Assembly (NCBI GenBank): GCA_016204035.1
Contig: JACQLN010000022.1
Span: 1-49,631 of the forward strand
Direction: 5' to 3'
Source of the DNA: Parcubacteria group bacterium
GTDB taxonomy: Bacteria; Patescibacteriota; Minisyncoccia; JACQLN01
DNA: 49,631 bases
Shown here: piece after piece, positions 1 through 49,631 of the stretch
How the letters are laid out: the number at the start of each line of letters is the position of its first letter
Position numbering within the stretch: the first letter of the stretch is position 1
Program-made: the position numbers and the translations under genes
Notes under the pieces: model-generated
What the model was told of the DNA's origin: nothing
What the model saw: only the letters and a program-made list of their open reading frames with translations
Database searches by the model: none

Positions 1-21
1 ATATATAAATATATCGGTTAA

Positions 22-636
22 TCAATAAGTAAAACCAAAAGTGTTAAGCAGGGTGTTATGCAGAGTTACATAATAAGACGAAATTTTTTGGGCCTCGGGA
101 AAGTCGGTGTAAAATTCCGCGATAACATTTTTGCTGAACACATAGGTGACTATAGAATAGAGTTTTTCACTAATAATATATTCTTCCCGCTGAATAGCCG
201 GCCGGCCGGCCACTTTTAGTTTGCGCTCTTTTAGAATTTTGAAATTGGGACTGGATTTATTAACATCATCAACTTCGTTCACATATGAATCTAAATTAAT
301 ATATTTTCCGTTTGATATCGCCACAACCTTAAAGACTATGCCCCCGCTCGGGGTTTTGACTTCAAGATATTCTTCGTCTTTGGCGCCGTCGCCGTAAACG
401 CGCACCCAGTCGTTGGGGTATTTTACGTGAAAAAAATTATTCTCTTTGGTTTGATACAGATACCAGCCCGAGGGGTCGTAAACATATTCCGCCGCCGAAG
501 CATCCTCGGTTTTAGTGGTTCTGCCAGGGTCAAAAACCAAGTATAAAGACCCGATAATCAGGGCTATCAGGCCTAATCCGGCGAAAAGTTCGTTGGAGGG
601 TTGGTTTTGCTGTTTTGTTTGTTTAATTTTAGCCAT
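22..636 (-). CDS. hypothetical protein with N-terminal membrane anchor
   Basis: 204-aa ORF with a hydrophobic segment (LFAGLGLIALIIGSLYLVF) near the N-terminus. No catalytic motif recognised. Confidence 0.45.
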   Translation of the reverse strand: MAKIKQTKQQNQPSNELFAGLGLIALIIGSLYLVFDPGRTTKTEDASAAEYVYDPSGWYLYQTKENNFFHVKYPNDWVRVYGDGAKDEEYLEVKTPSGGIVFKVVAISNGKYINLDSYVNEVDDVNKSSPNFKILKERKLKVAGRPAIQREEYIISEKLYSIVTYVFSKNVIAEFYTDFPEAQKISSYYVTLHNTLLNTFGFTY

Positions 637-728
637 ATTTTTGTCTGGCGCATTATATCAAAGTGCGTCTTTGGTGTCAATACATTTTATTTGACGTTTA
701 GGTAAAAATTATATATGTTAACTTAGCT

Positions 729-2516
729 ATGAAAGACTTGCTAAAAAAAGTGATTTCCCACAAATACTGGCAAAAAACCATAAAATTGGCTCTAGCCCAT
801 AAAGTCGTAAGTTTTGTTTTAGTTTTATTTGTTTTAGTTGGTGGTTATTGGGTTCTAGCTGGTGGAAATGATTCCGAAACCCGTTATGTTTTAGCCGCTG
901 TAGAAAGAGGAATTTTAACTGTTTCGTTAACCGGCAGCGGCCAGGTTTCGGCTTCCGATCAAGTGGACGTAAAGGCCAAAGTTTCCGGCGATGTGGTTTA
1001 TATTGGCTTAAAAAACGGCGATCCGGTTAAAACCGGAATGTTGATTGCGCAACTGGACGCGCGCGACGCCTTAAAAGCAGTGCGCGACGCCGAAGCCAAT
1101 CTGGCAAGCGCTAAAATCGCTTTGGCCAAACTTAAAAAACCAGCCGATGATCTGTCTTTAATCCAAACTCAAAACTCTTTTGACCAAGCCCAAGAAAACT
1201 TGGAAAAATCATACGATGATGGTTTTAATTCCGTGGCCGATGCCTTTTTAGAATTACCCGGAGCAATGCAGGGGCTCCAAGATATTCTTTATGGCGCCAA
1301 TTTATCCGCCGGCCAAAGCAACGTGGCGGCTTACAGCGATATGGTTAAAAACTATAACGCCGTAGCTCCTATATACAAAACTGATGCCGAAACCAAATAC
1401 ATCTCCGCTAGGAATGCTTACGATAAAAGTTTTAACGCTTATAAATCGGCTAGCCGGTTTTTCGGCAATGAAACGGTTAAAAATTTAATAAGCGATGTTT
1501 ATGAAACAACTAAATTGGTTGCCGAGGCCGTTAAAAGCGCGGATAACTTATTAAGTTTGGTTAAAGACGAAATGACTGAACGGAATTTAGCCGCGCCGGT
1601 CTTGCTGGCTAACCATCAAACCTTGCTTTCGGATTACACCGCTAAAACCAATGCGCACTTAAACAGTTTGCTTAGCGCCAAAGATAGTATTGTCTCTTCG
1701 GGCCGAACTGTATTGGAAAAAACCGAGGCCTTGGAAAAATTAAAACGAGGCGCCGACGAATTGGATTTGTCTTCGCAGGAACTTACGGTTAGGCAAAAAG
1801 AAAACGCGCTCAAAGACGCCCGGGAAAAACTGGCCGACTATTACATCCGCGCGCCTTTTGACGGCACTTTGGCCAAGCTGGAAATAAAAAAATCCGATAA
1901 CGTTTCGGCCGGGAACGTAACGGCCACCATTATAACTTCGGAAAAATTCGCCGAAATTTCCTTAAACGAAATTGATATCGCCAAAATCAAAATGGGGCAA
2001 TCAGCCGCTTTAACTTTTGACGCCGTGGACGGCTTAACTTTGGCGGGCGAAGTGGCAGAGACGGATATTGTCGGCACGGTTTCACAGGGGGTGGTCACTT
2101 ATAACGTAAAAATTGGATTCAACGCGAACGACGAACGGATTAAACCCGGTATGAGCGTCACCGCCGAAATAACCACCGATATAAAAGAAAACGTTTTAAT
2201 GGTGCCCGCGAGCGCCGTTAAAGCTCAAGGCCGAATGCGCTATGTGGAAATAATAGATCAAACCGCTACTGGTCGGGAGGGCTTGGCGCAAACCGCTCCG
2301 GGCGTGGTTTTACCGGCGGCGCCCCGCCGCCAGCCGGTGGAAGTGGGCTTGGCTGGAGAAACTAATGTCGAAATTGTTGGCGGTCTTAACGAAGGCGACA
2401 AAGTGGTCGTAAGAACTATCGCGCCTTCGGCCGCTACTCCCGCGGCGCCCAGCCTATTCGGTTCCCCGACGAGCGGAAACAGGGGCGGCGGGGGGAATAT
2501 ACGAATTCCCAGATAG
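729..2516 (+). CDS. efflux transporter periplasmic adaptor subunit (HlyD/MacA family)
   Basis: 595 aa with an N-terminal TM segment, a long coiled-coil middle and a YIRAPFDGTLAKL barrel-sandwich motif. Lies directly upstream of MacB-type ABC genes. Confidence 0.8.
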   Translation: MKDLLKKVISHKYWQKTIKLALAHKVVSFVLVLFVLVGGYWVLAGGNDSETRYVLAAVERGILTVSLTGSGQVSASDQVDVKAKVSGDVVYIGLKNGDPVKTGMLIAQLDARDALKAVRDAEANLASAKIALAKLKKPADDLSLIQTQNSFDQAQENLEKSYDDGFNSVADAFLELPGAMQGLQDILYGANLSAGQSNVAAYSDMVKNYNAVAPIYKTDAETKYISARNAYDKSFNAYKSASRFFGNETVKNLISDVYETTKLVAEAVKSADNLLSLVKDEMTERNLAAPVLLANHQTLLSDYTAKTNAHLNSLLSAKDSIVSSGRTVLEKTEALEKLKRGADELDLSSQELTVRQKENALKDAREKLADYYIRAPFDGTLAKLEIKKSDNVSAGNVTATIITSEKFAEISLNEIDIAKIKMGQSAALTFDAVDGLTLAGEVAETDIVGTVSQGVVTYNVKIGFNANDERIKPGMSVTAEITTDIKENVLMVPASAVKAQGRMRYVEIIDQTATGREGLAQTAPGVVLPAAPRRQPVEVGLAGETNVEIVGGLNEGDKVVVRTIAPSAATPAAPSLFGSPTSGNRGGGGNIRIPR

Positions 2517-2522
2517 TTTAAC

Positions 2523-2617
2523 GTCAGATTACTATTTCGCTCCTCAGGGAGGAGCCCTTCGCCCCACCCTATCTTAATTAAATAAACCTCCCCGAAGTCG
2601 CTCAACAGCAATCTGAC
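2523..2617 (-). repeat. structured intergenic repeat, family A, copy 1 (inverted relative to copies 2 and 3)
   Basis: The reverse complement aligns with 13718..13787 (TTGAGCGACTTC..GGAGG..TTAA.TTA..GCTCCTCC..GAGCG). It is closed by a locus-specific outer stem, GTCAGATT.../...AATCTGAC. Confidence 0.55.
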
Positions 2618-2628
2618 ATTATTTAATA

Positions 2629-3312
2629 ATGATTGAAATCAAAAATATCACCAAAACATACAAAACCGGGCCGATGGAATTTCAAGCTCTCGCCGGAGTG
2701 AGTTTTAAGATTGCCAGCGGCGAGTTTGTGGCCATTATGGGGCCGTCGGGTTCGGGCAAATCAACTTTAATGCATATTATCGGCGCTTTGGATAAACCCA
2801 CCACCGGCCAATATTTTTTGGGCGGCCAAAACATGTCGGCTTTGTCCGAAAACGAACTCGCCGATATTAGAAAAAATAAAATCGGGTTTGTGTTCCAACA
2901 ATTCAATCTTTTGCCCCGCACGTCTGTTTTAAGAAACGTAATGTTGCCTTTGGTTTATGCCGGCCTTAACAGCGCCGATCGGAAAGTTCAGTCGGAAATC
3001 GCCCTTAAGGCGGCCGGTTTGGATGAAAGCCATTTTAAGCATATGTCTAACCAGCTTTCCGGCGGCCAGATCCAGCGGGTGGCCATTGCCCGGGCTTTGG
3101 TTAACAACCCCGCTTTGATTTTGGCCGACGAACCCACCGGCAATTTAGATTCCAAAACCGGCGAGATTGTGCTTAACACCTTCAAAAAACTAAACCAAGA
3201 ACAAGGCCGAACCATCATTCTTATTACCCACGAACGCGACGTGGCCCAACACGCCCGCCGCGTAATTCATATTAAAGACGGCTTGATTGAAAGCGACACA
3301 GGCCAGTTATAA
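2629..3312 (+). CDS. ABC transporter ATP-binding protein (MacB/LolD type)
   Basis: Walker [10 protein letters not shown], signature LSGGQ and Walker [12 protein letters not shown]. Confidence 0.9.
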
Positions 3313-3315
3313 AGT

Positions 3316-3409
3316 GAGAGAAATATCGTTCCGAGCTGCCTCATGGAGATGACCGAATACTACAATTGAGAGGCCTCCATGCCGGCTGCGAGGAATGATA
3401 TTTCTTGAA
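3316..3409 (+). repeat. structured intergenic repeat, family B, copy 1
   Basis: Aligns with 44343..44441. The outer stem AGAAATATCGTTCC/GGAATGATATTTCT shows compensatory changes relative to copy 2. It overlaps the tracked ORF start at 3395. Confidence 0.55.
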
Positions 3410-3415
3410 CGTAAA

Positions 3416-4630
3416 ATGAATCTAAAAGATATTTTCTACGAAACCTATACCGCTTTAGCCGCCAATAAAGTCAGATCGGGTTTAACTATTTTAGGCATTG
3501 TTATCGGCATCGGTTCGGTTATTGCCATGGTTTCCATAGGCGAGGGCGCCAAAGTTCAGATCCAAACTTCTATTGAAAGCTTAGGATCCAATTTGTTAAC
3601 GATTCTGCCGGGCGTGGTCCAGCCCGGGCGGGGTATAGTTTCTTCGGGCCGGGGCGCGGCTCAAACCTTAGATAACGACGACAGCGAAATCATCCAAACT
3701 ATAGATGGCGTGGCCGCGGTGGCGCCGGAGGTTTCGCGCCGGTTCCAGGTGATCGCTCCCACCGGCAACAACACCAACACCACCGTGACCGGGGCCGACC
3801 CCGTTTTTATGAACGTGCGCAATCTTGTTTTAGCGGAGGGTTCGTTTATAACCGATAGCGGAGTAAGAGGTTTGGGGCGGGAAGCGGTTTTGGGCGCTAC
3901 AGTGGCCCAGGATCTTTTTGGGGAAGGCGCCCAGGTGGTGGGCGAGACCATAAGAATAAATAGAATAAATTTTAGAGTGATCGGCCTTTTAGAACCCAAA
4001 GGCGGGTTTGGTTTTTCTGGGCCGGACGATATGATTATTGTGCCTGTAACCACTATGCAGAAAATTCTGGCGGGTGTGGATTATCTTTCCACTATTTCGG
4101 TCAGCGTAACCGATAAAAACCGCATGAACGAAGTCCGCGACAGCATCAACGCCATTCTTACCGAAAAACACCGCGTGGACGAACCGGATTTTTCCATTAT
4201 TTCGCAGGAAGATATTTTAGGCACGCTCTCGCAGGTCATAAACACGTTTACAATGTTTCTGGCTTCCATCGCCGGAATTTCGTTGGTGGTGGGCGGCATC
4301 GGCATTATGAATATGATGCTGACCACCGTAACCGAACGCACGCGCGAGATCGGTTTGCGTAAAGCCATCGGCGCCACCAAAAAAGACATCAATCGCCAGT
4401 TTCTGGCCGAGGCGGTTTTACTTACTTTTGTGGGCGGATTTTTAGGCATCGCTTTGGGCTGGGCGATATCATTTGGCGTCACTGCCTTGGGCTTGGTCCA
4501 AACCAGCGTTTCACTTTATTCCGTATTTTTGGCTTTCGGCGTCTCGGCCGCCATCGGCATCATTTTTGGTTATTACCCCGCCCGAAAAGCTTCAAGTATG
4601 AATCCTATTGATGCGCTTAGATATGAATAG
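3416..4630 (+). CDS. ABC transporter permease (MacB/FtsX family)
   Basis: MacB-type N-terminal TM segment, a large periplasmic domain and a C-terminal FtsX-like 3-TM bundle. The ATG at 3416 is preferred because 3395 lies inside repeat B1. Confidence 0.85.
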   Translation: MNLKDIFYETYTALAANKVRSGLTILGIVIGIGSVIAMVSIGEGAKVQIQTSIESLGSNLLTILPGVVQPGRGIVSSGRGAAQTLDNDDSEIIQTIDGVAAVAPEVSRRFQVIAPTGNNTNTTVTGADPVFMNVRNLVLAEGSFITDSGVRGLGREAVLGATVAQDLFGEGAQVVGETIRINRINFRVIGLLEPKGGFGFSGPDDMIIVPVTTMQKILAGVDYLSTISVSVTDKNRMNEVRDSINAILTEKHRVDEPDFSIISQEDILGTLSQVINTFTMFLASIAGISLVVGGIGIMNMMLTTVTERTREIGLRKAIGATKKDINRQFLAEAVLLTFVGGFLGIALGWAISFGVTALGLVQTSVSLYSVFLAFGVSAAIGIIFGYYPARKASSMNPIDALRYE

Positions 4631-4706
4631 AGTTAAATCCCACTTGCCCCGTAGTGAACACGAAGTGTTCTACTATCGGGGTAGACGCGTTAAGATATGA
4701 GTAGTT

Positions 4707-5231
4707 ATGCGTAAATATTTTTTGTTGATTTTAATTTTTTTAGGTGCGGGGGTGTGGTGGGCGCAAAATATCAAACACCGAGTGTTTGATATAGATATTA
4801 AAACTTCGGTTGCTATTGTCGGAACAACTGTCAAAGAAGATTCTCCGTACGTTCAAATCAACAACCTTAAAATTCCGGTGGAACTGGCGAAAACCGAAGC
4901 CGAGGTTCAAAAAGGGCTTTCAGGCCGGGCATCGTTGGGCGCGGATCAAGGTATGTTGTTTATTTTCGCCCAACCAGATTATTACCGCTTCTGGATGCCC
5001 GACATGCGTTTTCCCATAGATATAATTTGGATAAACGAAAATAAGGTGGCGGGAATCAGCCAAAATGTGTCTAACGAATTTGATCCTAAAAATCCTAAAT
5101 TCTATATACCACCCCGGCCGGCCGACAAAGTTTTAGAGGTAAATGCCGGTTTTGCCGAAAATAAAAAAATAAAAACAGGGGACAAGATAATTTTTAACAA
5201 TGTTGATTTTACCGGCTCAAACCCAAGATAA
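4707..5231 (+). CDS. DUF192 (COG1430) family secreted protein
   Basis: Signal-like N-terminus. GLSGR...GMLFIF...FWMPDMRFPIDIIW matches the DUF192 pattern. Confidence 0.6.
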   Translation: MRKYFLLILIFLGAGVWWAQNIKHRVFDIDIKTSVAIVGTTVKEDSPYVQINNLKIPVELAKTEAEVQKGLSGRASLGADQGMLFIFAQPDYYRFWMPDMRFPIDIIWINENKVAGISQNVSNEFDPKNPKFYIPPRPADKVLEVNAGFAENKKIKTGDKIIFNNVDFTGSNPR

Positions 5232-6243
5232 GGAAATTTGGAACAGTTTTGTAAGTGAAAACTACCCGCCCATCGGCGCTTTTATGGCCTCGTGGGAATG
5301 GGGCGTTTTCCAGCAAGCCCTGGGACGGAAAATAGACAGATATTTTATTACCGCCGAAAATAAAACCGTAGGCGCGTTTACCGTAGTCCATTGCCAACTG
5401 CCTTTGGGCCAACAGTACGGCTACGCGCCGCGCGGGCCGGTTCTAAACCGAGATTTTTTTAACACTCCGGAAAAAATAAATAATCTTTTTAAGTTTATTG
5501 AACGCTGGGCCAAACAAAATTTTCCCGGTTTTATTTTTTTGCGCCTAGAACCGCCACTCGGTTCGGAAACAATAATCACAACCAAAGGGTTGATCCGTCC
5601 GGATTATTACATCCAACCGCGCCGCAACTTGGCCATCAACTTAAACAAAACCGAAAACGAAATACTGGCCGAATTCCATTCTTCCACCCGATCCAATGTT
5701 AAAAAAGCGGAGCGTAAAGGCGTAACGGCCGAAATTAAAAAAGAAATGTCGCCGGACGGCTGGAACCATTTTTTTAAGATGGCCGATGAAACTATGGCCC
5801 GCAACGAGGGTAAAAATATTTACCCCGGCCGGGCTTATTTTGAAACCATGCTTAAAACCGTGCCTTATGTTGACGATGCCCGGGACGGGGAGTTATCGCT
5901 CGGTTTTTTTTGCGGCCGGCACGAAGGCCGTATGGCGGCCATGAATCTAGTGTTGTTTTTTGGCCGAACAGCCACCTACCTTTTTGGCGGATCGTACACC
6001 GCCGAACTTTCTTCTAAGGTAACCACCTATTTGCATTGGCGGGGAATGGAAGAAGCCAAAAAAAGAGGATATAAATATTACGATCTTGGCGGCATAGACG
6101 AAAAACTTTGGCCGTCGCTGACTGTTTTTAAGCGGCGTTTTAAGGGCGAGGAATTTGAATACTTGGGCAATATAGATGTGGTTCTTAACCCTTTAGGTTA
6201 TTGGGTTTACAATATAATTAGAAGAATAAGAAAAAGCGGTTAA
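5200..6243 (+). CDS. FemAB-family peptidoglycan interpeptide-bridge aminoacyltransferase
   Basis: 347 aa. N-terminal W..F....GR, a central SSTRSNVKKAERKG and a C-terminal YDLGG...FKRRF, all typical of FemA/FemB/FemX. Confidence 0.7.
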   Translation: MLILPAQTQDKEIWNSFVSENYPPIGAFMASWEWGVFQQALGRKIDRYFITAENKTVGAFTVVHCQLPLGQQYGYAPRGPVLNRDFFNTPEKINNLFKFIERWAKQNFPGFIFLRLEPPLGSETIITTKGLIRPDYYIQPRRNLAINLNKTENEILAEFHSSTRSNVKKAERKGVTAEIKKEMSPDGWNHFFKMADETMARNEGKNIYPGRAYFETMLKTVPYVDDARDGELSLGFFCGRHEGRMAAMNLVLFFGRTATYLFGGSYTAELSSKVTTYLHWRGMEEAKKRGYKYYDLGGIDEKLWPSLTVFKRRFKGEEFEYLGNIDVVLNPLGYWVYNIIRRIRKSG

Positions 6244-6722
6244 GAACGTTTTTGGTTAATAAAAGGTGTTAGGAAAACGCCGCCGATCAAACCGCCGGCG
6301 GTGTTGCTGATAATATCCAACCAGGTGTCGTTGGCAGTTTTGGCGAAAGAAAAGTCAAAATAATTTTGCAAAGCGTATTCCAGCATCTCGTTAACCGTGC
6401 CCAGCGAAAGCGTTATTAAAAAACTGAACACGAAAAATTGGAACTTGCTTACATTCAACCCAGTGTCTTTAACCACCAAAAAACAAACCAGAAAACTCAA
6501 AAACCCGCCGCCAAAAATATGTAAAATCCTGTTGCTTAGTTCTAAATCGCGGATGCCGGAACTGCCGACAAAAATTAAAAAAGAAAGCGCAACCGTCAAG
6601 ACAACGGAATACAAAGATTTTCGGCCGGGGGCCGGCGAGACACCATTAAAAAAAGCCGGAAACAGAAAATAAAATAAAAAATAAGTTGCCACCCACCCTA
6701 AAAGCACTAAAAACAGGTACAT
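6240..6722 (-). CDS. hypothetical integral membrane protein
   Basis: 160 aa with four or more hydrophobic segments. No family recognised. Confidence 0.45.
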   Translation of the reverse strand: MYLFLVLLGWVATYFLFYFLFPAFFNGVSPAPGRKSLYSVVLTVALSFLIFVGSSGIRDLELSNRILHIFGGGFLSFLVCFLVVKDTGLNVSKFQFFVFSFLITLSLGTVNEMLEYALQNYFDFSFAKTANDTWLDIISNTAGGLIGGVFLTPFINQKRS

Positions 6723-6903
6723 ATTTAAGTTTGTTTTTAATTTTTTTATTATTGGATAAAATCCATCAGCTGCGGGACCACCGCCTTTTGCGGTGCAAGC
6801 TGGATTCGAACCCCCGCCTTCCGCGGGGTAAACAAGATACCCTCCTTTTCATCCCGCCACAGGCGGGACAAGCAGGGAGGTGTCCTACTTCACCCCGCCA
6901 AAT

Positions 6904-7236
6904 TTATTTATTCCCATCCAAAGCTGCGGGACCTGGATTCGAACCAAGATACCCTCCTTCAAAGGGAGGTGTCCTACCATTAGACGATCCCGCAGCTTTG
7001 GAAAGGAATTTTTTAAAAGCGTTACCGCTTTTCCAACTTTTGATTAATTTTTCTAATTTTCTTGCTTCAGCAATAGAATCAAAAACCTTGTTATATATAA
7101 TTTCCCAAGGTTTTCCGTGTTTCGTTGAATATACATCACCTTTATTGTGCCTTATTAATCTTTCGGAAGGTGATAATACAGTGATTCCGGTATAATATCT
7201 GTCTTTTTTATTTTTAAGTATGTAAAGATGCGGCAT
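6904..7236 (-). CDS. GIY-YIG (URI-domain, COG2827-like) nuclease family protein
   Basis: LYILKNKKDRYYTGIT...RLIRHNKG...ST...PWEIIY...EARKLEKLIKSW fits the GIY-YIG pattern. The last ~30 codons of the open frame read through the tRNA-Gln gene, so the true C-terminus is uncertain. Confidence 0.7.
   Translation of the reverse strand: MPHLYILKNKKDRYYTGITVLSPSERLIRHNKGDVYSTKHGKPWEIIYNKVFDSIAEARKLEKLIKSWKSGNAFKKFLSKAAGSSNGRTPPFEGGYLGSNPGPAALDGNK
6924..6994 (-). tRNA. tRNA-Gln (anticodon UUG)
   Basis: Hand-folded cloverleaf: acceptor TGCGGGA/TCCCGCA with U1-A72, D-stem GTCT/GGAC, anticodon stem CCTCC/GGAGG with loop CTTTGAA, T-arm CTTGG-TTCGAAT-CCAGG, discriminator G. CCA is not encoded. Confidence 0.85.
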
Positions 7237-7279
7237 TAAATTTGGCGGGGCAAGTTAGACGATCCCGCAATATTATAAA

Positions 7280-7618
7280 TTAAAATATCATGGTTTCAAT
7301 TTTTGACCTAACTTCATCTATAACCGACATATCAACCTTATCAATAAATTCGACTTTTCTGGCTTTCCAATCGGCGCTTTTTAAATGATCTGCCAAAATA
7401 ACGCCCGAGAACTTTCCTGCTTCTACCCAAACTTCAAATGGGTAATGCTTAACCTTTTTTGTAAGGGGGCACACTAAAGCTAGCCGGGATAATTTATTAT
7501 ATTTTTCTGGAGAAACAACCAAAGCCGGCCGTCGGCCACCCTGCTTATGACCTAAAACAGGATCAAAATCAATCCAAACCAAATCACCTCTATCGGGTAT
7601 GTAAGATTTAGTTACCAT
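7280..7618 (-). CDS. mazF: type II toxin, MazF/PemK family endoribonuclease
   Basis: YIPDRGDLVWIDFDP..GHKQGGRRPALVVSP...VCPLT is the MazF/PemK signature. The gene overlaps the upstream antitoxin gene by 7 nt. Confidence 0.85.
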   Translation of the reverse strand: MVTKSYIPDRGDLVWIDFDPVLGHKQGGRRPALVVSPEKYNKLSRLALVCPLTKKVKHYPFEVWVEAGKFSGVILADHLKSADWKARKVEFIDKVDMSVIDEVRSKIETMIF

Positions 7619-7860
7619 ATCTCTCTGCCTACGGGCCTGCCCCAGTTGGTTTCCTTATGTCTATTTTTTGGAGTGATTTTAGAGAGTAATTCTTCCAAAG
7701 TAAACTTTCTTTTGAGTTTTGATTTTGGTTTAATAATTATATTTTTGGCTCTAGGAATAATATCAACTTCCACACCCTCGGCAAGGTTTAGTTTTTTTGT
7801 TACTTCTTTAGGGAAGCGGACAGCCAAACTATTACCCCATTTTTGAACTTTGGTAGACAT
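7612..7860 (-). CDS. mazE: type II antitoxin, AbrB/MazE/SpoVT family
   Basis: VQKWGNSLAVRFPKEV is a swapped-hairpin AbrB/MazE motif. Lies directly upstream of mazF. Confidence 0.8.
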   Translation of the reverse strand: MSTKVQKWGNSLAVRFPKEVTKKLNLAEGVEVDIIPRAKNIIIKPKSKLKRKFTLEELLSKITPKNRHKETNWGRPVGREIW

Positions 7861-7875
7861 AATATAAATAATTTA

Positions 7876-7895
7876 GTATATACGTAAGTATATAC
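7876..7895. promoter_or_regulatory. candidate mazEF operator (two copies of the palindrome GTATATAC)
   Basis: GTATATAC at 7876..7883 and 7888..7895, which is 16-35 nt upstream of the mazE start on the minus strand. Confidence 0.35.
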
Positions 7896-7923
7896 TAGGC
7901 TTTATATATTGCAATACCTGTTT

Positions 7924-8250
7924 TTAATTTAATAGATAAACAAAAAAAGCGGCGGAAATAATTGCCGTGATAATAAAGAAAGCAAGCAGGGTATAGCCGA
8001 ACAAAGAAACGGCTTCTTTTTTATTACCATCTAAATACCATAAGATCGGCCGGCCGAATATTAAAAAGCCCGCCACCGAAGCGGAAAACACCAAAAGCGA
8101 GAGCATTAAAATGGGAGCGAAAAGAGTGTCTTCGGTTTTGTTAAAATCAAGGGCTTTGGGGACGTAAAATAAAAAGGAGGAAATTAAAACTATGTAAGCC
8201 GTGGTTAAACATGCGTTAAGAACGGCATTTTTGGCGATTTTGTTTTTCAT
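7924..8250 (-). CDS. hypothetical small membrane protein
   Basis: 108 aa with three hydrophobic segments. Confidence 0.45.
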   Translation of the reverse strand: MKNKIAKNAVLNACLTTAYIVLISSFLFYVPKALDFNKTEDTLFAPILMLSLLVFSASVAGFLIFGRPILWYLDGNKKEAVSLFGYTLLAFFIITAIISAAFFVYLLN

Positions 8251-8344
8251 AATTCTTATAACTCAAGCGGCTAAGGAGTGGTTTTGAAAATACAATTGAA
8301 CTACGCATCAAAAAAGGATAAGATTAACGGGAAAATAGACTCAA

Positions 8345-9325
8345 ATGAAAAAGATAAAAAACAATAAGCAAATAGTGATTTATCAGGCAAAATCCGGGAA
8401 TATTGAGCTTCGGGGCGATTTTGATAAAGAAACAATTTGGGCATCACAAGCTGAAATTGCCAAAATTTTTAGTGTCACACCACAAAATATTACACTTCAT
8501 TTACGTAATATCTTTAAAGATAACGAACTTGATATAAAATCAACTTGTAAGGAATCCTTACAAGTTCAAAAAGAAGGTGGCAGGGAGATCAAGCGTAAAA
8601 TAAAAGTATATAATCTTGATATTATTATCGCTATCGGTTATCGGATTAACTCTGTTGTTGGTACCAAGTTTCGCCAGTGGGCAACTAAAACTTTAAGGGA
8701 ACATCTTCTTAAAGGTTATACCATAAACCGCAAGCGTATTAGTCAAAATTACGATGAGTTTATGAAAACTGTTAATGATGTTCAAATGCTTCTACCCGAA
8801 CATATAACCCTTGACCCTAAAGCGGTTCTTGAACTCATTAAAGAATTTGCCAGCACGTGGGTGTCACTTGATGCTTACGATAAAGAATCCCTTGCAGTTG
8901 TTGGTACAACTAAAAAAGCAATCAAACTTACCGGAGCAGAACTGGCCAACACCATACGGACTCTTCGTTTGGAATTAATCAAAAAAGGCGAGACCACGGA
9001 AATATTTGCTCAAGAGAAAAAAGAAGGGAGCGTTGAAGGAATAGTAGGTAATATAATGCAGTCATTTGACGGTAAACCACTCTACATAAGTATTGAAGAA
9101 AAAGCTGCACATCTATTGTATTTTATGGTTAAAAATCATCCTTTCACGGACGGCAATAAACGTTCCGGCGCCTTTGCTTTTATTTGGTTTATTCGCAAGT
9201 TTGGAGTTAAAGGCACGCGGAACATAAACCCATCCAGTTTAACAGCACTCACGCTTCTTATTGCCGAAAGCGATCCAAAGAAAAAAGAACAGGTTGTCGC
9301 GCTAATAACCCAATTACTAAAATAA
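8345..9325 (+). CDS. RhuM-family protein with C-terminal Fic/Doc domain
   Basis: The N-terminal 130 aa are RhuM-like (IAIGYRINS..GTKFRQWAT..L). The C-terminal motif HPFTDGNKRSG is the Doc-type variant of the Fic motif. Confidence 0.75.
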   Translation: MKKIKNNKQIVIYQAKSGNIELRGDFDKETIWASQAEIAKIFSVTPQNITLHLRNIFKDNELDIKSTCKESLQVQKEGGREIKRKIKVYNLDIIIAIGYRINSVVGTKFRQWATKTLREHLLKGYTINRKRISQNYDEFMKTVNDVQMLLPEHITLDPKAVLELIKEFASTWVSLDAYDKESLAVVGTTKKAIKLTGAELANTIRTLRLELIKKGETTEIFAQEKKEGSVEGIVGNIMQSFDGKPLYISIEEKAAHLLYFMVKNHPFTDGNKRSGAFAFIWFIRKFGVKGTRNINPSSLTALTLLIAESDPKKKEQVVALITQLLK

Positions 9326-9339
9326 TATAAAGCTTAATC

Positions 9340-9363
9340 GGCTCAACATCGTTGAGCCGTTTA
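9340..9363 (+). terminator. hairpin GGCTCAAC-ATC-GTTGAGCC followed by GTTT
   Basis: Perfect 8-bp stem just after the 8345..9325 stop. A near-identical hairpin recurs at 42626..42648. Confidence 0.5.
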
Positions 9364-9411
9364 GGGTTGAACTTGGGACCTAAAGGGGGTAGTATAAAAA
9401 TATTAAAAATC

Positions 9412-10509
9412 ATGCCGATGAATCACGAACCAGACGAATTTTTAGATCTTGTGGATGAAAACGACAAGGTTATAGGCAGGAAAAAAAGATCAGAGGTTTA
9501 CACCGAAAAACTTTCCAATTTTCGGGTAGTAAATGCTTTTGTTGTAAATTCTAAAGATGAAATCTGGATACCCCGCCGGACGGCCAATAAGCGTATGTTC
9601 CCTTTGTATTTGGACATGAGTATGGGCGGGCATGTGGAAAGCGGCGAAAGCTATGAAAATGCTTTTAAGCGCGAAACGATGGAGGAATTGAACATTGATA
9701 CCGGGAAAGCCCAAACCCGCCTTCTAGGGCATTTAAGCCCGCAAAAAGATGGTGTTTCGGCAAATATGAATGTGTACGAAATCAAAACAGACGAAACACC
9801 CAACTATAATCACAACGATTTTACCGAACACTTTTGGCTAACCCCTCAAGCCCTTTTTGAACGCATCGCCAACGGCGAAAAAACCAAAGGCGACCTGCCT
9901 AAATTGGTTAGGATTTTTTATTGGTTGGACCCTAAAGAATTTGATAAATTTATAGGAAAAGCAAATAAAACATATCAACAGTTTTGTATATGGTTTAACG
10001 CAAACAATGAATTTTCTAAACACCAAGATCGATGGAATTCCATTATTTCAAAAGGTGGATGTAAATATAAAAATTTTTGGGAAGTCATTATCGCGTCAGT
10101 TCAGCATACATGGATTCTTGGAGTAGCAAGACTCCTTGATACCGCATATGCTTCATTTGATAAAAATAAAAAGAAACCTCGACTATCTTTGGAGTATATA
10201 TTGCAGAAACTTAATAACCATAATCTGACTACCAAAATACATAATGAACTGCTAGAATTTCAATCATTTAGTAATTCTATTAAAAAACATCGGATAAATG
10301 TTCTTGCGCATAATGATATTAATTTTGAACCATCAAAAATAGAGGCCGGAGTCGAAGATTTTTTCGAATGGCTCGAAGATAGTATTTCTGAAATTAAAAA
10401 ATATCCCCATCTTGCTGCATGTAAAACAATTAACTTGAAACACACGGAAGAATTATCTAAAAATGGAGTAAAAGAAGTATTTGAAAACATTTTAGCGGGA
10501 GAAAATTAA
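9412..10509 (+). CDS. Nudix hydrolase fused to a C-terminal HEPN (AbiU2-like) domain
   Basis: Nudix box GGHVESGESYENAFKRETMEELN in the N-terminal half. The C-terminal half has KKHRINVLAHND, which fits the Rx4-6H HEPN motif in an AbiU2-like context. ATG 9412 is preferred over TTG 9352. Confidence 0.6.
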   Translation: MPMNHEPDEFLDLVDENDKVIGRKKRSEVYTEKLSNFRVVNAFVVNSKDEIWIPRRTANKRMFPLYLDMSMGGHVESGESYENAFKRETMEELNIDTGKAQTRLLGHLSPQKDGVSANMNVYEIKTDETPNYNHNDFTEHFWLTPQALFERIANGEKTKGDLPKLVRIFYWLDPKEFDKFIGKANKTYQQFCIWFNANNEFSKHQDRWNSIISKGGCKYKNFWEVIIASVQHTWILGVARLLDTAYASFDKNKKKPRLSLEYILQKLNNHNLTTKIHNELLEFQSFSNSIKKHRINVLAHNDINFEPSKIEAGVEDFFEWLEDSISEIKKYPHLAACKTINLKHTEELSKNGVKEVFENILAGEN

Positions 10510-10609
10510 AACATTATAAAAACATACAGTTGAGCTGATTGTGGTTGAATTTAGGGCTTAGAGGGGGTAGGATGAGAGTATTCTTAAGTGTGTTAAAATG
10601 AAATAATTT

Positions 10610-11047
10610 ATGGAACAATCTATAGAAAAAAGATTCCCGCGCGGAGTAGAAACTGTAAGCTCCGCTATTATGCAAAAAGATGGAAAAATTTTACTCACAA
10701 AATCTCCAAAATGGTCTAATAAATGGTTATTGCCCGGAGGGCATATTGAGGCGGGGGAGTCGATTTTAGAAGCAACTGTTCGGGAAGCGCAAGAAGAAAC
10801 TGGGTTAAAGCTCAAACCTATAAAAATTTTAACTTTTGGAGAGCTTATTGATTCAAAAGACTTCCATCGTCCGGCGCATTTTATCTATTTTGATTGCATT
10901 TTTGATGTTATTGGAGGTGAGTTGAAATTACAAAAAGACGAACTAACGGAGTCAAGATGGTTGACGCCCTCAGAAGCATTAAAACTAGAACTTGTTGAAA
11001 CTTATCCCGAAACTCTGCAAAAATACATTGAGTTTTTATCCGATTAA
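10610..11047 (+). CDS. Nudix hydrolase
   Basis: Nudix box GGHIEAGESILEATVREAQEETGL. Confidence 0.85.
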   Translation: MEQSIEKRFPRGVETVSSAIMQKDGKILLTKSPKWSNKWLLPGGHIEAGESILEATVREAQEETGLKLKPIKILTFGELIDSKDFHRPAHFIYFDCIFDVIGGELKLQKDELTESRWLTPSEALKLELVETYPETLQKYIEFLSD

Positions 11048-11067
11048 CTAAAATCGCGTAAAAAATA

Positions 11068-11090
11068 CCCTTCGATTTTACATCGAAGGG
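11068..11090. terminator. bidirectional hairpin CCCTTCGAT-TTTAC-ATCGAAGGG
   Basis: Perfect 9-bp stem between convergent coding regions, with A/T runs on both sides. Confidence 0.55.
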
Positions 11091-11105
11091 TTACTAGACC
11101 AAAAA

Positions 11106-11306
11106 CTAATCTTCATCATCCTCGTCGTCATCATAATCATCGTCATCATCGCTATTATTCGGTCCAACCCAGACCTTGCCCGCTCCACCGCAAGAAGAAC
11201 ATGGAACATTACAATACTGAGACGTCTCAGCAGCTACAGTACATCCATTACAACGGCATGTACCACTACCACCACAATGAGCGCATCTGACAATCTCTCC
11301 AATGGG
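11106..11306 (-). other. Cys-rich (DnaJ CR-type CxxCxGxG x2) open frame with poly-acidic tail and no canonical in-frame start
   Basis: Hand translation: PIGEIVRCAHCGGSGTCRCNGCTVAAETSQYCNVPCSSCGGAGKVWVGPNNSDDDDDYDDDEDDED*. GGAGAG lies 8 nt upstream of an ATG, but that ATG is in a neighbouring frame and stops after 6 codons. Confidence 0.3.
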
Positions 11307-11320
11307 TATAAATTGATTAT

Positions 11321-11716
11321 ATGAAAGGCTATATTTTAAACATAGAAAAAATAACTTTAGAAAACGAAAATTTTAGAAAGGTTTTATATACCGCTAAAAA
11401 CAGCCAGCTGGTGGTGATGCGCCTAAAACCGGGCGAGGAGATAGGCGAGGAGGTGCATCAACTGGACCAGTTTATAAGATGCGAGGCCGGAACGGGACAA
11501 GCTGTTTTAGACGGAGTGGAACATGCTATAAGCGACGGGTTCGCCGTGGTGGTTCCGGCCGGCGCCAAGCATAATATTATAAACACATCCGCAATGGCGC
11601 CATTAAAACTCTACACAGTTTATTCTCCACCCAACCACCGCGACGGCGTGGTTCATTTAACCAAAACCGACGCCGAAGCCGACGATGAATCTTTTGATGG
11701 CCGGACCACGGAATAG
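11321..11716 (+). CDS. cupin-domain protein
   Basis: 131 aa. G.EIGEEVH...AVVVPAGAKHNI matches the two-motif cupin pattern. Confidence 0.7.
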   Translation: MKGYILNIEKITLENENFRKVLYTAKNSQLVVMRLKPGEEIGEEVHQLDQFIRCEAGTGQAVLDGVEHAISDGFAVVVPAGAKHNIINTSAMAPLKLYTVYSPPNHRDGVVHLTKTDAEADDESFDGRTTE

Positions 11717-11795
11717 TATTGACGCAACACCGATACATAGGTATCATCCCAATCAACAGTTCTTTCCACCGCAGACCAACAAAGGAGTCAAAAAT

Positions 11796-12068
11796 ATGAT
11801 AAGAAAGATGTTGGAATTGGTAGTGCTTACTGAAACCAAGCTGGTTGTTCTTTCCGTAGTTTTTTATGTAACCAGTATTTTTTGTTTGAGTGCTATGTGT
11901 TTAGCTATTTTTGACAACGCAAAGTTATTGGCTGTTTCTCTGGCTTTTTTTTCAGGGTTATCAATGCTAATCGGCACATGGTGTATGGTTATGTTGGCTC
12001 TCTACCTGGTTGATGATGAAATTAGGCGAGCCACACTTTGGAACACGCCTATCACACCTAGAAGATGA
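11796..12068 (+). CDS. hypothetical small membrane protein
   Basis: ATG 11796 is preceded by AAAGGAG 8 nt upstream. Two or three hydrophobic segments. The tracked start at 11685 overlaps the cupin gene. Confidence 0.5.
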   Translation: MIRKMLELVVLTETKLVVLSVVFYVTSIFCLSAMCLAIFDNAKLLAVSLAFFSGLSMLIGTWCMVMLALYLVDDEIRRATLWNTPITPRR

Positions 12069-12076
12069 TATCCACC

Positions 12077-12100
12077 GGCCGCGTTTGACGCGGCCTTTTT
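12077..12100 (+). terminator. rho-independent terminator
   Basis: GGCCGCG-TTTGA-CGCGGCC followed by TTTTT. Confidence 0.7.
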
Positions 12101-12103
12101 ATT

Positions 12104-12130
12104 CCCCGCCCTTGGCAACCAAGGGCGGGG
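12104..12130. repeat. CCCCGCC...GGCGGGG hairpin, same family as the tRNA insertions
   Basis: ATT-CCCCGCCCTTGG-CAA-CCAAGGGCGGGG-ATGA. The stem ends and flanks resemble TTG-CCCCGCC...GGCGGGG-TGAA at 6893..7250 and 6852..6868. Confidence 0.5.
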
Positions 12131-12305
12131 ATGACTCCGCTATAAGATCATATATAAGATCACACTATACACTATCTTACTATTTATCCTACGATCGTAT
12201 GGTTGATAGTAAGATAAGAATAAAAAATATGCACGGTAAATCAAGGTTCACCCTGCTTAAAAGGCACGGCGCCAGCCGCCTCGGGGCGGCTTACTTCTAA
12301 CAGGG

Positions 12306-12334
12306 TTGACAAGATATTAGTACGGGTATATAAT
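12306..12334 (+). promoter_or_regulatory. sigma70-type promoter TTGACA-17-TATAAT
   Basis: Consensus -35 at 12306..12311 and -10 at 12329..12334 with a 17-nt spacer. This leaves a ~120-nt leader before the helicase ATG. Confidence 0.6.
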
Positions 12335-12454
12335 AGAAAGATAATCAAATCTCATCGGTTTTTGGCGTTTTAAGGGTTAAAATCCTAAAAAATAAGCTTT
12401 AAGGGCTTTTGTCTGGAAACTCGTGAGCAAGGGCAATTAGCCCATAAAGCATAT

Positions 12455-13654
12455 ATGAGAAGCTTCAATAATAGAGGCCCCCGTAGGCCGTTTTCAACTA
12501 GAAAATTTAATAACCGTCCGCCCCGAAGAGGCGGCAATGGGCAGATCGGCCAATATATAAACCCGGCTAGGTTTATTAACAAAGCGGTCAGCGTGGAAGA
12601 AAGCGCGGAATTTATACCCCAACATAAATTCCAAAATTTTAATATTGACCCCGCCTTAAAAAGCAACATTCTAAACAAGGGTTACAAATTGCCCACGCCT
12701 ATTCAAGACAAGGCCATTCCGCATCTTTTGAACGGAGAAGACATTGTGGGCATCGCCGACACCGGCACCGGAAAAACGGCCGCTTTTTTAGTTCCTTTAA
12801 TAAACAAAATTTTATTAAATAGAAGCGAAAAAGTTTTGATCGTGGTGCCCACCCGGGAACTGGCCATACAAATAGATTTTGAACTTAAATCTTTAACCAA
12901 AGCGCTGCAGGTATATTCCGTTTATTGCGTCGGCGGCATGAGCATCGGCCGGCAGATTTCCGAACTGCGTAGCCGCCATAATTTTGTTATCGGCACGCCC
13001 GGCCGGCTAAAAGATCTTATAGCCAGAAAAAACATTTTCCTTTCGGAATTCAAAACGATTGTTCTGGATGAAGCCGATCGGATGCTGGATATGGGTTTTA
13101 TCAACGACATCCGCCTGATTATGGCGGGCCTGCCCAAAACCAGGCATACGCTTTTCTTTTCGGCCACTTTGTCGCGCGAAATAGAAGGTATGATTTACGA
13201 ATTTTTGCGCGAACCGGTTAGAATTTCGCTAAAAACCCGCGACACTTCGCAAAACGTGGAGCAAAACGTGGTCAAGGTGGAAAAAGGAACAAACAAACTG
13301 GAAGTTCTGCGTGGTTTGCTTAACCGGAAAGAATTTAATAAGGTTCTTGTTTTCGGCCGAACCAAGCACGGCGTGGAAAAACTTTCCCGAACATTGGTTC
13401 AAATCGGTTTTAGAGCTGATTCTATTCACGGCAATAAAAACCATTCCGGCCGGCAGCGCGCCTTAACGGCCTTTAAGAACAACCGCGTGCAGGTTTTGGT
13501 GGCCACCGACGTGGCGGCCCGCGGTTTGGATATTCCCAACGTGAGCCATGTCATCAACTTTGATTTACCCAATACATACGAAGACTATATTCACCGGATC
13601 GGCCGGACCGGCCGGGGCGACCAACGCGGCACGGCGTTAACTTTTATAGACTAA
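12455..13654 (+). CDS. DEAD-box ATP-dependent RNA helicase
   Basis: Q-motif region, motif I ADTGTGKTAAF, motif II VLDEAD, SAT, and motif VI HRIGRTGR. The N-terminus is Arg/Gly-rich. Confidence 0.9.
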   Translation: MRSFNNRGPRRPFSTRKFNNRPPRRGGNGQIGQYINPARFINKAVSVEESAEFIPQHKFQNFNIDPALKSNILNKGYKLPTPIQDKAIPHLLNGEDIVGIADTGTGKTAAFLVPLINKILLNRSEKVLIVVPTRELAIQIDFELKSLTKALQVYSVYCVGGMSIGRQISELRSRHNFVIGTPGRLKDLIARKNIFLSEFKTIVLDEADRMLDMGFINDIRLIMAGLPKTRHTLFFSATLSREIEGMIYEFLREPVRISLKTRDTSQNVEQNVVKVEKGTNKLEVLRGLLNRKEFNKVLVFGRTKHGVEKLSRTLVQIGFRADSIHGNKNHSGRQRALTAFKNNRVQVLVATDVAARGLDIPNVSHVINFDLPNTYEDYIHRIGRTGRGDQRGTALTFID

Positions 13655-13702
13655 CGTCTTAAATTAGAAAAACCATTACTCCGACGGGTAGGCATGGAAA
13701 AA

Positions 13703-13803
13703 ACAAAACATTGGTTTGAGCGACTTCAAGGAGGTTCCAGTTAAATTATAAAGAGGGAGGATGCAAGTGCTCCTCCTTGCAGGAGCGAAAACTAATGTTT
13801 TGT
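13703..13803 (+). repeat. structured intergenic repeat, family A, copy 2
   Basis: The 65-nt core 13721..13785 differs at one position from 25159..25223. Outer stem ACAAAACATTGGTTT/AAACTAATGTTTTGT. Confidence 0.6.
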
Positions 13804-13820
13804 GATTTTAATTTAAAAAA

Positions 13821-14783
13821 ATGTTAGTAGACGACGTAAAAATAAAAATAAAAGCGGGTAACGGCGGCCGGGGCGCCGTCGCTTTTAATAAAAATTTAAT
13901 GAGTTTGGGGCCGACCGGCGGCGACGGCGGCAATGGCGGCAGTATTTATTTTGAAGGCGTTTCCAACTTAAACGCTTTGGCCCAGTTTAGATACAAAAAA
14001 GACATAAAAATAAAAAACGGCGGAAATGGAAAACCGCAATTTAATGACGGCGCCAGGAGTGAAGATTTGATCTTAAAAATTCCCATCGGCGCTGTTATAA
14101 CCAACTTAGACACCGGTGAAAGTTCCGAAATCACCAAGGTGGGCCAGCGGGTGCTGGCCGCGAAGGGTGGCCGGGGCGGCAAAGGAAATTTTCAGTTTAG
14201 GTCTTCTATAAATACCACGCCGATGGAGTTTCAAAAAGGCCTCGCGGGCGAATCTTTTAGCATCCGCCTGGAATTAAAACTTATCGCCGATGTGGGTTTG
14301 ATCGGTTTGCCCAATGCCGGAAAATCAAGCTTGTTAAACGAACTTACGCGCGCCCGCAGCAAAGTGGCTAATTACCCCTTTACCACATTGGAACCCAATC
14401 TGGGCGCCTATTACGAACTTATTTTAGCCGACATTCCGGGTATAATTGAAGGCGCTTCGCGGGGTAAGGGATTGGGCGTAAAATTTTTGCGCCATATTGA
14501 ACGCACTAAAATTTTGTTCCATTTAATCTCGGCCGAGTCGGAAAATTTGGCCGGGGATTATAAAATTATCAGAAACGAATTAAAAACCTACGGCGGCAAT
14601 TTATCTAAAAAACAGGAATACTTATTTTTAACCAAAAGCGATTTGGTTGCCCCCGCGGAGCTTAAAAAGAAACTGGCCAGCTTAAAAAAGACAAATAAAA
14701 ACATTCTCGCCCTATCCATCCACGATTGGGACAGTTTGGAAAAAGTAAAAAAGATTCTCAACAAAATTCAGGAAGAAAAATAA
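13821..14783 (+). CDS. obg: GTPase Obg
   Basis: Gly-rich Obg fold (GNGGRGAVAF, GGDGGNGG), G1 GLPNAGKSS, G3 DIPG, G4 TKSD. Confidence 0.9.
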   Translation: MLVDDVKIKIKAGNGGRGAVAFNKNLMSLGPTGGDGGNGGSIYFEGVSNLNALAQFRYKKDIKIKNGGNGKPQFNDGARSEDLILKIPIGAVITNLDTGESSEITKVGQRVLAAKGGRGGKGNFQFRSSINTTPMEFQKGLAGESFSIRLELKLIADVGLIGLPNAGKSSLLNELTRARSKVANYPFTTLEPNLGAYYELILADIPGIIEGASRGKGLGVKFLRHIERTKILFHLISAESENLAGDYKIIRNELKTYGGNLSKKQEYLFLTKSDLVAPAELKKKLASLKKTNKNILALSIHDWDSLEKVKKILNKIQEEK

Positions 14784-14786
14784 AAA

Positions 14787-14816
14787 AGAGGCCGCCGAAG
14801 CGACCTCTTTGTTTTT
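14787..14816 (+). terminator. rho-independent terminator after obg
   Basis: AGAGGCCGC-CGAA-GCGACCTCT followed by TTGTTTTT. Confidence 0.65.
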
Positions 14817-14839
14817 ACAAAGAACTGACTTGAAAGAAC

Positions 14840-15643
14840 CTAGTTGCCGAATCCGCCGGCGGCCGTTTGGCTGAAGCTGGCGCCTCCCTGGCTGGCCCGC
14901 ACCGCGGACTGGCTGAACACGTTAAACGCCCTCCGCAACTCCGAGGGCGTATTGCCCGGGGTGAGGATCCACTCGTCCTCAATCCCCATCTCGCTGAACA
15001 CCCGGCGGAAATCCGTACTTCCGCCGTCGTCGATACCCATGCCCGCGATGATGTGGCCCTCGGTCTTCAGCATGTCCCGAACGATAGCCCGAACGCTCGA
15101 GGGGTTTTGCTGACGCGAGTGTTCATCGGCGCCATCCGTGATGATCAGGGTGACCGCCCGGCAAGGCACGCCGTTGTCCTCGAAAGACTGAACCTTCGCG
15201 AGCACAGTGCCAAGCAGAACAACTGACTGGTCGTAGAGCGGCGTGCCCTTACTGGGATCGTAGTTGTGGCTGTCCATCCGCACCACCTGGTCAAGGGGCG
15301 CGAAAGGATACAACACGAACCCGTTGAGATACCGGCAGTGTACAAGGATACCGTCCTTCTGCTTGGAACCGCCGAGAGAGTCCAGGACAAGGTTGTGACC
15401 GTCCCGGACATGCTGGGCGTTGCCGGCAAACCGGATGGAACCGGAATCGTCCGGCATCATGGTAACGAGCGTGACCTCGCTCGCCTTGACATCATCGACA
15501 TCGACGCCGATGCCCATCTGAATCTGCTCGCCAATGTCGGCGATGTTGATGGCACCTGCGCCAGCCGGAGACAATGTTCCGTCCTCCTTGGCGCTGTTGA
15601 GCAATGTAGCCACGCTTTGACCGGAACTGCTTGGCTTACCCAC
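14840..15643 (-). CDS. von Willebrand factor A (vWA) domain protein, TerY-like
   Basis: MIDAS motif DDSGS (DxSxS) and a downstream ITDGADE. GTG start preceded by GAAGGAGG. GC-rich. Confidence 0.8.
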   Translation of the reverse strand: MGKPSSSGQSVATLLNSAKEDGTLSPAGAGAINIADIGEQIQMGIGVDVDDVKASEVTLVTMMPDDSGSIRFAGNAQHVRDGHNLVLDSLGGSKQKDGILVHCRYLNGFVLYPFAPLDQVVRMDSHNYDPSKGTPLYDQSVVLLGTVLAKVQSFEDNGVPCRAVTLIITDGADEHSRQQNPSSVRAIVRDMLKTEGHIIAGMGIDDGGSTDFRRVFSEMGIEDEWILTPGNTPSELRRAFNVFSQSAVRASQGGASFSQTAAGGFGN

Positions 15644-15686
15644 AGCTGACCTCCTTCTGGTTTAGGAGTTGGGTTGAGAATCACGG

Positions 15687-16772
15687 CTAGGCGGCAACAT
15701 TCATGCCCGGCCACGACTCGATTGGCTCGGTAGAATTCACGACGTTCATACCGGCGGCGGCGTAACGCTGGAGCGCCTCCTCCGCCTGATCGGTGAAATC
15801 CACGAAGAAACCGCCCTTCGGATTCGGAACCGCCACCGCCGAAGTGCAGTCCCTGAGAACATAGACTTTCTTGGCCAGACCCGGATCCTGGGTGAGGATC
15901 TCGGCCAGGAAATGATCAATGGACGACTTCACGCAGTGGCTCGCGGCCTGACCCGCGATAACCAAAGCATCAGCGTCCATGAGACTCTGGATGAATCTGA
16001 CATTCTTGGATCCCAGAACCCCAGAACCGTCAAAACGAAGCGTCACCTCCGGGCTGAAGACGGAATAGTTTTCCGTGAGCGGATTACCGCCCTTCACTTC
16101 GGCCTCGGACTGCATCTGGCGAACATACGAATGAAACATCCTGGCTTCCTGAATGACGCCGACCAGTGTGTGGCCGTCGGAACCGAGCATGCAATGTTCG
16201 GGCCAGATGTAGAGCTGGTAGCGCCCGCCTTCCGCGAGTTTCTCGCAGTAGAACCGCACCTGCTTCTGGAGCCAGGTGTAATTGCCATTGCAGAGGAACC
16301 CGGCAACCGCCGGGTTCGGCGCCGCCTTGCCGACGGGCTTGCCCAGGCGAAGAATCGTGAGATCCGCCGAGATCATATCGTGGGGCTGGAGGGGATTGCC
16401 ATCCGCATCCACCCAGAACGACGGGAAAAAGATCTGGAAAGGAAAGTGCGTATCCAGGGTCGGGGTGATGTGCGTCAGTACGTGGATGTTCTCGTAGATG
16501 AACCTCGCGATTCGGCGACTGTCGTCAACCGCGCCGGTTCCGCTTCGTCCGCCGACGTAGAGCGTGCCTTCGGGAAAACAGAAGTCGCGCTGCCCGTCGA
16601 TGATCAGCAGGTGAACTTTGAACCGATCGCCCGCGGCGGCTTTGATGTTAAGCTGTCGCCGGTAATCCTGCGCCGAGGTAAACAGGTCGCGAAGATTGGG
16701 CGAGTAACTCCACCTGACGGCGTTGGCGGGATCGTAGAAACTGGGCAACTGCGGAGTGCGAGCGCGAACCAT
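15687..16772 (-). CDS. isochorismatase-family cysteine hydrolase, nicotinamidase (PncA)-like
   Basis: IIDGQRDFC (catalytic Asp region), LDTH (possible metal site) and GQAASHCV (nucleophile Cys). 361 aa. SD AAAGGAG. Confidence 0.7.
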   Translation of the reverse strand: MVRARTPQLPSFYDPANAVRWSYSPNLRDLFTSAQDYRRQLNIKAAAGDRFKVHLLIIDGQRDFCFPEGTLYVGGRSGTGAVDDSRRIARFIYENIHVLTHITPTLDTHFPFQIFFPSFWVDADGNPLQPHDMISADLTILRLGKPVGKAAPNPAVAGFLCNGNYTWLQKQVRFYCEKLAEGGRYQLYIWPEHCMLGSDGHTLVGVIQEARMFHSYVRQMQSEAEVKGGNPLTENYSVFSPEVTLRFDGSGVLGSKNVRFIQSLMDADALVIAGQAASHCVKSSIDHFLAEILTQDPGLAKKVYVLRDCTSAVAVPNPKGGFFVDFTDQAEEALQRYAAAGMNVVNSTEPIESWPGMNVAA

Positions 16773-16812
16773 TTCTGGCTCCTTTCGGTGATGAGATGTG
16801 ATCGTTCTTTTA

Positions 16813-18702
16813 TTACCTGATGGTCAGACGCCATATTTCATGCGTCCCAACCACCATAAGGCCGATTTTATCTACAAACAGGTGCCGGCCGGTATGCACA
16901 AACCGAGCGGCATCAGGAAATTCTTTTTCCACGGCTAGCGTGTTGCCAAAAGATTTCACCCTGACGATACCGTCGTCGGTCGCGACCAAAAGAAAATCGT
17001 TGATGGCGCACTTTCCACGAATTTTTCCAAGCCAAGATCCGTCGTCAGCTTCGGTTTCGGCTTGGGCTTCAACAGTGCCGTCGTAACGGATAAGGAAACA
17101 GGAGTTTATCGTTTGGCCGCCCATGCGGCTGGAGATAATAAACCAAATCATGTCTTTGCCAAAAAGACAGGTGGAATCAATGAGCTGCCCTTTGAACGGC
17201 CTTAAAGTCAAATTGCTGTTGATGCCTTTTCTTTCGGTGTTAAAGATAAAACACTGGCTTAGACCGCCGGCCCGATAAAATCCAAAGCCGACTCGCGGCC
17301 CAACCCAAAACAAAGTTTGTTGGCGGAGCACATCGCCGACAATTTCATGAAAACCAACACCGAGTTTGCTGGTGCGTTTGATCTGGCCGTTGCCTACCCA
17401 AAAAACATTCCGTTCATTCGCATCAACCGCCGGCAACGACCCAAGAGCGTCCACGGCAATTGTTTGGGGCGTCTGTTCGCCAGCAGTGAACACAGAAGCG
17501 GTATTGCCGTTGGCGATCACCGTATCTGCAGAACGAATACGGAAACGGGCATAGGGATCCAGCGCACTAGCCGCAACAACTGAACCGTCTTCACGACGAT
17601 ATTCTTTGTCGTGATGGTAAAGCCATTTCAACGATCCTCCTTGGGAAACAGCGAAGATGACCTGGCCTTCGGTCCGGAAGATTCTTTCTCCAGAAACGGT
17701 TCCTGTGGACACGGCTGTCACCGCCTGTGGGATTATCACTTTGCATTTGGGACAGACGTTGCGAGCGTGAATAGTGCCGCAGGTGTTGCAGGTTGTCCAA
17801 CGAAGATCGTCAAGAAGTTGTCGGGGAATCGGCATCCTATAGTCTTTCTCAAAAACATCAAAGAAGTATTGCAAGAGGCCATCAGATAAAACACTGAAAT
17901 GGCGCGATGGTCTTGGGTAGCGCACTTCCGGATGAAACACGGTAATACGGTGAAGCGGCCGCACATTGTGAGCCACTTTTTTGGACTGATTTTTGGGCTT
18001 GTAAACCCCGCCGTAAGGTCCGCCCGAAATACAAAGCAGGGTCTGCATCAACATAACCGCAAACGCGTACCAATCCGACATTTCATTGTGGGGCTTGGAA
18101 AGCAGTATCCTATCCTGGTGCAATGCGCATAAGAGCGGATCCACGAATCTCTCCGTGAACACTCGACACAGAAATTGGCCGAACTGGCCGCTGTCCGCGT
18201 CAATAACATACACTTCCTTACCTTTCACAAGAATGTTTAAGTCGTTGGCATCGCCAAAGACATATCCTTTTTTGTGAGAACTGTGAAATATAGAGTAAAG
18301 ATTTCTGCAAACATCCGCCACAACATCGTCGGGAATTCCGCTTTCGCGGAAGTTAACTTCGCTGTACCGCAGGAGCACTTCCGCTCCCTTTACAAATACC
18401 ATGGTATAACCGACCACAGTACCATTGCGATCATACGCAAGTTCTTTTGGAACAATAACTTCTTCGGGGAGCCCGCTGGGAAAAGCCGGAAGTTTTCTTT
18501 GGTGTTCGGCAATCCGCTCCCGAGCCCCGTTTTGTTCGTGGGGCAAACCTATGTAGTCGGGATGGTCGGGCGGTTTGAAAATCTTTAACGCCGTTCCGCC
18601 GTCAATATCATAGACGTCGGCTTCGCCTCCTTTGCCAACTGACTTGTCGGGATCAAGCCGAAATCTTTTTTTGGCTGGACCGATAAAGACCTCGCTGATC
18701 AT
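16813..18702 (-). CDS. Ser/Thr protein kinase-like protein with Zn-ribbon and beta-rich C-terminal domain
   Basis: G-loop GKGGEADVY, Lys in ALKIFK, catalytic GDANDLNILV and VIDADSG. A CNTCG...CPKC Zn-ribbon follows, then ~300 aa of repeated beta-strand-like sequence. The start overlaps the PP2C stop (ATGA). Confidence 0.75.
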   Translation of the reverse strand: MISEVFIGPAKKRFRLDPDKSVGKGGEADVYDIDGGTALKIFKPPDHPDYIGLPHEQNGARERIAEHQRKLPAFPSGLPEEVIVPKELAYDRNGTVVGYTMVFVKGAEVLLRYSEVNFRESGIPDDVVADVCRNLYSIFHSSHKKGYVFGDANDLNILVKGKEVYVIDADSGQFGQFLCRVFTERFVDPLLCALHQDRILLSKPHNEMSDWYAFAVMLMQTLLCISGGPYGGVYKPKNQSKKVAHNVRPLHRITVFHPEVRYPRPSRHFSVLSDGLLQYFFDVFEKDYRMPIPRQLLDDLRWTTCNTCGTIHARNVCPKCKVIIPQAVTAVSTGTVSGERIFRTEGQVIFAVSQGGSLKWLYHHDKEYRREDGSVVAASALDPYARFRIRSADTVIANGNTASVFTAGEQTPQTIAVDALGSLPAVDANERNVFWVGNGQIKRTSKLGVGFHEIVGDVLRQQTLFWVGPRVGFGFYRAGGLSQCFIFNTERKGINSNLTLRPFKGQLIDSTCLFGKDMIWFIISSRMGGQTINSCFLIRYDGTVEAQAETEADDGSWLGKIRGKCAINDFLLVATDDGIVRVKSFGNTLAVEKEFPDAARFVHTGRHLFVDKIGLMVVGTHEIWRLTIR

Positions 18703-19571
18703 GGCCGCACCTCTTTTTTCCAGTCGGGATCGCGCCTGATGACAACCAAAGTTGTATCGTCAGCCAAAAGACCGTTGGTTACCCGTGCTTTGTTTCCGGC
18801 AACAACTTCGGCACCCTCTTTGCCTATAAGCGCCAGTCGCCGCCGAACGGCATCGCTGTTGGTAAAATAATGGTCGTCGGTCCAAAACTGGCTTATACTT
18901 CCGACCACTTCCTCGCGGTGCGGCAGATTTTTGTCGGCCAACGCAATCAAATCAAGAACGCCGTCACATCCCAAGATCAAACTTTCCAGTTCGTCTATTA
19001 GGATAATCCGATTCACTTGAATCTTAAGAAGTTCCGGCTGATCAACCGTTAACGATGAACCGGTGAGGTTGTAGGCAAGATACGACGGGGCATTGTTGGG
19101 AAATGGTCCGAGTTGGATTATTTCTCCGTTCAGCACAAAAACCCCATCCCCAAGGGAAAACAAAAACACATCCCAAGGGGTGATAAGCGCGCCCACCAGC
19201 GTGAACAGAAAATAGTCGTTGATCGTTTTGGAAAAACTCTCTCCCATTGACGATGCCAAAACAGCAATCTGACTCAGGATAAGAGTTTTTACACGTTCCC
19301 AATCAATCCCAACTTCTTTTTCGGGTTGGGATAAAAGTTGTCCGACATACCGTTCTCCAGCTTCGGCTATAAACTGAACCACGAGCCGTGCCGATATTTT
19401 AGCGCCCACTTCGCTGTGGGCGCCACTGCCACAACCATCGCAAACCACCGCTGCCAGACAATTATCCGTCTGACGCCAGTGAAAAGCGTCTTGATTGTTG
19501 GTCCAACCGGGTTTTCCGGGTTTGGTATGTTCACTGCCCGGCACAGAGCCGCCGGCGATCTGAAACTCCAT
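18699..19571 (-). CDS. PP2C-family Ser/Thr protein phosphatase
   Basis: QDAF...AVVCDGCGSG and LGCDGV are metal-binding motifs of PP2C-like phosphatases. SD GGAGGTGG. Confidence 0.8.
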   Translation of the reverse strand: MEFQIAGGSVPGSEHTKPGKPGWTNNQDAFHWRQTDNCLAAVVCDGCGSGAHSEVGAKISARLVVQFIAEAGERYVGQLLSQPEKEVGIDWERVKTLILSQIAVLASSMGESFSKTINDYFLFTLVGALITPWDVFLFSLGDGVFVLNGEIIQLGPFPNNAPSYLAYNLTGSSLTVDQPELLKIQVNRIILIDELESLILGCDGVLDLIALADKNLPHREEVVGSISQFWTDDHYFTNSDAVRRRLALIGKEGAEVVAGNKARVTNGLLADDTTLVVIRRDPDWKKEVRP

Positions 19572-19695
19572 AATCCACCTCCTTTATCAGGAAAAGACTG
19601 TTTTTAAGCGTAATTATTGTAATTTATTAAAGATCTATCATGGTAATGTCTGACATTACTCTGAAACCAGATAATAACTAACCATTCCTTATGTT

Positions 19696-19709
19696 GTCAA
19701 TATATTGAC
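19696..19709. promoter_or_regulatory. perfect 14-bp palindrome GTCAATATATTGAC in a divergent promoter region
   Basis: Lies in the AT-rich 207-bp spacer between the PP2C operon and the NaPRTase gene. Confidence 0.35.
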
Positions 19710-19778
19710 TATTTAATACTAATTATATATTATATAGATTCTCTGCACATTAACAAACATCAAGAAAAGGAGGGAGAA

Positions 19779-21077
19779 ATGGATCCGAAAGACCTAGCCG
19801 AGCGTTTGCGCGCAAGTTGGGCGGAATTCAACCCGCCGGTGCGTTCGCTTTTGGATGCGGATTTTTACAAATTCACCATGGGGCAGTTTATTCACCACTA
19901 TTTTCCAGACACGGAAGTCACTTTTAAGCTTATCGTGCGGGATCCCAAGATACCGATAAGCGAATTTGTGAACGAAGAAGAATTAAGACGGTGTCTGGAT
20001 TACGCTATGGGCTTGCGATTTTCACCGGCCGAACTTGATTTCCTTAAAGGGATCAATCTCTACAAAAAGGGTATGTTCAAAGATCGCTATATGGCTTTTT
20101 TGGAAAAGTTCCGTCTGTCGCCCTACCAATTGAAAAAGGCAGATGGAGCGATTGAGCTTGTTTTTTGTGGACGCTGGACCAGGGTATCTTTATGGGAAAC
20201 TATCGCTCTAGCCATCATCAGCGAGCTTTATTATCGGGGAGTCCTGCGAAACACGCCGCAACCCGATCTTGAAAAAATATATCAAAGAGCCGAGGCAAAG
20301 ATAGTTCGCAAAATTGAGACATTGGCGGCGCAGCCGCGCGTTTCGTTGGCCGATTTCGGCCAACGGCGGCGGCACAGTTTTTTGTGGCAGGAGTTTGTGG
20401 TTGGGCTGTGCCGGAATATGTTAGGTAAAAATTTTACCGGAACCTCCAATACCTGGATGGCCATGCACCACAACTTGCCGGCCATAGGCACTATCGCCCA
20501 CGAACCGGCGATGGTGTTGACCGCTCTGGCCAATTCCGATGAAAGAATGCGCCAGGCGCAGTATCATCTGTTGGAACTTTGGCAGGAAATCTATGGCCAA
20601 GGTCTGCGCGTTTTTCTGCCCGACACCTATGGTTCAGAACAGTTTTTTGCCGGAGCTCCGGAATGGCTGAAAAATTGGACGGGGCAACGGCAGGATTCGG
20701 GCGATCCCAAAGCCGAGGGTGAAAGGTATTGCCAGTGGCTTAAAGAGCACGGCGTTGACCCAACCGAACGGCTAACCATTTTTTCGGACGGTCTGGACGT
20801 AGAGCCGATGGTTGAAATCGGATCTTGTTTTGAAGGCAGGCATCAGCATGCGTTTGGCTGGGGCACACTGCTTACCAACGATTTTGCCGGCTGCGATCCC
20901 AACAACTCCAACCTTAGGCCTTTCTCGATGGTTTGCAAGGTTGTGGCGGTTCACGGCCGATCTTGCGTCAAACTTTCCAATAATCCCGGCAAAGCCACCG
21001 GGCCGAAAGAAGAAGTTGAGCGATATTTGAAAGTTTTTGGCGACAAGGGACGCAAGAATCAGACTGTTGTGGTTTAG
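19779..21077 (+). CDS. pncB: nicotinate phosphoribosyltransferase
   Basis: N-terminal LLDADFYKFTMGQ and overall PncB-like length and layout (432 aa). SD AAAGGAGGG. Confidence 0.8.
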   Translation: MDPKDLAERLRASWAEFNPPVRSLLDADFYKFTMGQFIHHYFPDTEVTFKLIVRDPKIPISEFVNEEELRRCLDYAMGLRFSPAELDFLKGINLYKKGMFKDRYMAFLEKFRLSPYQLKKADGAIELVFCGRWTRVSLWETIALAIISELYYRGVLRNTPQPDLEKIYQRAEAKIVRKIETLAAQPRVSLADFGQRRRHSFLWQEFVVGLCRNMLGKNFTGTSNTWMAMHHNLPAIGTIAHEPAMVLTALANSDERMRQAQYHLLELWQEIYGQGLRVFLPDTYGSEQFFAGAPEWLKNWTGQRQDSGDPKAEGERYCQWLKEHGVDPTERLTIFSDGLDVEPMVEIGSCFEGRHQHAFGWGTLLTNDFAGCDPNNSNLRPFSMVCKVVAVHGRSCVKLSNNPGKATGPKEEVERYLKVFGDKGRKNQTVVV

Positions 21078-21097
21078 TGTAGTACTTTTTGAAACCC

Positions 21098-21128
21098 AAG
21101 CGGCCGCATTGCACGCGGCCGCTTTTTT
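21098..21128 (+). terminator. rho-independent terminator after pncB
   Basis: AAGCGGCCGC-ATTGCAC-GCGGCCGCTT followed by TTTT. Confidence 0.75.
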
Positions 21129-21207
21129 ATTCACTTAAAAAACATTATATGGTATAGTTAGATTAGTTCTTTTTAACGGTAAAAACACCTAACTCAAGGA
21201 GGGTGGT

Positions 21208-21705
21208 ATGAGATTTATTGTCCCGATTTTTACGCTTTTACTTATGATTCTGGCCGGCTGCGGGGAAAATAGTTCCCCAGTCGCAAGTGTGGAAGGTTAT
21301 CAACCACAGATTGTCTACCCAGCCGCGAAAATCGCATCTCACGACAGGGCTATGCGAGAATTTTGGAGAGCATACGATCAAGCCAAGGAAGTTCTAAGGG
21401 ATCTCAAACGTTATATCCCCAAAGGCACACCCAGAGACCCAGAAGGTGAAAGGCATGACACTAACATTAGGAAACTACGAAAGGATTTGGACCAAGCTAA
21501 CAGGCGTCTAGACCGAGCCTTCAGGAACGTGAGAAATGATGCCAGCGCCCGGGCGGCTATGGCATCGTTTGGAGAATACATGGGGAGTGTGTTGGCTAGA
21601 CTACCAAAAAATGTCTATCTTCTTATTGTGATCAATCCGTGCGACCTGCCCTGGATCGGCGAGTATCTTTGCCCGTACATGCCAGGACAAGGTATCTCCG
21701 CCTAG
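21208..21705 (+). CDS. hypothetical lipoprotein
   Basis: Signal peptide with lipobox LLMILAGC. SD AAGGAGGG. No family recognised. Confidence 0.55.
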   Translation: MRFIVPIFTLLLMILAGCGENSSPVASVEGYQPQIVYPAAKIASHDRAMREFWRAYDQAKEVLRDLKRYIPKGTPRDPEGERHDTNIRKLRKDLDQANRRLDRAFRNVRNDASARAAMASFGEYMGSVLARLPKNVYLLIVINPCDLPWIGEYLCPYMPGQGISA

Positions 21706-21713
21706 CGAAGAAA

Positions 21714-21745
21714 ACCGTCTCGACAAATACCGAGGCGGTTTTTTA
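21714..21745. terminator. bidirectional hairpin terminator overlapping the dnaX stop
   Basis: ACCGTCTCG-ACAAATAC-CGAGGCGGT followed by TTTTTT. Confidence 0.55.
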
Positions 21746-23311
21746 TTTCTCCAAAACACAACTTAGGACGAGGCGGAGGCCGACAACTTTATGGACGGCG
21801 TCTTCTATTATTTTTTTATTTTTAAGATCGCTTAAACGGTCGCGGTGGAAAGAATATTTAGTGGTTAAAATCAGCGAGCTCGCGGTGGCTTCTTTGGGTT
21901 TCATACCCAATAAAAAACCGGAAAGAGAATGGTTGTGCGGTTGGACTTCTTTGATTATTTCGGCCCATTTGGATTGAATCAGGTCAAGGGTATTTGAATC
22001 GGGCGATATTGCCACCGGTTTAGAAACATTAGAATTTTGAATTTGTTTAGAAATTAGTAATTTGTCATTAGAAATTTTTATAGCGGAATCTTCAACTAGA
22101 TTAGAATCAATAGTTGGGGTTGGTCTATACGATAATAAGTTTATCAGCGCCACTTCCACCGCCATCTGCGGCAGGGGATAATAGTCTAATTTTTTTTTGG
22201 CTTCGGAAAAACCGGAGATCAAAGAAACTACAAAAGGGGTAGAAAATTTTTGGACTTGACTGGCCATGATTTTATAATCTTCCTCGGCTAGTTCGTTTTT
22301 AATTTTTAGAGCGAGATCGGGCGATAAACTCACCAGCATCATTTTTCTTAAGTAATGATTGAGCGATTTTAAAAATTGGTTGACATCGTAACCATGCTCC
22401 ACGGTTTTATGCAGCCAGGTTAAAGCTCCGACTGAATCTTGGGCGGCTAAAAAACCCACAAACTCTTTAATCTTGCGGTTGGAAAACAAACCTAAAACCT
22501 CTTCGGTTTGGTCCAAGGTAATTTTATTTTCCCCAATGGCAATAACCTGTCCCAGCATACCCTCGGCGTCGCGCGCCGAACCGTCGGCCTCGTGAGCTAT
22601 TAAACGTAGGGCTTCGGGTTCAATTTGAATGTTTTCTTTATTGGAAACAATTTTGAGCCGATGTTCCAGTTCGGGCGCCGAAAGGCGTTTGAAATCAAAT
22701 CTTTGGGTGCGCGAAATAATGGTGGCCGGCAAACGGTGGGCTTCGGTGGTGGCTAAAATAAAAATAGCGTGCGCCGGCGGTTCCTCCAAAGTTTTTAGAA
22801 AAGCGTTGAAGGCCTCTTTGGTCAACATGTGGGCTTCGTCTATTAAATAAACCTTGTATCGGCCGCTAGAGGGTCCAAAACGCACATTTTCGCGCAGGTT
22901 TTTGATTTCATCTATGCCGCGGTTGGAAGCCGCGTCTATTTCTATTAAGTCCAGCGACCGACCGGCATTAAATTCTAAGCAATTGGCGCAGGAATTACAC
23001 GGAACATCCTGTTCGCCTTCGCCAACCTGCGCTTCGCCGATGGCTTCGGCAAGGCGAGGGCTTCGGCGGACGCTCAATTTATCAACAGAATTCATTTCTT
23101 GAATTCTGGATAAATTGGCGCAGTTGGCCGATTTGGAAAGTATTCGCGCGATGGTGGTTTTACCGCTGCCTCTGGGACCCGCCAAAAGATAAGCATGGGC
23201 GATTTTATTTTGCGCCAAAGAGTTTTGCAGGGTTTTAACCACATGTTCCTGCCCCACGATTTCAGCGAAGGTTTGAGGCCGGTATTTTCTGTATAAGACT
23301 AGATGATCCAT
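21743..23311 (-). CDS. dnaX: DNA polymerase III subunit gamma/tau
   Basis: Walker A GPRGSGKTT, Walker B YLIDEAHML, sensor SRTQRF and Zn module C..CNSCANC. Confidence 0.9.
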   Translation of the reverse strand: MDHLVLYRKYRPQTFAEIVGQEHVVKTLQNSLAQNKIAHAYLLAGPRGSGKTTIARILSKSANCANLSRIQEMNSVDKLSVRRSPRLAEAIGEAQVGEGEQDVPCNSCANCLEFNAGRSLDLIEIDAASNRGIDEIKNLRENVRFGPSSGRYKVYLIDEAHMLTKEAFNAFLKTLEEPPAHAIFILATTEAHRLPATIISRTQRFDFKRLSAPELEHRLKIVSNKENIQIEPEALRLIAHEADGSARDAEGMLGQVIAIGENKITLDQTEEVLGLFSNRKIKEFVGFLAAQDSVGALTWLHKTVEHGYDVNQFLKSLNHYLRKMMLVSLSPDLALKIKNELAEEDYKIMASQVQKFSTPFVVSLISGFSEAKKKLDYYPLPQMAVEVALINLLSYRPTPTIDSNLVEDSAIKISNDKLLISKQIQNSNVSKPVAISPDSNTLDLIQSKWAEIIKEVQPHNHSLSGFLLGMKPKEATASSLILTTKYSFHRDRLSDLKNKKIIEDAVHKVVGLRLVLSCVLEK

Positions 23312-23518
23312 ATTAAATAAAACTATCCGAGAAATATCATTCCTCTTTCGTTAAAGAGAAAATACCGGCCTCGTCGAAAGGGGTCGGGGAAACTGTAGTT
23401 TCCCCGCGGAGGAAAATAGCGAGCGAAGCGAGCGCTAGAAACCGTGGGTTTCTAGGGAGCGCCAGCGACGCTGGCGCGACGGGACGATATTTTCTGTATA
23501 AGACTAGATGATCCATAT
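23283..23518. repeat. 31-nt direct duplication of the dnaX 5' end flanking a multi-hairpin insert
   Basis: TATTTTCTGTATAAGACTAGATGATCCATAT occurs at 23283..23313 and 23488..23518. Between the copies are perfect hairpins GGGGAAACT/AGTTTCCCC, CTAGAAACC/GGTTTCTAG and GCGCCAG/CTGGCGC. Confidence 0.7.
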
Positions 23519-23552
23519 GAGTAAAATATAGCATGGTATAATTTATGTATCT

Positions 23553-24722
23553 ATGGACAGTAAAAAAGGACTGATCACTTACGCCGGGTTATTTTTTGTT
23601 TTGATCACGGCCGGTTTTTGGTTTCTAAACATCCAAAACAGCTTTAGTGTTGTTTCCAGCACCGCCCAGAACGTTATAGAAAAAATAAACCAACCGTCTT
23701 ACGCCCAAAAATTAGCCAACCCGCCGCATCCCATCAAAGGCATATATATTTCGGCTTGGACGGCTAATAATCCCCAAAAAATAAAAGATTTAATCCAGTT
23801 GGTCAAAGAAACAGAACTCAACGGCGTGGTGGTGGATGTAAAAGACGCCACCGGATTTTTTACTTACAAAGTTGACCTCTCCCTCGCCGAAAAAACCGGC
23901 GCCAACAGCCACATCAAAATCCGCGATATAGATAAGTTTATAGATCAATTCCATAAAGAAAATATATATGTTATCGGCCGAGTGCAAATTTTTCAAGATC
24001 CGGTTTTAGCCCAAGCCAGGCCGGATATTGCCATTAAAGATTCTAAAACCGGCCAGCTCTGGAAAGATAATAAGAGTTTGGAGTGGATTGATCCGGCCAG
24101 CCGCATTGCCTGGCAGTACGCCGCCGATATTGCCAAAGACATGGCCGGGCACGGTTTTGACGAAGTTAATTTTGATTACGTGCGCTTTCCGGCCGACGGC
24201 GTCATAGAACGTTTAGATTTTCCTTTTTGGGATGCCATCCGCCCTAAATATGAACTCATTAGCACTTTTTTCGCCTACTTAAACCAAGATCTTAAAAACA
24301 CGCCTATAGCCACCTCGGCCGATATTTTTGGCCTGGCGGCCTGGCGGGCTATGGATTTTACGTTTGATCTTAATATCGGCCAGCGGTTGATAGACGCTCT
24401 GCCTTATTTTGATTACGTTTCACCGATGGTTTACCCTTCGCATTATCCCAATAATTTTAACGGCATTAAAAAACCGGCCGCCAAGCCCTACGAAATAGTT
24501 TACGGTTCGTTAAGAACCTGGCAGGATCTTAAAGCCACCACTTCTTATAAAGCCGTTTTGCGGCCATGGCTTCAAGATTTTGATTTAGGCGGCGTAAAAT
24601 ACGACTCCACCAAAGTCCGCGCCCAAATAAAAGCGGCCTACGACACCGGCATAGACAGCTGGCTTCTATGGAATTCATCTAACCGCTATACCCGCGCCGC
24701 CCTTTTGCCCGAACAGCCCTAA
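23553..24722 (+). CDS. putative glycoside hydrolase-like TIM-barrel protein (DUF4015-like)
   Basis: N-terminal TM segment. IKGIYISAW...LNGVVVDVKD...FDEVNFDYVRFP resembles the GHL/DUF4015 family. Confidence 0.55.
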   Translation: MDSKKGLITYAGLFFVLITAGFWFLNIQNSFSVVSSTAQNVIEKINQPSYAQKLANPPHPIKGIYISAWTANNPQKIKDLIQLVKETELNGVVVDVKDATGFFTYKVDLSLAEKTGANSHIKIRDIDKFIDQFHKENIYVIGRVQIFQDPVLAQARPDIAIKDSKTGQLWKDNKSLEWIDPASRIAWQYAADIAKDMAGHGFDEVNFDYVRFPADGVIERLDFPFWDAIRPKYELISTFFAYLNQDLKNTPIATSADIFGLAAWRAMDFTFDLNIGQRLIDALPYFDYVSPMVYPSHYPNNFNGIKKPAAKPYEIVYGSLRTWQDLKATTSYKAVLRPWLQDFDLGGVKYDSTKVRAQIKAAYDTGIDSWLLWNSSNRYTRAALLPEQP

Positions 24723-24740
24723 ATATGCTAAGATTTTAAT

Positions 24741-25127
24741 ATGTTTATAGACCTTTACGGCTATCAAAATCTTATTCTTTTTATCGCCAGAGTCGTTTTA
24801 GGCATCACTTTTATCAAGCATGGCTGGCCTAAGATAAAACAACCATTGGGTATGAAAACATGGCTGGCCGAAATGAGGTTTCCGGTTCCGGCGGCGCTTT
24901 CGGTGATTGTAGCCCTGGTGGAATTTTTTGGCGGTTGGGCGGTGCTGACGGGCGTATATTTGCAGGAAGCCGCTGTGTTGATTGCGGCCGATATGGTGGT
25001 CGCGACTTTTGTAAAAAGATTTAATCTTAAGAAAAACTGGGTGGACGGTTTTGAATTGGATTTAGCTCTGCTGGCGCTGGCTTTGATGCTGGCACTTTAC
25101 GGCGCGGGGGATTGGGCACTGTTATAG
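24741..25127 (+). CDS. DoxX-family membrane protein
   Basis: 128 aa, 4 TM. RVVLGITFIKHGWPK is a DoxX-like N-terminus. Confidence 0.65.
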   Translation: MFIDLYGYQNLILFIARVVLGITFIKHGWPKIKQPLGMKTWLAEMRFPVPAALSVIVALVEFFGGWAVLTGVYLQEAAVLIAADMVVATFVKRFNLKKNWVDGFELDLALLALALMLALYGAGDWALL

Positions 25128-25140
25128 ATGGCATGTTATA

Positions 25141-25241
25141 AAAAGAATAGGTTCCGAACGACTTCAAGGAGGTTCCAGTTAAATTATAAAGAGGGAGGAT
25201 GCAGGTGCTCCTCCTTGCAGGAGTGAGGAACCCATTCTTTT
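25141..25241 (+). repeat. structured intergenic repeat, family A, copy 3
   Basis: Core 25159..25223 matches 13721..13785 at 64 of 65 positions. Outer stem AAAAGAATAGGTTCC/GGAACCCATTCTTTT. Confidence 0.6.
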
Positions 25242-25247
25242 GGCTAT

Positions 25248-25991
25248 ATGGAAAAATTGATCAGTATAAAAAATTTAGGGGTGGCTTTTAACCAAAAGCC
25301 CGTGCTAAAAAACATCACCTTTGATATTAATCAGGGTGATATTTTAGCTGTTATCGGGCCGAACGGTTCGGGTAAAACTTTATTGATTCGCAGCATTTTG
25401 GGTTTGAATGAAAACTATACCGGAGAGATTGTGTGGCATCACCGTCCCGAAACCAGCTACGTGCCGCAAAAAATGGCCTTTGAAAAGGGCTTTCCTTTAA
25501 CGGTAAAAGAGTTTTTCCTTTTTGAAATAGGCCGAAATCTGTCTTTTTGGAAACCCAGCTTAAAAATGGAGAACGAAATTAAAAAACGGCTGGACGAGGT
25601 TAAAATAGGCCATTTGATCGACCACCGGCTGGGCGATCTTTCCCAAGGCGAGGTTCAAAGAATGTTTATCGCCCGGAGCCTGCTGGAACAACCTAAACTT
25701 ATTTTCTTTGACGAACCGGCGGCCGGCATAGACATCTCCACCGAGGCCACGGTCTACCAATTGCTTTACGATATTCATCAAAAAAACGGCCTGACTATGG
25801 TTTTGGTTTCGCACGAACTTTCGGTGGTTTACCGTTTTGCCACCAAAGTGGTTTGTTTGAACAAAGATCTTATTTGCCAAGGCGTACCTCAAGAAGTCTT
25901 GACTCCGGAAGCCTTAAAAGAAATCTACGGCCACCACCACACTTCGGTTTACAAGCATGCCCATAATTTTGAACACGACCACACCTCCTAA
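25248..25991 (+). CDS. metal (Zn/Mn-type) ABC transporter ATP-binding protein
   Basis: Walker A GPNGSGKT, signature LSQGE, Walker B IFFDEP and a His-rich tail HHHTSVYKHAHNFEHDH. Confidence 0.8.
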   Translation: MEKLISIKNLGVAFNQKPVLKNITFDINQGDILAVIGPNGSGKTLLIRSILGLNENYTGEIVWHHRPETSYVPQKMAFEKGFPLTVKEFFLFEIGRNLSFWKPSLKMENEIKKRLDEVKIGHLIDHRLGDLSQGEVQRMFIARSLLEQPKLIFFDEPAAGIDISTEATVYQLLYDIHQKNGLTMVLVSHELSVVYRFATKVVCLNKDLICQGVPQEVLTPEALKEIYGHHHTSVYKHAHNFEHDHTS

Positions 25992-26022
25992 TTTCCAATT
26001 TCTAATTACTAATTTCTAAATA

Positions 26023-26817
26023 ATGAATCTGACTGACTTATTGAATAACTTGTACCCGATCTTAATCAGTTTATCTTTAGGCTTGTCATTGCCTCTGATT
26101 GGCGTTTTTGCGATTCTGCGCCGCGAGGCCCTGTTATCAGACGCTTTGGCTCACGTGATTCTTTTAGGCATTGCTCTCGCCATAACTTTTAAGATAAATG
26201 TAATGGTTGGCATCTTGGTTTTTGCCGGCTTGGCCGGGTTAGCTATCTATGCCGTAAAAAACCGGGGTAATTTGGGCTTAGACGCTATTGTGGGTGTATT
26301 TTTTACCACTTCGCTGGCTTTGGGCTCTTTATTAATAGAGGGCGAGGAACTTTTAGAGGCCTTTTTAGGCGATCTGGAAAAAATAACGCGGGGCGATGTT
26401 ATTCTTTCCGTTATTTTAGCCGCGGTTATAGTCGCGACTTTAATAGCTAAATTTAGAGAGTTTGCTTTTATATCTTTCGCGCCGGATCTGGCCAAGGTGG
26501 ACAAGCTTAACGTAAAAAAATACGAACTGTTTTTTGTATTATTGCTGTCGCTGGGCGTGGCTATGGGCATACAGCTGGTGGGCACTCTCTTAATTAGCGC
26601 CCTCGTGATAATTCCGGCGGCCACGGCCAAGATCTTCAGTTTTCAAATACGCGCCATGGCCGCGTGGAGTATGGTTTTTGGCCTAACCACAGTGTTGGCC
26701 GGTTTGGCGGTGGTTAATTTTCTCGGCTCGCCCCCCGGCCCCACCATTATTCTCGTCAGCTCCGCTATTTTCTTTTTGATATTTCTCCTACATTCCATCT
26801 TCAAAACCCATTCCTAG
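26023..26817 (+). CDS. metal ABC transporter permease (ZnuB/MntB-like)
   Basis: 264 aa, polytopic, directly downstream of the ATPase. The SDALAH motif is typical of ABC-3 permeases. Confidence 0.8.
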   Translation: MNLTDLLNNLYPILISLSLGLSLPLIGVFAILRREALLSDALAHVILLGIALAITFKINVMVGILVFAGLAGLAIYAVKNRGNLGLDAIVGVFFTTSLALGSLLIEGEELLEAFLGDLEKITRGDVILSVILAAVIVATLIAKFREFAFISFAPDLAKVDKLNVKKYELFFVLLLSLGVAMGIQLVGTLLISALVIIPAATAKIFSFQIRAMAAWSMVFGLTTVLAGLAVVNFLGSPPGPTIILVSSAIFFLIFLLHSIFKTHS

Positions 26818-26878
26818 ATAATCAGTGATATTATCTAGTTATCCACTTTTGGCCTAAACTAAGCTTAGGCCATCAAAG

Positions 26879-27826
26879 CTAACGCAAAATCCTGCCAATT
26901 AAATAGACATAACCATTCAGAAATTCTTGGGCGGTTAAAATTTTAGAACTCTCCGGCTGGAGTTTGTTGATTTTAACCGCCCCCTCGCGGCAGGCGATAT
27001 AGAGATTTTTGGATGCATCTATAAAAACCTCTCCCGCTTTATGTTCAACCCTCAGGGTTGAACATTTTTGAATTTCAATCAGTTTAAGACGAACACTCCG
27101 ACCCGTTCTATCCTTAAAAAAAGTAAAAATACCCGGCCATCTGATGTAGGCCCGCCAGAGGTTGTAAACTTCTTCGCCCGACATTTTTTGCCAATTTATT
27201 CGGCCGTTTTCTTTTTTAATCAGTTTGGTGAAAGTGGCTTGAGAATCGTCTTGAGGTTGGGGTTGGAGTTCGCCCGAGACATATCTAGGCAAATCCCGAA
27301 TAATTATTTTAGCGCCTAGTTCGGCCAGTTTCGATTCCAGCGTCAGGTAGGTATCCTCACCCTCGATCATAATAGTCTCCTGAAATATCACCGGCCCGTG
27401 ATCCACTTTTTCATCTATAAGCATTAATGAAACTCCGGTTTCGGTTAAACCCTGGGCCAAAGCCGTCTGAATAGGCGAAGCGCCGCGCAACTTAGGTAAG
27501 AGTGAGGGATGAACATTAATGGTTTTGAATTTAGGGATATTGATAATCTCCGCGGGCAGTATCTGGCCGTAAGCCGCTATAATCATAACGTCCGGCACCA
27601 AACCAACAATTTGAGCGGCAACGTCTTTGATTGATTCCGGTGTAACCAAACTCAAATTCAATTCTTGGGCGGCCAGGGCTACAGGAGAGGGGATAAGTAA
27701 TTTTTTTTTGCCGGACGGCCGAGGCGGTTCCGCAACAACTAAAACAATCTCCCAATTGGTTTTAGACGTAATCGCTTTTAATATCGGCGCGGCGAAATCG
27801 GATGTACCAGTAAAAACAATTTTCAT
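26879..27826 (-). CDS. fmt: methionyl-tRNA formyltransferase
   Basis: NVHPSLLPKLRGASPIQ motif. Overlaps def by 4 nt. Confidence 0.9.
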   Translation of the reverse strand: MKIVFTGTSDFAAPILKAITSKTNWEIVLVVAEPPRPSGKKKLLIPSPVALAAQELNLSLVTPESIKDVAAQIVGLVPDVMIIAAYGQILPAEIINIPKFKTINVHPSLLPKLRGASPIQTALAQGLTETGVSLMLIDEKVDHGPVIFQETIMIEGEDTYLTLESKLAELGAKIIIRDLPRYVSGELQPQPQDDSQATFTKLIKKENGRINWQKMSGEEVYNLWRAYIRWPGIFTFFKDRTGRSVRLKLIEIQKCSTLRVEHKAGEVFIDASKNLYIACREGAVKINKLQPESSKILTAQEFLNGYVYLIGRILR

Positions 27827-28272
27827 TTCAGATGATCAACAAATAAAACTCCGTTTAAGTGGTCAACTTCGTGCAACATCAAACGGGCCAAGATGCCTTT
27901 AGCCCGGATTTTGAATTTTTTACCGTGTGCGTCTATGGCTTTTACTGTGGCTTTATCGGCCCGGGCCAGTTCGTGCCACTTTTCGGGCAAACTCAAACAA
28001 CCTTCTTCTTCCACCGCGTCTTTTTTGGAAGTTTGGGTTATGGCCGGGTTTATAAAAATAGTATGGCCGTCTTTGGCTAATTCTTCGCTGACTATAAACA
28101 GGCGGATGTTGCGGCCCACTTGCGGCGCGGCCAAGCCCACGCCGTTTTTGGCCTGGGCCAAAGTTTCTTTCATTTCTGTTATCAACGCCAAAACTGCGGG
28201 TGTGATTTTTTCAACCTCTTCCGATTTATTCCTTAGAATTTTGTTTTTCTCTCCGGTTATTATATTCAACAT
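27823..28272 (-). CDS. def: peptide deformylase
   Basis: GVGLAAPQ, EGCLS and HEVDHLNG motifs. Confidence 0.9.
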   Translation of the reverse strand: MLNIITGEKNKILRNKSEEVEKITPAVLALITEMKETLAQAKNGVGLAAPQVGRNIRLFIVSEELAKDGHTIFINPAITQTSKKDAVEEEGCLSLPEKWHELARADKATVKAIDAHGKKFKIRAKGILARLMLHEVDHLNGVLFVDHLK

Positions 28273-28525
28273 TTGTTTTTTTGGTTAAACCCTTTATAGC
28301 GGCAAAAAAATATCTGCCGCGCGCCTCCATAGGTAAATCTTTTTTTTCTAAAACCCTTTTGGCCAGGGCTCGCAGGTCGGATTCATAATACAGCCGGGCG
28401 ATGCCCAAATAAGCGGCGAACTTTTTGGGTTCGGCCATCAAAACCGATATGTCTTCGGCCAGTAAATGCTCCTTGGAATGCAGGCGCTTGTTGGGCCGGC
28501 GATTTATTATTTCACCCAGCTTCAT
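28226..28525 (-). CDS. hypothetical protein
   Basis: 99-aa ORF upstream of def, overlapping it by 47 nt. No family recognised. Confidence 0.4.
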   Translation of the reverse strand: MKLGEIINRRPNKRLHSKEHLLAEDISVLMAEPKKFAAYLGIARLYYESDLRALAKRVLEKKDLPMEARGRYFFAAIKGLTKKTNVEYNNRREKQNSKE

Positions 28526-28568
28526 GATAATATTATCTCATTAAAACCTATAATAACAGGTATAACCC

Positions 28569-29189
28569 ATGTTTTTGATTTACGCCATATCCGAAAGGAT
28601 CGTCTGGCTGTTTGTTTTTATAGTAACGCGTTTTTTGGGCTCTTTTAAGGTGGTCGGCCGCGAAAACTTAAAAAACCTGCCCCGGCCTTTAATGATCGTC
28701 GCCAACCACCGCACCTATTTTGACCCGGTGATCATAGGCACTATTTTTCCGTTTTTTTCCAAATACATTCCCATTGCCTTTATGGTAGACGATAGATACT
28801 ACCATAATCCGTTCCTTAAAATCTTTTTTAAGCTGACCTACACCTTTCCGGCTTATTACGGCCAGGGCTTGGATGTTTCATTGCGCGAACCGCGCCGTGT
28901 TCTAAAAAAAGGCCGGGTATTTTTGATTTTTCCTTCAGGGGAAAGGCGCGTAGCCGGGCCGGAACCGCGCCCCAAAAGGGGCGCGGCGGCGTTAGCCCTG
29001 GAAATGCCCGACCTAAAAATCCTGCCAATCTATTTTAAGTCCCACGACAATTACGGGCTTAAAACTGTTATTGTTGTAGGCAAAGCGTTTAAGCTTTCCG
29101 AGATTACATTCAGCCAGGAAGTAGGCGAAGTGGCTTTGGCTCTGGCGGATGAGATTTTTAAGTTGGCACAAACGATTCAGGCCCCCTAA
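28569..29189 (+). CDS. 1-acyl-sn-glycerol-3-phosphate acyltransferase family protein
   Basis: HxxxxD motif NHRTYFD and FPSGER. Confidence 0.75.
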   Translation: MFLIYAISERIVWLFVFIVTRFLGSFKVVGRENLKNLPRPLMIVANHRTYFDPVIIGTIFPFFSKYIPIAFMVDDRYYHNPFLKIFFKLTYTFPAYYGQGLDVSLREPRRVLKKGRVFLIFPSGERRVAGPEPRPKRGAAALALEMPDLKILPIYFKSHDNYGLKTVIVVGKAFKLSEITFSQEVGEVALALADEIFKLAQTIQAP

Positions 29190-29194
29190 AAACA

Positions 29195-29725
29195 ATGATA
29201 ATTTTACTGGTCGCGTTGCTGGAGATAATTTTACTTATTTTAGCGGCCGTTCTTTTTGCTTTTTTCATGGTGCCGCTGTTTTTTTACGGCGCGCCTTTCT
29301 TGCCTTCGTACCGCCGCCAAAAGAGGCAAATTTTAGAACCGCTTTTTGAACTGGCCCGGCCAGCGCCGGGGAGGAAATTTGTAGACCTGGGCTCGGGCGA
29401 TGGGCGAGTGGTTATGGAGTTTGCCCGAGCCGGTTTTGACAGCTGGGGTGTGGAGTTTAATCCCGCTTTGGCTTGGTGGAGCCGGCTGGCCATTAAAAGG
29501 TTCGGGCTTAAAAACGCCCATATCATCAAAAAAAGTTTTTGGAAAATTGATCTGGGCAGTTTTGACATTATTTATATTTACCAATTGACTTCAATAAACG
29601 CCCTCTTGGCCGACAAATTCAAAAAAGAATTAAAAACCGGCGCCCTAATAATCAGCGCCGGCTTCTTTCTGCCTAACTTTGAGCTGGTCAAAAAAGAGGG
29701 AATCTTTTGGGTGTATAGAAATTAA
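29195..29725 (+). CDS. class I SAM-dependent methyltransferase with N-terminal TM segment
   Basis: Motif I VDLGSGDGR. Confidence 0.65.
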   Translation: MIILLVALLEIILLILAAVLFAFFMVPLFFYGAPFLPSYRRQKRQILEPLFELARPAPGRKFVDLGSGDGRVVMEFARAGFDSWGVEFNPALAWWSRLAIKRFGLKNAHIIKKSFWKIDLGSFDIIYIYQLTSINALLADKFKKELKTGALIISAGFFLPNFELVKKEGIFWVYRN

Positions 29726-29727
29726 AG

Positions 29728-29754
29728 ATCGGGCGATGGTTGCCATCGCCCGAT
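29728..29754. terminator. bidirectional hairpin ATCGGGCGATGG-TTG-CCATCGCCCGAT
   Basis: Perfect 12-bp stem between convergent genes. Confidence 0.6.
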
Positions 29755-29763
29755 TCTGGGAAC

Positions 29764-30342
29764 TTAAAAAAGATCGTATCGCTCAACAATCTCGTCAATC
29801 AAACCCAGCACCAGGGCCTCGTCAGGCGTGAATTTTGATCTATACTTTTCACCGTTTTGCATGAGTTCGCGCAATTGTTCTCTTGTCATCTTGGTACGCG
29901 CTAACAAAATATCCTCAGTAGTCTTTTGGAATACTTGCGCTTCCTTTATTTTCACTCTCAATACTTCTACCACTTCCGACTCACTTTGATTCAACTTGAA
30001 ACTAAAATCATTATGGGAAACAAAGTGCAGAAAAAACCTACTGTTAGGCGTGGACAATCTCCGGCAACAGGATTGAAGCACAGACACAGCAGAGGAACCG
30101 CACCCACCTATCACAACACCAATCACTGGAGCTTTGGAATTTTTTATCATATCAAACAAATACAATGCCGGTTCAATCTGGCCCCCGCCGCTGTCTATCA
30201 CCAGTTTTATTTCTTCACTTGATGTTAAGTTTAGTTCGACAATTCCGGAACAGATTCTATCAACCGTTTCTTTGTTTATATTATCTCCCAAACCAATAAT
30301 ACGCCTTTCCAATAGTTTTTTTGATCTTTCTTCGCGTTCCAT
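29764..30342 (-). CDS. ClpP-like serine protease family protein
   Basis: The GGCGSSAVSVL and PNSRFFLHF segments align by eye to ClpP GQAASMG and PNSRVMIHQP. Strong SD AGGAGGTG. No clpX nearby. Confidence 0.6.
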   Translation of the reverse strand: MEREERSKKLLERRIIGLGDNINKETVDRICSGIVELNLTSSEEIKLVIDSGGGQIEPALYLFDMIKNSKAPVIGVVIGGCGSSAVSVLQSCCRRLSTPNSRFFLHFVSHNDFSFKLNQSESEVVEVLRVKIKEAQVFQKTTEDILLARTKMTREQLRELMQNGEKYRSKFTPDEALVLGLIDEIVERYDLF

Positions 30343-30514
30343 CTAAACACCTCCTTTTTCGATTATAAGTTGTTTTTAAGGTGCTTGAATATATAGTTAC
30401 ATATTTTAATGTATTTAGTCAAGGAAAATATGAATAAAAAAATTCACTAAAAAAGAGGGGATATTTTGGGTGTACAAAACCTAACCATGTACACAGCAAT
30501 TCCTGATCTGGAAT

Positions 30515-31069
30515 TTATGACGAAATATCTAAAATATTCAAAGCTTTTCTATATTGCTCCGGTTTCACTCCATTACACCAATCTTCTGATTTTTCTTCTT
30601 TTAATTTTTGGTATTCTTCAAAACGAAGCCATTGTGCCTCACTAACCTCACCGTCCGAAAAATTAAGTTCTGATAAATCTCCATTAAAAAGAACAGCATA
30701 GCTTTCATAAACGTGCATATTATCATCACGGCGGCCTTTCTCTACAAGCTTAAAATCGTCTTTACTAATTTTAAGGCCAATTTCCTCATTGAGCTCTCGT
30801 TTGACGGTTTCGGAAAAAGTAGAATTTGCTCTGACGTGGCCGCCGACATATGTTTGCCACTTATTTGGATTGCCGGAAACATGAGAAGCGCGGCGTGTGC
30901 ATAGTATTTCACTTTTACTATTAAACACCCAAATATTCGTTATGGCATGCCAAATACGGTAAGGTTTCTGATGCACCACACCACGAGACTGCGGTGCAAT
31001 TACGTTGTCCTGTTCATCAAAACACAAAAGCATCTCATTGTTGTCGCTGTATGTTATTTCTTTTGACAT
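30515..31069 (-). CDS. Nudix hydrolase
   Basis: Nudix box GGHVRANSTFSETVKRELNEEIGL. Confidence 0.8.
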   Translation of the reverse strand: MSKEITYSDNNEMLLCFDEQDNVIAPQSRGVVHQKPYRIWHAITNIWVFNSKSEILCTRRASHVSGNPNKWQTYVGGHVRANSTFSETVKRELNEEIGLKISKDDFKLVEKGRRDDNMHVYESYAVLFNGDLSELNFSDGEVSEAQWLRFEEYQKLKEEKSEDWCNGVKPEQYRKALNILDISS

Positions 31070-31223
31070 ATTACTGTCATAATAACAATTTTTCCGTATA
31101 TAAAAAACGGGTGATGGTTTTTTGGTGGCTGTATAAACAATATAACCCTAACAATCCCGCTATCGCAGAATTATTAGAGTTATAAAAATTAGAAGTTAGA
31201 AATGAGCAAGTTCAAGTTTTAGT

Positions 31224-31252
31224 TTGTCAACAAACAATATTTTAGGTATAAT
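31224..31252 (+). promoter_or_regulatory. promoter TTGTCA-17-TATAAT, 10 nt upstream of the ATG (leaderless-type)
   Basis: -35 at 31224..31229, -10 at 31247..31252, ATG at 31263. Confidence 0.5.
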
Positions 31253-31262
31253 TTATAAAAAT

Positions 31263-32345
31263 ATGAATAAAGAAAATACTTTTGCTTTCATTGTGCATCC
31301 TAGAGGATACGGGGACGTGCTTGCAAACATCAAAATAACCAGATTCTTCCCAAAATATTTAGTGCTAAAAATTCTAAAATTAATCAAACCGTTCATAGTG
31401 TCGGAGATAAGCGGATTTAAGTCGTTGGATGCAGGCAAAGAACTAAACGGATTGGTTATAGCTGTACCCTTGTTTCCAAAAGATATTGTAGAAAATAGAG
31501 TTTTAACAAGAAAAAAAATTGAACAGGCTGTTGATTTGGCCAAAAAAAAGGGCGCCCAGGTGGTAGGGTTGGGGGGACTGCTCGGTTCCGTCACCGAAGG
31601 GGGCGCGGGCCTTACCAAAAGAGAGGGGACTATAATAACGGCCGGCAGGGCTTATACGGCTTATGTGGTCACTCAATATGCCGAAGACGCTGTTAGAAGA
31701 TTCGGTTTGGAAAAAGAAAAAACGACAATTGCCGTTGTGGGCGCGGCCGGAGGAGTCGGTTCAACTGTAACAAAAATTTTAGCGGCAGATAAATTCAAAA
31801 AAATAGTTTTAATAGACCTCGAAAGAAAACTGGGGAAAATAAAGAAAAAAACGGAAGAGACGGCGCAACACCAAACAAAAGTGATTATTACACATCAAAT
31901 GCATAATGTCTTGGAAGCGGATATAATAATAACAGCCACCAATGCGCCTGAGGCCGTACTAAAATCAGAAGATATAAAAACCGGCGCCATAATCATAGAT
32001 GATGCCCAACCATCCGATATTTCACCTGAAGTCATAGAATCAAGAAAAGACATTATTATAATAGAAGCGGGCGTAATAACAGCGGGAAACGTCAAAACAG
32101 GGACAAATTTTAGGTTAGCCAATAAAGATGAAATCTACTGCTGTCTGGGAGAGGTGATATCAATTGCGGCGTCTAGCTGGAATGGAAATTACTCGGCAGG
32201 AGATATTTCTTTGGAAACTATAAACGAGATCGCGGTTATAGCAGACAAGATTGGTTTCAAACTGGCTCCGTACCAAAATTTTGGGAAAACCATTCCGCCG
32301 GAAACAATCACCGGGGTAATGAAGATAATTTCCGAAAGAGCTTAA
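31263..32345 (+). CDS. NAD(P)-binding oxidoreductase (shikimate dehydrogenase / acyl-ACP reductase-like)
   Basis: N-terminal FAFIVHP and a Rossmann motif VVGAAGGVGS. The start was moved to 31263 because 31224 lies in the promoter. Confidence 0.5.
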   Translation: MNKENTFAFIVHPRGYGDVLANIKITRFFPKYLVLKILKLIKPFIVSEISGFKSLDAGKELNGLVIAVPLFPKDIVENRVLTRKKIEQAVDLAKKKGAQVVGLGGLLGSVTEGGAGLTKREGTIITAGRAYTAYVVTQYAEDAVRRFGLEKEKTTIAVVGAAGGVGSTVTKILAADKFKKIVLIDLERKLGKIKKKTEETAQHQTKVIITHQMHNVLEADIIITATNAPEAVLKSEDIKTGAIIIDDAQPSDISPEVIESRKDIIIIEAGVITAGNVKTGTNFRLANKDEIYCCLGEVISIAASSWNGNYSAGDISLETINEIAVIADKIGFKLAPYQNFGKTIPPETITGVMKIISERA

Positions 32346-32348
32346 ATA

Positions 32349-34058
32349 ATGCCCGAAGTTTATTTCGATTTTAATTTGATAAACATACTGGTGGCGTTGT
32401 CTATGTTTGTGCACGCAACCTTGGGTTTTTTGATTTTTCTTAAAGGCAAGGAGGATAAAAACGGCCAAGGATATTTGGTGGTAATACTGGTGATACTGCT
32501 TTGGTCTTTTAGCATGATCTCGTACCGCTCGGCCGATAATATTAATGATTCTTTAATTTGGGCCCGGATTCTTTACGCCATGGCAACTTTTGCGGTCACC
32601 GGCTTTTTATATTTCTCTTTCGTTTTTTTGAATGAAAAAGTAAGTTTTGGAATCTATAAAAAACTCATAATTATAATCTTAAACGGATTATTTTTGTTCT
32701 TATCCTTAACCAATCTGATTGTTAAAAATGTTCTTATCCCGGAACAGGGTGAAAAAATTATAAAATGGGGTACATTATACCCGTTTTACACCGTCTACAT
32801 ATCAGGGATGTTTTTATGGGGTTTTATAAATCTTTACCGCAAATATAAACTCTCGGAAGGTATAGAAAGAACCCAAATCAGTTACGTGTTTTGGGGATAT
32901 TTTTTTGGTTCAAACCTGGCTGTGGTTTCAAACTTGATATTACCTTCGTTTAATTATTTTAAGTTCAATTGGCTGGGCCAGATTTTTACCACCATAATGG
33001 TTGGCTTCACCACCTACGCCATTCTTAAGCATCATCTATTGAACATTAAAGTCATCACAACCGAGATTTTTGTGATTCTGGTAAGCATGACTTTATTGGT
33101 TAGAACGCTTTTTTCCGTCACCCCCAACGAAATAATATTCAACGTCAGCATCTTTTTGGGAGTAACCGCATTTGGCATATTGCTTATAAGAAGTGTTTTG
33201 AAAGAAGTTGAACAAAGGGAAAAATTAGAAAGCTTGACCAAAGAATTAGAGGCGGCGAATACCGAATTAAAACGGGTGGACGCGGCTAAGTCGGAATTCG
33301 TGTCTATTGTTTCGCATCAATTAAGAACGCCTTTAACCGCCGTTAAAGGTTATATTTCCATGATGATAGAAGGCACCTACGGCAAACTGCAAGAGATTCA
33401 AAGCGGCACTTTGCAAAAAGTGTTTCAGTCGGCGGAACATTTAATAACGCTGGTAAACGACCTTTTGAATCTAAACCGCATAGAAGAGGGGAGGATTATT
33501 TATGAATTCAAGCCGGTGGATTTGGCCCAGATGGTGGATGACGCCATTTTTGATTTTAGGAAGATGGCTGAAGATAAAAAGTTAAAACTGACTTGGATAA
33601 AACCCCATGGCTTGCCCCTGGCTTGGGCCGACCCCGACAAAATCCGCCAAGTGGTAGTTAATTTTATAGACAACGCCATCAAGTACACCGCCGAGGGCTG
33701 TGTCAATGTGAACTTAAAACTGGAAAATGATTATTTGGTTTATTATGTTACTGATACCGGCGTGGGCATGGGACCCGAAGAAAAAGTACGGTTGTTCAAA
33801 AAATTTGAACGCGGCGAGGGCGGGCGCTTGATGTATACCGGCGGCACCGGTTTGGGCTTGTATGTGGCCAAGCTGATGACCGAAGCCCATCATGGGGAAA
33901 TCAACGGCGTTTCGGAAGGCCAGGGTAGAGGCAGCATGTTTACCATAAAAATCCCCACAGAAGAATATGCCAAGAGAAATAATATCAATCAACAGACAAC
34001 TCCAACATCATCTACGCCACCAACCACCTCCCAATCCACTTCTCAGACTAATAAATGA
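32349..34058 (+). CDS. sensor histidine kinase with polytopic N-terminal domain
   Basis: H-box SHQLRTPLT, N-box DNAIKYT, G1 DTGVGM and G2 GGTGLGL. About 8 TM segments. No response regulator is adjacent. Confidence 0.85.
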   Translation: MPEVYFDFNLINILVALSMFVHATLGFLIFLKGKEDKNGQGYLVVILVILLWSFSMISYRSADNINDSLIWARILYAMATFAVTGFLYFSFVFLNEKVSFGIYKKLIIIILNGLFLFLSLTNLIVKNVLIPEQGEKIIKWGTLYPFYTVYISGMFLWGFINLYRKYKLSEGIERTQISYVFWGYFFGSNLAVVSNLILPSFNYFKFNWLGQIFTTIMVGFTTYAILKHHLLNIKVITTEIFVILVSMTLLVRTLFSVTPNEIIFNVSIFLGVTAFGILLIRSVLKEVEQREKLESLTKELEAANTELKRVDAAKSEFVSIVSHQLRTPLTAVKGYISMMIEGTYGKLQEIQSGTLQKVFQSAEHLITLVNDLLNLNRIEEGRIIYEFKPVDLAQMVDDAIFDFRKMAEDKKLKLTWIKPHGLPLAWADPDKIRQVVVNFIDNAIKYTAEGCVNVNLKLENDYLVYYVTDTGVGMGPEEKVRLFKKFERGEGGRLMYTGGTGLGLYVAKLMTEAHHGEINGVSEGQGRGSMFTIKIPTEEYAKRNNINQQTTPTSSTPPTTSQSTSQTNK

Positions 34059-34121
34059 ACAAATTATAGTGATTATAAGATAATATAACGTTTTATCATA
34101 CAATCACTATAATAGTCATGT

Positions 34122-34161
34122 TTATAACAATTATTTCACGATCGTAAGCTACTTGTTATAA
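34122..34161. promoter_or_regulatory. 40-bp composite palindrome TTATAACAA-N7-ACGATCGT-N7-TTGTTATAA overlapping the -10 region
   Basis: Read directly from the sequence. The right arm overlaps TATAAA (34157..34162), 9 nt before ATG 34172. Confidence 0.5.
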
Positions 34162-34171
34162 AATTAATAAT

Positions 34172-34702
34172 ATGCCTTATAGGGAATCAATCACCAAATT
34201 CATCTTAAAAAAATTGGCCGAGATAGGAGAGACAAGTCTGGAAAACATTTTCCCTCGCAACCGCGCCGAGAGCCTGGTTTGGCGGCAAATGCTGGGCTTG
34301 CCAGCAGGATATGAATTTTCAAAACCTACCTTTCTAACATTGCTTCATCGCCTCAAAAAAGAAGGCTTAGTGGATAAAAGCGGCAAAGGCAAAAACTCAA
34401 AGTGGTTAGTTACCATCCTCGGTCAACGCAAAGTAAAATACTACCAAAACTCAATAATGATAATCGCTAAAGATAATATTCCCCGACTGGTTATATATGA
34501 TATTCCAGAATCACAAAGGAAAAAACGAGATTGGATTAGATATGAATTAGCGGCCGCCGGGTATGAACAACTACAAAAAAGTGTCTGGCTGGGTTATTCT
34601 CCTTTGCCTGAAGAATTTGTAAAATCCATCAAAGATTTTGGGGTTGAAGACAAAGTTCATATCGTAAGTGTAAATAAAAAAGGGACGCTTCATAAATTAT
34701 AG
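34172..34702 (+). CDS. PaaX-like wHTH regulator with Cas2-fold-like C-terminal domain
   Basis: N-terminal wHTH-like LLHRLKKEGLV. The C-terminal RLVIYDIPESQRKKRDWIRYELAAAGYEQLQKSVWL resembles the PaaX/Cas2-like core. Confidence 0.5.
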   Translation: MPYRESITKFILKKLAEIGETSLENIFPRNRAESLVWRQMLGLPAGYEFSKPTFLTLLHRLKKEGLVDKSGKGKNSKWLVTILGQRKVKYYQNSIMIIAKDNIPRLVIYDIPESQRKKRDWIRYELAAAGYEQLQKSVWLGYSPLPEEFVKSIKDFGVEDKVHIVSVNKKGTLHKL

Positions 34703-34723
34703 ATAACTCAAAACTTTTCATTA

Positions 34724-34763
34724 TTATAACATTTATCTTACGATCGTAGGTTATTTGTTATAA
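34724..34763. promoter_or_regulatory. second 40-bp composite palindrome TTATAACA-N8-ACGATCGT-N7-TTGTTATAA
   Basis: Same architecture as 34122..34161, located 22 nt after the stop. Three direct TATAACAA copies follow at 34796, 34808 and 34820. Confidence 0.5.
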
Positions 34764-34884
34764 ATATAGATAAAAATATAAATACGGAAAAACTGTATAA
34801 CAAACTGTATAACAATATATATAACAATATGTACGGATAGCACAGATATTTCAGATACGAAAAATGACTCAAATGTTCGCTTTC

Positions 34885-34914
34885 TTGATAATAAGGTGTG
34901 GAAAAGGTTATAAT
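34885..34914 (+). promoter_or_regulatory. promoter TTGATA-18-TATAAT, 10 nt upstream of the aspS ATG
   Basis: -35 at 34885..34890, -10 at 34909..34914, ATG at 34925. Confidence 0.5.
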
Positions 34915-34924
34915 ATAGATAAAT

Positions 34925-36409
34925 ATGGAACGAATTTTAACGGCCCAAACCTCTCAAAAAAAAGGGGAAATGGTTAAAGTTTGCGGCTGGGTTGAAGCCC
35001 GCCGAGACCATGGCAAGCTTATTTTTATTGATCTTAAGGATAGGAGTGGTGTTTTACAATGCGTTTTTACGCCCGGCGATGCCGAGCTTCATAAACTGGG
35101 CGACACTCTAAGATCAAGCTGGGTGGTGGAAATAAACGGCCAAATCGCGTCGAGACCCGTGGGCATGGTTAACGCGGAAATACCGACGGGAGAAGTTGAA
35201 CTTCAGGTTTCAGAACTTAAAATTCTTAACGAATCCCAAACGCCGCCTTTCGCGCTGGATACCAATGGCCTGGAAATAGGCGAGGATTTAAGAATGAAAT
35301 ACCGCTATCTGGACTTGCGCCGCAACCGTTTGCAAAAAAACATAAGAACCCGCCATCAAATAATCCAGTTTATCCGCAATTGGCTCGCTGAAAAAGATTT
35401 TGTGGAAATAGAAACGCCGATATTAACCAAATCCACACCCGAGGGCGCGCGCGATTATGTGGTGCCCTCGCGGCTTCAACATGGTAAATTTTACGCCCTG
35501 CCCCAAGCTCCCCAGCAATACAAACAGTTGCTGATGGTGGCCGGATTTGAAAAATATTTTCAAATCGCCCGGTGTTTTAGAGACGAAGACACCCGAGGCG
35601 ACCGCCAACCGGAATTCACCCAGCTGGATTTGGAAATGTCTTTTGTTAAAAGAGAAGACGTCATGGCTCTAAATGAACGTCTTTTAATTGATTTAACTGA
35701 AAAAATATTCCCTCAAAAAAAGATACAGGAAATTCCTTTTCCCAGAATATCTTACCAAGAAGTAATGGAAAAATACGGCACCGACCGACCCGATCTAAGA
35801 ACAGATAAAAATGATCCCAATCTTTTAGCTTTCGGCTGGGTAATAGATTTTCCGTTCTTTGAAAAAACTAGAGGAAGTTCCTCGTCAAACTCGGAATCTT
35901 CAGATCCTTCGCCAAGCTCAGGATCTTCGACCTGGACTTTTACGCACAATCCTTTTTCCCGACCACGCGATGAACATATGGACTGGCTGATGAATAAAGA
36001 AAAAATAGGCGAAATATTAACCACCCAGTACGACGTGGTCCTTAACGGTTTCGAAATCGGCGGCGGCAGTATCCGCAACCATCAAGCCAAACCCTTAAAA
36101 AAGGTTTTTGAGATTATGGGTTTTGATGAAAAAAGAATCACCGATAATTTCGGCCACATGCTGGCCGCTTTAGCCAGCGGCGCCCCACCCCATGGCGGCA
36201 TTGCTTGGGGCTTGGACCGGCTAATAAGTATTTTAATGGGCGAACCCAATATTCGCGAGGTGTTTTCTTTTCCCAAAACCGGCGACGGGCGCGACCTGAT
36301 GATGAACGCGCCGTCAGAAATTAGTAAAGAGCAATTGGATGAACTGGGGTTAGAGGTTAAATATGCGAATAACGAATTCACCCGAATATTACGAAAAAAG
36401 AATTCGTAA
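34925..36409 (+). CDS. aspS: aspartate--tRNA ligase (short form lacking the GAD insertion domain)
   Basis: OB-fold N-terminus, motif 2 FQIARCFRDED and motif 3 GGIAWGLDRL. A Ser-rich linker sits where bacterial AspRS carries the GAD domain. Confidence 0.9.
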   Translation: MERILTAQTSQKKGEMVKVCGWVEARRDHGKLIFIDLKDRSGVLQCVFTPGDAELHKLGDTLRSSWVVEINGQIASRPVGMVNAEIPTGEVELQVSELKILNESQTPPFALDTNGLEIGEDLRMKYRYLDLRRNRLQKNIRTRHQIIQFIRNWLAEKDFVEIETPILTKSTPEGARDYVVPSRLQHGKFYALPQAPQQYKQLLMVAGFEKYFQIARCFRDEDTRGDRQPEFTQLDLEMSFVKREDVMALNERLLIDLTEKIFPQKKIQEIPFPRISYQEVMEKYGTDRPDLRTDKNDPNLLAFGWVIDFPFFEKTRGSSSSNSESSDPSPSSGSSTWTFTHNPFSRPRDEHMDWLMNKEKIGEILTTQYDVVLNGFEIGGGSIRNHQAKPLKKVFEIMGFDEKRITDNFGHMLAALASGAPPHGGIAWGLDRLISILMGEPNIREVFSFPKTGDGRDLMMNAPSEISKEQLDELGLEVKYANNEFTRILRKKNS

Positions 36410-36441
36410 TATTAGAACTAATTCGCCATTCGCATATAAAT

Positions 36442-36534
36442 ATGTACAATGTTAAATTAGATCATTTTGAGGGCCCGCTGGATTTATTGCATCAACTGAT
36501 AGAATCCAAAAAACTGGAGATAACTGAAATATAA
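36442..36534 (+). pseudogene. truncated duplicate of the scpA 5' end (30 codons then a stop)
   Basis: MYNVKLDHFEGPLDLLHQLIESKKLEITEI*. The 48-nt core 36466..36513 is identical to 39237..39284. Confidence 0.7.
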
Positions 36535-36571
36535 AATTCTAAAGGTCACTCTTTTAGAGATTCAAGTAATT

Positions 36572-36925
36572 ATGGAAATCATCAATTTTATTTTAGGTAT
36601 TGTTCAAATAATTACATCAATTATTAGCTGGCCATTTAAGAAACTAAAATCAGCCATGAAGATTGAAAATATAAATATTAAACAAGTAGGCAACCAACTT
36701 GATGGTGTTAAAGGATTGGATGTCGACTTAGAAAATGGCGAAAAGATGAAACTCAAAAATATTAATATAGAACAGCGGACGGATTCTATGAAGAGTAGTT
36801 TCGGTATGAAAATCAAAGTATCAGGCAAACAAGAAGCAGAATTAGAAAATATAAATATCGAAACTCCCATTGGGACAGTAAAAGTTTCAAAGGGGGTTAC
36901 GATTAACAAACAACCGGAAAAGTAA
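36572..36925 (+). CDS. hypothetical protein with ENINI repeats
   Basis: 117 aa with an N-terminal hydrophobic segment and three copies of the (E/K)NINI(K/E)(Q/T) motif. Confidence 0.4.
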   Translation: MEIINFILGIVQIITSIISWPFKKLKSAMKIENINIKQVGNQLDGVKGLDVDLENGEKMKLKNINIEQRTDSMKSSFGMKIKVSGKQEAELENINIETPIGTVKVSKGVTINKQPEK

Positions 36926-36935
36926 AAAAAGTACT

Positions 36936-39191
36936 ATGAAAAAATATCTCAGAATAGTCATTTCATTACTAATCATAGTAACTGGTTTAGTTTTTGTTCA
37001 AGTTACTCAGGCACAAACCGAGTGTACCCCTTTTATATATTCGGAGTGGAGTGCTTGCTCCGTTGATGCAAAACAGACGAGAACGGTATTATCGTCAGGT
37101 CCAGAGACTTGCACTGGGGGTGATCCGGTTATCAGTCAGACCTGCAAACGACCACCACCAAAAATAACCTCGATATCTCCGAGTGCTACTAATCGCAATG
37201 AAATTGTTGAGGTAATTGGTGAGAATTTTGGAGCCACTAAAGGATCATCAAGAGTGTTTGGCCCCGGTAATCGTGAACAAACAACAGGTACATGGGCGGA
37301 TACAAAAATTTCAGTCAATCCCAACAACTTTGAGGACCCGAGGGGGTTTTATCTCATGGTGGAAAGATCGCATGAATCGGAAACTTCCCCGGTTAAGAGT
37401 AATGTCTTTTCTCTTAAAATACTTCCGTGGGGTCCTCCCAAAATAACCAGTATAACGCGAAAGGTAGTTACATCGCAGGGAACTGAGGCATGGATCCACG
37501 GAGAAAATTTTGGTATGCCAAATAATCCAGATGTTTCGGTAAGTAACGCTCAAGTTTACGAAACAAATGGCACTAGTCATAAAATAGTACTTAGAGAGCA
37601 TGACGTGATCAGGGTTCTTGTTAATCTCGACGATTTGAAAAGACCAAATGGTAGAACATCTTTTTATGTAAAAGTTAAATGTCTTGACGATGAATGTTTT
37701 GGTGCCGTAGATGGACCTGATGGCAAGGACTATGTAAGTAATTCATTCTTTGTTGATGTCGCCAGTACTCCACCACCCTGTGCCACAGACACTTGGTCAT
37801 GCGGAGATTGGAATACTTGCTCAATTTCTGGTTCACAAACCAGGACATGCAACAAAACTTTTGATTGTCCGTCTGTCGATACGACATCACCAGTAACTTC
37901 ACAAAGTTGCACACCACCCTCTCCCTCCTGTACGACTGATACATGGGATTGTAATGAATGGAGTGTTTGCTCTGCGAATGGAAATCAAAGCAGGGCCTGT
38001 ACAAAAACTTTTGATTGCCAAACTGTCAATACTCCTTCACCCGCAATATCCCAAAGCTGTACGCCACCACCTGTGTATCAACCACCACAGCCAACTTGCG
38101 ATGCTGACACATGGACTTGTGGCGATTGGAATTCTTGCTCACTTTCCGGAGTGCAAAGTAGGAGTTGCAGGAAAACTTTTGACTGCGCCAATGTAGAAAC
38201 GGCACCGCCGTCAACCGATCAGTATTGCGAGGCGCCGAATAGACCCGCACAACAGATACCGCAAAATAGTTCTGATGAAATCTCAAATCAAGATGCCATA
38301 ATCAAATCAACGGTTAAGCTTTTGTGTCCCGTTGATGCACAAAGAGCCAGTCAGGGCTCTGGTACGATTATTGATTCTAACGGGACTATTTTAACTAACA
38401 AGCATGTTATTGCAGGTACTTTAGGTTGCTTGGTTGGATTTATAAATGATTTTAATGATGAGCCATATTTTGGAGACAGACATATAGCTGATATTACAAA
38501 AATCTCACCTAATCAAGATATTGCCATTCTAAAAATCAGAAATCCTCAAAATAAAAATCTGACAAGCGTTAATATAACAAAAGGCAGTAGTAATCTTCGC
38601 TTAGGTACTAAGGTTACTACATACGGCTTCCCTGCGAAATTTGGCACGAAAGTTACATACACAAGCGGAGATTTTAGTGGTACTGATGGAAGTTACATCA
38701 AGACAACTGCCATATTGGAGTATGGAAATTCTGGCGGAGGAGCATATCTTAAAGACGGAACATTTATAGGTATACCTTCCGCGGTGGTTAAGGGCGAGTT
38801 AAACGCACTTGGGTATATATTATCTATCAATACAATCAATTCTTGGTTGGGTAATTCCAGCACTGCTTATGGCGGCACGAGCAATAATAATTATTCAAGG
38901 GTTTCTGTTTTGGAAGATATAGATCTCAAAAAACTTGGCTCTCTAAAATTATTCATTCCTGATACAGATACCAAGGGCAACCTTGCAACCCCAACAACAA
39001 GTCAAAATACGCAAAAGACCACAAACCAACCAAAAATTAACCAAACACAAAAAGAATCGATCGTTATCGTGCCCGCTGATACAAATCAAAAAGTAAATCC
39101 AGAACGGAATAACCTAAAACAATCAGAAAGTGTGCAAAAAATAAAAGAATTACCAAAAAGATTTTATCGTTGGTTGAGAAATCTATTTTAG
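36936..39191 (+). CDS. secreted multidomain protein: Cys-rich (TSP1-like) repeats, two IPT/TIG-like domains and a C-terminal trypsin-like serine protease
   Basis: Signal/TM N-terminus, WSACS/WNTCS/WSVCS/WNSCS modules and PKITSI...GENFG twice. The protease triad candidates are TNKHVI, DIAILKI and GNSGGG. Confidence 0.7.
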   Translation: MKKYLRIVISLLIIVTGLVFVQVTQAQTECTPFIYSEWSACSVDAKQTRTVLSSGPETCTGGDPVISQTCKRPPPKITSISPSATNRNEIVEVIGENFGATKGSSRVFGPGNREQTTGTWADTKISVNPNNFEDPRGFYLMVERSHESETSPVKSNVFSLKILPWGPPKITSITRKVVTSQGTEAWIHGENFGMPNNPDVSVSNAQVYETNGTSHKIVLREHDVIRVLVNLDDLKRPNGRTSFYVKVKCLDDECFGAVDGPDGKDYVSNSFFVDVASTPPPCATDTWSCGDWNTCSISGSQTRTCNKTFDCPSVDTTSPVTSQSCTPPSPSCTTDTWDCNEWSVCSANGNQSRACTKTFDCQTVNTPSPAISQSCTPPPVYQPPQPTCDADTWTCGDWNSCSLSGVQSRSCRKTFDCANVETAPPSTDQYCEAPNRPAQQIPQNSSDEISNQDAIIKSTVKLLCPVDAQRASQGSGTIIDSNGTILTNKHVIAGTLGCLVGFINDFNDEPYFGDRHIADITKISPNQDIAILKIRNPQNKNLTSVNITKGSSNLRLGTKVTTYGFPAKFGTKVTYTSGDFSGTDGSYIKTTAILEYGNSGGGAYLKDGTFIGIPSAVVKGELNALGYILSINTINSWLGNSSTAYGGTSNNNYSRVSVLEDIDLKKLGSLKLFIPDTDTKGNLATPTTSQNTQKTTNQPKINQTQKESIVIVPADTNQKVNPERNNLKQSESVQKIKELPKRFYRWLRNLF
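37779..38228 (+). repeat. three tandem in-frame 44-aa six-Cys modules
   Basis: The C-x6-C-x5-C-x9-C-x5-C-x13-C pattern repeats at aa 282-325, 332-375 and 388-431, with Pro-rich linkers. Confidence 0.65.
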
Positions 39192-39212
39192 TCATATGAA
39201 ACTGTAAAAAAT

Positions 39213-39920
39213 ATGTACCACATCAAACTGGAAAAATTTGAGGGCCCGCTGGATTTATTGCATCAACTGATAGAATCCAAAAAATTGGAAATTACGGAAA
39301 TTTCTTTGGCCGAAGTGGCCGATCAATTTCTGGGCTACCTTAAAAATTCAAAACGTCTGGCTCTGGAAGATTTGGCCGATTTTTTGAACGTAGCCGGAAG
39401 ATTATGCTTAATAAAATCCCGGGCTTTGCTGCCATTTCTACAGTTAACCGAGGCGGAAGAAAAAGACGTCCAAAACTTAAAAGAACAGCTGGTTGAATAT
39501 CAAAAATACAAGGAACTGGCGGGGCTTTTGGGCCGGTTAGACAGAAAAGCCGACCGAATCTACGCTCGGGCTTACTTGGCCGCGCTGGAACCGATTTTTT
39601 ATTTTCCTAAAAAACTAACAGGGGAATCTTTGGCGGGTTCGCTGGAAAACTTGATTCACACCCTGACTTTGCCCCAAAGAATACCCCAAGCCCAAATGGT
39701 TTCTAAAATATCGTTGGCACAGAAACTGGAAGAAATACGAAATAAAATAAAAGAGAAAATGGAACTTAATTTTTTCCAAATAACCGACCCTAAAAACCCC
39801 GAAGAAAAAGTGGTGGCTTTTATGGCTGTGTTAGAATTATTAAAACGTTCCCAAATTTCGGCAGAACAAAAAATCAATTTTGAAGACATAAAATTAAAAT
39901 GGCTGATACAAGAGTGTTAA
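39213..39920 (+). CDS. scpA: segregation and condensation protein A
   Basis: FEGPLDLLHQLIESKKLEITEISLAEV is an ScpA N-terminus. scpB follows. Confidence 0.85.
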   Translation: MYHIKLEKFEGPLDLLHQLIESKKLEITEISLAEVADQFLGYLKNSKRLALEDLADFLNVAGRLCLIKSRALLPFLQLTEAEEKDVQNLKEQLVEYQKYKELAGLLGRLDRKADRIYARAYLAALEPIFYFPKKLTGESLAGSLENLIHTLTLPQRIPQAQMVSKISLAQKLEEIRNKIKEKMELNFFQITDPKNPEEKVVAFMAVLELLKRSQISAEQKINFEDIKLKWLIQEC

Positions 39921-40450
39921 AAAATACGGAACAGATCCTGGAAGGGATTCTTTTCGCTTACGGCGAGCCGCTAAGCTTGAAAAAACTGGCCGAGATCACT
40001 AAAAAACCGGCTTCGGAAATCAGTTTGGCTTTAACCAACCTTAAGAAAACTTTAGAATCAAGGGGTATCCGGCTTATCTTAAAAGACACCATTTGCCAGC
40101 TGGCAGCCGATAAGTCGTCTTCAAGCTATATAGAAAAGCTGGTGCAAAGCGAAATGAAAGAAGAACTGACTCCGGCCAGTTTAGAGGTGTTATCCATAAC
40201 GGCCTACCGCGGGCCGGTTTCTAAAAGCGAAATTGAAACCATAAGAGGCGTTAATTCCGGATACGCTTTAAGAAATTTAACCCTGCGCGGTTTAGTGGAA
40301 AAAAATGAAACCGTTAAACCGCATCTTTTTAATATATCGCTAGCCGCTTTAAGAAAACTGGGCTTAACCGCGGCCGAAGAACTGCCCCGTTATTTAGAAT
40401 TAAATCAGGAAATCAAAAAAACAGAAACAGTCCTGTTTGATAAACCGTAA
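39899..40450 (+). CDS. scpB: segregation and condensation protein B
   Basis: ILEGILFAYGEPL, then tandem wHTH and RGLV. Overlaps scpA by 22 nt. Confidence 0.85.
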   Translation: MADTRVLKNTEQILEGILFAYGEPLSLKKLAEITKKPASEISLALTNLKKTLESRGIRLILKDTICQLAADKSSSSYIEKLVQSEMKEELTPASLEVLSITAYRGPVSKSEIETIRGVNSGYALRNLTLRGLVEKNETVKPHLFNISLAALRKLGLTAAEELPRYLELNQEIKKTETVLFDKP

Positions 40451-40454
40451 CATT

Positions 40455-41441
40455 ATGAATTCCACCCTGGTTACCATTATTATTTCTTTCGCCGTCTTGC
40501 CTTTAGTTGTTTTATCTTACCAATTAGGCACGCCCCAAGCCCTGGGCCAATCCAGCATCGGCGAATATTTTAGCCAACCGGCTTTGGCACCGGCCCAAAA
40601 ACAAGAACCTAAAAAAGTTTTGCCTCGCCGCAATTTAGAAGTTGCGGATCTGGCTATTGATTCAACCGAAGCGCTGGCCTGGGATTTTAAGCAAAATATA
40701 ACTTTATTTTCCAAAAATTCCAATTTAACCCGACCGATCGCTTCGCTGACAAAACTGGTAACCGCGGCGGTGGCGCTGGATTACACCCAACCGCAGGAAA
40801 GTGTGGCGGTTTCATTAAGAGCGGTTAAAACCGAAGGCAATAGCGGTAATTTAAGAGAAGGCGAGATCCTTACGGTTTACGATCTTTTAGCCGCCGCGCT
40901 TTTAGAATCTTCCAACGACGCCGCTTACGCTTTAGCGGAATACACCGGCAATAAAATAGCCCCCAGCCAGGAACCGCCTATTGATCCGGTTAAGGTTTTT
41001 ATAAAATCAATGAACCAAAAATTCAACGATCTGGGTTTGGTTCACACTAATTTTGAGGATCCCAGCGGCTTGGAAGACAAAATATCTTTCAGCACAGCCG
41101 AAGATTTTTCCCAGTTTATAAAATATCTGCGCGACAACCCCAACTATCTGCCTATTTGGGAAATTCTTAAAATGCCCGGTTATCAAACAGAATCTCAAAA
41201 TAGCATCGCGGCGCACGAGTTTAAAAATACCAATCCTTTCTTGCTGGAATTTAGCGGGGTTATCGGCGGCAAAACCGGCTACACGCCCAAAGCTTTAGGT
41301 AATATGATGTTGATTATGGCCGGTCCCAACAACACCGAAATAATATATTTGGTTTTAGGTTCCGTGGATAGGTTTGGCGATATTAGAAAAGTGGTTAACT
41401 GGGTCAACCAAGCCTGGGTTTGGCCTCAGGAAAAACAATAA
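40455..41441 (+). CDS. D-alanyl-D-alanine carboxypeptidase (S11 family)
   Basis: SLTK (SxxK), SSN (SxN) and KTG motifs. ATG 40455 is preferred over TTG 40437, which overlaps scpB. Confidence 0.8.
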   Translation: MNSTLVTIIISFAVLPLVVLSYQLGTPQALGQSSIGEYFSQPALAPAQKQEPKKVLPRRNLEVADLAIDSTEALAWDFKQNITLFSKNSNLTRPIASLTKLVTAAVALDYTQPQESVAVSLRAVKTEGNSGNLREGEILTVYDLLAAALLESSNDAAYALAEYTGNKIAPSQEPPIDPVKVFIKSMNQKFNDLGLVHTNFEDPSGLEDKISFSTAEDFSQFIKYLRDNPNYLPIWEILKMPGYQTESQNSIAAHEFKNTNPFLLEFSGVIGGKTGYTPKALGNMMLIMAGPNNTEIIYLVLGSVDRFGDIRKVVNWVNQAWVWPQEKQ

Positions 41442-41572
41442 ATCTTAATAAACAGTTTAGCGTTAAGGGGTAACGAAGCCCGTATCGTCTAAAGTCAAAC
41501 GTTTAACGTAACCGCCTTACGAAATGGGCCTCGTAACCTTTAGACGTTTTGATGGTCTGGAATTTGTAAATT

Positions 41573-42619
41573 ATGGACGAAACAACTTTTCAAATAGTGC
41601 GCATATTAACTTTATCTTTCGGCGCTTTTGCTTTGTCTATTTTCCTTACGCCTTGGTGGACCAACATACTCTATAAATACCGCCTAGGCAAACAAATACG
41701 CACCGAGGGCGCGCCGGTGTTCACTGCTTTGCATAAAGGCAAAGAAGGCACGCCGACCATGGGCGGGGTAATAATCTGGCTAACTTTATTGGTATTGATT
41801 TTGGCTTTGGCTTTAGCCGAAAAATTCCTGCCGGGCAGTTTTGCGGCTAAATTTAATTTTCTTTCCCGGGCGCAAACTTTGTTGCCGCTGGGCGTGCTTA
41901 TGCTTTCAGCCGTTATTGGATTGGGCGACGACCTTTTGGGGGTTTTTAGAATCGGCCCCAAAGGCGGCGGACTTAAAATGAGGCACCGCTTGATACTTTA
42001 TACCGCCGTGGCTATAGTGGGCGCCTTATGGTTTTATTACAAATTGGATTGGACAGTTGTGAAAGTACCTTTTTTGGGCATATTTGATATTAACGGCTGG
42101 TACATACCTTTTGCCATATTTATAATTGTGGCCACTTCTTTTTCGGTCAACGAATCCGACGGTTTGGACGGCCTGGCCGGCGGTTTAATGTTAACCGCTT
42201 TTGCCGGCTACGGCCTGGTGGCTTTTTTTGAGGCCAGATACGATCTCGCCGTTTTTTGCGCCGTAATTGCCGGGGCTTTGCTTTCTTTTTTATGGTTTAA
42301 CATCCACCCGGCCAGATTTTTTATGGGCGACACCGGAGCCATGCCGCTAGGCGTAACTTTAGCCGTTATCGCCCTGTTAACCAATGCCGCTTTGGTCTTG
42401 CCGCTTTTAGCTTTTGTGCCTATGGTGGAATCCGCTTCGGTGATTATACAAGTGTTAAGCAAGAAATTGCGCCGCGGCAAAAAAATTTTTCTTTCCTCTC
42501 CCATTCATCACCATTTTCAGGCCAGGGGCTGGCCCGAAACCAAAGTTACCGAAAGATTTTGGATTATTTCCAGCGTTATGGCCGCTTTAGGCATTATTGT
42601 TCAACTTTTAGGCCGATAA
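41573..42619 (+). CDS. mraY: phospho-N-acetylmuramoyl-pentapeptide transferase
   Basis: GKEGTPTMGG, NESDGLDGLA and MGDTGA motifs. Confidence 0.9.
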   Translation: MDETTFQIVRILTLSFGAFALSIFLTPWWTNILYKYRLGKQIRTEGAPVFTALHKGKEGTPTMGGVIIWLTLLVLILALALAEKFLPGSFAAKFNFLSRAQTLLPLGVLMLSAVIGLGDDLLGVFRIGPKGGGLKMRHRLILYTAVAIVGALWFYYKLDWTVVKVPFLGIFDINGWYIPFAIFIIVATSFSVNESDGLDGLAGGLMLTAFAGYGLVAFFEARYDLAVFCAVIAGALLSFLWFNIHPARFFMGDTGAMPLGVTLAVIALLTNAALVLPLLAFVPMVESASVIIQVLSKKLRRGKKIFLSSPIHHHFQARGWPETKVTERFWIISSVMAALGIIVQLLGR

Positions 42620-42625
42620 CTCAAC

Positions 42626-42671
42626 GGCTCAACGCTGTTGAGCCGTTTCTATAGAGGCGAAACCTCTATAG
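42626..42671 (+). terminator. two consecutive hairpins after mraY
   Basis: GGCTCAAC-GCT-GTTGAGCC (the same stem as 9340..9358), then CTATAGAGG-CGAAA-CCTCTATAG. Confidence 0.5.
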
Positions 42672-42734
42672 AACAGGGTATCCTGAATTTACGATCGTAA
42701 GATTGAGTATAAAATATATGGTAAAATTATATCA

Positions 42735-44309
42735 ATGGCGTTTGATATTATTATAAAAAACGGCACAGTGGTGAATGGCACGGGCCAGCCGAGTTATAAA
42801 GCCGATATAGGTATAACCGGCGATAAAATTTTTGATATTGGAAATTTAACTAAAGCCAAAGCTAAAACCGAAATAGACGCTTCGGGGCAAGTGGTCGCGC
42901 CCGGTTTTATAGACGTTCAAAATCATTCCGACAGTTACGGCGGTATTTTGCGCGACAGCCATTTGGAAAGTCTGGTAAGGCAGGGTATAACCACTATTTT
43001 GGTGGGCCAGTGCGGATCATCTTTGGCGCCCTTATTAAAAGGCTCGCTGGCTTCCATACAGAAATGGGCCAATATTGAAGGTATAAATGTAAACTGGAAA
43101 AGCGCGGCCGAGTTTTTTGAGACCATGTCGCGCCGCGGGCTCGGCGTTAATTTAGCCACTTTAGCGGGTCATGCCACGCTACGCCGAGATTTTATAGGCG
43201 ACGTTTCCCGCCCGTTAAGCCCCAAAGAAGAACTGCAGATGATGTCTTTATTAAAACGGTCGCTTCAGGAAGGCGCTTGGGGGGTTTCCATTGGTTTGGC
43301 CTATACCCACGAACGCCTAGCGGCCGAAGAAGAAATCCACCGCCTGTTAAAAGTGGCGCGTAATTATAACGGCGTGGTTTCTTTCCATTTAAGAAACGAG
43401 GGCGCCGAAATTTTTTCATCCATCAACGAGGTTTTCGGCTTTTTAAGGCATACGCCGGTAAAATCTAAAATCAGCCACTTAAAAATATTGGGTGAAAAAA
43501 ATCCCGTCGCCGCCGAAAAACTTTTACGGATGCTGGAAGTGGCTTCGCGGGACGGCTTGTCCGCGTATTTTGATATTTATCCTTACACCGCCTCGGCCGT
43601 GGTGCTATATCTTTTACTGCCGGAATGGGCCACTCTGGGCGGCAAAAACGATCTGATTAAAAAAATAAAAAACAAGAATATTCGGGCCGACATCGCGCGC
43701 GATCTGGAAACTAAAAATTATCCTTACGATAAAATCACCATCGCTTCTACGGCGTTGGGGCAAAATTTTACCGGCCGGACGCTAGCCCAAATAGCCCAAG
43801 ATCAAAACACCAGCGCCCCCGAAGCCGTTTTGAATCTGATATTGGCGGCTCGCGACCAAGTTACGGTTTTCTGGCACGGCTTGGATGAAAACATTTTAGA
43901 CAACCTTATTAAACACCCCCACGCCATGATCGCCACCGATGGCGCCGGTTATGGCCCCAACGACCGCTTTTCCAAGCAAGTGCCTCATCCGCGTTCTTTC
44001 GGCGCCACCGCGCGGGTTTTGGAAAAATATGTCCGGGAAAGAAAAATCATAAACTTAGAAACGGCTGTTTATAAAATGACGGCTATGCCGGCCGGCTGGA
44101 TGGGTCTTAATAACCGAGGCACGCTAGCCAAAAATAATTTTGCCGACGTGGTTGTTTTTGATCCTCAAAATATAAAAGACTTGGCTACTTACGAAAATCC
44201 TTTCAAACATCCGGCGGGCATAAATCAAGTTATTATAAACGGACAATTCGCCGTTAAAAACGGCCAGTATCAAAACATGCTGGCCGGAAGGACGCTGCGG
44301 AGAATATAG
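42735..44309 (+). CDS. N-acyl-D-amino-acid deacylase (D-aminoacylase) family amidohydrolase
   Basis: N-terminal IIKNGTVVNGTG...DIGI.GDKI...IDA.G..VAPGFID pattern. The usual HxH reads QNH here. Confidence 0.75.
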   Translation: MAFDIIIKNGTVVNGTGQPSYKADIGITGDKIFDIGNLTKAKAKTEIDASGQVVAPGFIDVQNHSDSYGGILRDSHLESLVRQGITTILVGQCGSSLAPLLKGSLASIQKWANIEGINVNWKSAAEFFETMSRRGLGVNLATLAGHATLRRDFIGDVSRPLSPKEELQMMSLLKRSLQEGAWGVSIGLAYTHERLAAEEEIHRLLKVARNYNGVVSFHLRNEGAEIFSSINEVFGFLRHTPVKSKISHLKILGEKNPVAAEKLLRMLEVASRDGLSAYFDIYPYTASAVVLYLLLPEWATLGGKNDLIKKIKNKNIRADIARDLETKNYPYDKITIASTALGQNFTGRTLAQIAQDQNTSAPEAVLNLILAARDQVTVFWHGLDENILDNLIKHPHAMIATDGAGYGPNDRFSKQVPHPRSFGATARVLEKYVRERKIINLETAVYKMTAMPAGWMGLNNRGTLAKNNFADVVVFDPQNIKDLATYENPFKHPAGINQVIINGQFAVKNGQYQNMLAGRTLRRI

Positions 44310-44342
44310 CGTTATGAAGGCAAGGTTTCCGTTTTCGCCAAA

Positions 44343-44441
44343 GAAGAGAAACATCGCCCCGAACTGCCCTCATGGAGAAGACTTTAATGTTTTTAAGATG
44401 AGAGGCTCCGTGACAGGCAGTGAGGGGTGATGTTTCTTGAA
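44343..44441 (+). repeat. structured intergenic repeat, family B, copy 2
   Basis: Aligns with 3316..3409. Outer stem AGAAACATCGCCCC/GGGGTGATGTTTCT. Confidence 0.55.
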
Positions 44442-44450
44442 TGTAAGCGA

Positions 44451-44573
44451 ACAAACCCTCTCGTTACGCTCGAATCCCCAGCGTGGCTTCTCGCTGATGC
44501 GTCGGCCTCACTCGCTCCGACTAAAGTCGGAGCACCCTGCCCGTTCGGCCGACGAATCAACTTGAGGGTTTGT
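44451..44573. repeat. GC-rich nested hairpin element
   Basis: Outer stem ACAAACCCTC/GAGGGTTTGT, inner stems GTCGGCC/GGCCGAC and GCTCCGAC/GTCGGAGC. Confidence 0.4.
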
Positions 44574-44635
44574 TTGTTTTGTTAAAAAACTTGCCGGAAT
44601 TTGAGTAGCTTTATAACAAGGAATTTTGCCCGACT

Positions 44636-45730
44636 ATGAAAAACACCGCCGCCAGACCCCTCGCTATTTTTTTAACCAGTACCGCCATGTTGGTGTTGTT
44701 GGGTTTGGCCGTAATGACCAATGCTTCCATACCCCTTTCACAAGCCAATCACGGAGAAAGTTTTTATTACTTAAAACATCAAATAATTTACGGCCTGTTT
44801 TTGGGCCTTGCGGCTTTTTTCTTTTTTTTACGATTCAACCACAACCGCTTAAAAAAAATAGCTTTGCCGTTTTTATTTCTGGCTGTGATCCTTTTGGTTT
44901 TAGTCTTTGTGCCGCAAGTGGGCTACGAGGCCGGCGGAGCCAAAAGATGGATCAGCCTATTCGGTTTTTCCTTTCAGCCGTCGGAATTCGCCAAACTGGC
45001 CATAATCGTTTATTTGGCCAGCTGGCTGGAATCCAAAAAAGATAAAATCAAAAAACCGGTTATGCTGGTTCCGTTTCTTTTTTGGTTAGGGTTAATAGGC
45101 GGTTTGGTGCTTATAGAACCGGATATGGGCACGTTTTTAGTTATCTGCGCCATTGCTTTGGGCATGTATTTTGGCGCCGGAGCTAAAATAAAAACCTTGG
45201 CGGGATTATTTTTGATCGGAGCAGTTGTTTTAGCCACACTGATAGCGGTGGAACCGTACCGGCGGCAAAGATTAACGTCGTTTTTAAATCCCAGTTCCGA
45301 TGTTGCCGGCCAAGGTTATCAGCTTAATCAAGCCCTTATCACCATCGGGTCTGGCGGGGTTTTTGGTTTAGGTTTGGGCAAGGGCGTGCAAAAATACAGT
45401 TACTTGCCCGAAACCATAGGAGATTCGGTTTTTGCCATTGTCTCGGAAGAACTGGGTTTTGTCGGCGCCGTATCTGTGTTGCTGCTTTATCTGGTTTGGA
45501 TTTTAAGCGGCTTAAAAATCGCCTCCACGGCTGGCCATATCTACGGCGGATATTTGGTTTTGGGGGTGGTAGTTTGGATTGGGCTTCAAACTTTTATAAA
45601 CACGCTCGGCATTCTGGGCTTGATACCTTTTACCGGCATACCCTTGCCGTTTATCAGCTACGGCGGCAGCGCTCTCGCTATTGAACTCGCCGCCGTGGGC
45701 ATCGTGGCCAACGTGGCTCGCCGACGATAG
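44636..45730 (+). CDS. ftsW: FtsW/RodA/SpoVE-family peptidoglycan glycosyltransferase
   Basis: QPSEFAKL and PLPFISYGGS motifs. Polytopic. Confidence 0.85.
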   Translation: MKNTAARPLAIFLTSTAMLVLLGLAVMTNASIPLSQANHGESFYYLKHQIIYGLFLGLAAFFFFLRFNHNRLKKIALPFLFLAVILLVLVFVPQVGYEAGGAKRWISLFGFSFQPSEFAKLAIIVYLASWLESKKDKIKKPVMLVPFLFWLGLIGGLVLIEPDMGTFLVICAIALGMYFGAGAKIKTLAGLFLIGAVVLATLIAVEPYRRQRLTSFLNPSSDVAGQGYQLNQALITIGSGGVFGLGLGKGVQKYSYLPETIGDSVFAIVSEELGFVGAVSVLLLYLVWILSGLKIASTAGHIYGGYLVLGVVVWIGLQTFINTLGILGLIPFTGIPLPFISYGGSALAIELAAVGIVANVARRR

Positions 45731-45746
45731 AAAACGGTATAAAAAT

Positions 45747-45773
45747 CCTCCGCAGAGCAAAACTCTGCGGAGG
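45747..45773. terminator. bidirectional hairpin CCTCCGCAGAG-CAAAA-CTCTGCGGAGG
   Basis: Perfect 11-bp stem between the convergent ftsW gene and the GC-rich ORF. Confidence 0.65.
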
Positions 45774-45786
45774 TAAATTGGCCAGC

Positions 45787-46353
45787 TTAGCTGGCCTTGT
45801 GGGGACGGAGCAACCGACAGCCGGAGCGGCGGAAGTCGCTCACAAGCCAGCCGAAGTCCAGACGCCACCGGCCGCCGCCCCAGACGAGGCACGGGACGCC
45901 ACGGCCGCCGCCGCCAAGCCGCCAGATGGTACCCGTGAACACCAACACGAATTTCCGGAGTTCTTCCGGAATCTCGTGCTGGTTCTCCAACAGGTACTCG
46001 GCATGCCTCTGGCCGAGGTTGGCGTGGAGTTCCTCGCGGCTCCGGCGCACCATCTCCTCGCCGCCGATGCAGTCCTTACCCTCTTTCAAAAAGGACACGG
46101 GTTCGAGATCGGCGACGGAAATGGGCCACGGCTCACACGCGTCCTCCAAGAGGGTCCAGCCCTCTTGGGACATGTCGCAGAGAAAGACGGATTCGGGCAT
46201 TTCACCGAAAAGCTTGGTGAGCCTGGCCGAGAGGATTTCTCTGGAACAGCTATTCCAAGCGCCCAAAACGTCCAAACTGATATCTCTAGGAAAATGCACC
46301 TGGATCCTCTGGGTCAACTCAAGGGTTGCCGCATTCAAGGCCTTATCGCTCAT
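45787..46353 (-). CDS. hypothetical protein (GC-rich orphan)
   Basis: 188 aa. The ATG is preceded by AAGGAAGGA. The C-terminus is Trp/Gly-rich (VLVFTGTIWRLGGGGRGVPCLVWGGGRWRLDFGWL). No family recognised. Confidence 0.55.
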   Translation of the reverse strand: MSDKALNAATLELTQRIQVHFPRDISLDVLGAWNSCSREILSARLTKLFGEMPESVFLCDMSQEGWTLLEDACEPWPISVADLEPVSFLKEGKDCIGGEEMVRRSREELHANLGQRHAEYLLENQHEIPEELRKFVLVFTGTIWRLGGGGRGVPCLVWGGGRWRLDFGWLVSDFRRSGCRLLRPHKAS

Positions 46354-46504
46354 AGCGATCCTTCCTTGTTTTTGGCTTTCTGATTATCCCACCGCTTTGG
46401 CGGGCTTCAGATGAGCCGATTTTTTAGGGTACTATGTTAAGTATAGCAAATAACTAAAACAGTGTCAAGTGCAACCGGTTGGTGAATAAGGTTATAATGA
46501 ACAC

Positions 46505-47587
46505 ATGAAAAAAATGCGGATACTGCTGTGCGGCGGGGGCACGGGCGGGCATGTTTTGCCGCTGGTGGCCGTGGCCCGGGCCGTTAAAAAAATAGCGCCG
46601 GAAACCGAAATATATTTTGCCGGACCGGAAGAATTCCCCTTAGACAGCTTGAGAGAAGAAGGTGTGATTGTTAAAAAAATAATTTCCGCCGGAAAATTGC
46701 GGCGGTATTTTTCGTGGCTTCATATTTGGGAATTGGTAAAACTGCCTTTGGCATTTTTACAGTCTTTTTTTGTGGTGAGTGTTATAAATCCCGACGTGGT
46801 TTTGGGCAAGGGCAGTTACGGCAGTATTCTGCCGGTTATGTGCGCCGAACTCTTGTTTAAGAAAATAATCATCCACGAATCCGACGCCGTGCCCGGCCTC
46901 GCCAACAGGTTTTTATCTTACATCACTGATAACATCGCCATGGCCTTTGAAGAAACCAAAAAATTCTTTCCCGATAAAAATGTTTATGTGGTCGGCAACC
47001 CGGTGCGACTTAAGTATTTGGAAATGAAGCCAAACGAAGCCGAAGAAATTTTAGGCGTTAAAACGCAAAAACCGATAATCTTCATCAGCGGGGGATCGCA
47101 AGGAGCCCAAAAAATAAACAAGGTTGTTTTAGAAGCATTGAATGAACTGACTCAAAAATATTTTGTGATCTGGAGCGCCGGCGGCGCCAACTATACAATT
47201 GTTCAACACTCAGTGTTGAACAATGAGAATGTAAAAATAGTTCCATTTCTAAACGAAAAAGAACTGGCGGCGGCTTATATATTGTGCGACGTAGCCCTGG
47301 GCCGGGCCGGCGCCGGCACTATTTTTGAACTCGCCGCTTTCGGCAAACCGGGTATTCTGATTCCTTTAGAAAGAAACGGCGGCGATCAGCCGATCAACGC
47401 CCAAGTTTACGCTCAAACCGGAGCCGCTGTTGTTCTAAAAGAATCTGAATTAAGCAAAACGGCGCTTTTGGAAAAAATAAGCCAGGCGTTAAACCAAAAA
47501 GACGAGTTGAGCCGAAACGCCCGAAAGTTTGCTAAAATAGAGGCAGCCGAACAGTTGGCGCAAATCTTATTGGATTTGGCCAATTAA
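46505..47587 (+). CDS. murG: undecaprenyldiphospho-muramoylpentapeptide beta-N-acetylglucosaminyltransferase
   Basis: GGTGGHVLP G-loop and a C-terminal GRAGAGTIFE. Confidence 0.9.
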   Translation: MKKMRILLCGGGTGGHVLPLVAVARAVKKIAPETEIYFAGPEEFPLDSLREEGVIVKKIISAGKLRRYFSWLHIWELVKLPLAFLQSFFVVSVINPDVVLGKGSYGSILPVMCAELLFKKIIIHESDAVPGLANRFLSYITDNIAMAFEETKKFFPDKNVYVVGNPVRLKYLEMKPNEAEEILGVKTQKPIIFISGGSQGAQKINKVVLEALNELTQKYFVIWSAGGANYTIVQHSVLNNENVKIVPFLNEKELAAAYILCDVALGRAGAGTIFELAAFGKPGILIPLERNGGDQPINAQVYAQTGAAVVLKESELSKTALLEKISQALNQKDELSRNARKFAKIEAAEQLAQILLDLAN

Positions 47588-47600
47588 CAAGTTTAGGAAA

Positions 47601-47684
47601 ATGAGTTTCCGTTTTCGCCGGCAAGTTTTGTTTGAGACGCAGTCTTCGGAGGCGAGTTAACTTGCCCAGAAAACGAAAACTCAT
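47601..47684. repeat. long imperfect hairpin between murG and gltX
   Basis: 16-bp outer stem ATGAGTTTCCGTTTTC/GAAAACGAAAACTCAT with one mismatch, and inner stem GGCAAGTT/AACTTGCC. Shares the 15-mer GTTTCCGTTTTCGCC with 44325..44339. Confidence 0.45.
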
Positions 47685-47706
47685 AAGAATATAATCAAAA
47701 CTTAGA

Positions 47707-49086
47707 ATGAAAATAAAAACCCGCATCGCGCCCAGCCCCACCGGTTTATTCCACATCGGCAACGCCCGCACGGCTTTGTTCAGTTATTTGTTCGCCAAAA
47801 AAAATCACGGCGAGTTCTTGCTGCGCATAGAAGACACCGACATTGAACGCTCTAAGAAAGAATACGAAGACGACATTATAAACGGCTTAAGATGGCTGGG
47901 CATAATATGGGACGGCGAAATAATCCGCCAAAGAGACAGAGCGCCTAAGCACCGCGAATACTTGGAAAAACTCTTGGCCGAAAGCAAGGCCTTTTACTGC
48001 CGCCACACCCCCGCTGAGCTGGCGCAAGAACAGAAAAACCAAGAATTGGAAAAAATTCCCTTCCGGCACGACTGCCAGCACAAATACGATCCGGAGATCA
48101 GCGACGGAGTGATCCGCTTAAAAAATCCCGGCGGTAAAATTGTTTTTAAGGATTTAATAAGGGGCGAGCTTATTTTTGAAAGCGAATTATTGGGCGACCT
48201 GGTTTTAGCCAAAGACTTGAACACACCGCTTTATAATTTCGCGGTGGTGATTGACGACGCTGAAATGGAAATAACCCACGTTATTAGGGGAGATGATCAT
48301 CTTTCTAATACGCCCAAACAAATACTGACTCAAGAAGCTTTAGGTTTCAACCGGCCGGAATACGCGCATCTGCCGTTGATACTGGCCGCCGACCGATCCA
48401 AACTATCCAAAAGGCACGGCGGCACTTCCGTGACGGAATATAAAAATATGGGTTATCTGCCCCAGGCCCTGCTTAATTTTATGGCGCTTCTGGGCTGGCA
48501 CCCGGCCACCGATCAAGAGATATTCAGTCTGGAAGAATTGATACAAGAATTTGATTTGAACCGGGTGCAAAAAGCCGGCGCTGTTTTTGACAAAGAAAAA
48601 CTTGATTCCATAAACCGCCACTATATTAAACAGCTGGTGCCGGCCGAACTGGCTAAACACATCGCGCCCCATTTTATAGCATACAATCTTAACCCGGAAC
48701 AATTGATCAAAACGGCTCATTTATTTCAAGATCGTCTTAATAGATTTTCTGAAATTAAGGATCTGGCCGGTTTTTTATTTGACGCGCCTAAATACCAGCC
48801 CGAGTTGCTTAATTGGAAAAACTCTTCGGCCGGGGAAACCAAAAGCAATTTGGAAACCGCGCTGATGGTTTTGGAAAAACTCCCCATAGACTCGTTCAAT
48901 ATAGACACTATCACCACCGAACTGATGCCGGTAGCTAACAAAATCGGGCGGGGAGAGGTGTTGTGGCCCTTGCGGGTGGCCTTGTCGGGTTTGGATAAAT
49001 CCCCCAGTCCTTTTGAAATAATGGAAGTTTTAGGGAAAGCGGAATCAGTGGCTAGAATCAAAAAAGCCATAGATAAGATCAAATGA
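47707..49086 (+). CDS. gltX: glutamate--tRNA ligase
   Basis: HIGH motif (HIGNARTA) and KMSKS motif (KLSKR). Confidence 0.9.
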   Translation: MKIKTRIAPSPTGLFHIGNARTALFSYLFAKKNHGEFLLRIEDTDIERSKKEYEDDIINGLRWLGIIWDGEIIRQRDRAPKHREYLEKLLAESKAFYCRHTPAELAQEQKNQELEKIPFRHDCQHKYDPEISDGVIRLKNPGGKIVFKDLIRGELIFESELLGDLVLAKDLNTPLYNFAVVIDDAEMEITHVIRGDDHLSNTPKQILTQEALGFNRPEYAHLPLILAADRSKLSKRHGGTSVTEYKNMGYLPQALLNFMALLGWHPATDQEIFSLEELIQEFDLNRVQKAGAVFDKEKLDSINRHYIKQLVPAELAKHIAPHFIAYNLNPEQLIKTAHLFQDRLNRFSEIKDLAGFLFDAPKYQPELLNWKNSSAGETKSNLETALMVLEKLPIDSFNIDTITTELMPVANKIGRGEVLWPLRVALSGLDKSPSPFEIMEVLGKAESVARIKKAIDKIK

Positions 49087-49631
49087 TCAAATTAAAAAAA
49101 TTAAGACCAATTTTGGTTTTTTGGGCGCTGGCGGCAGCGCCGCTTTTTGCTTTTGCCGACCAGTTGGATGATTTAAGAACGGAAAAAGCAGGCCTGCAAT
49201 CCGAAATAGACGTTTTGGAAGCCAAAATAAACGAATACCAAAAAGAGCTGGGCAATAAAAGAGAAGAAATAAACACGCTTAAAAACGAAATTACCCGAAT
49301 CAACACCCAGATAAGCAAACTTAATCTGGAAATTAAAAAAACCGAAAACCAAATCTATCTTACCCGCATCAACATCCAAGAAACCGAAACCGATATTCAT
49401 GAAACCGAATTAAGCATTGTTGAAAAAAGAGAAGTGCTGGCCGGCTTATTAAGAGAGTTTCGCAAATTTGACGAAGAAACTCTTTTAGAAAGAGCCCTTA
49501 AATACGACACCCTGACCGAAGTGGTTAAGCAGACCGAATACTTGAATTCGCTTCAGCTAAAACTGAACGATGTTTTATCCGCCACTAAAACATTAAAAAA
49601 TAATCTGGAGAATAAAGAGGTTGTCTTGAAA
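49083..49631 (+). CDS. partial coiled-coil protein with signal peptide (EnvC/M23 activator-like N-terminus), truncated by the window end
   Basis: The ATG overlaps the gltX stop (ATGA). The frame stays open to the window end. Signal-like LVFWALAAAPLFAFA is followed by a heptad-rich sequence. Confidence 0.5.
   Translation, partial: MIKLKKLRPILVFWALAAAPLFAFADQLDDLRTEKAGLQSEIDVLEAKINEYQKELGNKREEINTLKNEITRINTQISKLNLEIKKTENQIYLTRINIQETETDIHETELSIVEKREVLAGLLREFRKFDEETLLERALKYDTLTEVVKQTEYLNSLQLKLNDVLSATKTLKNNLENKEVVLK

Follow-up and report, generated by a model that had tools for sequence, protein, structure and literature searches.

Is a tRNA-Gln gene that houses a nuclease gene and a second, complete tRNA-Gln within its D-loop the decayed relic of an invasion by a homing-type cassette with a replacement tRNA, or is it a tRNA with several interruptions whose maturation calls for unusual processing? 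Both alternatives had been raised in an earlier note on a locus of the window, by which we mean the whole 49,631-nucleotide stretch analysed here (contig JACQLN010000022.1 of a Parcubacteria group bacterium, assembly GCA_016204035.1). On the minus strand, between positions 7269 and 6770, a tRNA-Gln(UUG) is split into five exact pieces (Table 1). The D-loop of this outer tRNA hosts an insert of ~365 nt, comprising a GIY-YIG ORF and an intact inner tRNA-Gln within an 18-bp helix, P1, and three extra GC-rich palindromes break its anticodon loop and each strand of its T-stem. The sequences quoted in the earlier note all lie at the minus-strand positions it had assigned to them; its stem does enclose both the ORF (7236..6904) and the tRNA (6994..6924), and matches of the outer segments to the inner tRNA bear out the insertions that it had placed in the D-loop, in the anticodon loop and on either strand of the T-stem, with the three further small hairpins located as ins2, ins3 and ins4. 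ARAGORN, as the same note had proposed running, detects one tRNA gene in the 49.6-kb window, the inner tRNA-Gln(UUG) (6994..6923, minus strand), and an E-value scan of 6400..7700 on both strands against Rfam returned above threshold the inner tRNA only and no group I intron.

Table 1. Features of the interrupted tRNA-Gln locus, listed from the highest coordinate downwards; positions are those of the window
Feature	Position	Strand	Evidence
Promoter-like site TTGAAA-16 nt-TATAAT, in mazF 3' end	7272..7299	-	Consensus match only, 11/12
Outer tRNA-Gln positions 1-15 (acceptor 5' strand, D-stem 5' strand, D-loop start)	7255..7269	-	Identical to inner 6994..6980
P1 5' arm, CTTG-CCCCGCC-AAATTTA, adjoins ATG start codon	7237..7254	-	Pairs with 6906..6888
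GIY-YIG ORF, 110 codons	6904..7236	-	Pfam PF01541
P2 5' strand, TTCCTTTCCAAAGC, also codes for nuclease C-terminal helix	6995..7008	-	Pairing, covariation
Inner intact tRNA-Gln(UUG), discriminator G6924 included	6924..6994	-	ARAGORN; Rfam tRNA, 61.6 bits
P2 3' strand, GCTTTGGATGGGAA, from discriminator on	6911..6924	-	Pairing, covariation
P1 3' arm, TAAATTT-GGCGGGG-T(G)AA-G, invariant G.U pair, bulged G	6888..6906	-	Pairing, covariation
Outer tRNA positions 18-32 (D-loop end, D-stem 3' strand, anticodon-stem 5' strand)	6874..6888	-	100% identity with inner tRNA
ins2, anticodon loop, G-CTTG-TCCCGCC-TGT-GGCGGGA-TGAA, ends as in P1	6848..6873	-	Junction also in L201
Outer tRNA positions 36-50	6833..6847	-	Identity with inner tRNA
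ins3, 21 nt, TTTA + CCCCGC-GGAAG-GCGGGG, T-stem 5' strand	6812..6832	-	Site also hit in L009, L011, L019
Outer tRNA positions 51-62 (T-loop, part of T-stem)	6800..6811	-	Identity with inner tRNA
ins4, 21 nt, CTTG + CACCGC-AAAAG-GCGGTG, T-stem 3' strand	6779..6799	-	Sequence
Outer tRNA positions 63-71 (T-stem end, acceptor 3' strand, discriminator)	6770..6778	-	RNAfold pairs with 7269..7263

The outer copy carries zero point substitutions in the window. Identity to the inner tRNA is 100% for 7269..7255 and 6888..6874 (15 nt each), 6812..6800 (13 nt) and 6779..6768 (12 nt), and 94% over the 18 nt of 6847..6830, of which the tRNA-derived 15 nt are identical. The outer 5' piece does repeat the start of the inner tRNA, as had been noticed, over 15 nt rather than 14. 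Chance similarity of the outer fragments, which the earlier note had allowed for, is contradicted by the shared 15-mer (2 occurrences against 0.00 expected) and by the long-range inverted repeat, observed once against 0.00 expected. tRNA genes are common integration sites at which partial direct repeats are left behind, and the outer fragments might be viewed as attachment-site duplications of an integrase island, or as an assembly artefact of repeated tRNA sequence, the more so as one metagenome pair (L001/L178) is chimeric exactly at the inner tRNA. However, there is no integrase, the insert is far from island size at the length given above, an intact copy lies nested between a 5' and a 3' fragment, the arms around it covary, and the same plan stands in more than 100 independent assemblies. 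Recurrence and covariation thus already contradict both explanations, which we consider extremely improbable.

The long-range stem, described earlier as an exact complement of 13 bp, exists; its perfect inverted repeat is 14 bp long (7250..7237 with 6906..6893) and, continued past a G.U pair and a bulged G into CTT/AAG, reaches 18 pairs in all. On 50 loci the distal 7 bp of P1 covary and double-sided changes are found in 9 of its 18 pairs, and its base (CUUG/UGAAG, with the G.U pair and the bulged G) is invariant exactly where the outer D-loop joins. A second helix, P2, which the earlier note lacked, lengthens the inner acceptor stem by 14 bp and shows double-sided changes in 13 of 14 pairs; its G.U pairs (49) lie far above A.C (12), so that folding of the sense strand is indicated. 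Across the 50 loci 96.6% of helix cells are paired, a value matched by none of 500 shuffles, and RNAfold recovers a nested cloverleaf design from the whole 508-nt window RNA (z = -9.4). P1 and P2 are real, strongly covarying and conserved helices. As they flank a tRNA precursor and a nuclease ORF, processing and the control of nuclease expression in Patescibacteria become directly testable.

The encoded protein belongs to the GIY-YIG superfamily, in its stand-alone UPF0213/YhbQ/Slx1-like branch, on which profile, catalytic residues and fold agree. The PF01541 match spans residues 2-70 (E = 2.7e-12; 47.3 bits, cut-off 22.6), and across 24 sequences Y5, Y15, G17, R26, H30, E62 and N72 show either no variation or a conservation of 90% or more. 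In the AF2 model pLDDT exceeds 90 at residues 1-84 and falls below 50 at residues 84-110, and the best PDB matches are the UPF0213 proteins 1zg2 and 1ywl, then Slx1. Matches to designer PPR repeat proteins in the PDB sequence search were artefacts of repeat summing, only the UPF0213 matches being meaningful, and NCBIfam holds no model that matches the protein. With conserved catalytic residues and a confidently predicted fold, the nuclease looks active. Its domain occupies about codons 1-84 (7236..6985), the catalytic domain alone amounting to ~81 aa, and neither Pfam nor the AF2 model gives a separate DNA-binding domain of the kind present in I-TevI- and Seg-type enzymes. There is no stop codon ahead of the inner tRNA: the frame runs through it, such that the last ~26-27 codons are translated inner tRNA plus trailer, and ends at a TAA (6906..6904) within the P1 3' arm. 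The resulting tRNA-encoded tail of 26 residues is predicted to be disordered.

The singular accident implied by the first of the two alternatives is contradicted by a conserved plan and two covarying helices in relatives. Searches with protein and DNA motifs gave ~130 related Patescibacteria loci that share the plan; the architecture is present in 26 GTDB Patescibacteria loci, ~110 metagenome loci were found by the junction 17-mer alone, and more than 100 homologous protein clusters have the tRNA-encoded tail with covarying Gln anticodon stems. Since the same design recurs in more than 100 Patescibacteria, it is a widespread, conserved architecture of this uncultured group and not a one-off oddity. 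An intact tRNA-Gln, inside or just upstream, accompanies every interrupted copy examined with enough flank; no interrupted copy without such a partner was found among these loci. In addition, degraded forms occur: the outer 3' half is missing, unusable or scrambled in ~20 of 65 relatives (lost in L002, L012 and L016), ORF-deleted forms keep arms and inner tRNA (L097, L148, L167 and others), and 5'-truncated copies stand in arrays. A scan of viral contigs for phage carriage gave only tRNA-Gln genes matching the tRNA-encoded tail, with no GIY-YIG domain.

We slightly favour, at a little better than even chances, that this is a tRNA-Gln gene occupied by a selfish, homing-type cassette which came with a tRNA-Gln to replace it. 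In the window as in the ~130 loci, a nuclease ORF and a copy of the displaced gene lie within a conserved host gene of which native remnants are left. The putative mobile unit has inverted ends, CTTG-CCCCGCC... and ...GGCGGGG-TGAA (P1), and its cargo in the window is the Slx1/UPF0213-type GIY-YIG gene followed directly by the intact tRNA-Gln, what is left of the resident gene being the outer 5' piece on one side and the outer 3' half on the other. Transcription of the whole unit would begin ahead of the outer 5' piece, and P1 and P2 would fold the insert into a rod presenting the inner tRNA for normal end-processing; the host would therefore retain a working tRNA-Gln. The stretch immediately before the nuclease start codon is part of P1, a pairing that could limit translation, as in other homing-endonuclease genes, and the nuclease may help the cassette to be copied into tRNA-Gln genes that are still unoccupied. 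Once disrupted, the outer copy would be dispensable and could serve as a sink for cargo-less relatives of the cassette, 21-nt tagged palindromes that would favour a small number of tRNA sites (D-loop, T arm, and anticodon loop around position 34/35), and the three extra hairpins of the window may be the product of such insertions.

This homing-type cassette is, as judged from sequence comparison, the reading with the best comparative support. Many relatives have outer halves that agree with each other and differ from the inner tRNA (inner and outer differ in L005, L014, L015 and L114, for example, and are identical in the window). The arrival of a cassette with a foreign tRNA in a resident gene would produce this pattern, although the same divergence is also expected from long co-residence of two functional copies. 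Further support comes from the intact tRNA-Gln beside each interrupted copy examined and from the ORF-deleted and 3'-truncated derivatives. Of the first alternative, the cassette with its replacement tRNA is the part that the comparative data support best; the "decayed" outer copy fits less well, as it shows no substitutions and carries specific 21-nt palindromes at recurrent sites. Several observations speak against the cassette itself. The inner tRNA keeps an intact D-loop, and if this is the target the cassette's own nuclease should cut it. The outer pieces in the window equal the inner tRNA and yet bear three insertions, and outer stems are near mismatch-free across loci, thus fitting poorly with a neutrally decaying relic. 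The closest relative, L201, shares the odd anticodon-loop junction of the window and nevertheless differs from it by compensatory pairs in the interrupted anticodon stem; its site is occupied and not syntenic with that of the window, its neighbour gene being unrelated. A classical homing cassette does not need such strong conservation of its termini and P1, and a lone catalytic domain lacks the DNA-binding domain that gives specificity. Look-ups of the flanks found no empty and occupied pair at one syntenic site, and the downstream membrane protein was not on record. Close metagenome pairs showed no gain or loss of a module either, and the absence of the cassette from the viral contigs scanned is a further point against it. 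The near-identical elements of L001 and L178, which lie in different targets, diverge exactly at the inner tRNA and are not usable as evidence because this is recombination or an assembly chimera.

The closest precedent for a nuclease ORF that brings a replacement copy into a conserved gene and leaves a native relic is found in fungal mitochondria, in the mORFs of Allomyces macrogynus atp6 and Glomus atp6, atp9, cox2 and nad3, where an endonuclease ORF, of the GIY-YIG type in atp9, has entered the gene along with a duplicate of the part that it displaces, the native segment staying downstream as a relic; the inserted copy is often diverged from the native one, indicating transfer, and the ORF can be in phase with the host gene (PMC3630166). 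Yet those insertions carry a 3' segment, whereas here the host is a bacterial tRNA gene and the cargo a complete gene, nested with relics on both sides, bounded by the covarying inverted arms of P1 and provided with helix P2 on the cargo tRNA, and the relic gathers specific 21-nt palindromes. Another parallel for a GIY-YIG gene among tRNA genes is T4 SegB, a free-standing homing endonuclease in a tRNA gene cluster that recognises a motif conserved in tRNA genes, cleaves within such genes and spreads along with its tRNA-gene neighbours (PMC2330249). SegB, however, comes from a phage and, encoded on a 687-bp fragment, is several times longer than the 81-aa domain of the window; it sits between tRNA genes and not inside one, and has no nested duplicate, bounding helix or palindromes. 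In the full-text literature we found no account of these palindromes or of bacterial tRNA genes with a GIY-YIG gene nested inside them, and as far as could be found this type of tRNA-gene parasite is apparently undescribed. Such a nested tRNA-in-tRNA would illustrate a way for a selfish element to enter an RNA gene that is essential and single-copy while the host survives. Moreover, it creates tRNA pseudogenes that standard tRNA finders miss, and can lead to chimeric assemblies and to wrongly annotated ORFs whose tails are encoded by a tRNA.

The perfection of the outer copies raises the question whether they are still in use. The outer halves of 16 clean loci combine into a faultless tRNA, with 0 mismatches in 160 anticodon-stem and T-stem pairs and a perfect acceptor stem too, despite up to 19 differences from the inner tRNA over 68 positions, and the outer anticodon equals the inner one in 15 of the 16. 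Perhaps, then, the outer tRNA is a working gene, and the D-loop insert and hairpins are a new bacterial intervening sequence, which would be either tolerated in the RNA or removed from it by host RNases acting on P1 and P2 or by an unknown endonuclease-ligase pair, so that the locus would yield two tRNA-Gln molecules. The invariant base of P1 at the outer D-loop junction, the sense-strand folding of P2, the nested cloverleaf of the 508-nt RNA and the compensatory pairs between the window and L201 all accord with this reading. Many of the 21-nt modules are also clean, and their removal restores a 7-nt anticodon loop in L010, L011, L013, L021, L152, L171, L178 and L182. The intact partner beside every interrupted copy examined nevertheless argues against it, as do the ~20 of 65 loci without a proper outer 3' half, the 5'-truncated arrays and the outer anticodon UUA of the exceptional clean locus, L014. 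No single removal rule applied to ins2 yields a 7-nt loop in the window, the same outcome as the earlier note had reached; under the simplest rule, removal of tag plus hairpin, the outer D-loop loses G18G19. The inner tRNA never hosts a hairpin in the loci examined, which is unexpected for harmless introns. A weak further point is that the -10 element of the candidate promoter stops 3 nt ahead of the outer tRNA 5' end, with transcription predicted, from the consensus match only, to start at ~7265, inside the outer acceptor strand. We therefore regard a functional outer tRNA as quite unlikely. As to the second of the original alternatives, the multiply interrupted tRNA is present, while the unusual processing is disfavoured by the anticodon loop, the G18G19 loss and the loci without a usable 3' half. 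If outer copies were matured after all, they would represent a new kind of bacterial tRNA intervening sequence.

Known introns do not account for the inserts. Archaeal bulge-helix-bulge junctions have a 3-nt bulge, a 4-bp helix and a 3-nt bulge; by inspection, the helix here runs on unbroken through the junctions, apart from a G.U pair and a single bulged G, and inserts occur in the D-loop, at 34/35 and in the T stem as opposed to the usual 37/38. The tRNA-Leu(UAA) intron lies at 34/35, and this group I site is close to the hot spot of the small modules. The Rfam scan of 6400..7700 showed no ribozyme core, which removes group I and group II introns as candidates and weighs against the intervening-sequence reading as well. 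Bacterial group I introns do occur in tRNA anticodon loops, sometimes with homing-endonuclease ORFs (PMC3984707), but no Rfam intron match was obtained here, the main insert is in the D-loop, and the inserts are simple 21-nt hairpins or a hairpin with cargo. More akin are insertions in CPR rRNA genes, which share the bacterial group, the nuclease superfamily and the structured-RNA host: they encode GIY-YIG proteins, are neither group I nor group II introns, and lie at loops or stem bases, without ribozyme features, sparse and non-site-specific (PMC11270868). Their existence is in favour of an intervening sequence in the outer tRNA, although that study is of rRNA only, with no mention of tRNA or palindromes (PMC11270868).

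The palindromes themselves follow a strict design. Both ins3 and ins4 consist of a 4-nt tag (TTTA or CTTG) and then a 17-nt palindrome, exactly 21 nt; in the modules the tag is CTTG or TTTA ahead of the hairpin and CAAG, TAAA or TGAA behind it, and both orientations are found. They hit recurrent tRNA positions in the D-loop, the T arm and, close to 34/35, the anticodon loop, repeatedly adjoining (T/A)G|G. The hairpins are empty (L083, L096, L118), enclose a tRNA only (TCCCGCACAAGGC-[tRNA]-GCCTTGTGCGGGA in L143), or enclose ORF plus tRNA. MITEs were considered and dismissed, inverted ends being present but no target-site duplication at clean 21-nt inserts. A generic genome-wide hairpin repeat was dismissed too: no CCCGC...GCGGG hairpin lies elsewhere in the 49.6-kb window, and distant matches in relatives are further tRNA copies or ordinary terminators.

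These features allow a different view, in which tagged palindromes akin to REPs are the essential mobile agents, moved as folded single-stranded DNA by hairpin-guided transposition; the structure-selective Slx1/UPF0213-type GIY-YIG protein would be their dedicated enzyme, in a RAYT-like role, ORF and tRNA would be cargo in the loop of one palindrome, and tRNA loops the preferred targets. REPs are short GC-rich palindromes with a conserved 4-nt tag on one side, in either orientation and near the gene of their presumed mover enzyme (PMC3733652), and the modules reproduce this GTAG-tagged layout with tag, palindrome, both orientations and no target duplication. The ends of P1 are the ends of the small modules whatever the cargo, palindromes cluster within ~400 nt of the GIY-YIG gene in Patescibacteria and Bacteroidota, insertion sites recur beside (T/A)G|G, and the nearest solved folds include Slx1, a cutter of branched and hairpin DNA. 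On the other hand, the REP enzyme is an HUH/Y1 transposase and not a GIY-YIG nuclease, the tags are GTAG or CGTC in place of CTTG, TTTA or TGAA, and REPs are dispersed in hundreds, whereas the modules are confined to tRNA-gene copies (PMC3733652). The palindromes are not dispersed, with none elsewhere in the window and the few off-tRNA ones of related loci being terminator-like; no presence/absence polymorphism of 21-nt modules that would mark a recent insertion was seen in an all-against-all comparison of ~100 metagenome loci, and the junction rule of doubly flanked modules is not simple insertion. To our knowledge, no GIY-YIG enzyme is known for transposition. We hold REP-like movement to be unlikely.

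Perhaps the modules form a new class of their own, and we put this forward tentatively as a minority possibility: hairpin-bounded tRNA-loop modules (empty with 21 nt, with tRNA, or with nuclease and tRNA), served by a minimal Slx1/UPF0213-type GIY-YIG enzyme across phyla, in tRNA-Gln, Tyr, Glu, Ser and His of Patescibacteria and in tRNA-Pro of Bacteroidota. In its boldest version, if true, the module-bearing tRNAs would still be matured by an unknown bacterial excision pathway, and the large UPF0213 family would gain its first biological role. Small stand-alone GIY-YIG proteins (UPF0213/YhbQ-like) are very common, and we know of no established role for them; the link to tRNA genes could offer this large orphan family one. 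A same-strand tRNA starts within ~120 nt of the ORF end in 54 of 80 homologous genome loci and stands just upstream of the ORF in 12 further of the same 80, which points to a general tRNA-gene-linked lifestyle. Remoter GIY-YIG homologues adjoin other tRNAs, with Bacteroidota among their hosts.

The tRNA-Gln(UUG) sequence is spread in pieces over 7269..6770 on the minus strand of the window, and the outer pieces found by repeat search are exact copies of the window's single intact tRNA, the only tRNA that ARAGORN returned. This bears out the earlier note, which had read the locus as a GIY-YIG gene and an intact tRNA-Gln nested in the D-loop of a second copy. Four insertions (ins1-ins4) set the pieces apart; ins1, in the outer D-loop, carries the GIY-YIG ORF and the intact inner tRNA as cargo and is enclosed by a helix, P1, while ins2-ins4 are small hairpin modules, and no further hairpins of this type were found elsewhere in the 49.6 kb scanned. 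The 15-mer of the outer 5' piece occurs 2 times in the window (0.00 expected), and there is one long inverted repeat (0.00 expected). Two features had been overlooked: the ORF reads through into the inner tRNA, and a second helix, P2, is formed by the 14 nt before the inner tRNA pairing with the 14 nt from the discriminator onward, stacking directly on the inner acceptor stem with the discriminator included. When the 508-nt transcript was folded with RNAfold, the structure contained both acceptor stems (outer and inner), the outer D stem, P1, P2 and 3/3 small hairpins, at -189 kcal/mol (z = -9.4 against shuffles).

Features of the tRNA-Gln locus and its surroundings in the window
Feature	Coordinates	Strand	Basis or remark
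Inner tRNA-Gln	6994..6924	minus	ARAGORN; Rfam 61.6 bits
Outer tRNA piece, 15 nt	7269..7255	minus	repeat search
Outer tRNA piece, 15 nt	6888..6874	minus	repeat search
Outer tRNA piece, 15 nt	6847..6833	minus	repeat search
Outer tRNA piece, 13 nt	6812..6800	minus	repeat search
Outer tRNA piece, 12 nt	6779..6768	minus	repeat search
ins1 5' arm, CTTG-CCCCGCCAAATTTA	7254..7237	minus	encloses D-loop insert
ins1 3' arm, TAAATTTGGCGGGG-TGAA-G	6906..6888	minus	encloses D-loop insert
GIY-YIG ORF within ins1	7236..6904	minus	PF01541, 2.7e-12
ins2, anticodon loop, CTTG-TCCCGCC-TGT-GGCGGGA-TGAA	6873..6848	minus	ends same as ins1
ins3, T-stem strand, exactly 21 nt	6832..6812	minus	4-nt tag TTTA + 17-nt palindrome
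ins4, other T-stem strand, exactly 21 nt	6799..6779	minus	4-nt tag CTTG + 17-nt palindrome
MazF/PemK toxin gene	7280..7618	minus	directly upstream of outer tRNA
MazE antitoxin gene	7612..7860	minus	upstream of mazF and outer tRNA
ORF with RhuM and Fic/DOC domains	8345..9325	plus	adjoins toxin-antitoxin pair
GC-rich segment	15001..17000		GC 0.57-0.59
Long ORF	15687..16772	minus	overlaps next ORF
Long ORF	15912..16820	plus	overlaps previous ORF
Class I Glu/Gln-type aminoacyl-tRNA synthetase	47707..49086	plus	PF00749 + anticodon-binding domain

The GIY-YIG ORF meets no stop codon until its frame has crossed the inner tRNA and reached the P1 3' arm, where it terminates. Such read-through ORFs, of 110-123 aa, are found in most of the ~70 full-length relatives; a few end sooner, at 85-88 aa. 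Should RNase P/Z free the inner tRNA, the leftover mRNA would be without a stop codon. In the AlphaFold model residues 1-84 are confident and the tRNA-encoded tail is disordered. The protein consists of a single GIY-YIG domain of 81 aa that stands alone, with no additional DNA-binding domain; its catalytic residues are conserved, and the nuclease is apparently active. UPF0213 proteins were the sole meaningful matches in a PDB sequence search, and by fold it comes closest to UPF0213 and to Slx1, a structure-selective nuclease; NCBIfam holds no matching model, and the nuclease was not found in the viral contigs scanned.

The nested arrangement is a family and no accident. With the 110-aa ORF as query, a protein search gave 114 clusters, most of which cover the tRNA-encoded tail (AAGSSNGRT..FE..YLGSNP.PAAL); its variable portion corresponds to covarying Gln anticodon stems, and in many clusters an extension, ..KFGGVK, is the translated P1 3' arm. 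Scanning GTDB, with each species represented by one genome, yielded 80 loci; in 26 from Patescibacteria the ORF runs into a tRNA-Gln (UUG or CUG). Most of these 26 repeat the nested plan, with an outer 5' piece ending ...GTCTAA about 270-290 nt upstream and an outer 3' half that resumes at GTAGGAC past the P1 3' arm. Metagenomes scanned with the junction 17-mer GTCTAACTTGCCCCGCC gave at least 120 stretches; among the matches listed about 110 are genuine, and 65 loci have both arms once duplicates are removed. Between the upstream flank and the inner tRNA, ORF included, the contigs L001 and L178 share 98.6% identity; beyond that they diverge completely, with P2 pairing lost in L178; this split at a repeat reflects either recombination inside the tRNA or a metagenome assembly chimera.

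In an alignment of 50 sequences covering the junction and tRNA parts, 96.6% of cells are paired against 82.2% in shuffles, a value reached in 0/500 of them, and all slid controls stay at or below 53%. Both-sided changes occur in 9/18 pairs of P1 and in 13/14 pairs of P2. Arms from the same locus pair at 6.1/7 positions in the distal part of P1 and at 13.2/14 in P2, against 5.2/7 and 10.1/14 when arms are combined across loci. Compensatory changes in P1 include CAGATTTA/TAAATCTG, CAAAGATA/TATCTTTG and CAAAATCA/TGATTTTG, above an essentially invariant base of CTT/AAG, a G.U pair, a bulged G and then CCCCGCC/GGCGGGG. P1 and P2 are, as judged from this alignment, under selection. In P2, G.U pairs far outnumber A.C pairs (49 vs 12), which argues that the helix matters on the sense strand, where it would act as RNA or as sense-strand single-stranded DNA.

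The outer 3' half has its native length at 16 loci, is longer by 21 to 28 nt (one module) at 12, by 40 to 53 nt (two modules) at 8 and by 60 to 65 nt (three modules) at 2, the window being +65, and is absent or unrecognisable at about 20. The 16 clean loci have a flawless outer tRNA, with 0/160 mismatches in anticodon-stem and T-stem pairs; 15 of them share the anticodon between outer and inner copies, and the two tRNAs differ at up to 19/68 positions. Across the 65 loci, only 19 have an outer 5' 15-mer identical to the inner one. At L014 (Kerfeldbacteria) the structurally perfect outer tRNA-Gln (about 665..720) has the anticodon UUA and, if ever matured, would read the UAA stop codon. Derivatives include elements that lost the ORF and kept the arms and inner tRNA, elements that lost the 3' half, an empty hairpin alone in the D-loop with ORF and tRNA inserted further along, a tRNA as sole hairpin cargo (L143: TCCCGCACAAGGC-[tRNA]-GCCTTGTGCGGGA), and intact tRNAs followed by tandem arrays of copies that carry hairpins and are truncated at the 5' end. 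Each interrupted copy for which enough sequence is available comes with an intact tRNA-Gln, placed either within it or immediately upstream.

Most modules measure 21 nt and are made up of a GC-rich palindrome of 17 nt and, to one side of it, a 4-nt tag (CTTG/TTTA 5' of the hairpin; CAAG, TAAA or TGAA 3' of it). They occur in both orientations with no target duplication, recur at or beside 34/35 of the anticodon loop and after position 49 in the T-stem 5' strand, vary in their stems between genomes with complementarity kept, and were never seen in the inner copy at the loci examined. Modules flanked by both CTTG and TGAA share the ends of P1 and replace a TG rather than being clean insertions, with the result that no one simple rule restores the interrupted anticodon loop in the window. 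In related loci the palindromes are concentrated around the GIY-YIG gene, at distances of up to about 400 nt, and elsewhere occur only in further tRNA copies or as ordinary terminators. Perhaps these palindromes transpose as hairpins in a REP/RAYT-like system that the GIY-YIG nuclease serves, an explanation that we keep as unlikely.

Altogether, the evidence favours a selfish cassette whose invasion of tRNA-Gln genes is compensated by the tRNA that it brings along: the coherent outer tRNA is often unlike the inner one, the intact copy is constantly present, derivatives without ORF or flank exist and the nuclease is apparently active. A neutral relic with a classical homing enzyme fits poorly with several points: the outer stems lack point decay across loci, against the earlier suggestion that the outer copy has decayed; the locus in the window and its closest relative, L201, differ by compensatory pairs around a common module; the ends of the element show strict conservation; the nuclease is minimal; and the inner D-loop is intact. 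For this reason the hairpin transposition system is retained together with a second rival, an RNA-level intervening sequence in an outer tRNA that is itself functional, which we hold to be quite improbable. What the data demonstrate is the anatomy, its recurrence, the covarying P1 and P2, the range of outer-copy states and the link of the nuclease family to tRNAs. Under the preferred reading of a selfish cassette, the nuclease would drive its spread, P1 and P2 may serve tRNA release and translational control, and the mini-palindromes would be cargo-less relatives piling up in a dispensable outer copy. Among known systems the cassette comes closest to the mobile ORFs of fungal mitochondria, which arrive with a substitute for part of the gene while the native part persists as a relic (PMC3630166), and to T4 SegB, a GIY-YIG enzyme that cleaves tRNA genes and is spread together with them (PMC2330249). 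It is placed with a known type, the mobile endonuclease ORFs that carry a replacement gene. Full-text literature searches found no description of the nested nuclease-tRNA arrangement, the closest statement being that the insertions which hold GIY-YIG ORFs in CPR rRNA genes are not introns of group I or group II (PMC11270868); the nested tRNA, covarying bounding helices, tRNA-specific tagged palindromes and cross-phylum tRNA linkage may prove to define a new class.

Distant nuclease homologues adjoin other tRNAs with the same logic (Tyr, Glu, Ser, His, Ala, Pro). Among the 80 genome loci, 54 have a tRNA on the same strand that begins no more than about 120 nt from the ORF end, and 12 more have one that ends within about 150 nt upstream. 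In the tRNA-Tyr versions (L031, L032, L034, L038) CCACCGCC...GGCGGGG hairpins separate anticodon nucleotide 34 of the outer copy from nucleotide 35; L034 has a hairpin+CAAG module in the D-loop, and the 3' pieces of L031 and L032 are tandemly repeated. In Bacteroidota, including Ferruginibacter, a tRNA-Pro beside the ORF has its D-arm replaced by CCCCGCC-NNN-GGCGGGG. At L042, L043, L047, L049, L051 and L064 (Ferruginibacter and other Chitinophagaceae) this tRNA-Pro(GGG) copy (about 3240..3316) lies 3' of the GIY-YIG homologue, its D-arm being GCCCCGCC-NNN-GGCGGGGC, whose palindrome core is that of Patescibacteria as well. Upstream of the altered copy the Chitinophagaceae loci have a normal tRNA-Pro, and L042 repeats the unit of ORF and altered tRNA-Pro in tandem. 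Three archaeal MAG contigs of Candidatus Hadarchaeum (L062, L067, L069) carry a homologue with 44-47% identity over about 65 residues and are exceptions to the tRNA linkage, no tRNA being detected near it.

In the window, the mazF stop codon lies 10 nt from the outer tRNA 5' end, and the mazF 3' end contains the best promoter-like site for the tRNA locus; L201 is without the toxin-antitoxin module at the corresponding place. With the RhuM-Fic/DOC ORF beside this pair, the surroundings of the tRNA locus look like a small accessory or mobile region. The GC-rich segment, against about 0.44 elsewhere, includes long ORFs overlapping on opposite strands and may be foreign or compositionally atypical DNA. 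The synthetase gene (GluRS or GlnRS) shares the window with the tRNA-Gln locus.

Follow-up and report, generated by a model that had tools for sequence, protein, structure and literature searches.

NAD+ and ADP-ribose are central to the conflicts between phages and bacteria and, to our knowledge, CPR and DPANN organisms generally carry out no de novo NAD synthesis and rely on salvage. The closest systems described so far come from both fields. In the NrtR regulons, genes of NAD metabolism are preceded by an operator which is a 21-bp palindrome of the GT-N7-AC type (Rodionov et al., 2008; PMC2330246). The TerY-P triad combines a vWA protein of the TerY type with a PP2C phosphatase and with a Ser/Thr kinase that bears a zinc ribbon at its C-terminus (Anantharaman et al., 2012; summarised in PMC11090510), and TerY-P-like anti-phage systems were described by Gao et al. 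(2020). Lastly, ADP-ribosylglycohydrolase (ARG)-centric systems, regulated by Nudix/WYL transcription factors and equipped with vWA or other chaperones, are predicted to defend against ADP-ribosylation by viruses (Iyer et al., 2022; PMC9503650, section 3.8).

Here, we describe a block of about 6.9 kb (14817-21745) in the genome of a member of the Parcubacteria group (CPR), lying within a window of 49,631 nucleotides, by which we mean the whole stretch of DNA that was analysed. Comparison with related contigs supports the view that the block is a genuine but old insertion at the convergent obg|dnaX junction, and the best joint reading, which we consider the probable one, is that this old insertion brings together a Preiss-Handler NAD-salvage cluster and a TerY-P-like phospho-switch. 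No description of a kinase/phosphatase/vWA trio tied to NAD salvage was found in the literature searchable here; a conserved compact salvage cluster with its own signalling trio would hold a central place in CPR/DPANN physiology that annotation has so far missed.

Gene Content of the Block

The block consists of three transcription units, namely a four-gene operon on the minus strand in the order PP2C, kinase, PncA and vWA, a divergent pncB and a lipoprotein ORF. Pfam, NCBIfam and PADLOC give no family match for three of the four operon proteins, and two of these three are named hypothetical by NCBI. The first gene (18699..19571, minus strand) encodes a PP2C-type protein phosphatase of 290 aa, recognised by Pfam PP2C_2 (PF13672) at 58 bits (cutoff 24, E 1.3e-15). 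The second (16813..18702, minus strand) encodes a Ser/Thr protein kinase of 629 aa, identified by Foldseek, an AF2 model (pLDDT 88) and invariant residues: the kinase domain (residues 1-300) matches PKA, IRAK4 and PknG in Foldseek (E 2e-7), and the catalytic residues K40, D151, N156 and D168 are invariant among homologues, as are C305/C308/C317/C320 of a four-Cys zinc ribbon (305-320). Kinase and ribbon follow each other as in TerY-P; unlike in that triad, an extra all-beta domain of 300 aa (330-629) comes after the ribbon, with about 28 strands in a 7-bladed-propeller-like arrangement, and none of the searches run returned a match to its fold.

The third gene (15687..16772, minus strand) encodes a protein of 361 aa that we assign, from its family and conserved residues, as a putative long-form nicotinamidase, PncA, of the isochorismatase superfamily. 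Its Asp-Lys-Cys triad (D59, K227, C280; motifs IIDGQRDFC, VKGGNP and AASHCVK) is invariant in 32 homologues. Equally invariant among homologues are D107, H109 and H193 (WPxHC motif), which we take to be the metal-binding Asp/His residues of established nicotinamidase structures, and the WPEHC segment aligns with WPPHC of the Leishmania nicotinamidase 3r2j. The family profile gives weak matches to 3r2j and to the M. tuberculosis PncA 3pl1, and PF00857 matches 26 of the 32 family members at E <= 0.01 (best 1e-5). The window protein itself has no PF00857 match even at E <= 10 and lies below the Pfam, NCBIfam and PDB sequence thresholds for isochorismatase; NCBI gives a protein identical to it the name 'nicotinamidase'.

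The last gene of the operon (14840..15643, minus strand) encodes a vWA/MIDAS protein of 267 aa, whose AF2 model (pLDDT 87) finds in the PDB, by Foldseek, exclusively vWA and integrin I domains (E 6e-6, probability 1.0). All 32 homologues share the MIDAS residues D65-x-S67-x-S69, T134 and D170, the C-terminal tail is conserved and rich in Ser/Gln, and the protein is 65-70% identical to cyanobacterial and myxobacterial copies; it has no Pfam, PADLOC or NCBIfam match. By fold and invariant residues, this MIDAS-bearing protein appears to be TerY-like in type. The operon holds the same three protein types as TerY-P. It differs from that triad in having the nicotinamidase gene between kinase and vWA, in the order PP2C-kinase-(PncA)-vWA, and in that PADLOC at E <= 0.1 returns no match for vWA or PP2C, the kinase giving only a 0.07 match to PD-T4-6.

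The divergent pncB (19779..21077, plus strand) encodes a nicotinate phosphoribosyltransferase of 432 aa, which scores 409 bits with PRK05321 (NF003704; cutoff 379) and 281.7 bits with TIGR01514 (cutoff 269.55) and also exceeds the Pfam cut-offs for NAPRTase and NAPRTase_N; an intrinsic terminator follows (21098..21124, plus strand; 10-pair stem with 8 GC pairs, T-run). Nicotinamidase and nicotinate phosphoribosyltransferase genes thus stand side by side as in the pncA-pncB salvage of the NrtR regulons (PMC2330246), from which the locus differs in the roughly 350-aa long form of its PncA and in the operon shared with kinase, PP2C and vWA, proteins not listed in those parts of the published NrtR regulons that were accessible to the search.

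Between the two divergent units lies a control region (19572..19778) in which a promoter scan predicts back-to-back sigma-70-like promoters (11/12 and 10/12 matches) with a common palindromic -35 at 19695-19710, TTGACA-18-TATTAT on the minus strand for the operon and TTGACT-17-TATTAT on the plus strand for pncB. The region also holds the Shine-Dalgarno (SD) motifs of both first genes and, within the roughly 90-nt leader of the operon, a 17-bp palindrome, GTAATGTC-T-GACATTAC (19643-19659). In an alignment with the sister locus L015, from a Minisyncoccia MAG of a different species, the promoters and SD motifs are conserved, as is a palindrome in the same position.

The third unit is a lipoprotein-type ORF of 165 aa (21208..21705, plus strand; signal …LAGC) with its own promoter-like site (21130-21158) and SD motif, and with no family match in Pfam, NCBIfam or PADLOC. 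It is found by tblastn in the window only and is missing from L015, which argues that it was added to this junction separately and at a later time.

Insertion History of the Junction

On its left side, the block is bordered by a bidirectional intrinsic-terminator hairpin (14785..14810), detected by a terminator scan as an 11-pair stem with T-runs on both strands and separating the stop codons of obg (14783) and vWA (14840). In a related groundwater contig (L095), with Obg, DEAD and DUF4015 proteins 78%, 80% and 79% identical to those of the window, the obg stop abuts the dnaX stop exactly (2439/2440) and nothing lies between them. At this junction a different insert, of 4.9 kb, is present in another relative (L096), phage-like genes follow obg in a further one (L097), and L015 also has the island lying between obg and dnaX, with part of the left-border hairpin kept. 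The comparison with sister genomes proposed in the first-pass annotation, which had read the block as acquired recently and horizontally from a donor of higher GC that uses SD motifs, accordingly yields obg and dnaX both adjacent and separated by this island, and the insertion itself is upheld by the empty site in L095 and the alternative inserts in L096 and L097.

The age is another matter. Between L015 and the window, amino-acid identity is 74-85% for the island genes and 70-86% for the flanks, and dS is 0.65-1.55 and 0.83-1.48, respectively; as the junctions are the same and the island dS resembles that of the flanks, the island is older than the split between the two species. Parsimony over the four related contigs suggests gain in this lineage rather than loss in L095. 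Were the region instead ancestral, and lost or replaced in L095 (and L096) with no insertion in the window lineage, the order of Obg identity to the window (84% for L015, 81% for L096, 78% for L095) would be in keeping with it, and just four related contigs are informative. We hold this to be very unlikely: the exact stop-stop abutment in L095 is easier to understand as an undisturbed compact junction than as a precise 6.9-kb deletion, the same junction holds three different contents, in all other carriers the module is found in unrelated settings, and the island differs from its surroundings in composition and translation signals.

An assembly chimera, in which the block would have been mis-joined to obg and dnaX, would agree with the finding that three Logan contigs of the same run series carry an identical operon and that none of the three spans a junction. 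It is extremely improbable, since both junctions, with homologous terminator and intergenic sequence, are reproduced in L015, an independent MAG from another study.

As the first-pass annotation had remarked, the borders carry no sign of an insertion mechanism. A Pfam-type domain search of the six block genes gave no integrase or recombinase domain, neither border has a tRNA (the sole one in the window, tRNA-Gln at 6923-6994, is 8 kb off), and direct repeats at the borders amount to nothing beyond A/T-rich 8-mers. The hallmarks of a classical genomic island (integrase, tRNA target, repeats) are absent, and an empty site and a deviant composition are present.

Composition and Translation Signals

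The GC content of the block is 0.516 against 0.431 across the rest of the window, and the GC peak of the contig in 6.9-kb segments (0.517) falls at 14853, the block value being reached by 0.15% of such segments. The excess is patchy. It is concentrated in the two genes at the 3' end of the minus-strand operon, vWA (14840-15643) and pncA (15687-16772), with GC of 0.61 and 0.59 and GC3 of 0.77 and 0.74, whereas the remaining four genes have GC of about 0.49-0.50 and GC3 of 0.49-0.55, and the 42 other ORFs a mean GC of 0.43 (sd 0.047) and GC3 of 0.46 (sd 0.088). The two high-GC3 genes also depart from the flanks in codon usage (AAG 0.80 vs 0.15, ATC 0.81 vs 0.24). An SD core, defined as a 5-nt core within 21 nt of the start codon, precedes 6/6 block genes and 2/41 flanking genes (Fisher p = 2.6e-6); that of the kinase gene, the start of which overlaps the PP2C stop (ATGA), is GAGGT. 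On all these points the first-pass annotation had been accurate, from the richer G+C of the block, with hand counts of single lines (39/60, 29/60 and 20/60) that are exact, to the five SD motifs that it quoted and the scarcity of SD among flanking genes. The window as a whole is compositionally mixed, ranging from 0.34 to 0.59 GC in 1-kb segments, and has a small second GC-rich patch at 45.8-46.4 kb.

The same deviation accompanies the module elsewhere. GC3 of pncA and vWA exceeds that of the flanking genes in 26/26 CPR loci, over a range of host GC3 from 0.26 to 0.70, and in 17/17 other non-cyanobacterial loci, independently of host GC; within one operon the offset is unequal between the gene pairs (+0.20 vs +0.08), the shift being stronger for PncA and vWA. 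Across CPR hosts, SD motifs are found at 67-78% of module genes vs 27%. Because both the GC3 excess and the SD enrichment are module-wide across hosts, the signature is a property of the gene module and not of a single event at this site.

A recent horizontal transfer from an SD-using donor of higher GC, still unameliorated, might be read from the empty site in L095 combined with the high GC3 and very different codon usage of two genes and with the contrast in SD motifs, and is nevertheless distinctly unlikely. The sister species has the island at identical junctions with flank-like dS; GC3 exceeds the background by only about 1 sd in four of the six genes; and the taxonomic check of best protein matches places the closest relatives of the island proteins in other CPR genomes of GC similar to the window, not in a GC-rich donor, and these genomes show the same offset. 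An offset recurring in 26/26 CPR loci, and unequal within the operon, is not expected from a single transfer followed by amelioration. Of the original claim, neither the recent date nor the higher-GC donor is supported. For genome scanning this calls for caution: the 'foreign' look of a GC-rich block with SD motifs can be a lasting trait of a gene family carried in by an old insertion, and is then no clock of recent transfer.

Proposed Function and Regulation

About 86 non-redundant loci preserve the gene order PP2C-kinase-PncA-vWA, and clustering of the neighbouring ORFs finds NrtR at 48 loci, PncB at 24 and NadE at 11, followed by Prs, ADP-ribosylglycohydrolase and a NadD-like/NAD-kinase fusion (7 loci each) and two clusters of NadD-like adenylyltransferases (4 loci each); LSDAT/SLOG, Nudix and radical-SAM genes also occur near the module. 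These neighbours belong to NAD metabolism, and not to the tellurite-resistance/Ter, restriction or CoCoNuT surroundings of TerY-P. A 21-bp palindrome, TTAGTGTA-N5-TACACTAA, with a GT-N7-AC core, is found upstream of PP2C, nrtR, pncB and nadE in most loci, so that the majority of related loci, with an adjacent Nudix-type NrtR, the 21-bp operator, nadE, nadD and prs, resemble the published NrtR regulons (PMC2330246). The window departs from them. No NrtR homologue is encoded in the 49.6-kb window or in the L015 locus, although the rest of the genome could still encode one, and the operator has 0 matches at <=3 mismatches in the whole window; NrtR control is consequently not claimed for the window genome. 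NadD and NadE, required to complete salvage, are likewise not in the window.

In our preferred reading of salvage cluster plus phospho-switch, PncA would convert nicotinamide to nicotinate and PncB nicotinate to NaMN, the first two Preiss-Handler steps, as their family assignments suggest. Kinase, PP2C and vWA would form a TerY-P-like switch in which the C-terminal domain of the kinase may sense a signal, and phosphorylation and dephosphorylation would set the state of the MIDAS-bearing vWA protein, its conserved Ser-rich tail being the probable point of action. This protein might then bind, assemble or gate the metal-dependent nicotinamidase, a coupling to which the strict gene linkage points; the linkage could instead reflect a shared trigger and not direct control. 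In most other hosts NrtR would repress the operon via the 21-bp operator, leading to induction by ADP-ribose, while in the window lineage, lacking both in the DNA analysed, expression would probably start from the conserved sigma-70-type divergent promoters, the operon being perhaps modulated by the different palindrome in its leader.

A further-reaching proposal, which we offer tentatively and consider rather doubtful as a whole, is that the module is a previously undescribed ADP-ribose/NrtR-induced machine of NAD+ homeostasis or NAD/ADPr stress, common to CPR, DPANN, cyanobacteria, myxobacteria and possibly huge phages, in which the nicotinamidase is under the direct control of a eukaryote-like Ser/Thr phospho-switch and a MIDAS chaperone. 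Its likely role would lie in recovering from attacks that deplete NAD or act by ADP-ribosylation, or in defending against them, and the host-independent GC3 excess of pncA and vWA, the two most conserved genes of the module, would point to unusually frequent recombinational exchange (GC-biased gene conversion). If true, this would be the first phospho-signalling control of NAD salvage in prokaryotes.

Distribution and a Possible Role in Conflict

The operon could alternatively be an immune or counter-immune system acting in NAD+/ADP-ribose conflict and not primarily metabolic, which we judge unlikely. ADP-ribose from phage attack or NADase activity would induce it, the TerY-P-like triad would sense or signal, with vWA as a peptide-binding chaperone, and the nicotinamidase would clear nicotinamide, fuelling the rebuilding of NAD or relieving product inhibition of the NADase. 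The triad does share the TerY-P architecture of vWA, PP2C and kinase with Zn-ribbon, and TerY-P-like modules are stand-alone anti-phage systems according to PMC11090510; ADP-ribosylglycohydrolase, LSDAT/SLOG and Nudix genes are among the neighbours. With the ARG-centric systems proposed to act against viral ADP-ribosylation (PMC9503650), the module has in common a Nudix transcription factor that senses ADP-ribose, a 'peptide-binding chaperone' of the vWA type, a phosphatase component and, in some loci, an ADP-ribosylglycohydrolase, which in four cyanobacterial loci is inside the operon, between PP2C and kinase. The likeness has its bounds: the core of the module is nicotinamidase, kinase and PP2C where theirs is ARG and a rhodanese-phosphatase, ARG occurs in only 7 of about 86 module loci and not in the window, and the module proteins evolve slowly and are accompanied by no nuclease effectors, whereas theirs evolve rapidly.

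The distribution bears on the same question. In GTDB, 453 species genomes encode the module kinase, and they come from CPR, DPANN, Cyanobacteria, Myxococcota, Planctomycetota and Acidobacteriota, and two look-ups begun from PncA (Elusimicrobia and another MAG) reach the same four-gene module. Its genomic position is variable, it has moved into DPANN archaea, and eight putatively viral IMG/VR contigs of 221-545 kb carry it, all of which would suit a role in conflict; it is absent, however, from 50,697 GenBank phage records and 72,556 plasmids. Against such a role also speak the lack of any PADLOC match at E <= 0.1 other than that of the kinase, the lack of a toxic effector, the extreme conservation of the proteins across phyla, as seen for vWA, the vertical coherence of the module within cyanobacteria and myxobacteria, and its retention in CPR genomes of about 1 Mb beside pncB, nadE and nadD. 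An ADP-ribose-induced operon joining a TerY-P-like switch to nicotinamide recycling would allow direct tests of how signalling, immunity and cofactor homeostasis are connected.

The module is not always intact. Spirulina and a few other loci have PP2C and kinase without PncA and vWA, and in Archangium the two pairs lie 5 kb apart; from these split loci, PncA and vWA stay together as a pair. Culturable carriers are Nodosilinea nodulosa PCC 7104, Sorangium cellulosum and Archangium gephyra.

Organization of the Island and Identity of Its Proteins

The GC-rich island lying between obg and dnaX (14817-21745) is organized in three transcription units, the first of which is a four-gene operon on the minus strand (19571 to 14840) encoding, in this order, a PP2C phosphatase and proteins of 629, 361 and 267 aa. 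The phosphatase, matched by the Pfam family PP2C_2, is the lead gene of the operon; the start of the 629-aa ORF overlaps its stop codon, and a bidirectional terminator is common to the operon and obg. The second unit, divergent from the operon, is pncB, whose score exceeds the curated NCBIfam cut-offs and which is followed by a terminator of its own; the third is a 165-aa lipoprotein-like ORF with a separate promoter-like site. Between the operon and pncB lie 207 bp with two strong sigma-70-like promoters, the -35 boxes of which together make up a palindrome, and a 17-bp palindrome is found in the operon leader.

The 629-, 361- and 267-aa proteins fell below threshold in Pfam, NCBIfam, PADLOC and PDB sequence searches, and PDB profile searches gave only weak hints of a kinase, a nicotinamidase and a Nop10 ribbon; sequence searches being unusable, predicted structures and Foldseek were employed. 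The 361-aa protein is, judging from its homologues, a long-form nicotinamidase (PncA): an identical protein bears this name at NCBI, PF00857 is matched by 26 of 32 homologues, and the Asp-Lys-Cys triad and the D-x-H and WPxHC metal residues are invariant in the family. The model of the 267-aa protein (pLDDT 87) matched exclusively vWA and integrin I domains, indicating a vWA/MIDAS domain protein; in its family the DxSxS, T and D residues are invariant and a Ser/Gln-rich tail is conserved. The 629-aa protein is predicted to be a multi-domain kinase, as residues 1-300 of its model (pLDDT 88) match protein kinases in Foldseek and the catalytic K, D, N and D residues, together with a four-Cys zinc ribbon, are invariant in the family. 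The predicted model has about 28 beta strands in residues 330-629, a region read as a propeller-like domain; no fold match to this all-beta domain occurred among the Foldseek matches listed, which were filled by kinases.

For the vWA gene (14840-15643), the NCBI record starts 10 codons downstream, giving a protein of 257 aa. Two points make the 267-aa start the more likely one: GGAGG lies 6 nt upstream of the GTG at 15643, and the alignment with homologues extends over the longer N-terminus.

Conservation and Gene Neighborhood of the Module

The kinase, PncA and the vWA protein have thousands of homologues each, with unusually high identity, which for the vWA protein reaches 65-70% across CPR, cyanobacteria and myxobacteria. 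When GTDB was scanned with one genome for each species, 453 genomes were found to encode the kinase. The order PP2C-kinase-PncA-vWA is nearly universal among the 80 best loci, mapped by tblastn, and those obtained by exact look-ups, and two look-ups started from PncA in other phyla led to the same module.

Clustering of all the ORFs surrounding the module recovered the kinase in 86 loci, PP2C in 75, vWA in 67 and PncA in 63, together with a series of NAD-related genes: NrtR (48 loci), PncB (24), NadE (11), Prs, ADP-ribosylglycohydrolase and a NadD-like/NAD-kinase fusion (7 each), and two clusters of NadD-like adenylyltransferases (4 loci each). Further neighbors are LSDAT/SLOG, Nudix and radical-SAM genes. 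In four cyanobacterial loci (L072, L077, L083 and L085, at about 9100-10000) the ADP-ribosylglycohydrolase gene is located inside the operon, between PP2C and the kinase, which ties the module to ADP-ribose turnover. Where PP2C and the kinase are encoded apart from PncA and vWA, as in Spirulina and Archangium, the latter two are still paired. A neighbor-joining tree of the concatenated kinase, PncA and vWA sequences is star-like and does not resolve transfer routes within CPR.

In most loci, a 21-bp palindrome, TTAGTGTA-N5-TACACTAA, is found upstream of PP2C, nrtR, pncB or nadE. It has the same 21-bp symmetry and GT-N7-AC core as published NrtR operators, from which NrtR is released by ADP-ribose (PMC2330246). 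The module therefore normally belongs to an NrtR regulon of NAD salvage. Neither the NrtR gene nor its operator is present in the window or in the sister locus L015, from a Minisyncoccia MAG of another study.

Some loci show additional features. PncA is 580-604 aa long in L025:11893-13635, L067:11922-13736, L081:11918-13654 and L176:11867-13645, owing to an extra N-terminal domain of about 230 aa (…GLCGRIIRGKKPEDFLTLTDDPDRK…) without a Pfam match. An unannotated ORF of about 216 aa, also without a Pfam match, recurs in nine loci (L032:13931-14581 and eight others), in some of them directly 3' of the vWA gene. In a DPANN archaeon (Aenigmatarchaeota JACQII010000016.1, loci L010/L022, about 5900-21100) the module resides in a block of about 16 kb that also encodes PPK2, a sigma-70 factor, ParB, two LSDAT/SLOG proteins, pncB, a radical-SAM protein, nadE and a Nudix protein; flanked by archaeal exosome, prefoldin and proteasome genes, this block is a bacterial-type island within an archaeal genome.

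Composition and Translation Signals

The first-pass annotation had described the block as GC-rich and provided with Shine-Dalgarno (SD) motifs, and both observations are confirmed. Its hand counts of G+C in three 60-nt lines were reproduced on recounting (39, 29 and 20), and the GC content of 14817-21745 is 0.516 vs. 0.431 in the rest of the window, essentially the top value among all the 6.9-kb windows of the contig. This excess is unevenly spread: the two obg-proximal genes have a GC of 0.61 and 0.59 and a GC3 of 0.77 and 0.74, while in the remaining four genes GC is about 0.50 and GC3 0.49-0.55, the mean GC3 of the non-island ORFs of the window being 0.46 ± 0.09. The SD strings quoted for five island genes are all present (5/5), and the sixth gene has GAGGT; a 5-nt SD core precedes 6/6 island genes vs. 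2/41 flanking genes (p = 2.6e-6).

The same annotation had ascribed these traits to a higher-GC, SD-using donor. The closest relatives of the island proteins are found in CPR genomes of similar GC and have the same GC offset, which argues against a GC-rich donor and points to a property of the module itself. When the GC3 of the module genes is compared with that of the flanking ORFs, pncA and vWA show an excess of +0.20 in CPR (26/26 loci) and +0.18 in the other non-cyanobacterial hosts (17/17 loci), the pair PP2C and kinase shows +0.08 in CPR and +0.07 in these other hosts, and in Cyanobacteria both pairs are at about 0. The excess persists across host GC3 values from 0.26 to 0.86, tracks the rank of protein conservation and is unequal between gene pairs within one operon, which is not what one transfer event and later amelioration would be expected to produce. 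Simple translational selection is hard to reconcile with the preference, in a reduced genome, for the G-ending codons of Lys, Glu and Gln (AAG, GAG and CAG); the window contains no ribosomal-protein genes for a codon-usage comparison. One candidate explanation is GC-biased gene conversion, in which the most conserved genes would often undergo homologous exchange. Likewise, in CPR hosts SD motifs precede 67-78% of the module genes vs. 27% of 478 flanking ORFs.

Many housekeeping genes of the window lack an SD and have instead a TATAAT-like box whose end lies only 6-17 nt upstream of the ATG (22-636 on the minus strand, 11321, 23553, 34172, 34925, 42735, 46505 and 47707). These genes are probably leaderless or short-leadered, a condition that would be widespread in this Parcubacteria genome and would explain why flanking genes are devoid of SD; unlike them, the island genes have real leaders.

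History of the Insertion at the obg-dnaX Junction

The sister locus L015 has the order DUF4015-dnaX-pncB-PP2C-kinase-PncA-vWA-obg-DEAD, with the same junctions as the window. Amino-acid identity between the two is 74-85% for the island genes and 70-86% for the flanking genes, and Nei-Gojobori dS values are 0.65-1.55 and 0.83-1.48, respectively; homology extends to the promoters, SDs and terminator of the intergenic regions. The shared junctions, the homologous intergenic regions and the flank-like dS indicate that the island was already present in the common ancestor of the two lineages and did not arise by misassembly. L015 lacks the 165-aa ORF. Three Logan contigs with an identical operon end short of both junctions, and an exact look-up with the Obg of the window returned no record.

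A scan of metagenome contigs for Obg provided three informative relatives. In L095 (DEAD-obg-dnaX-DUF4015) the obg and dnaX stops abut, at 2439 and 2440; in L096 the space between these two genes is occupied by a two-component system and a spermine-synthase-like gene, and in L097 obg is followed by UDG, T5orf172 and RusA. The content of the convergent obg-dnaX junction thus varies, and the best reading of the island is that it was gained there, with the direction assigned by parsimony. Of the proposed recent horizontal acquisition, therefore, the insertion stands, given the empty junction of L095, and its recency does not, the island being shared with L015. As noted in the first-pass annotation, domain, tRNA and repeat searches detected no integrase, tRNA or flanking repeat at the borders; direct repeats in particular were searched for there and none was found.

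Possible Role of the Operon

The pncA and pncB parts of the island are ordinary, and from established pathway knowledge their products would perform the initial two Preiss-Handler steps. What is noteworthy is the conserved coupling of NAD salvage to a trio sharing the TerY-P architecture (vWA, PP2C and a kinase with a Zn-ribbon; PMC11090510), the breadth of the module across CPR, DPANN, cyanobacteria and myxobacteria, and a GC3/SD signature independent of the host. The linkage suggests that the trio may constitute a phospho-switch acting on, or with, the nicotinamidase, and the PncA-vWA pairing kept where PP2C and the kinase are separate points to the vWA protein as a possible direct partner of this metalloenzyme. 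We found no description of the operon in the searchable literature (nicotinamidase with vWA, PP2C, LSDAT or NrtR), the original TerY-P paper being outside the scope of the search.

Alternatively, the operon may serve in NAD/ADP-ribose conflict, given the TerY-P analogy, the ARH, SLOG and Nudix neighbors and the resemblance to the ARG-centric systems of PMC9503650; however, PADLOC matches and an effector are absent, and the proteins evolve very slowly. It is further opposed by the lack of the module in GenBank phages, where vWA had no match and all kinase matches were remote, and in plasmids (no vWA match in PLSDB). A single-protein scan of viral contigs gave no match; a profile scan retrieved eight large IMG/VR contigs (L175-L182, 221-545 kb), each with the full module, in two of them in the order vWA-PP2C-kinase-PncA, and these speak for a conflict system. 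They are classed as viral and may be either huge phages or cellular contigs placed there in error. Their flanks encode HNH/RRXRR endonucleases, a major-vault-protein-like gene, a CCA-adding enzyme and many small same-strand ORFs.

Other Features of the Window

A second GC-rich (0.59) insert, at 45750-46470, consists of a single gene antisense between ftsW and murG, and its signature resembles that of the main island: the 188-aa ORF (45787-46353, minus strand), without a Pfam match, is equipped with an SD-like AAGGAAGGA, a terminator hairpin and a promoter of its own (TTGACA-17-TATACT). The low-GC block at 6900-11100 (0.34-0.39) adjoins the only tRNA of the window, tRNA-Gln (6923-6994, minus strand), and encodes RhuM+Fic (8345-9325), a Nudix domain fused to HEPN AbiU2 (9352-10509) and a Nudix protein (10610-11047). 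This tRNA-adjacent block has the appearance of an island made up of defence or toxin-type genes.
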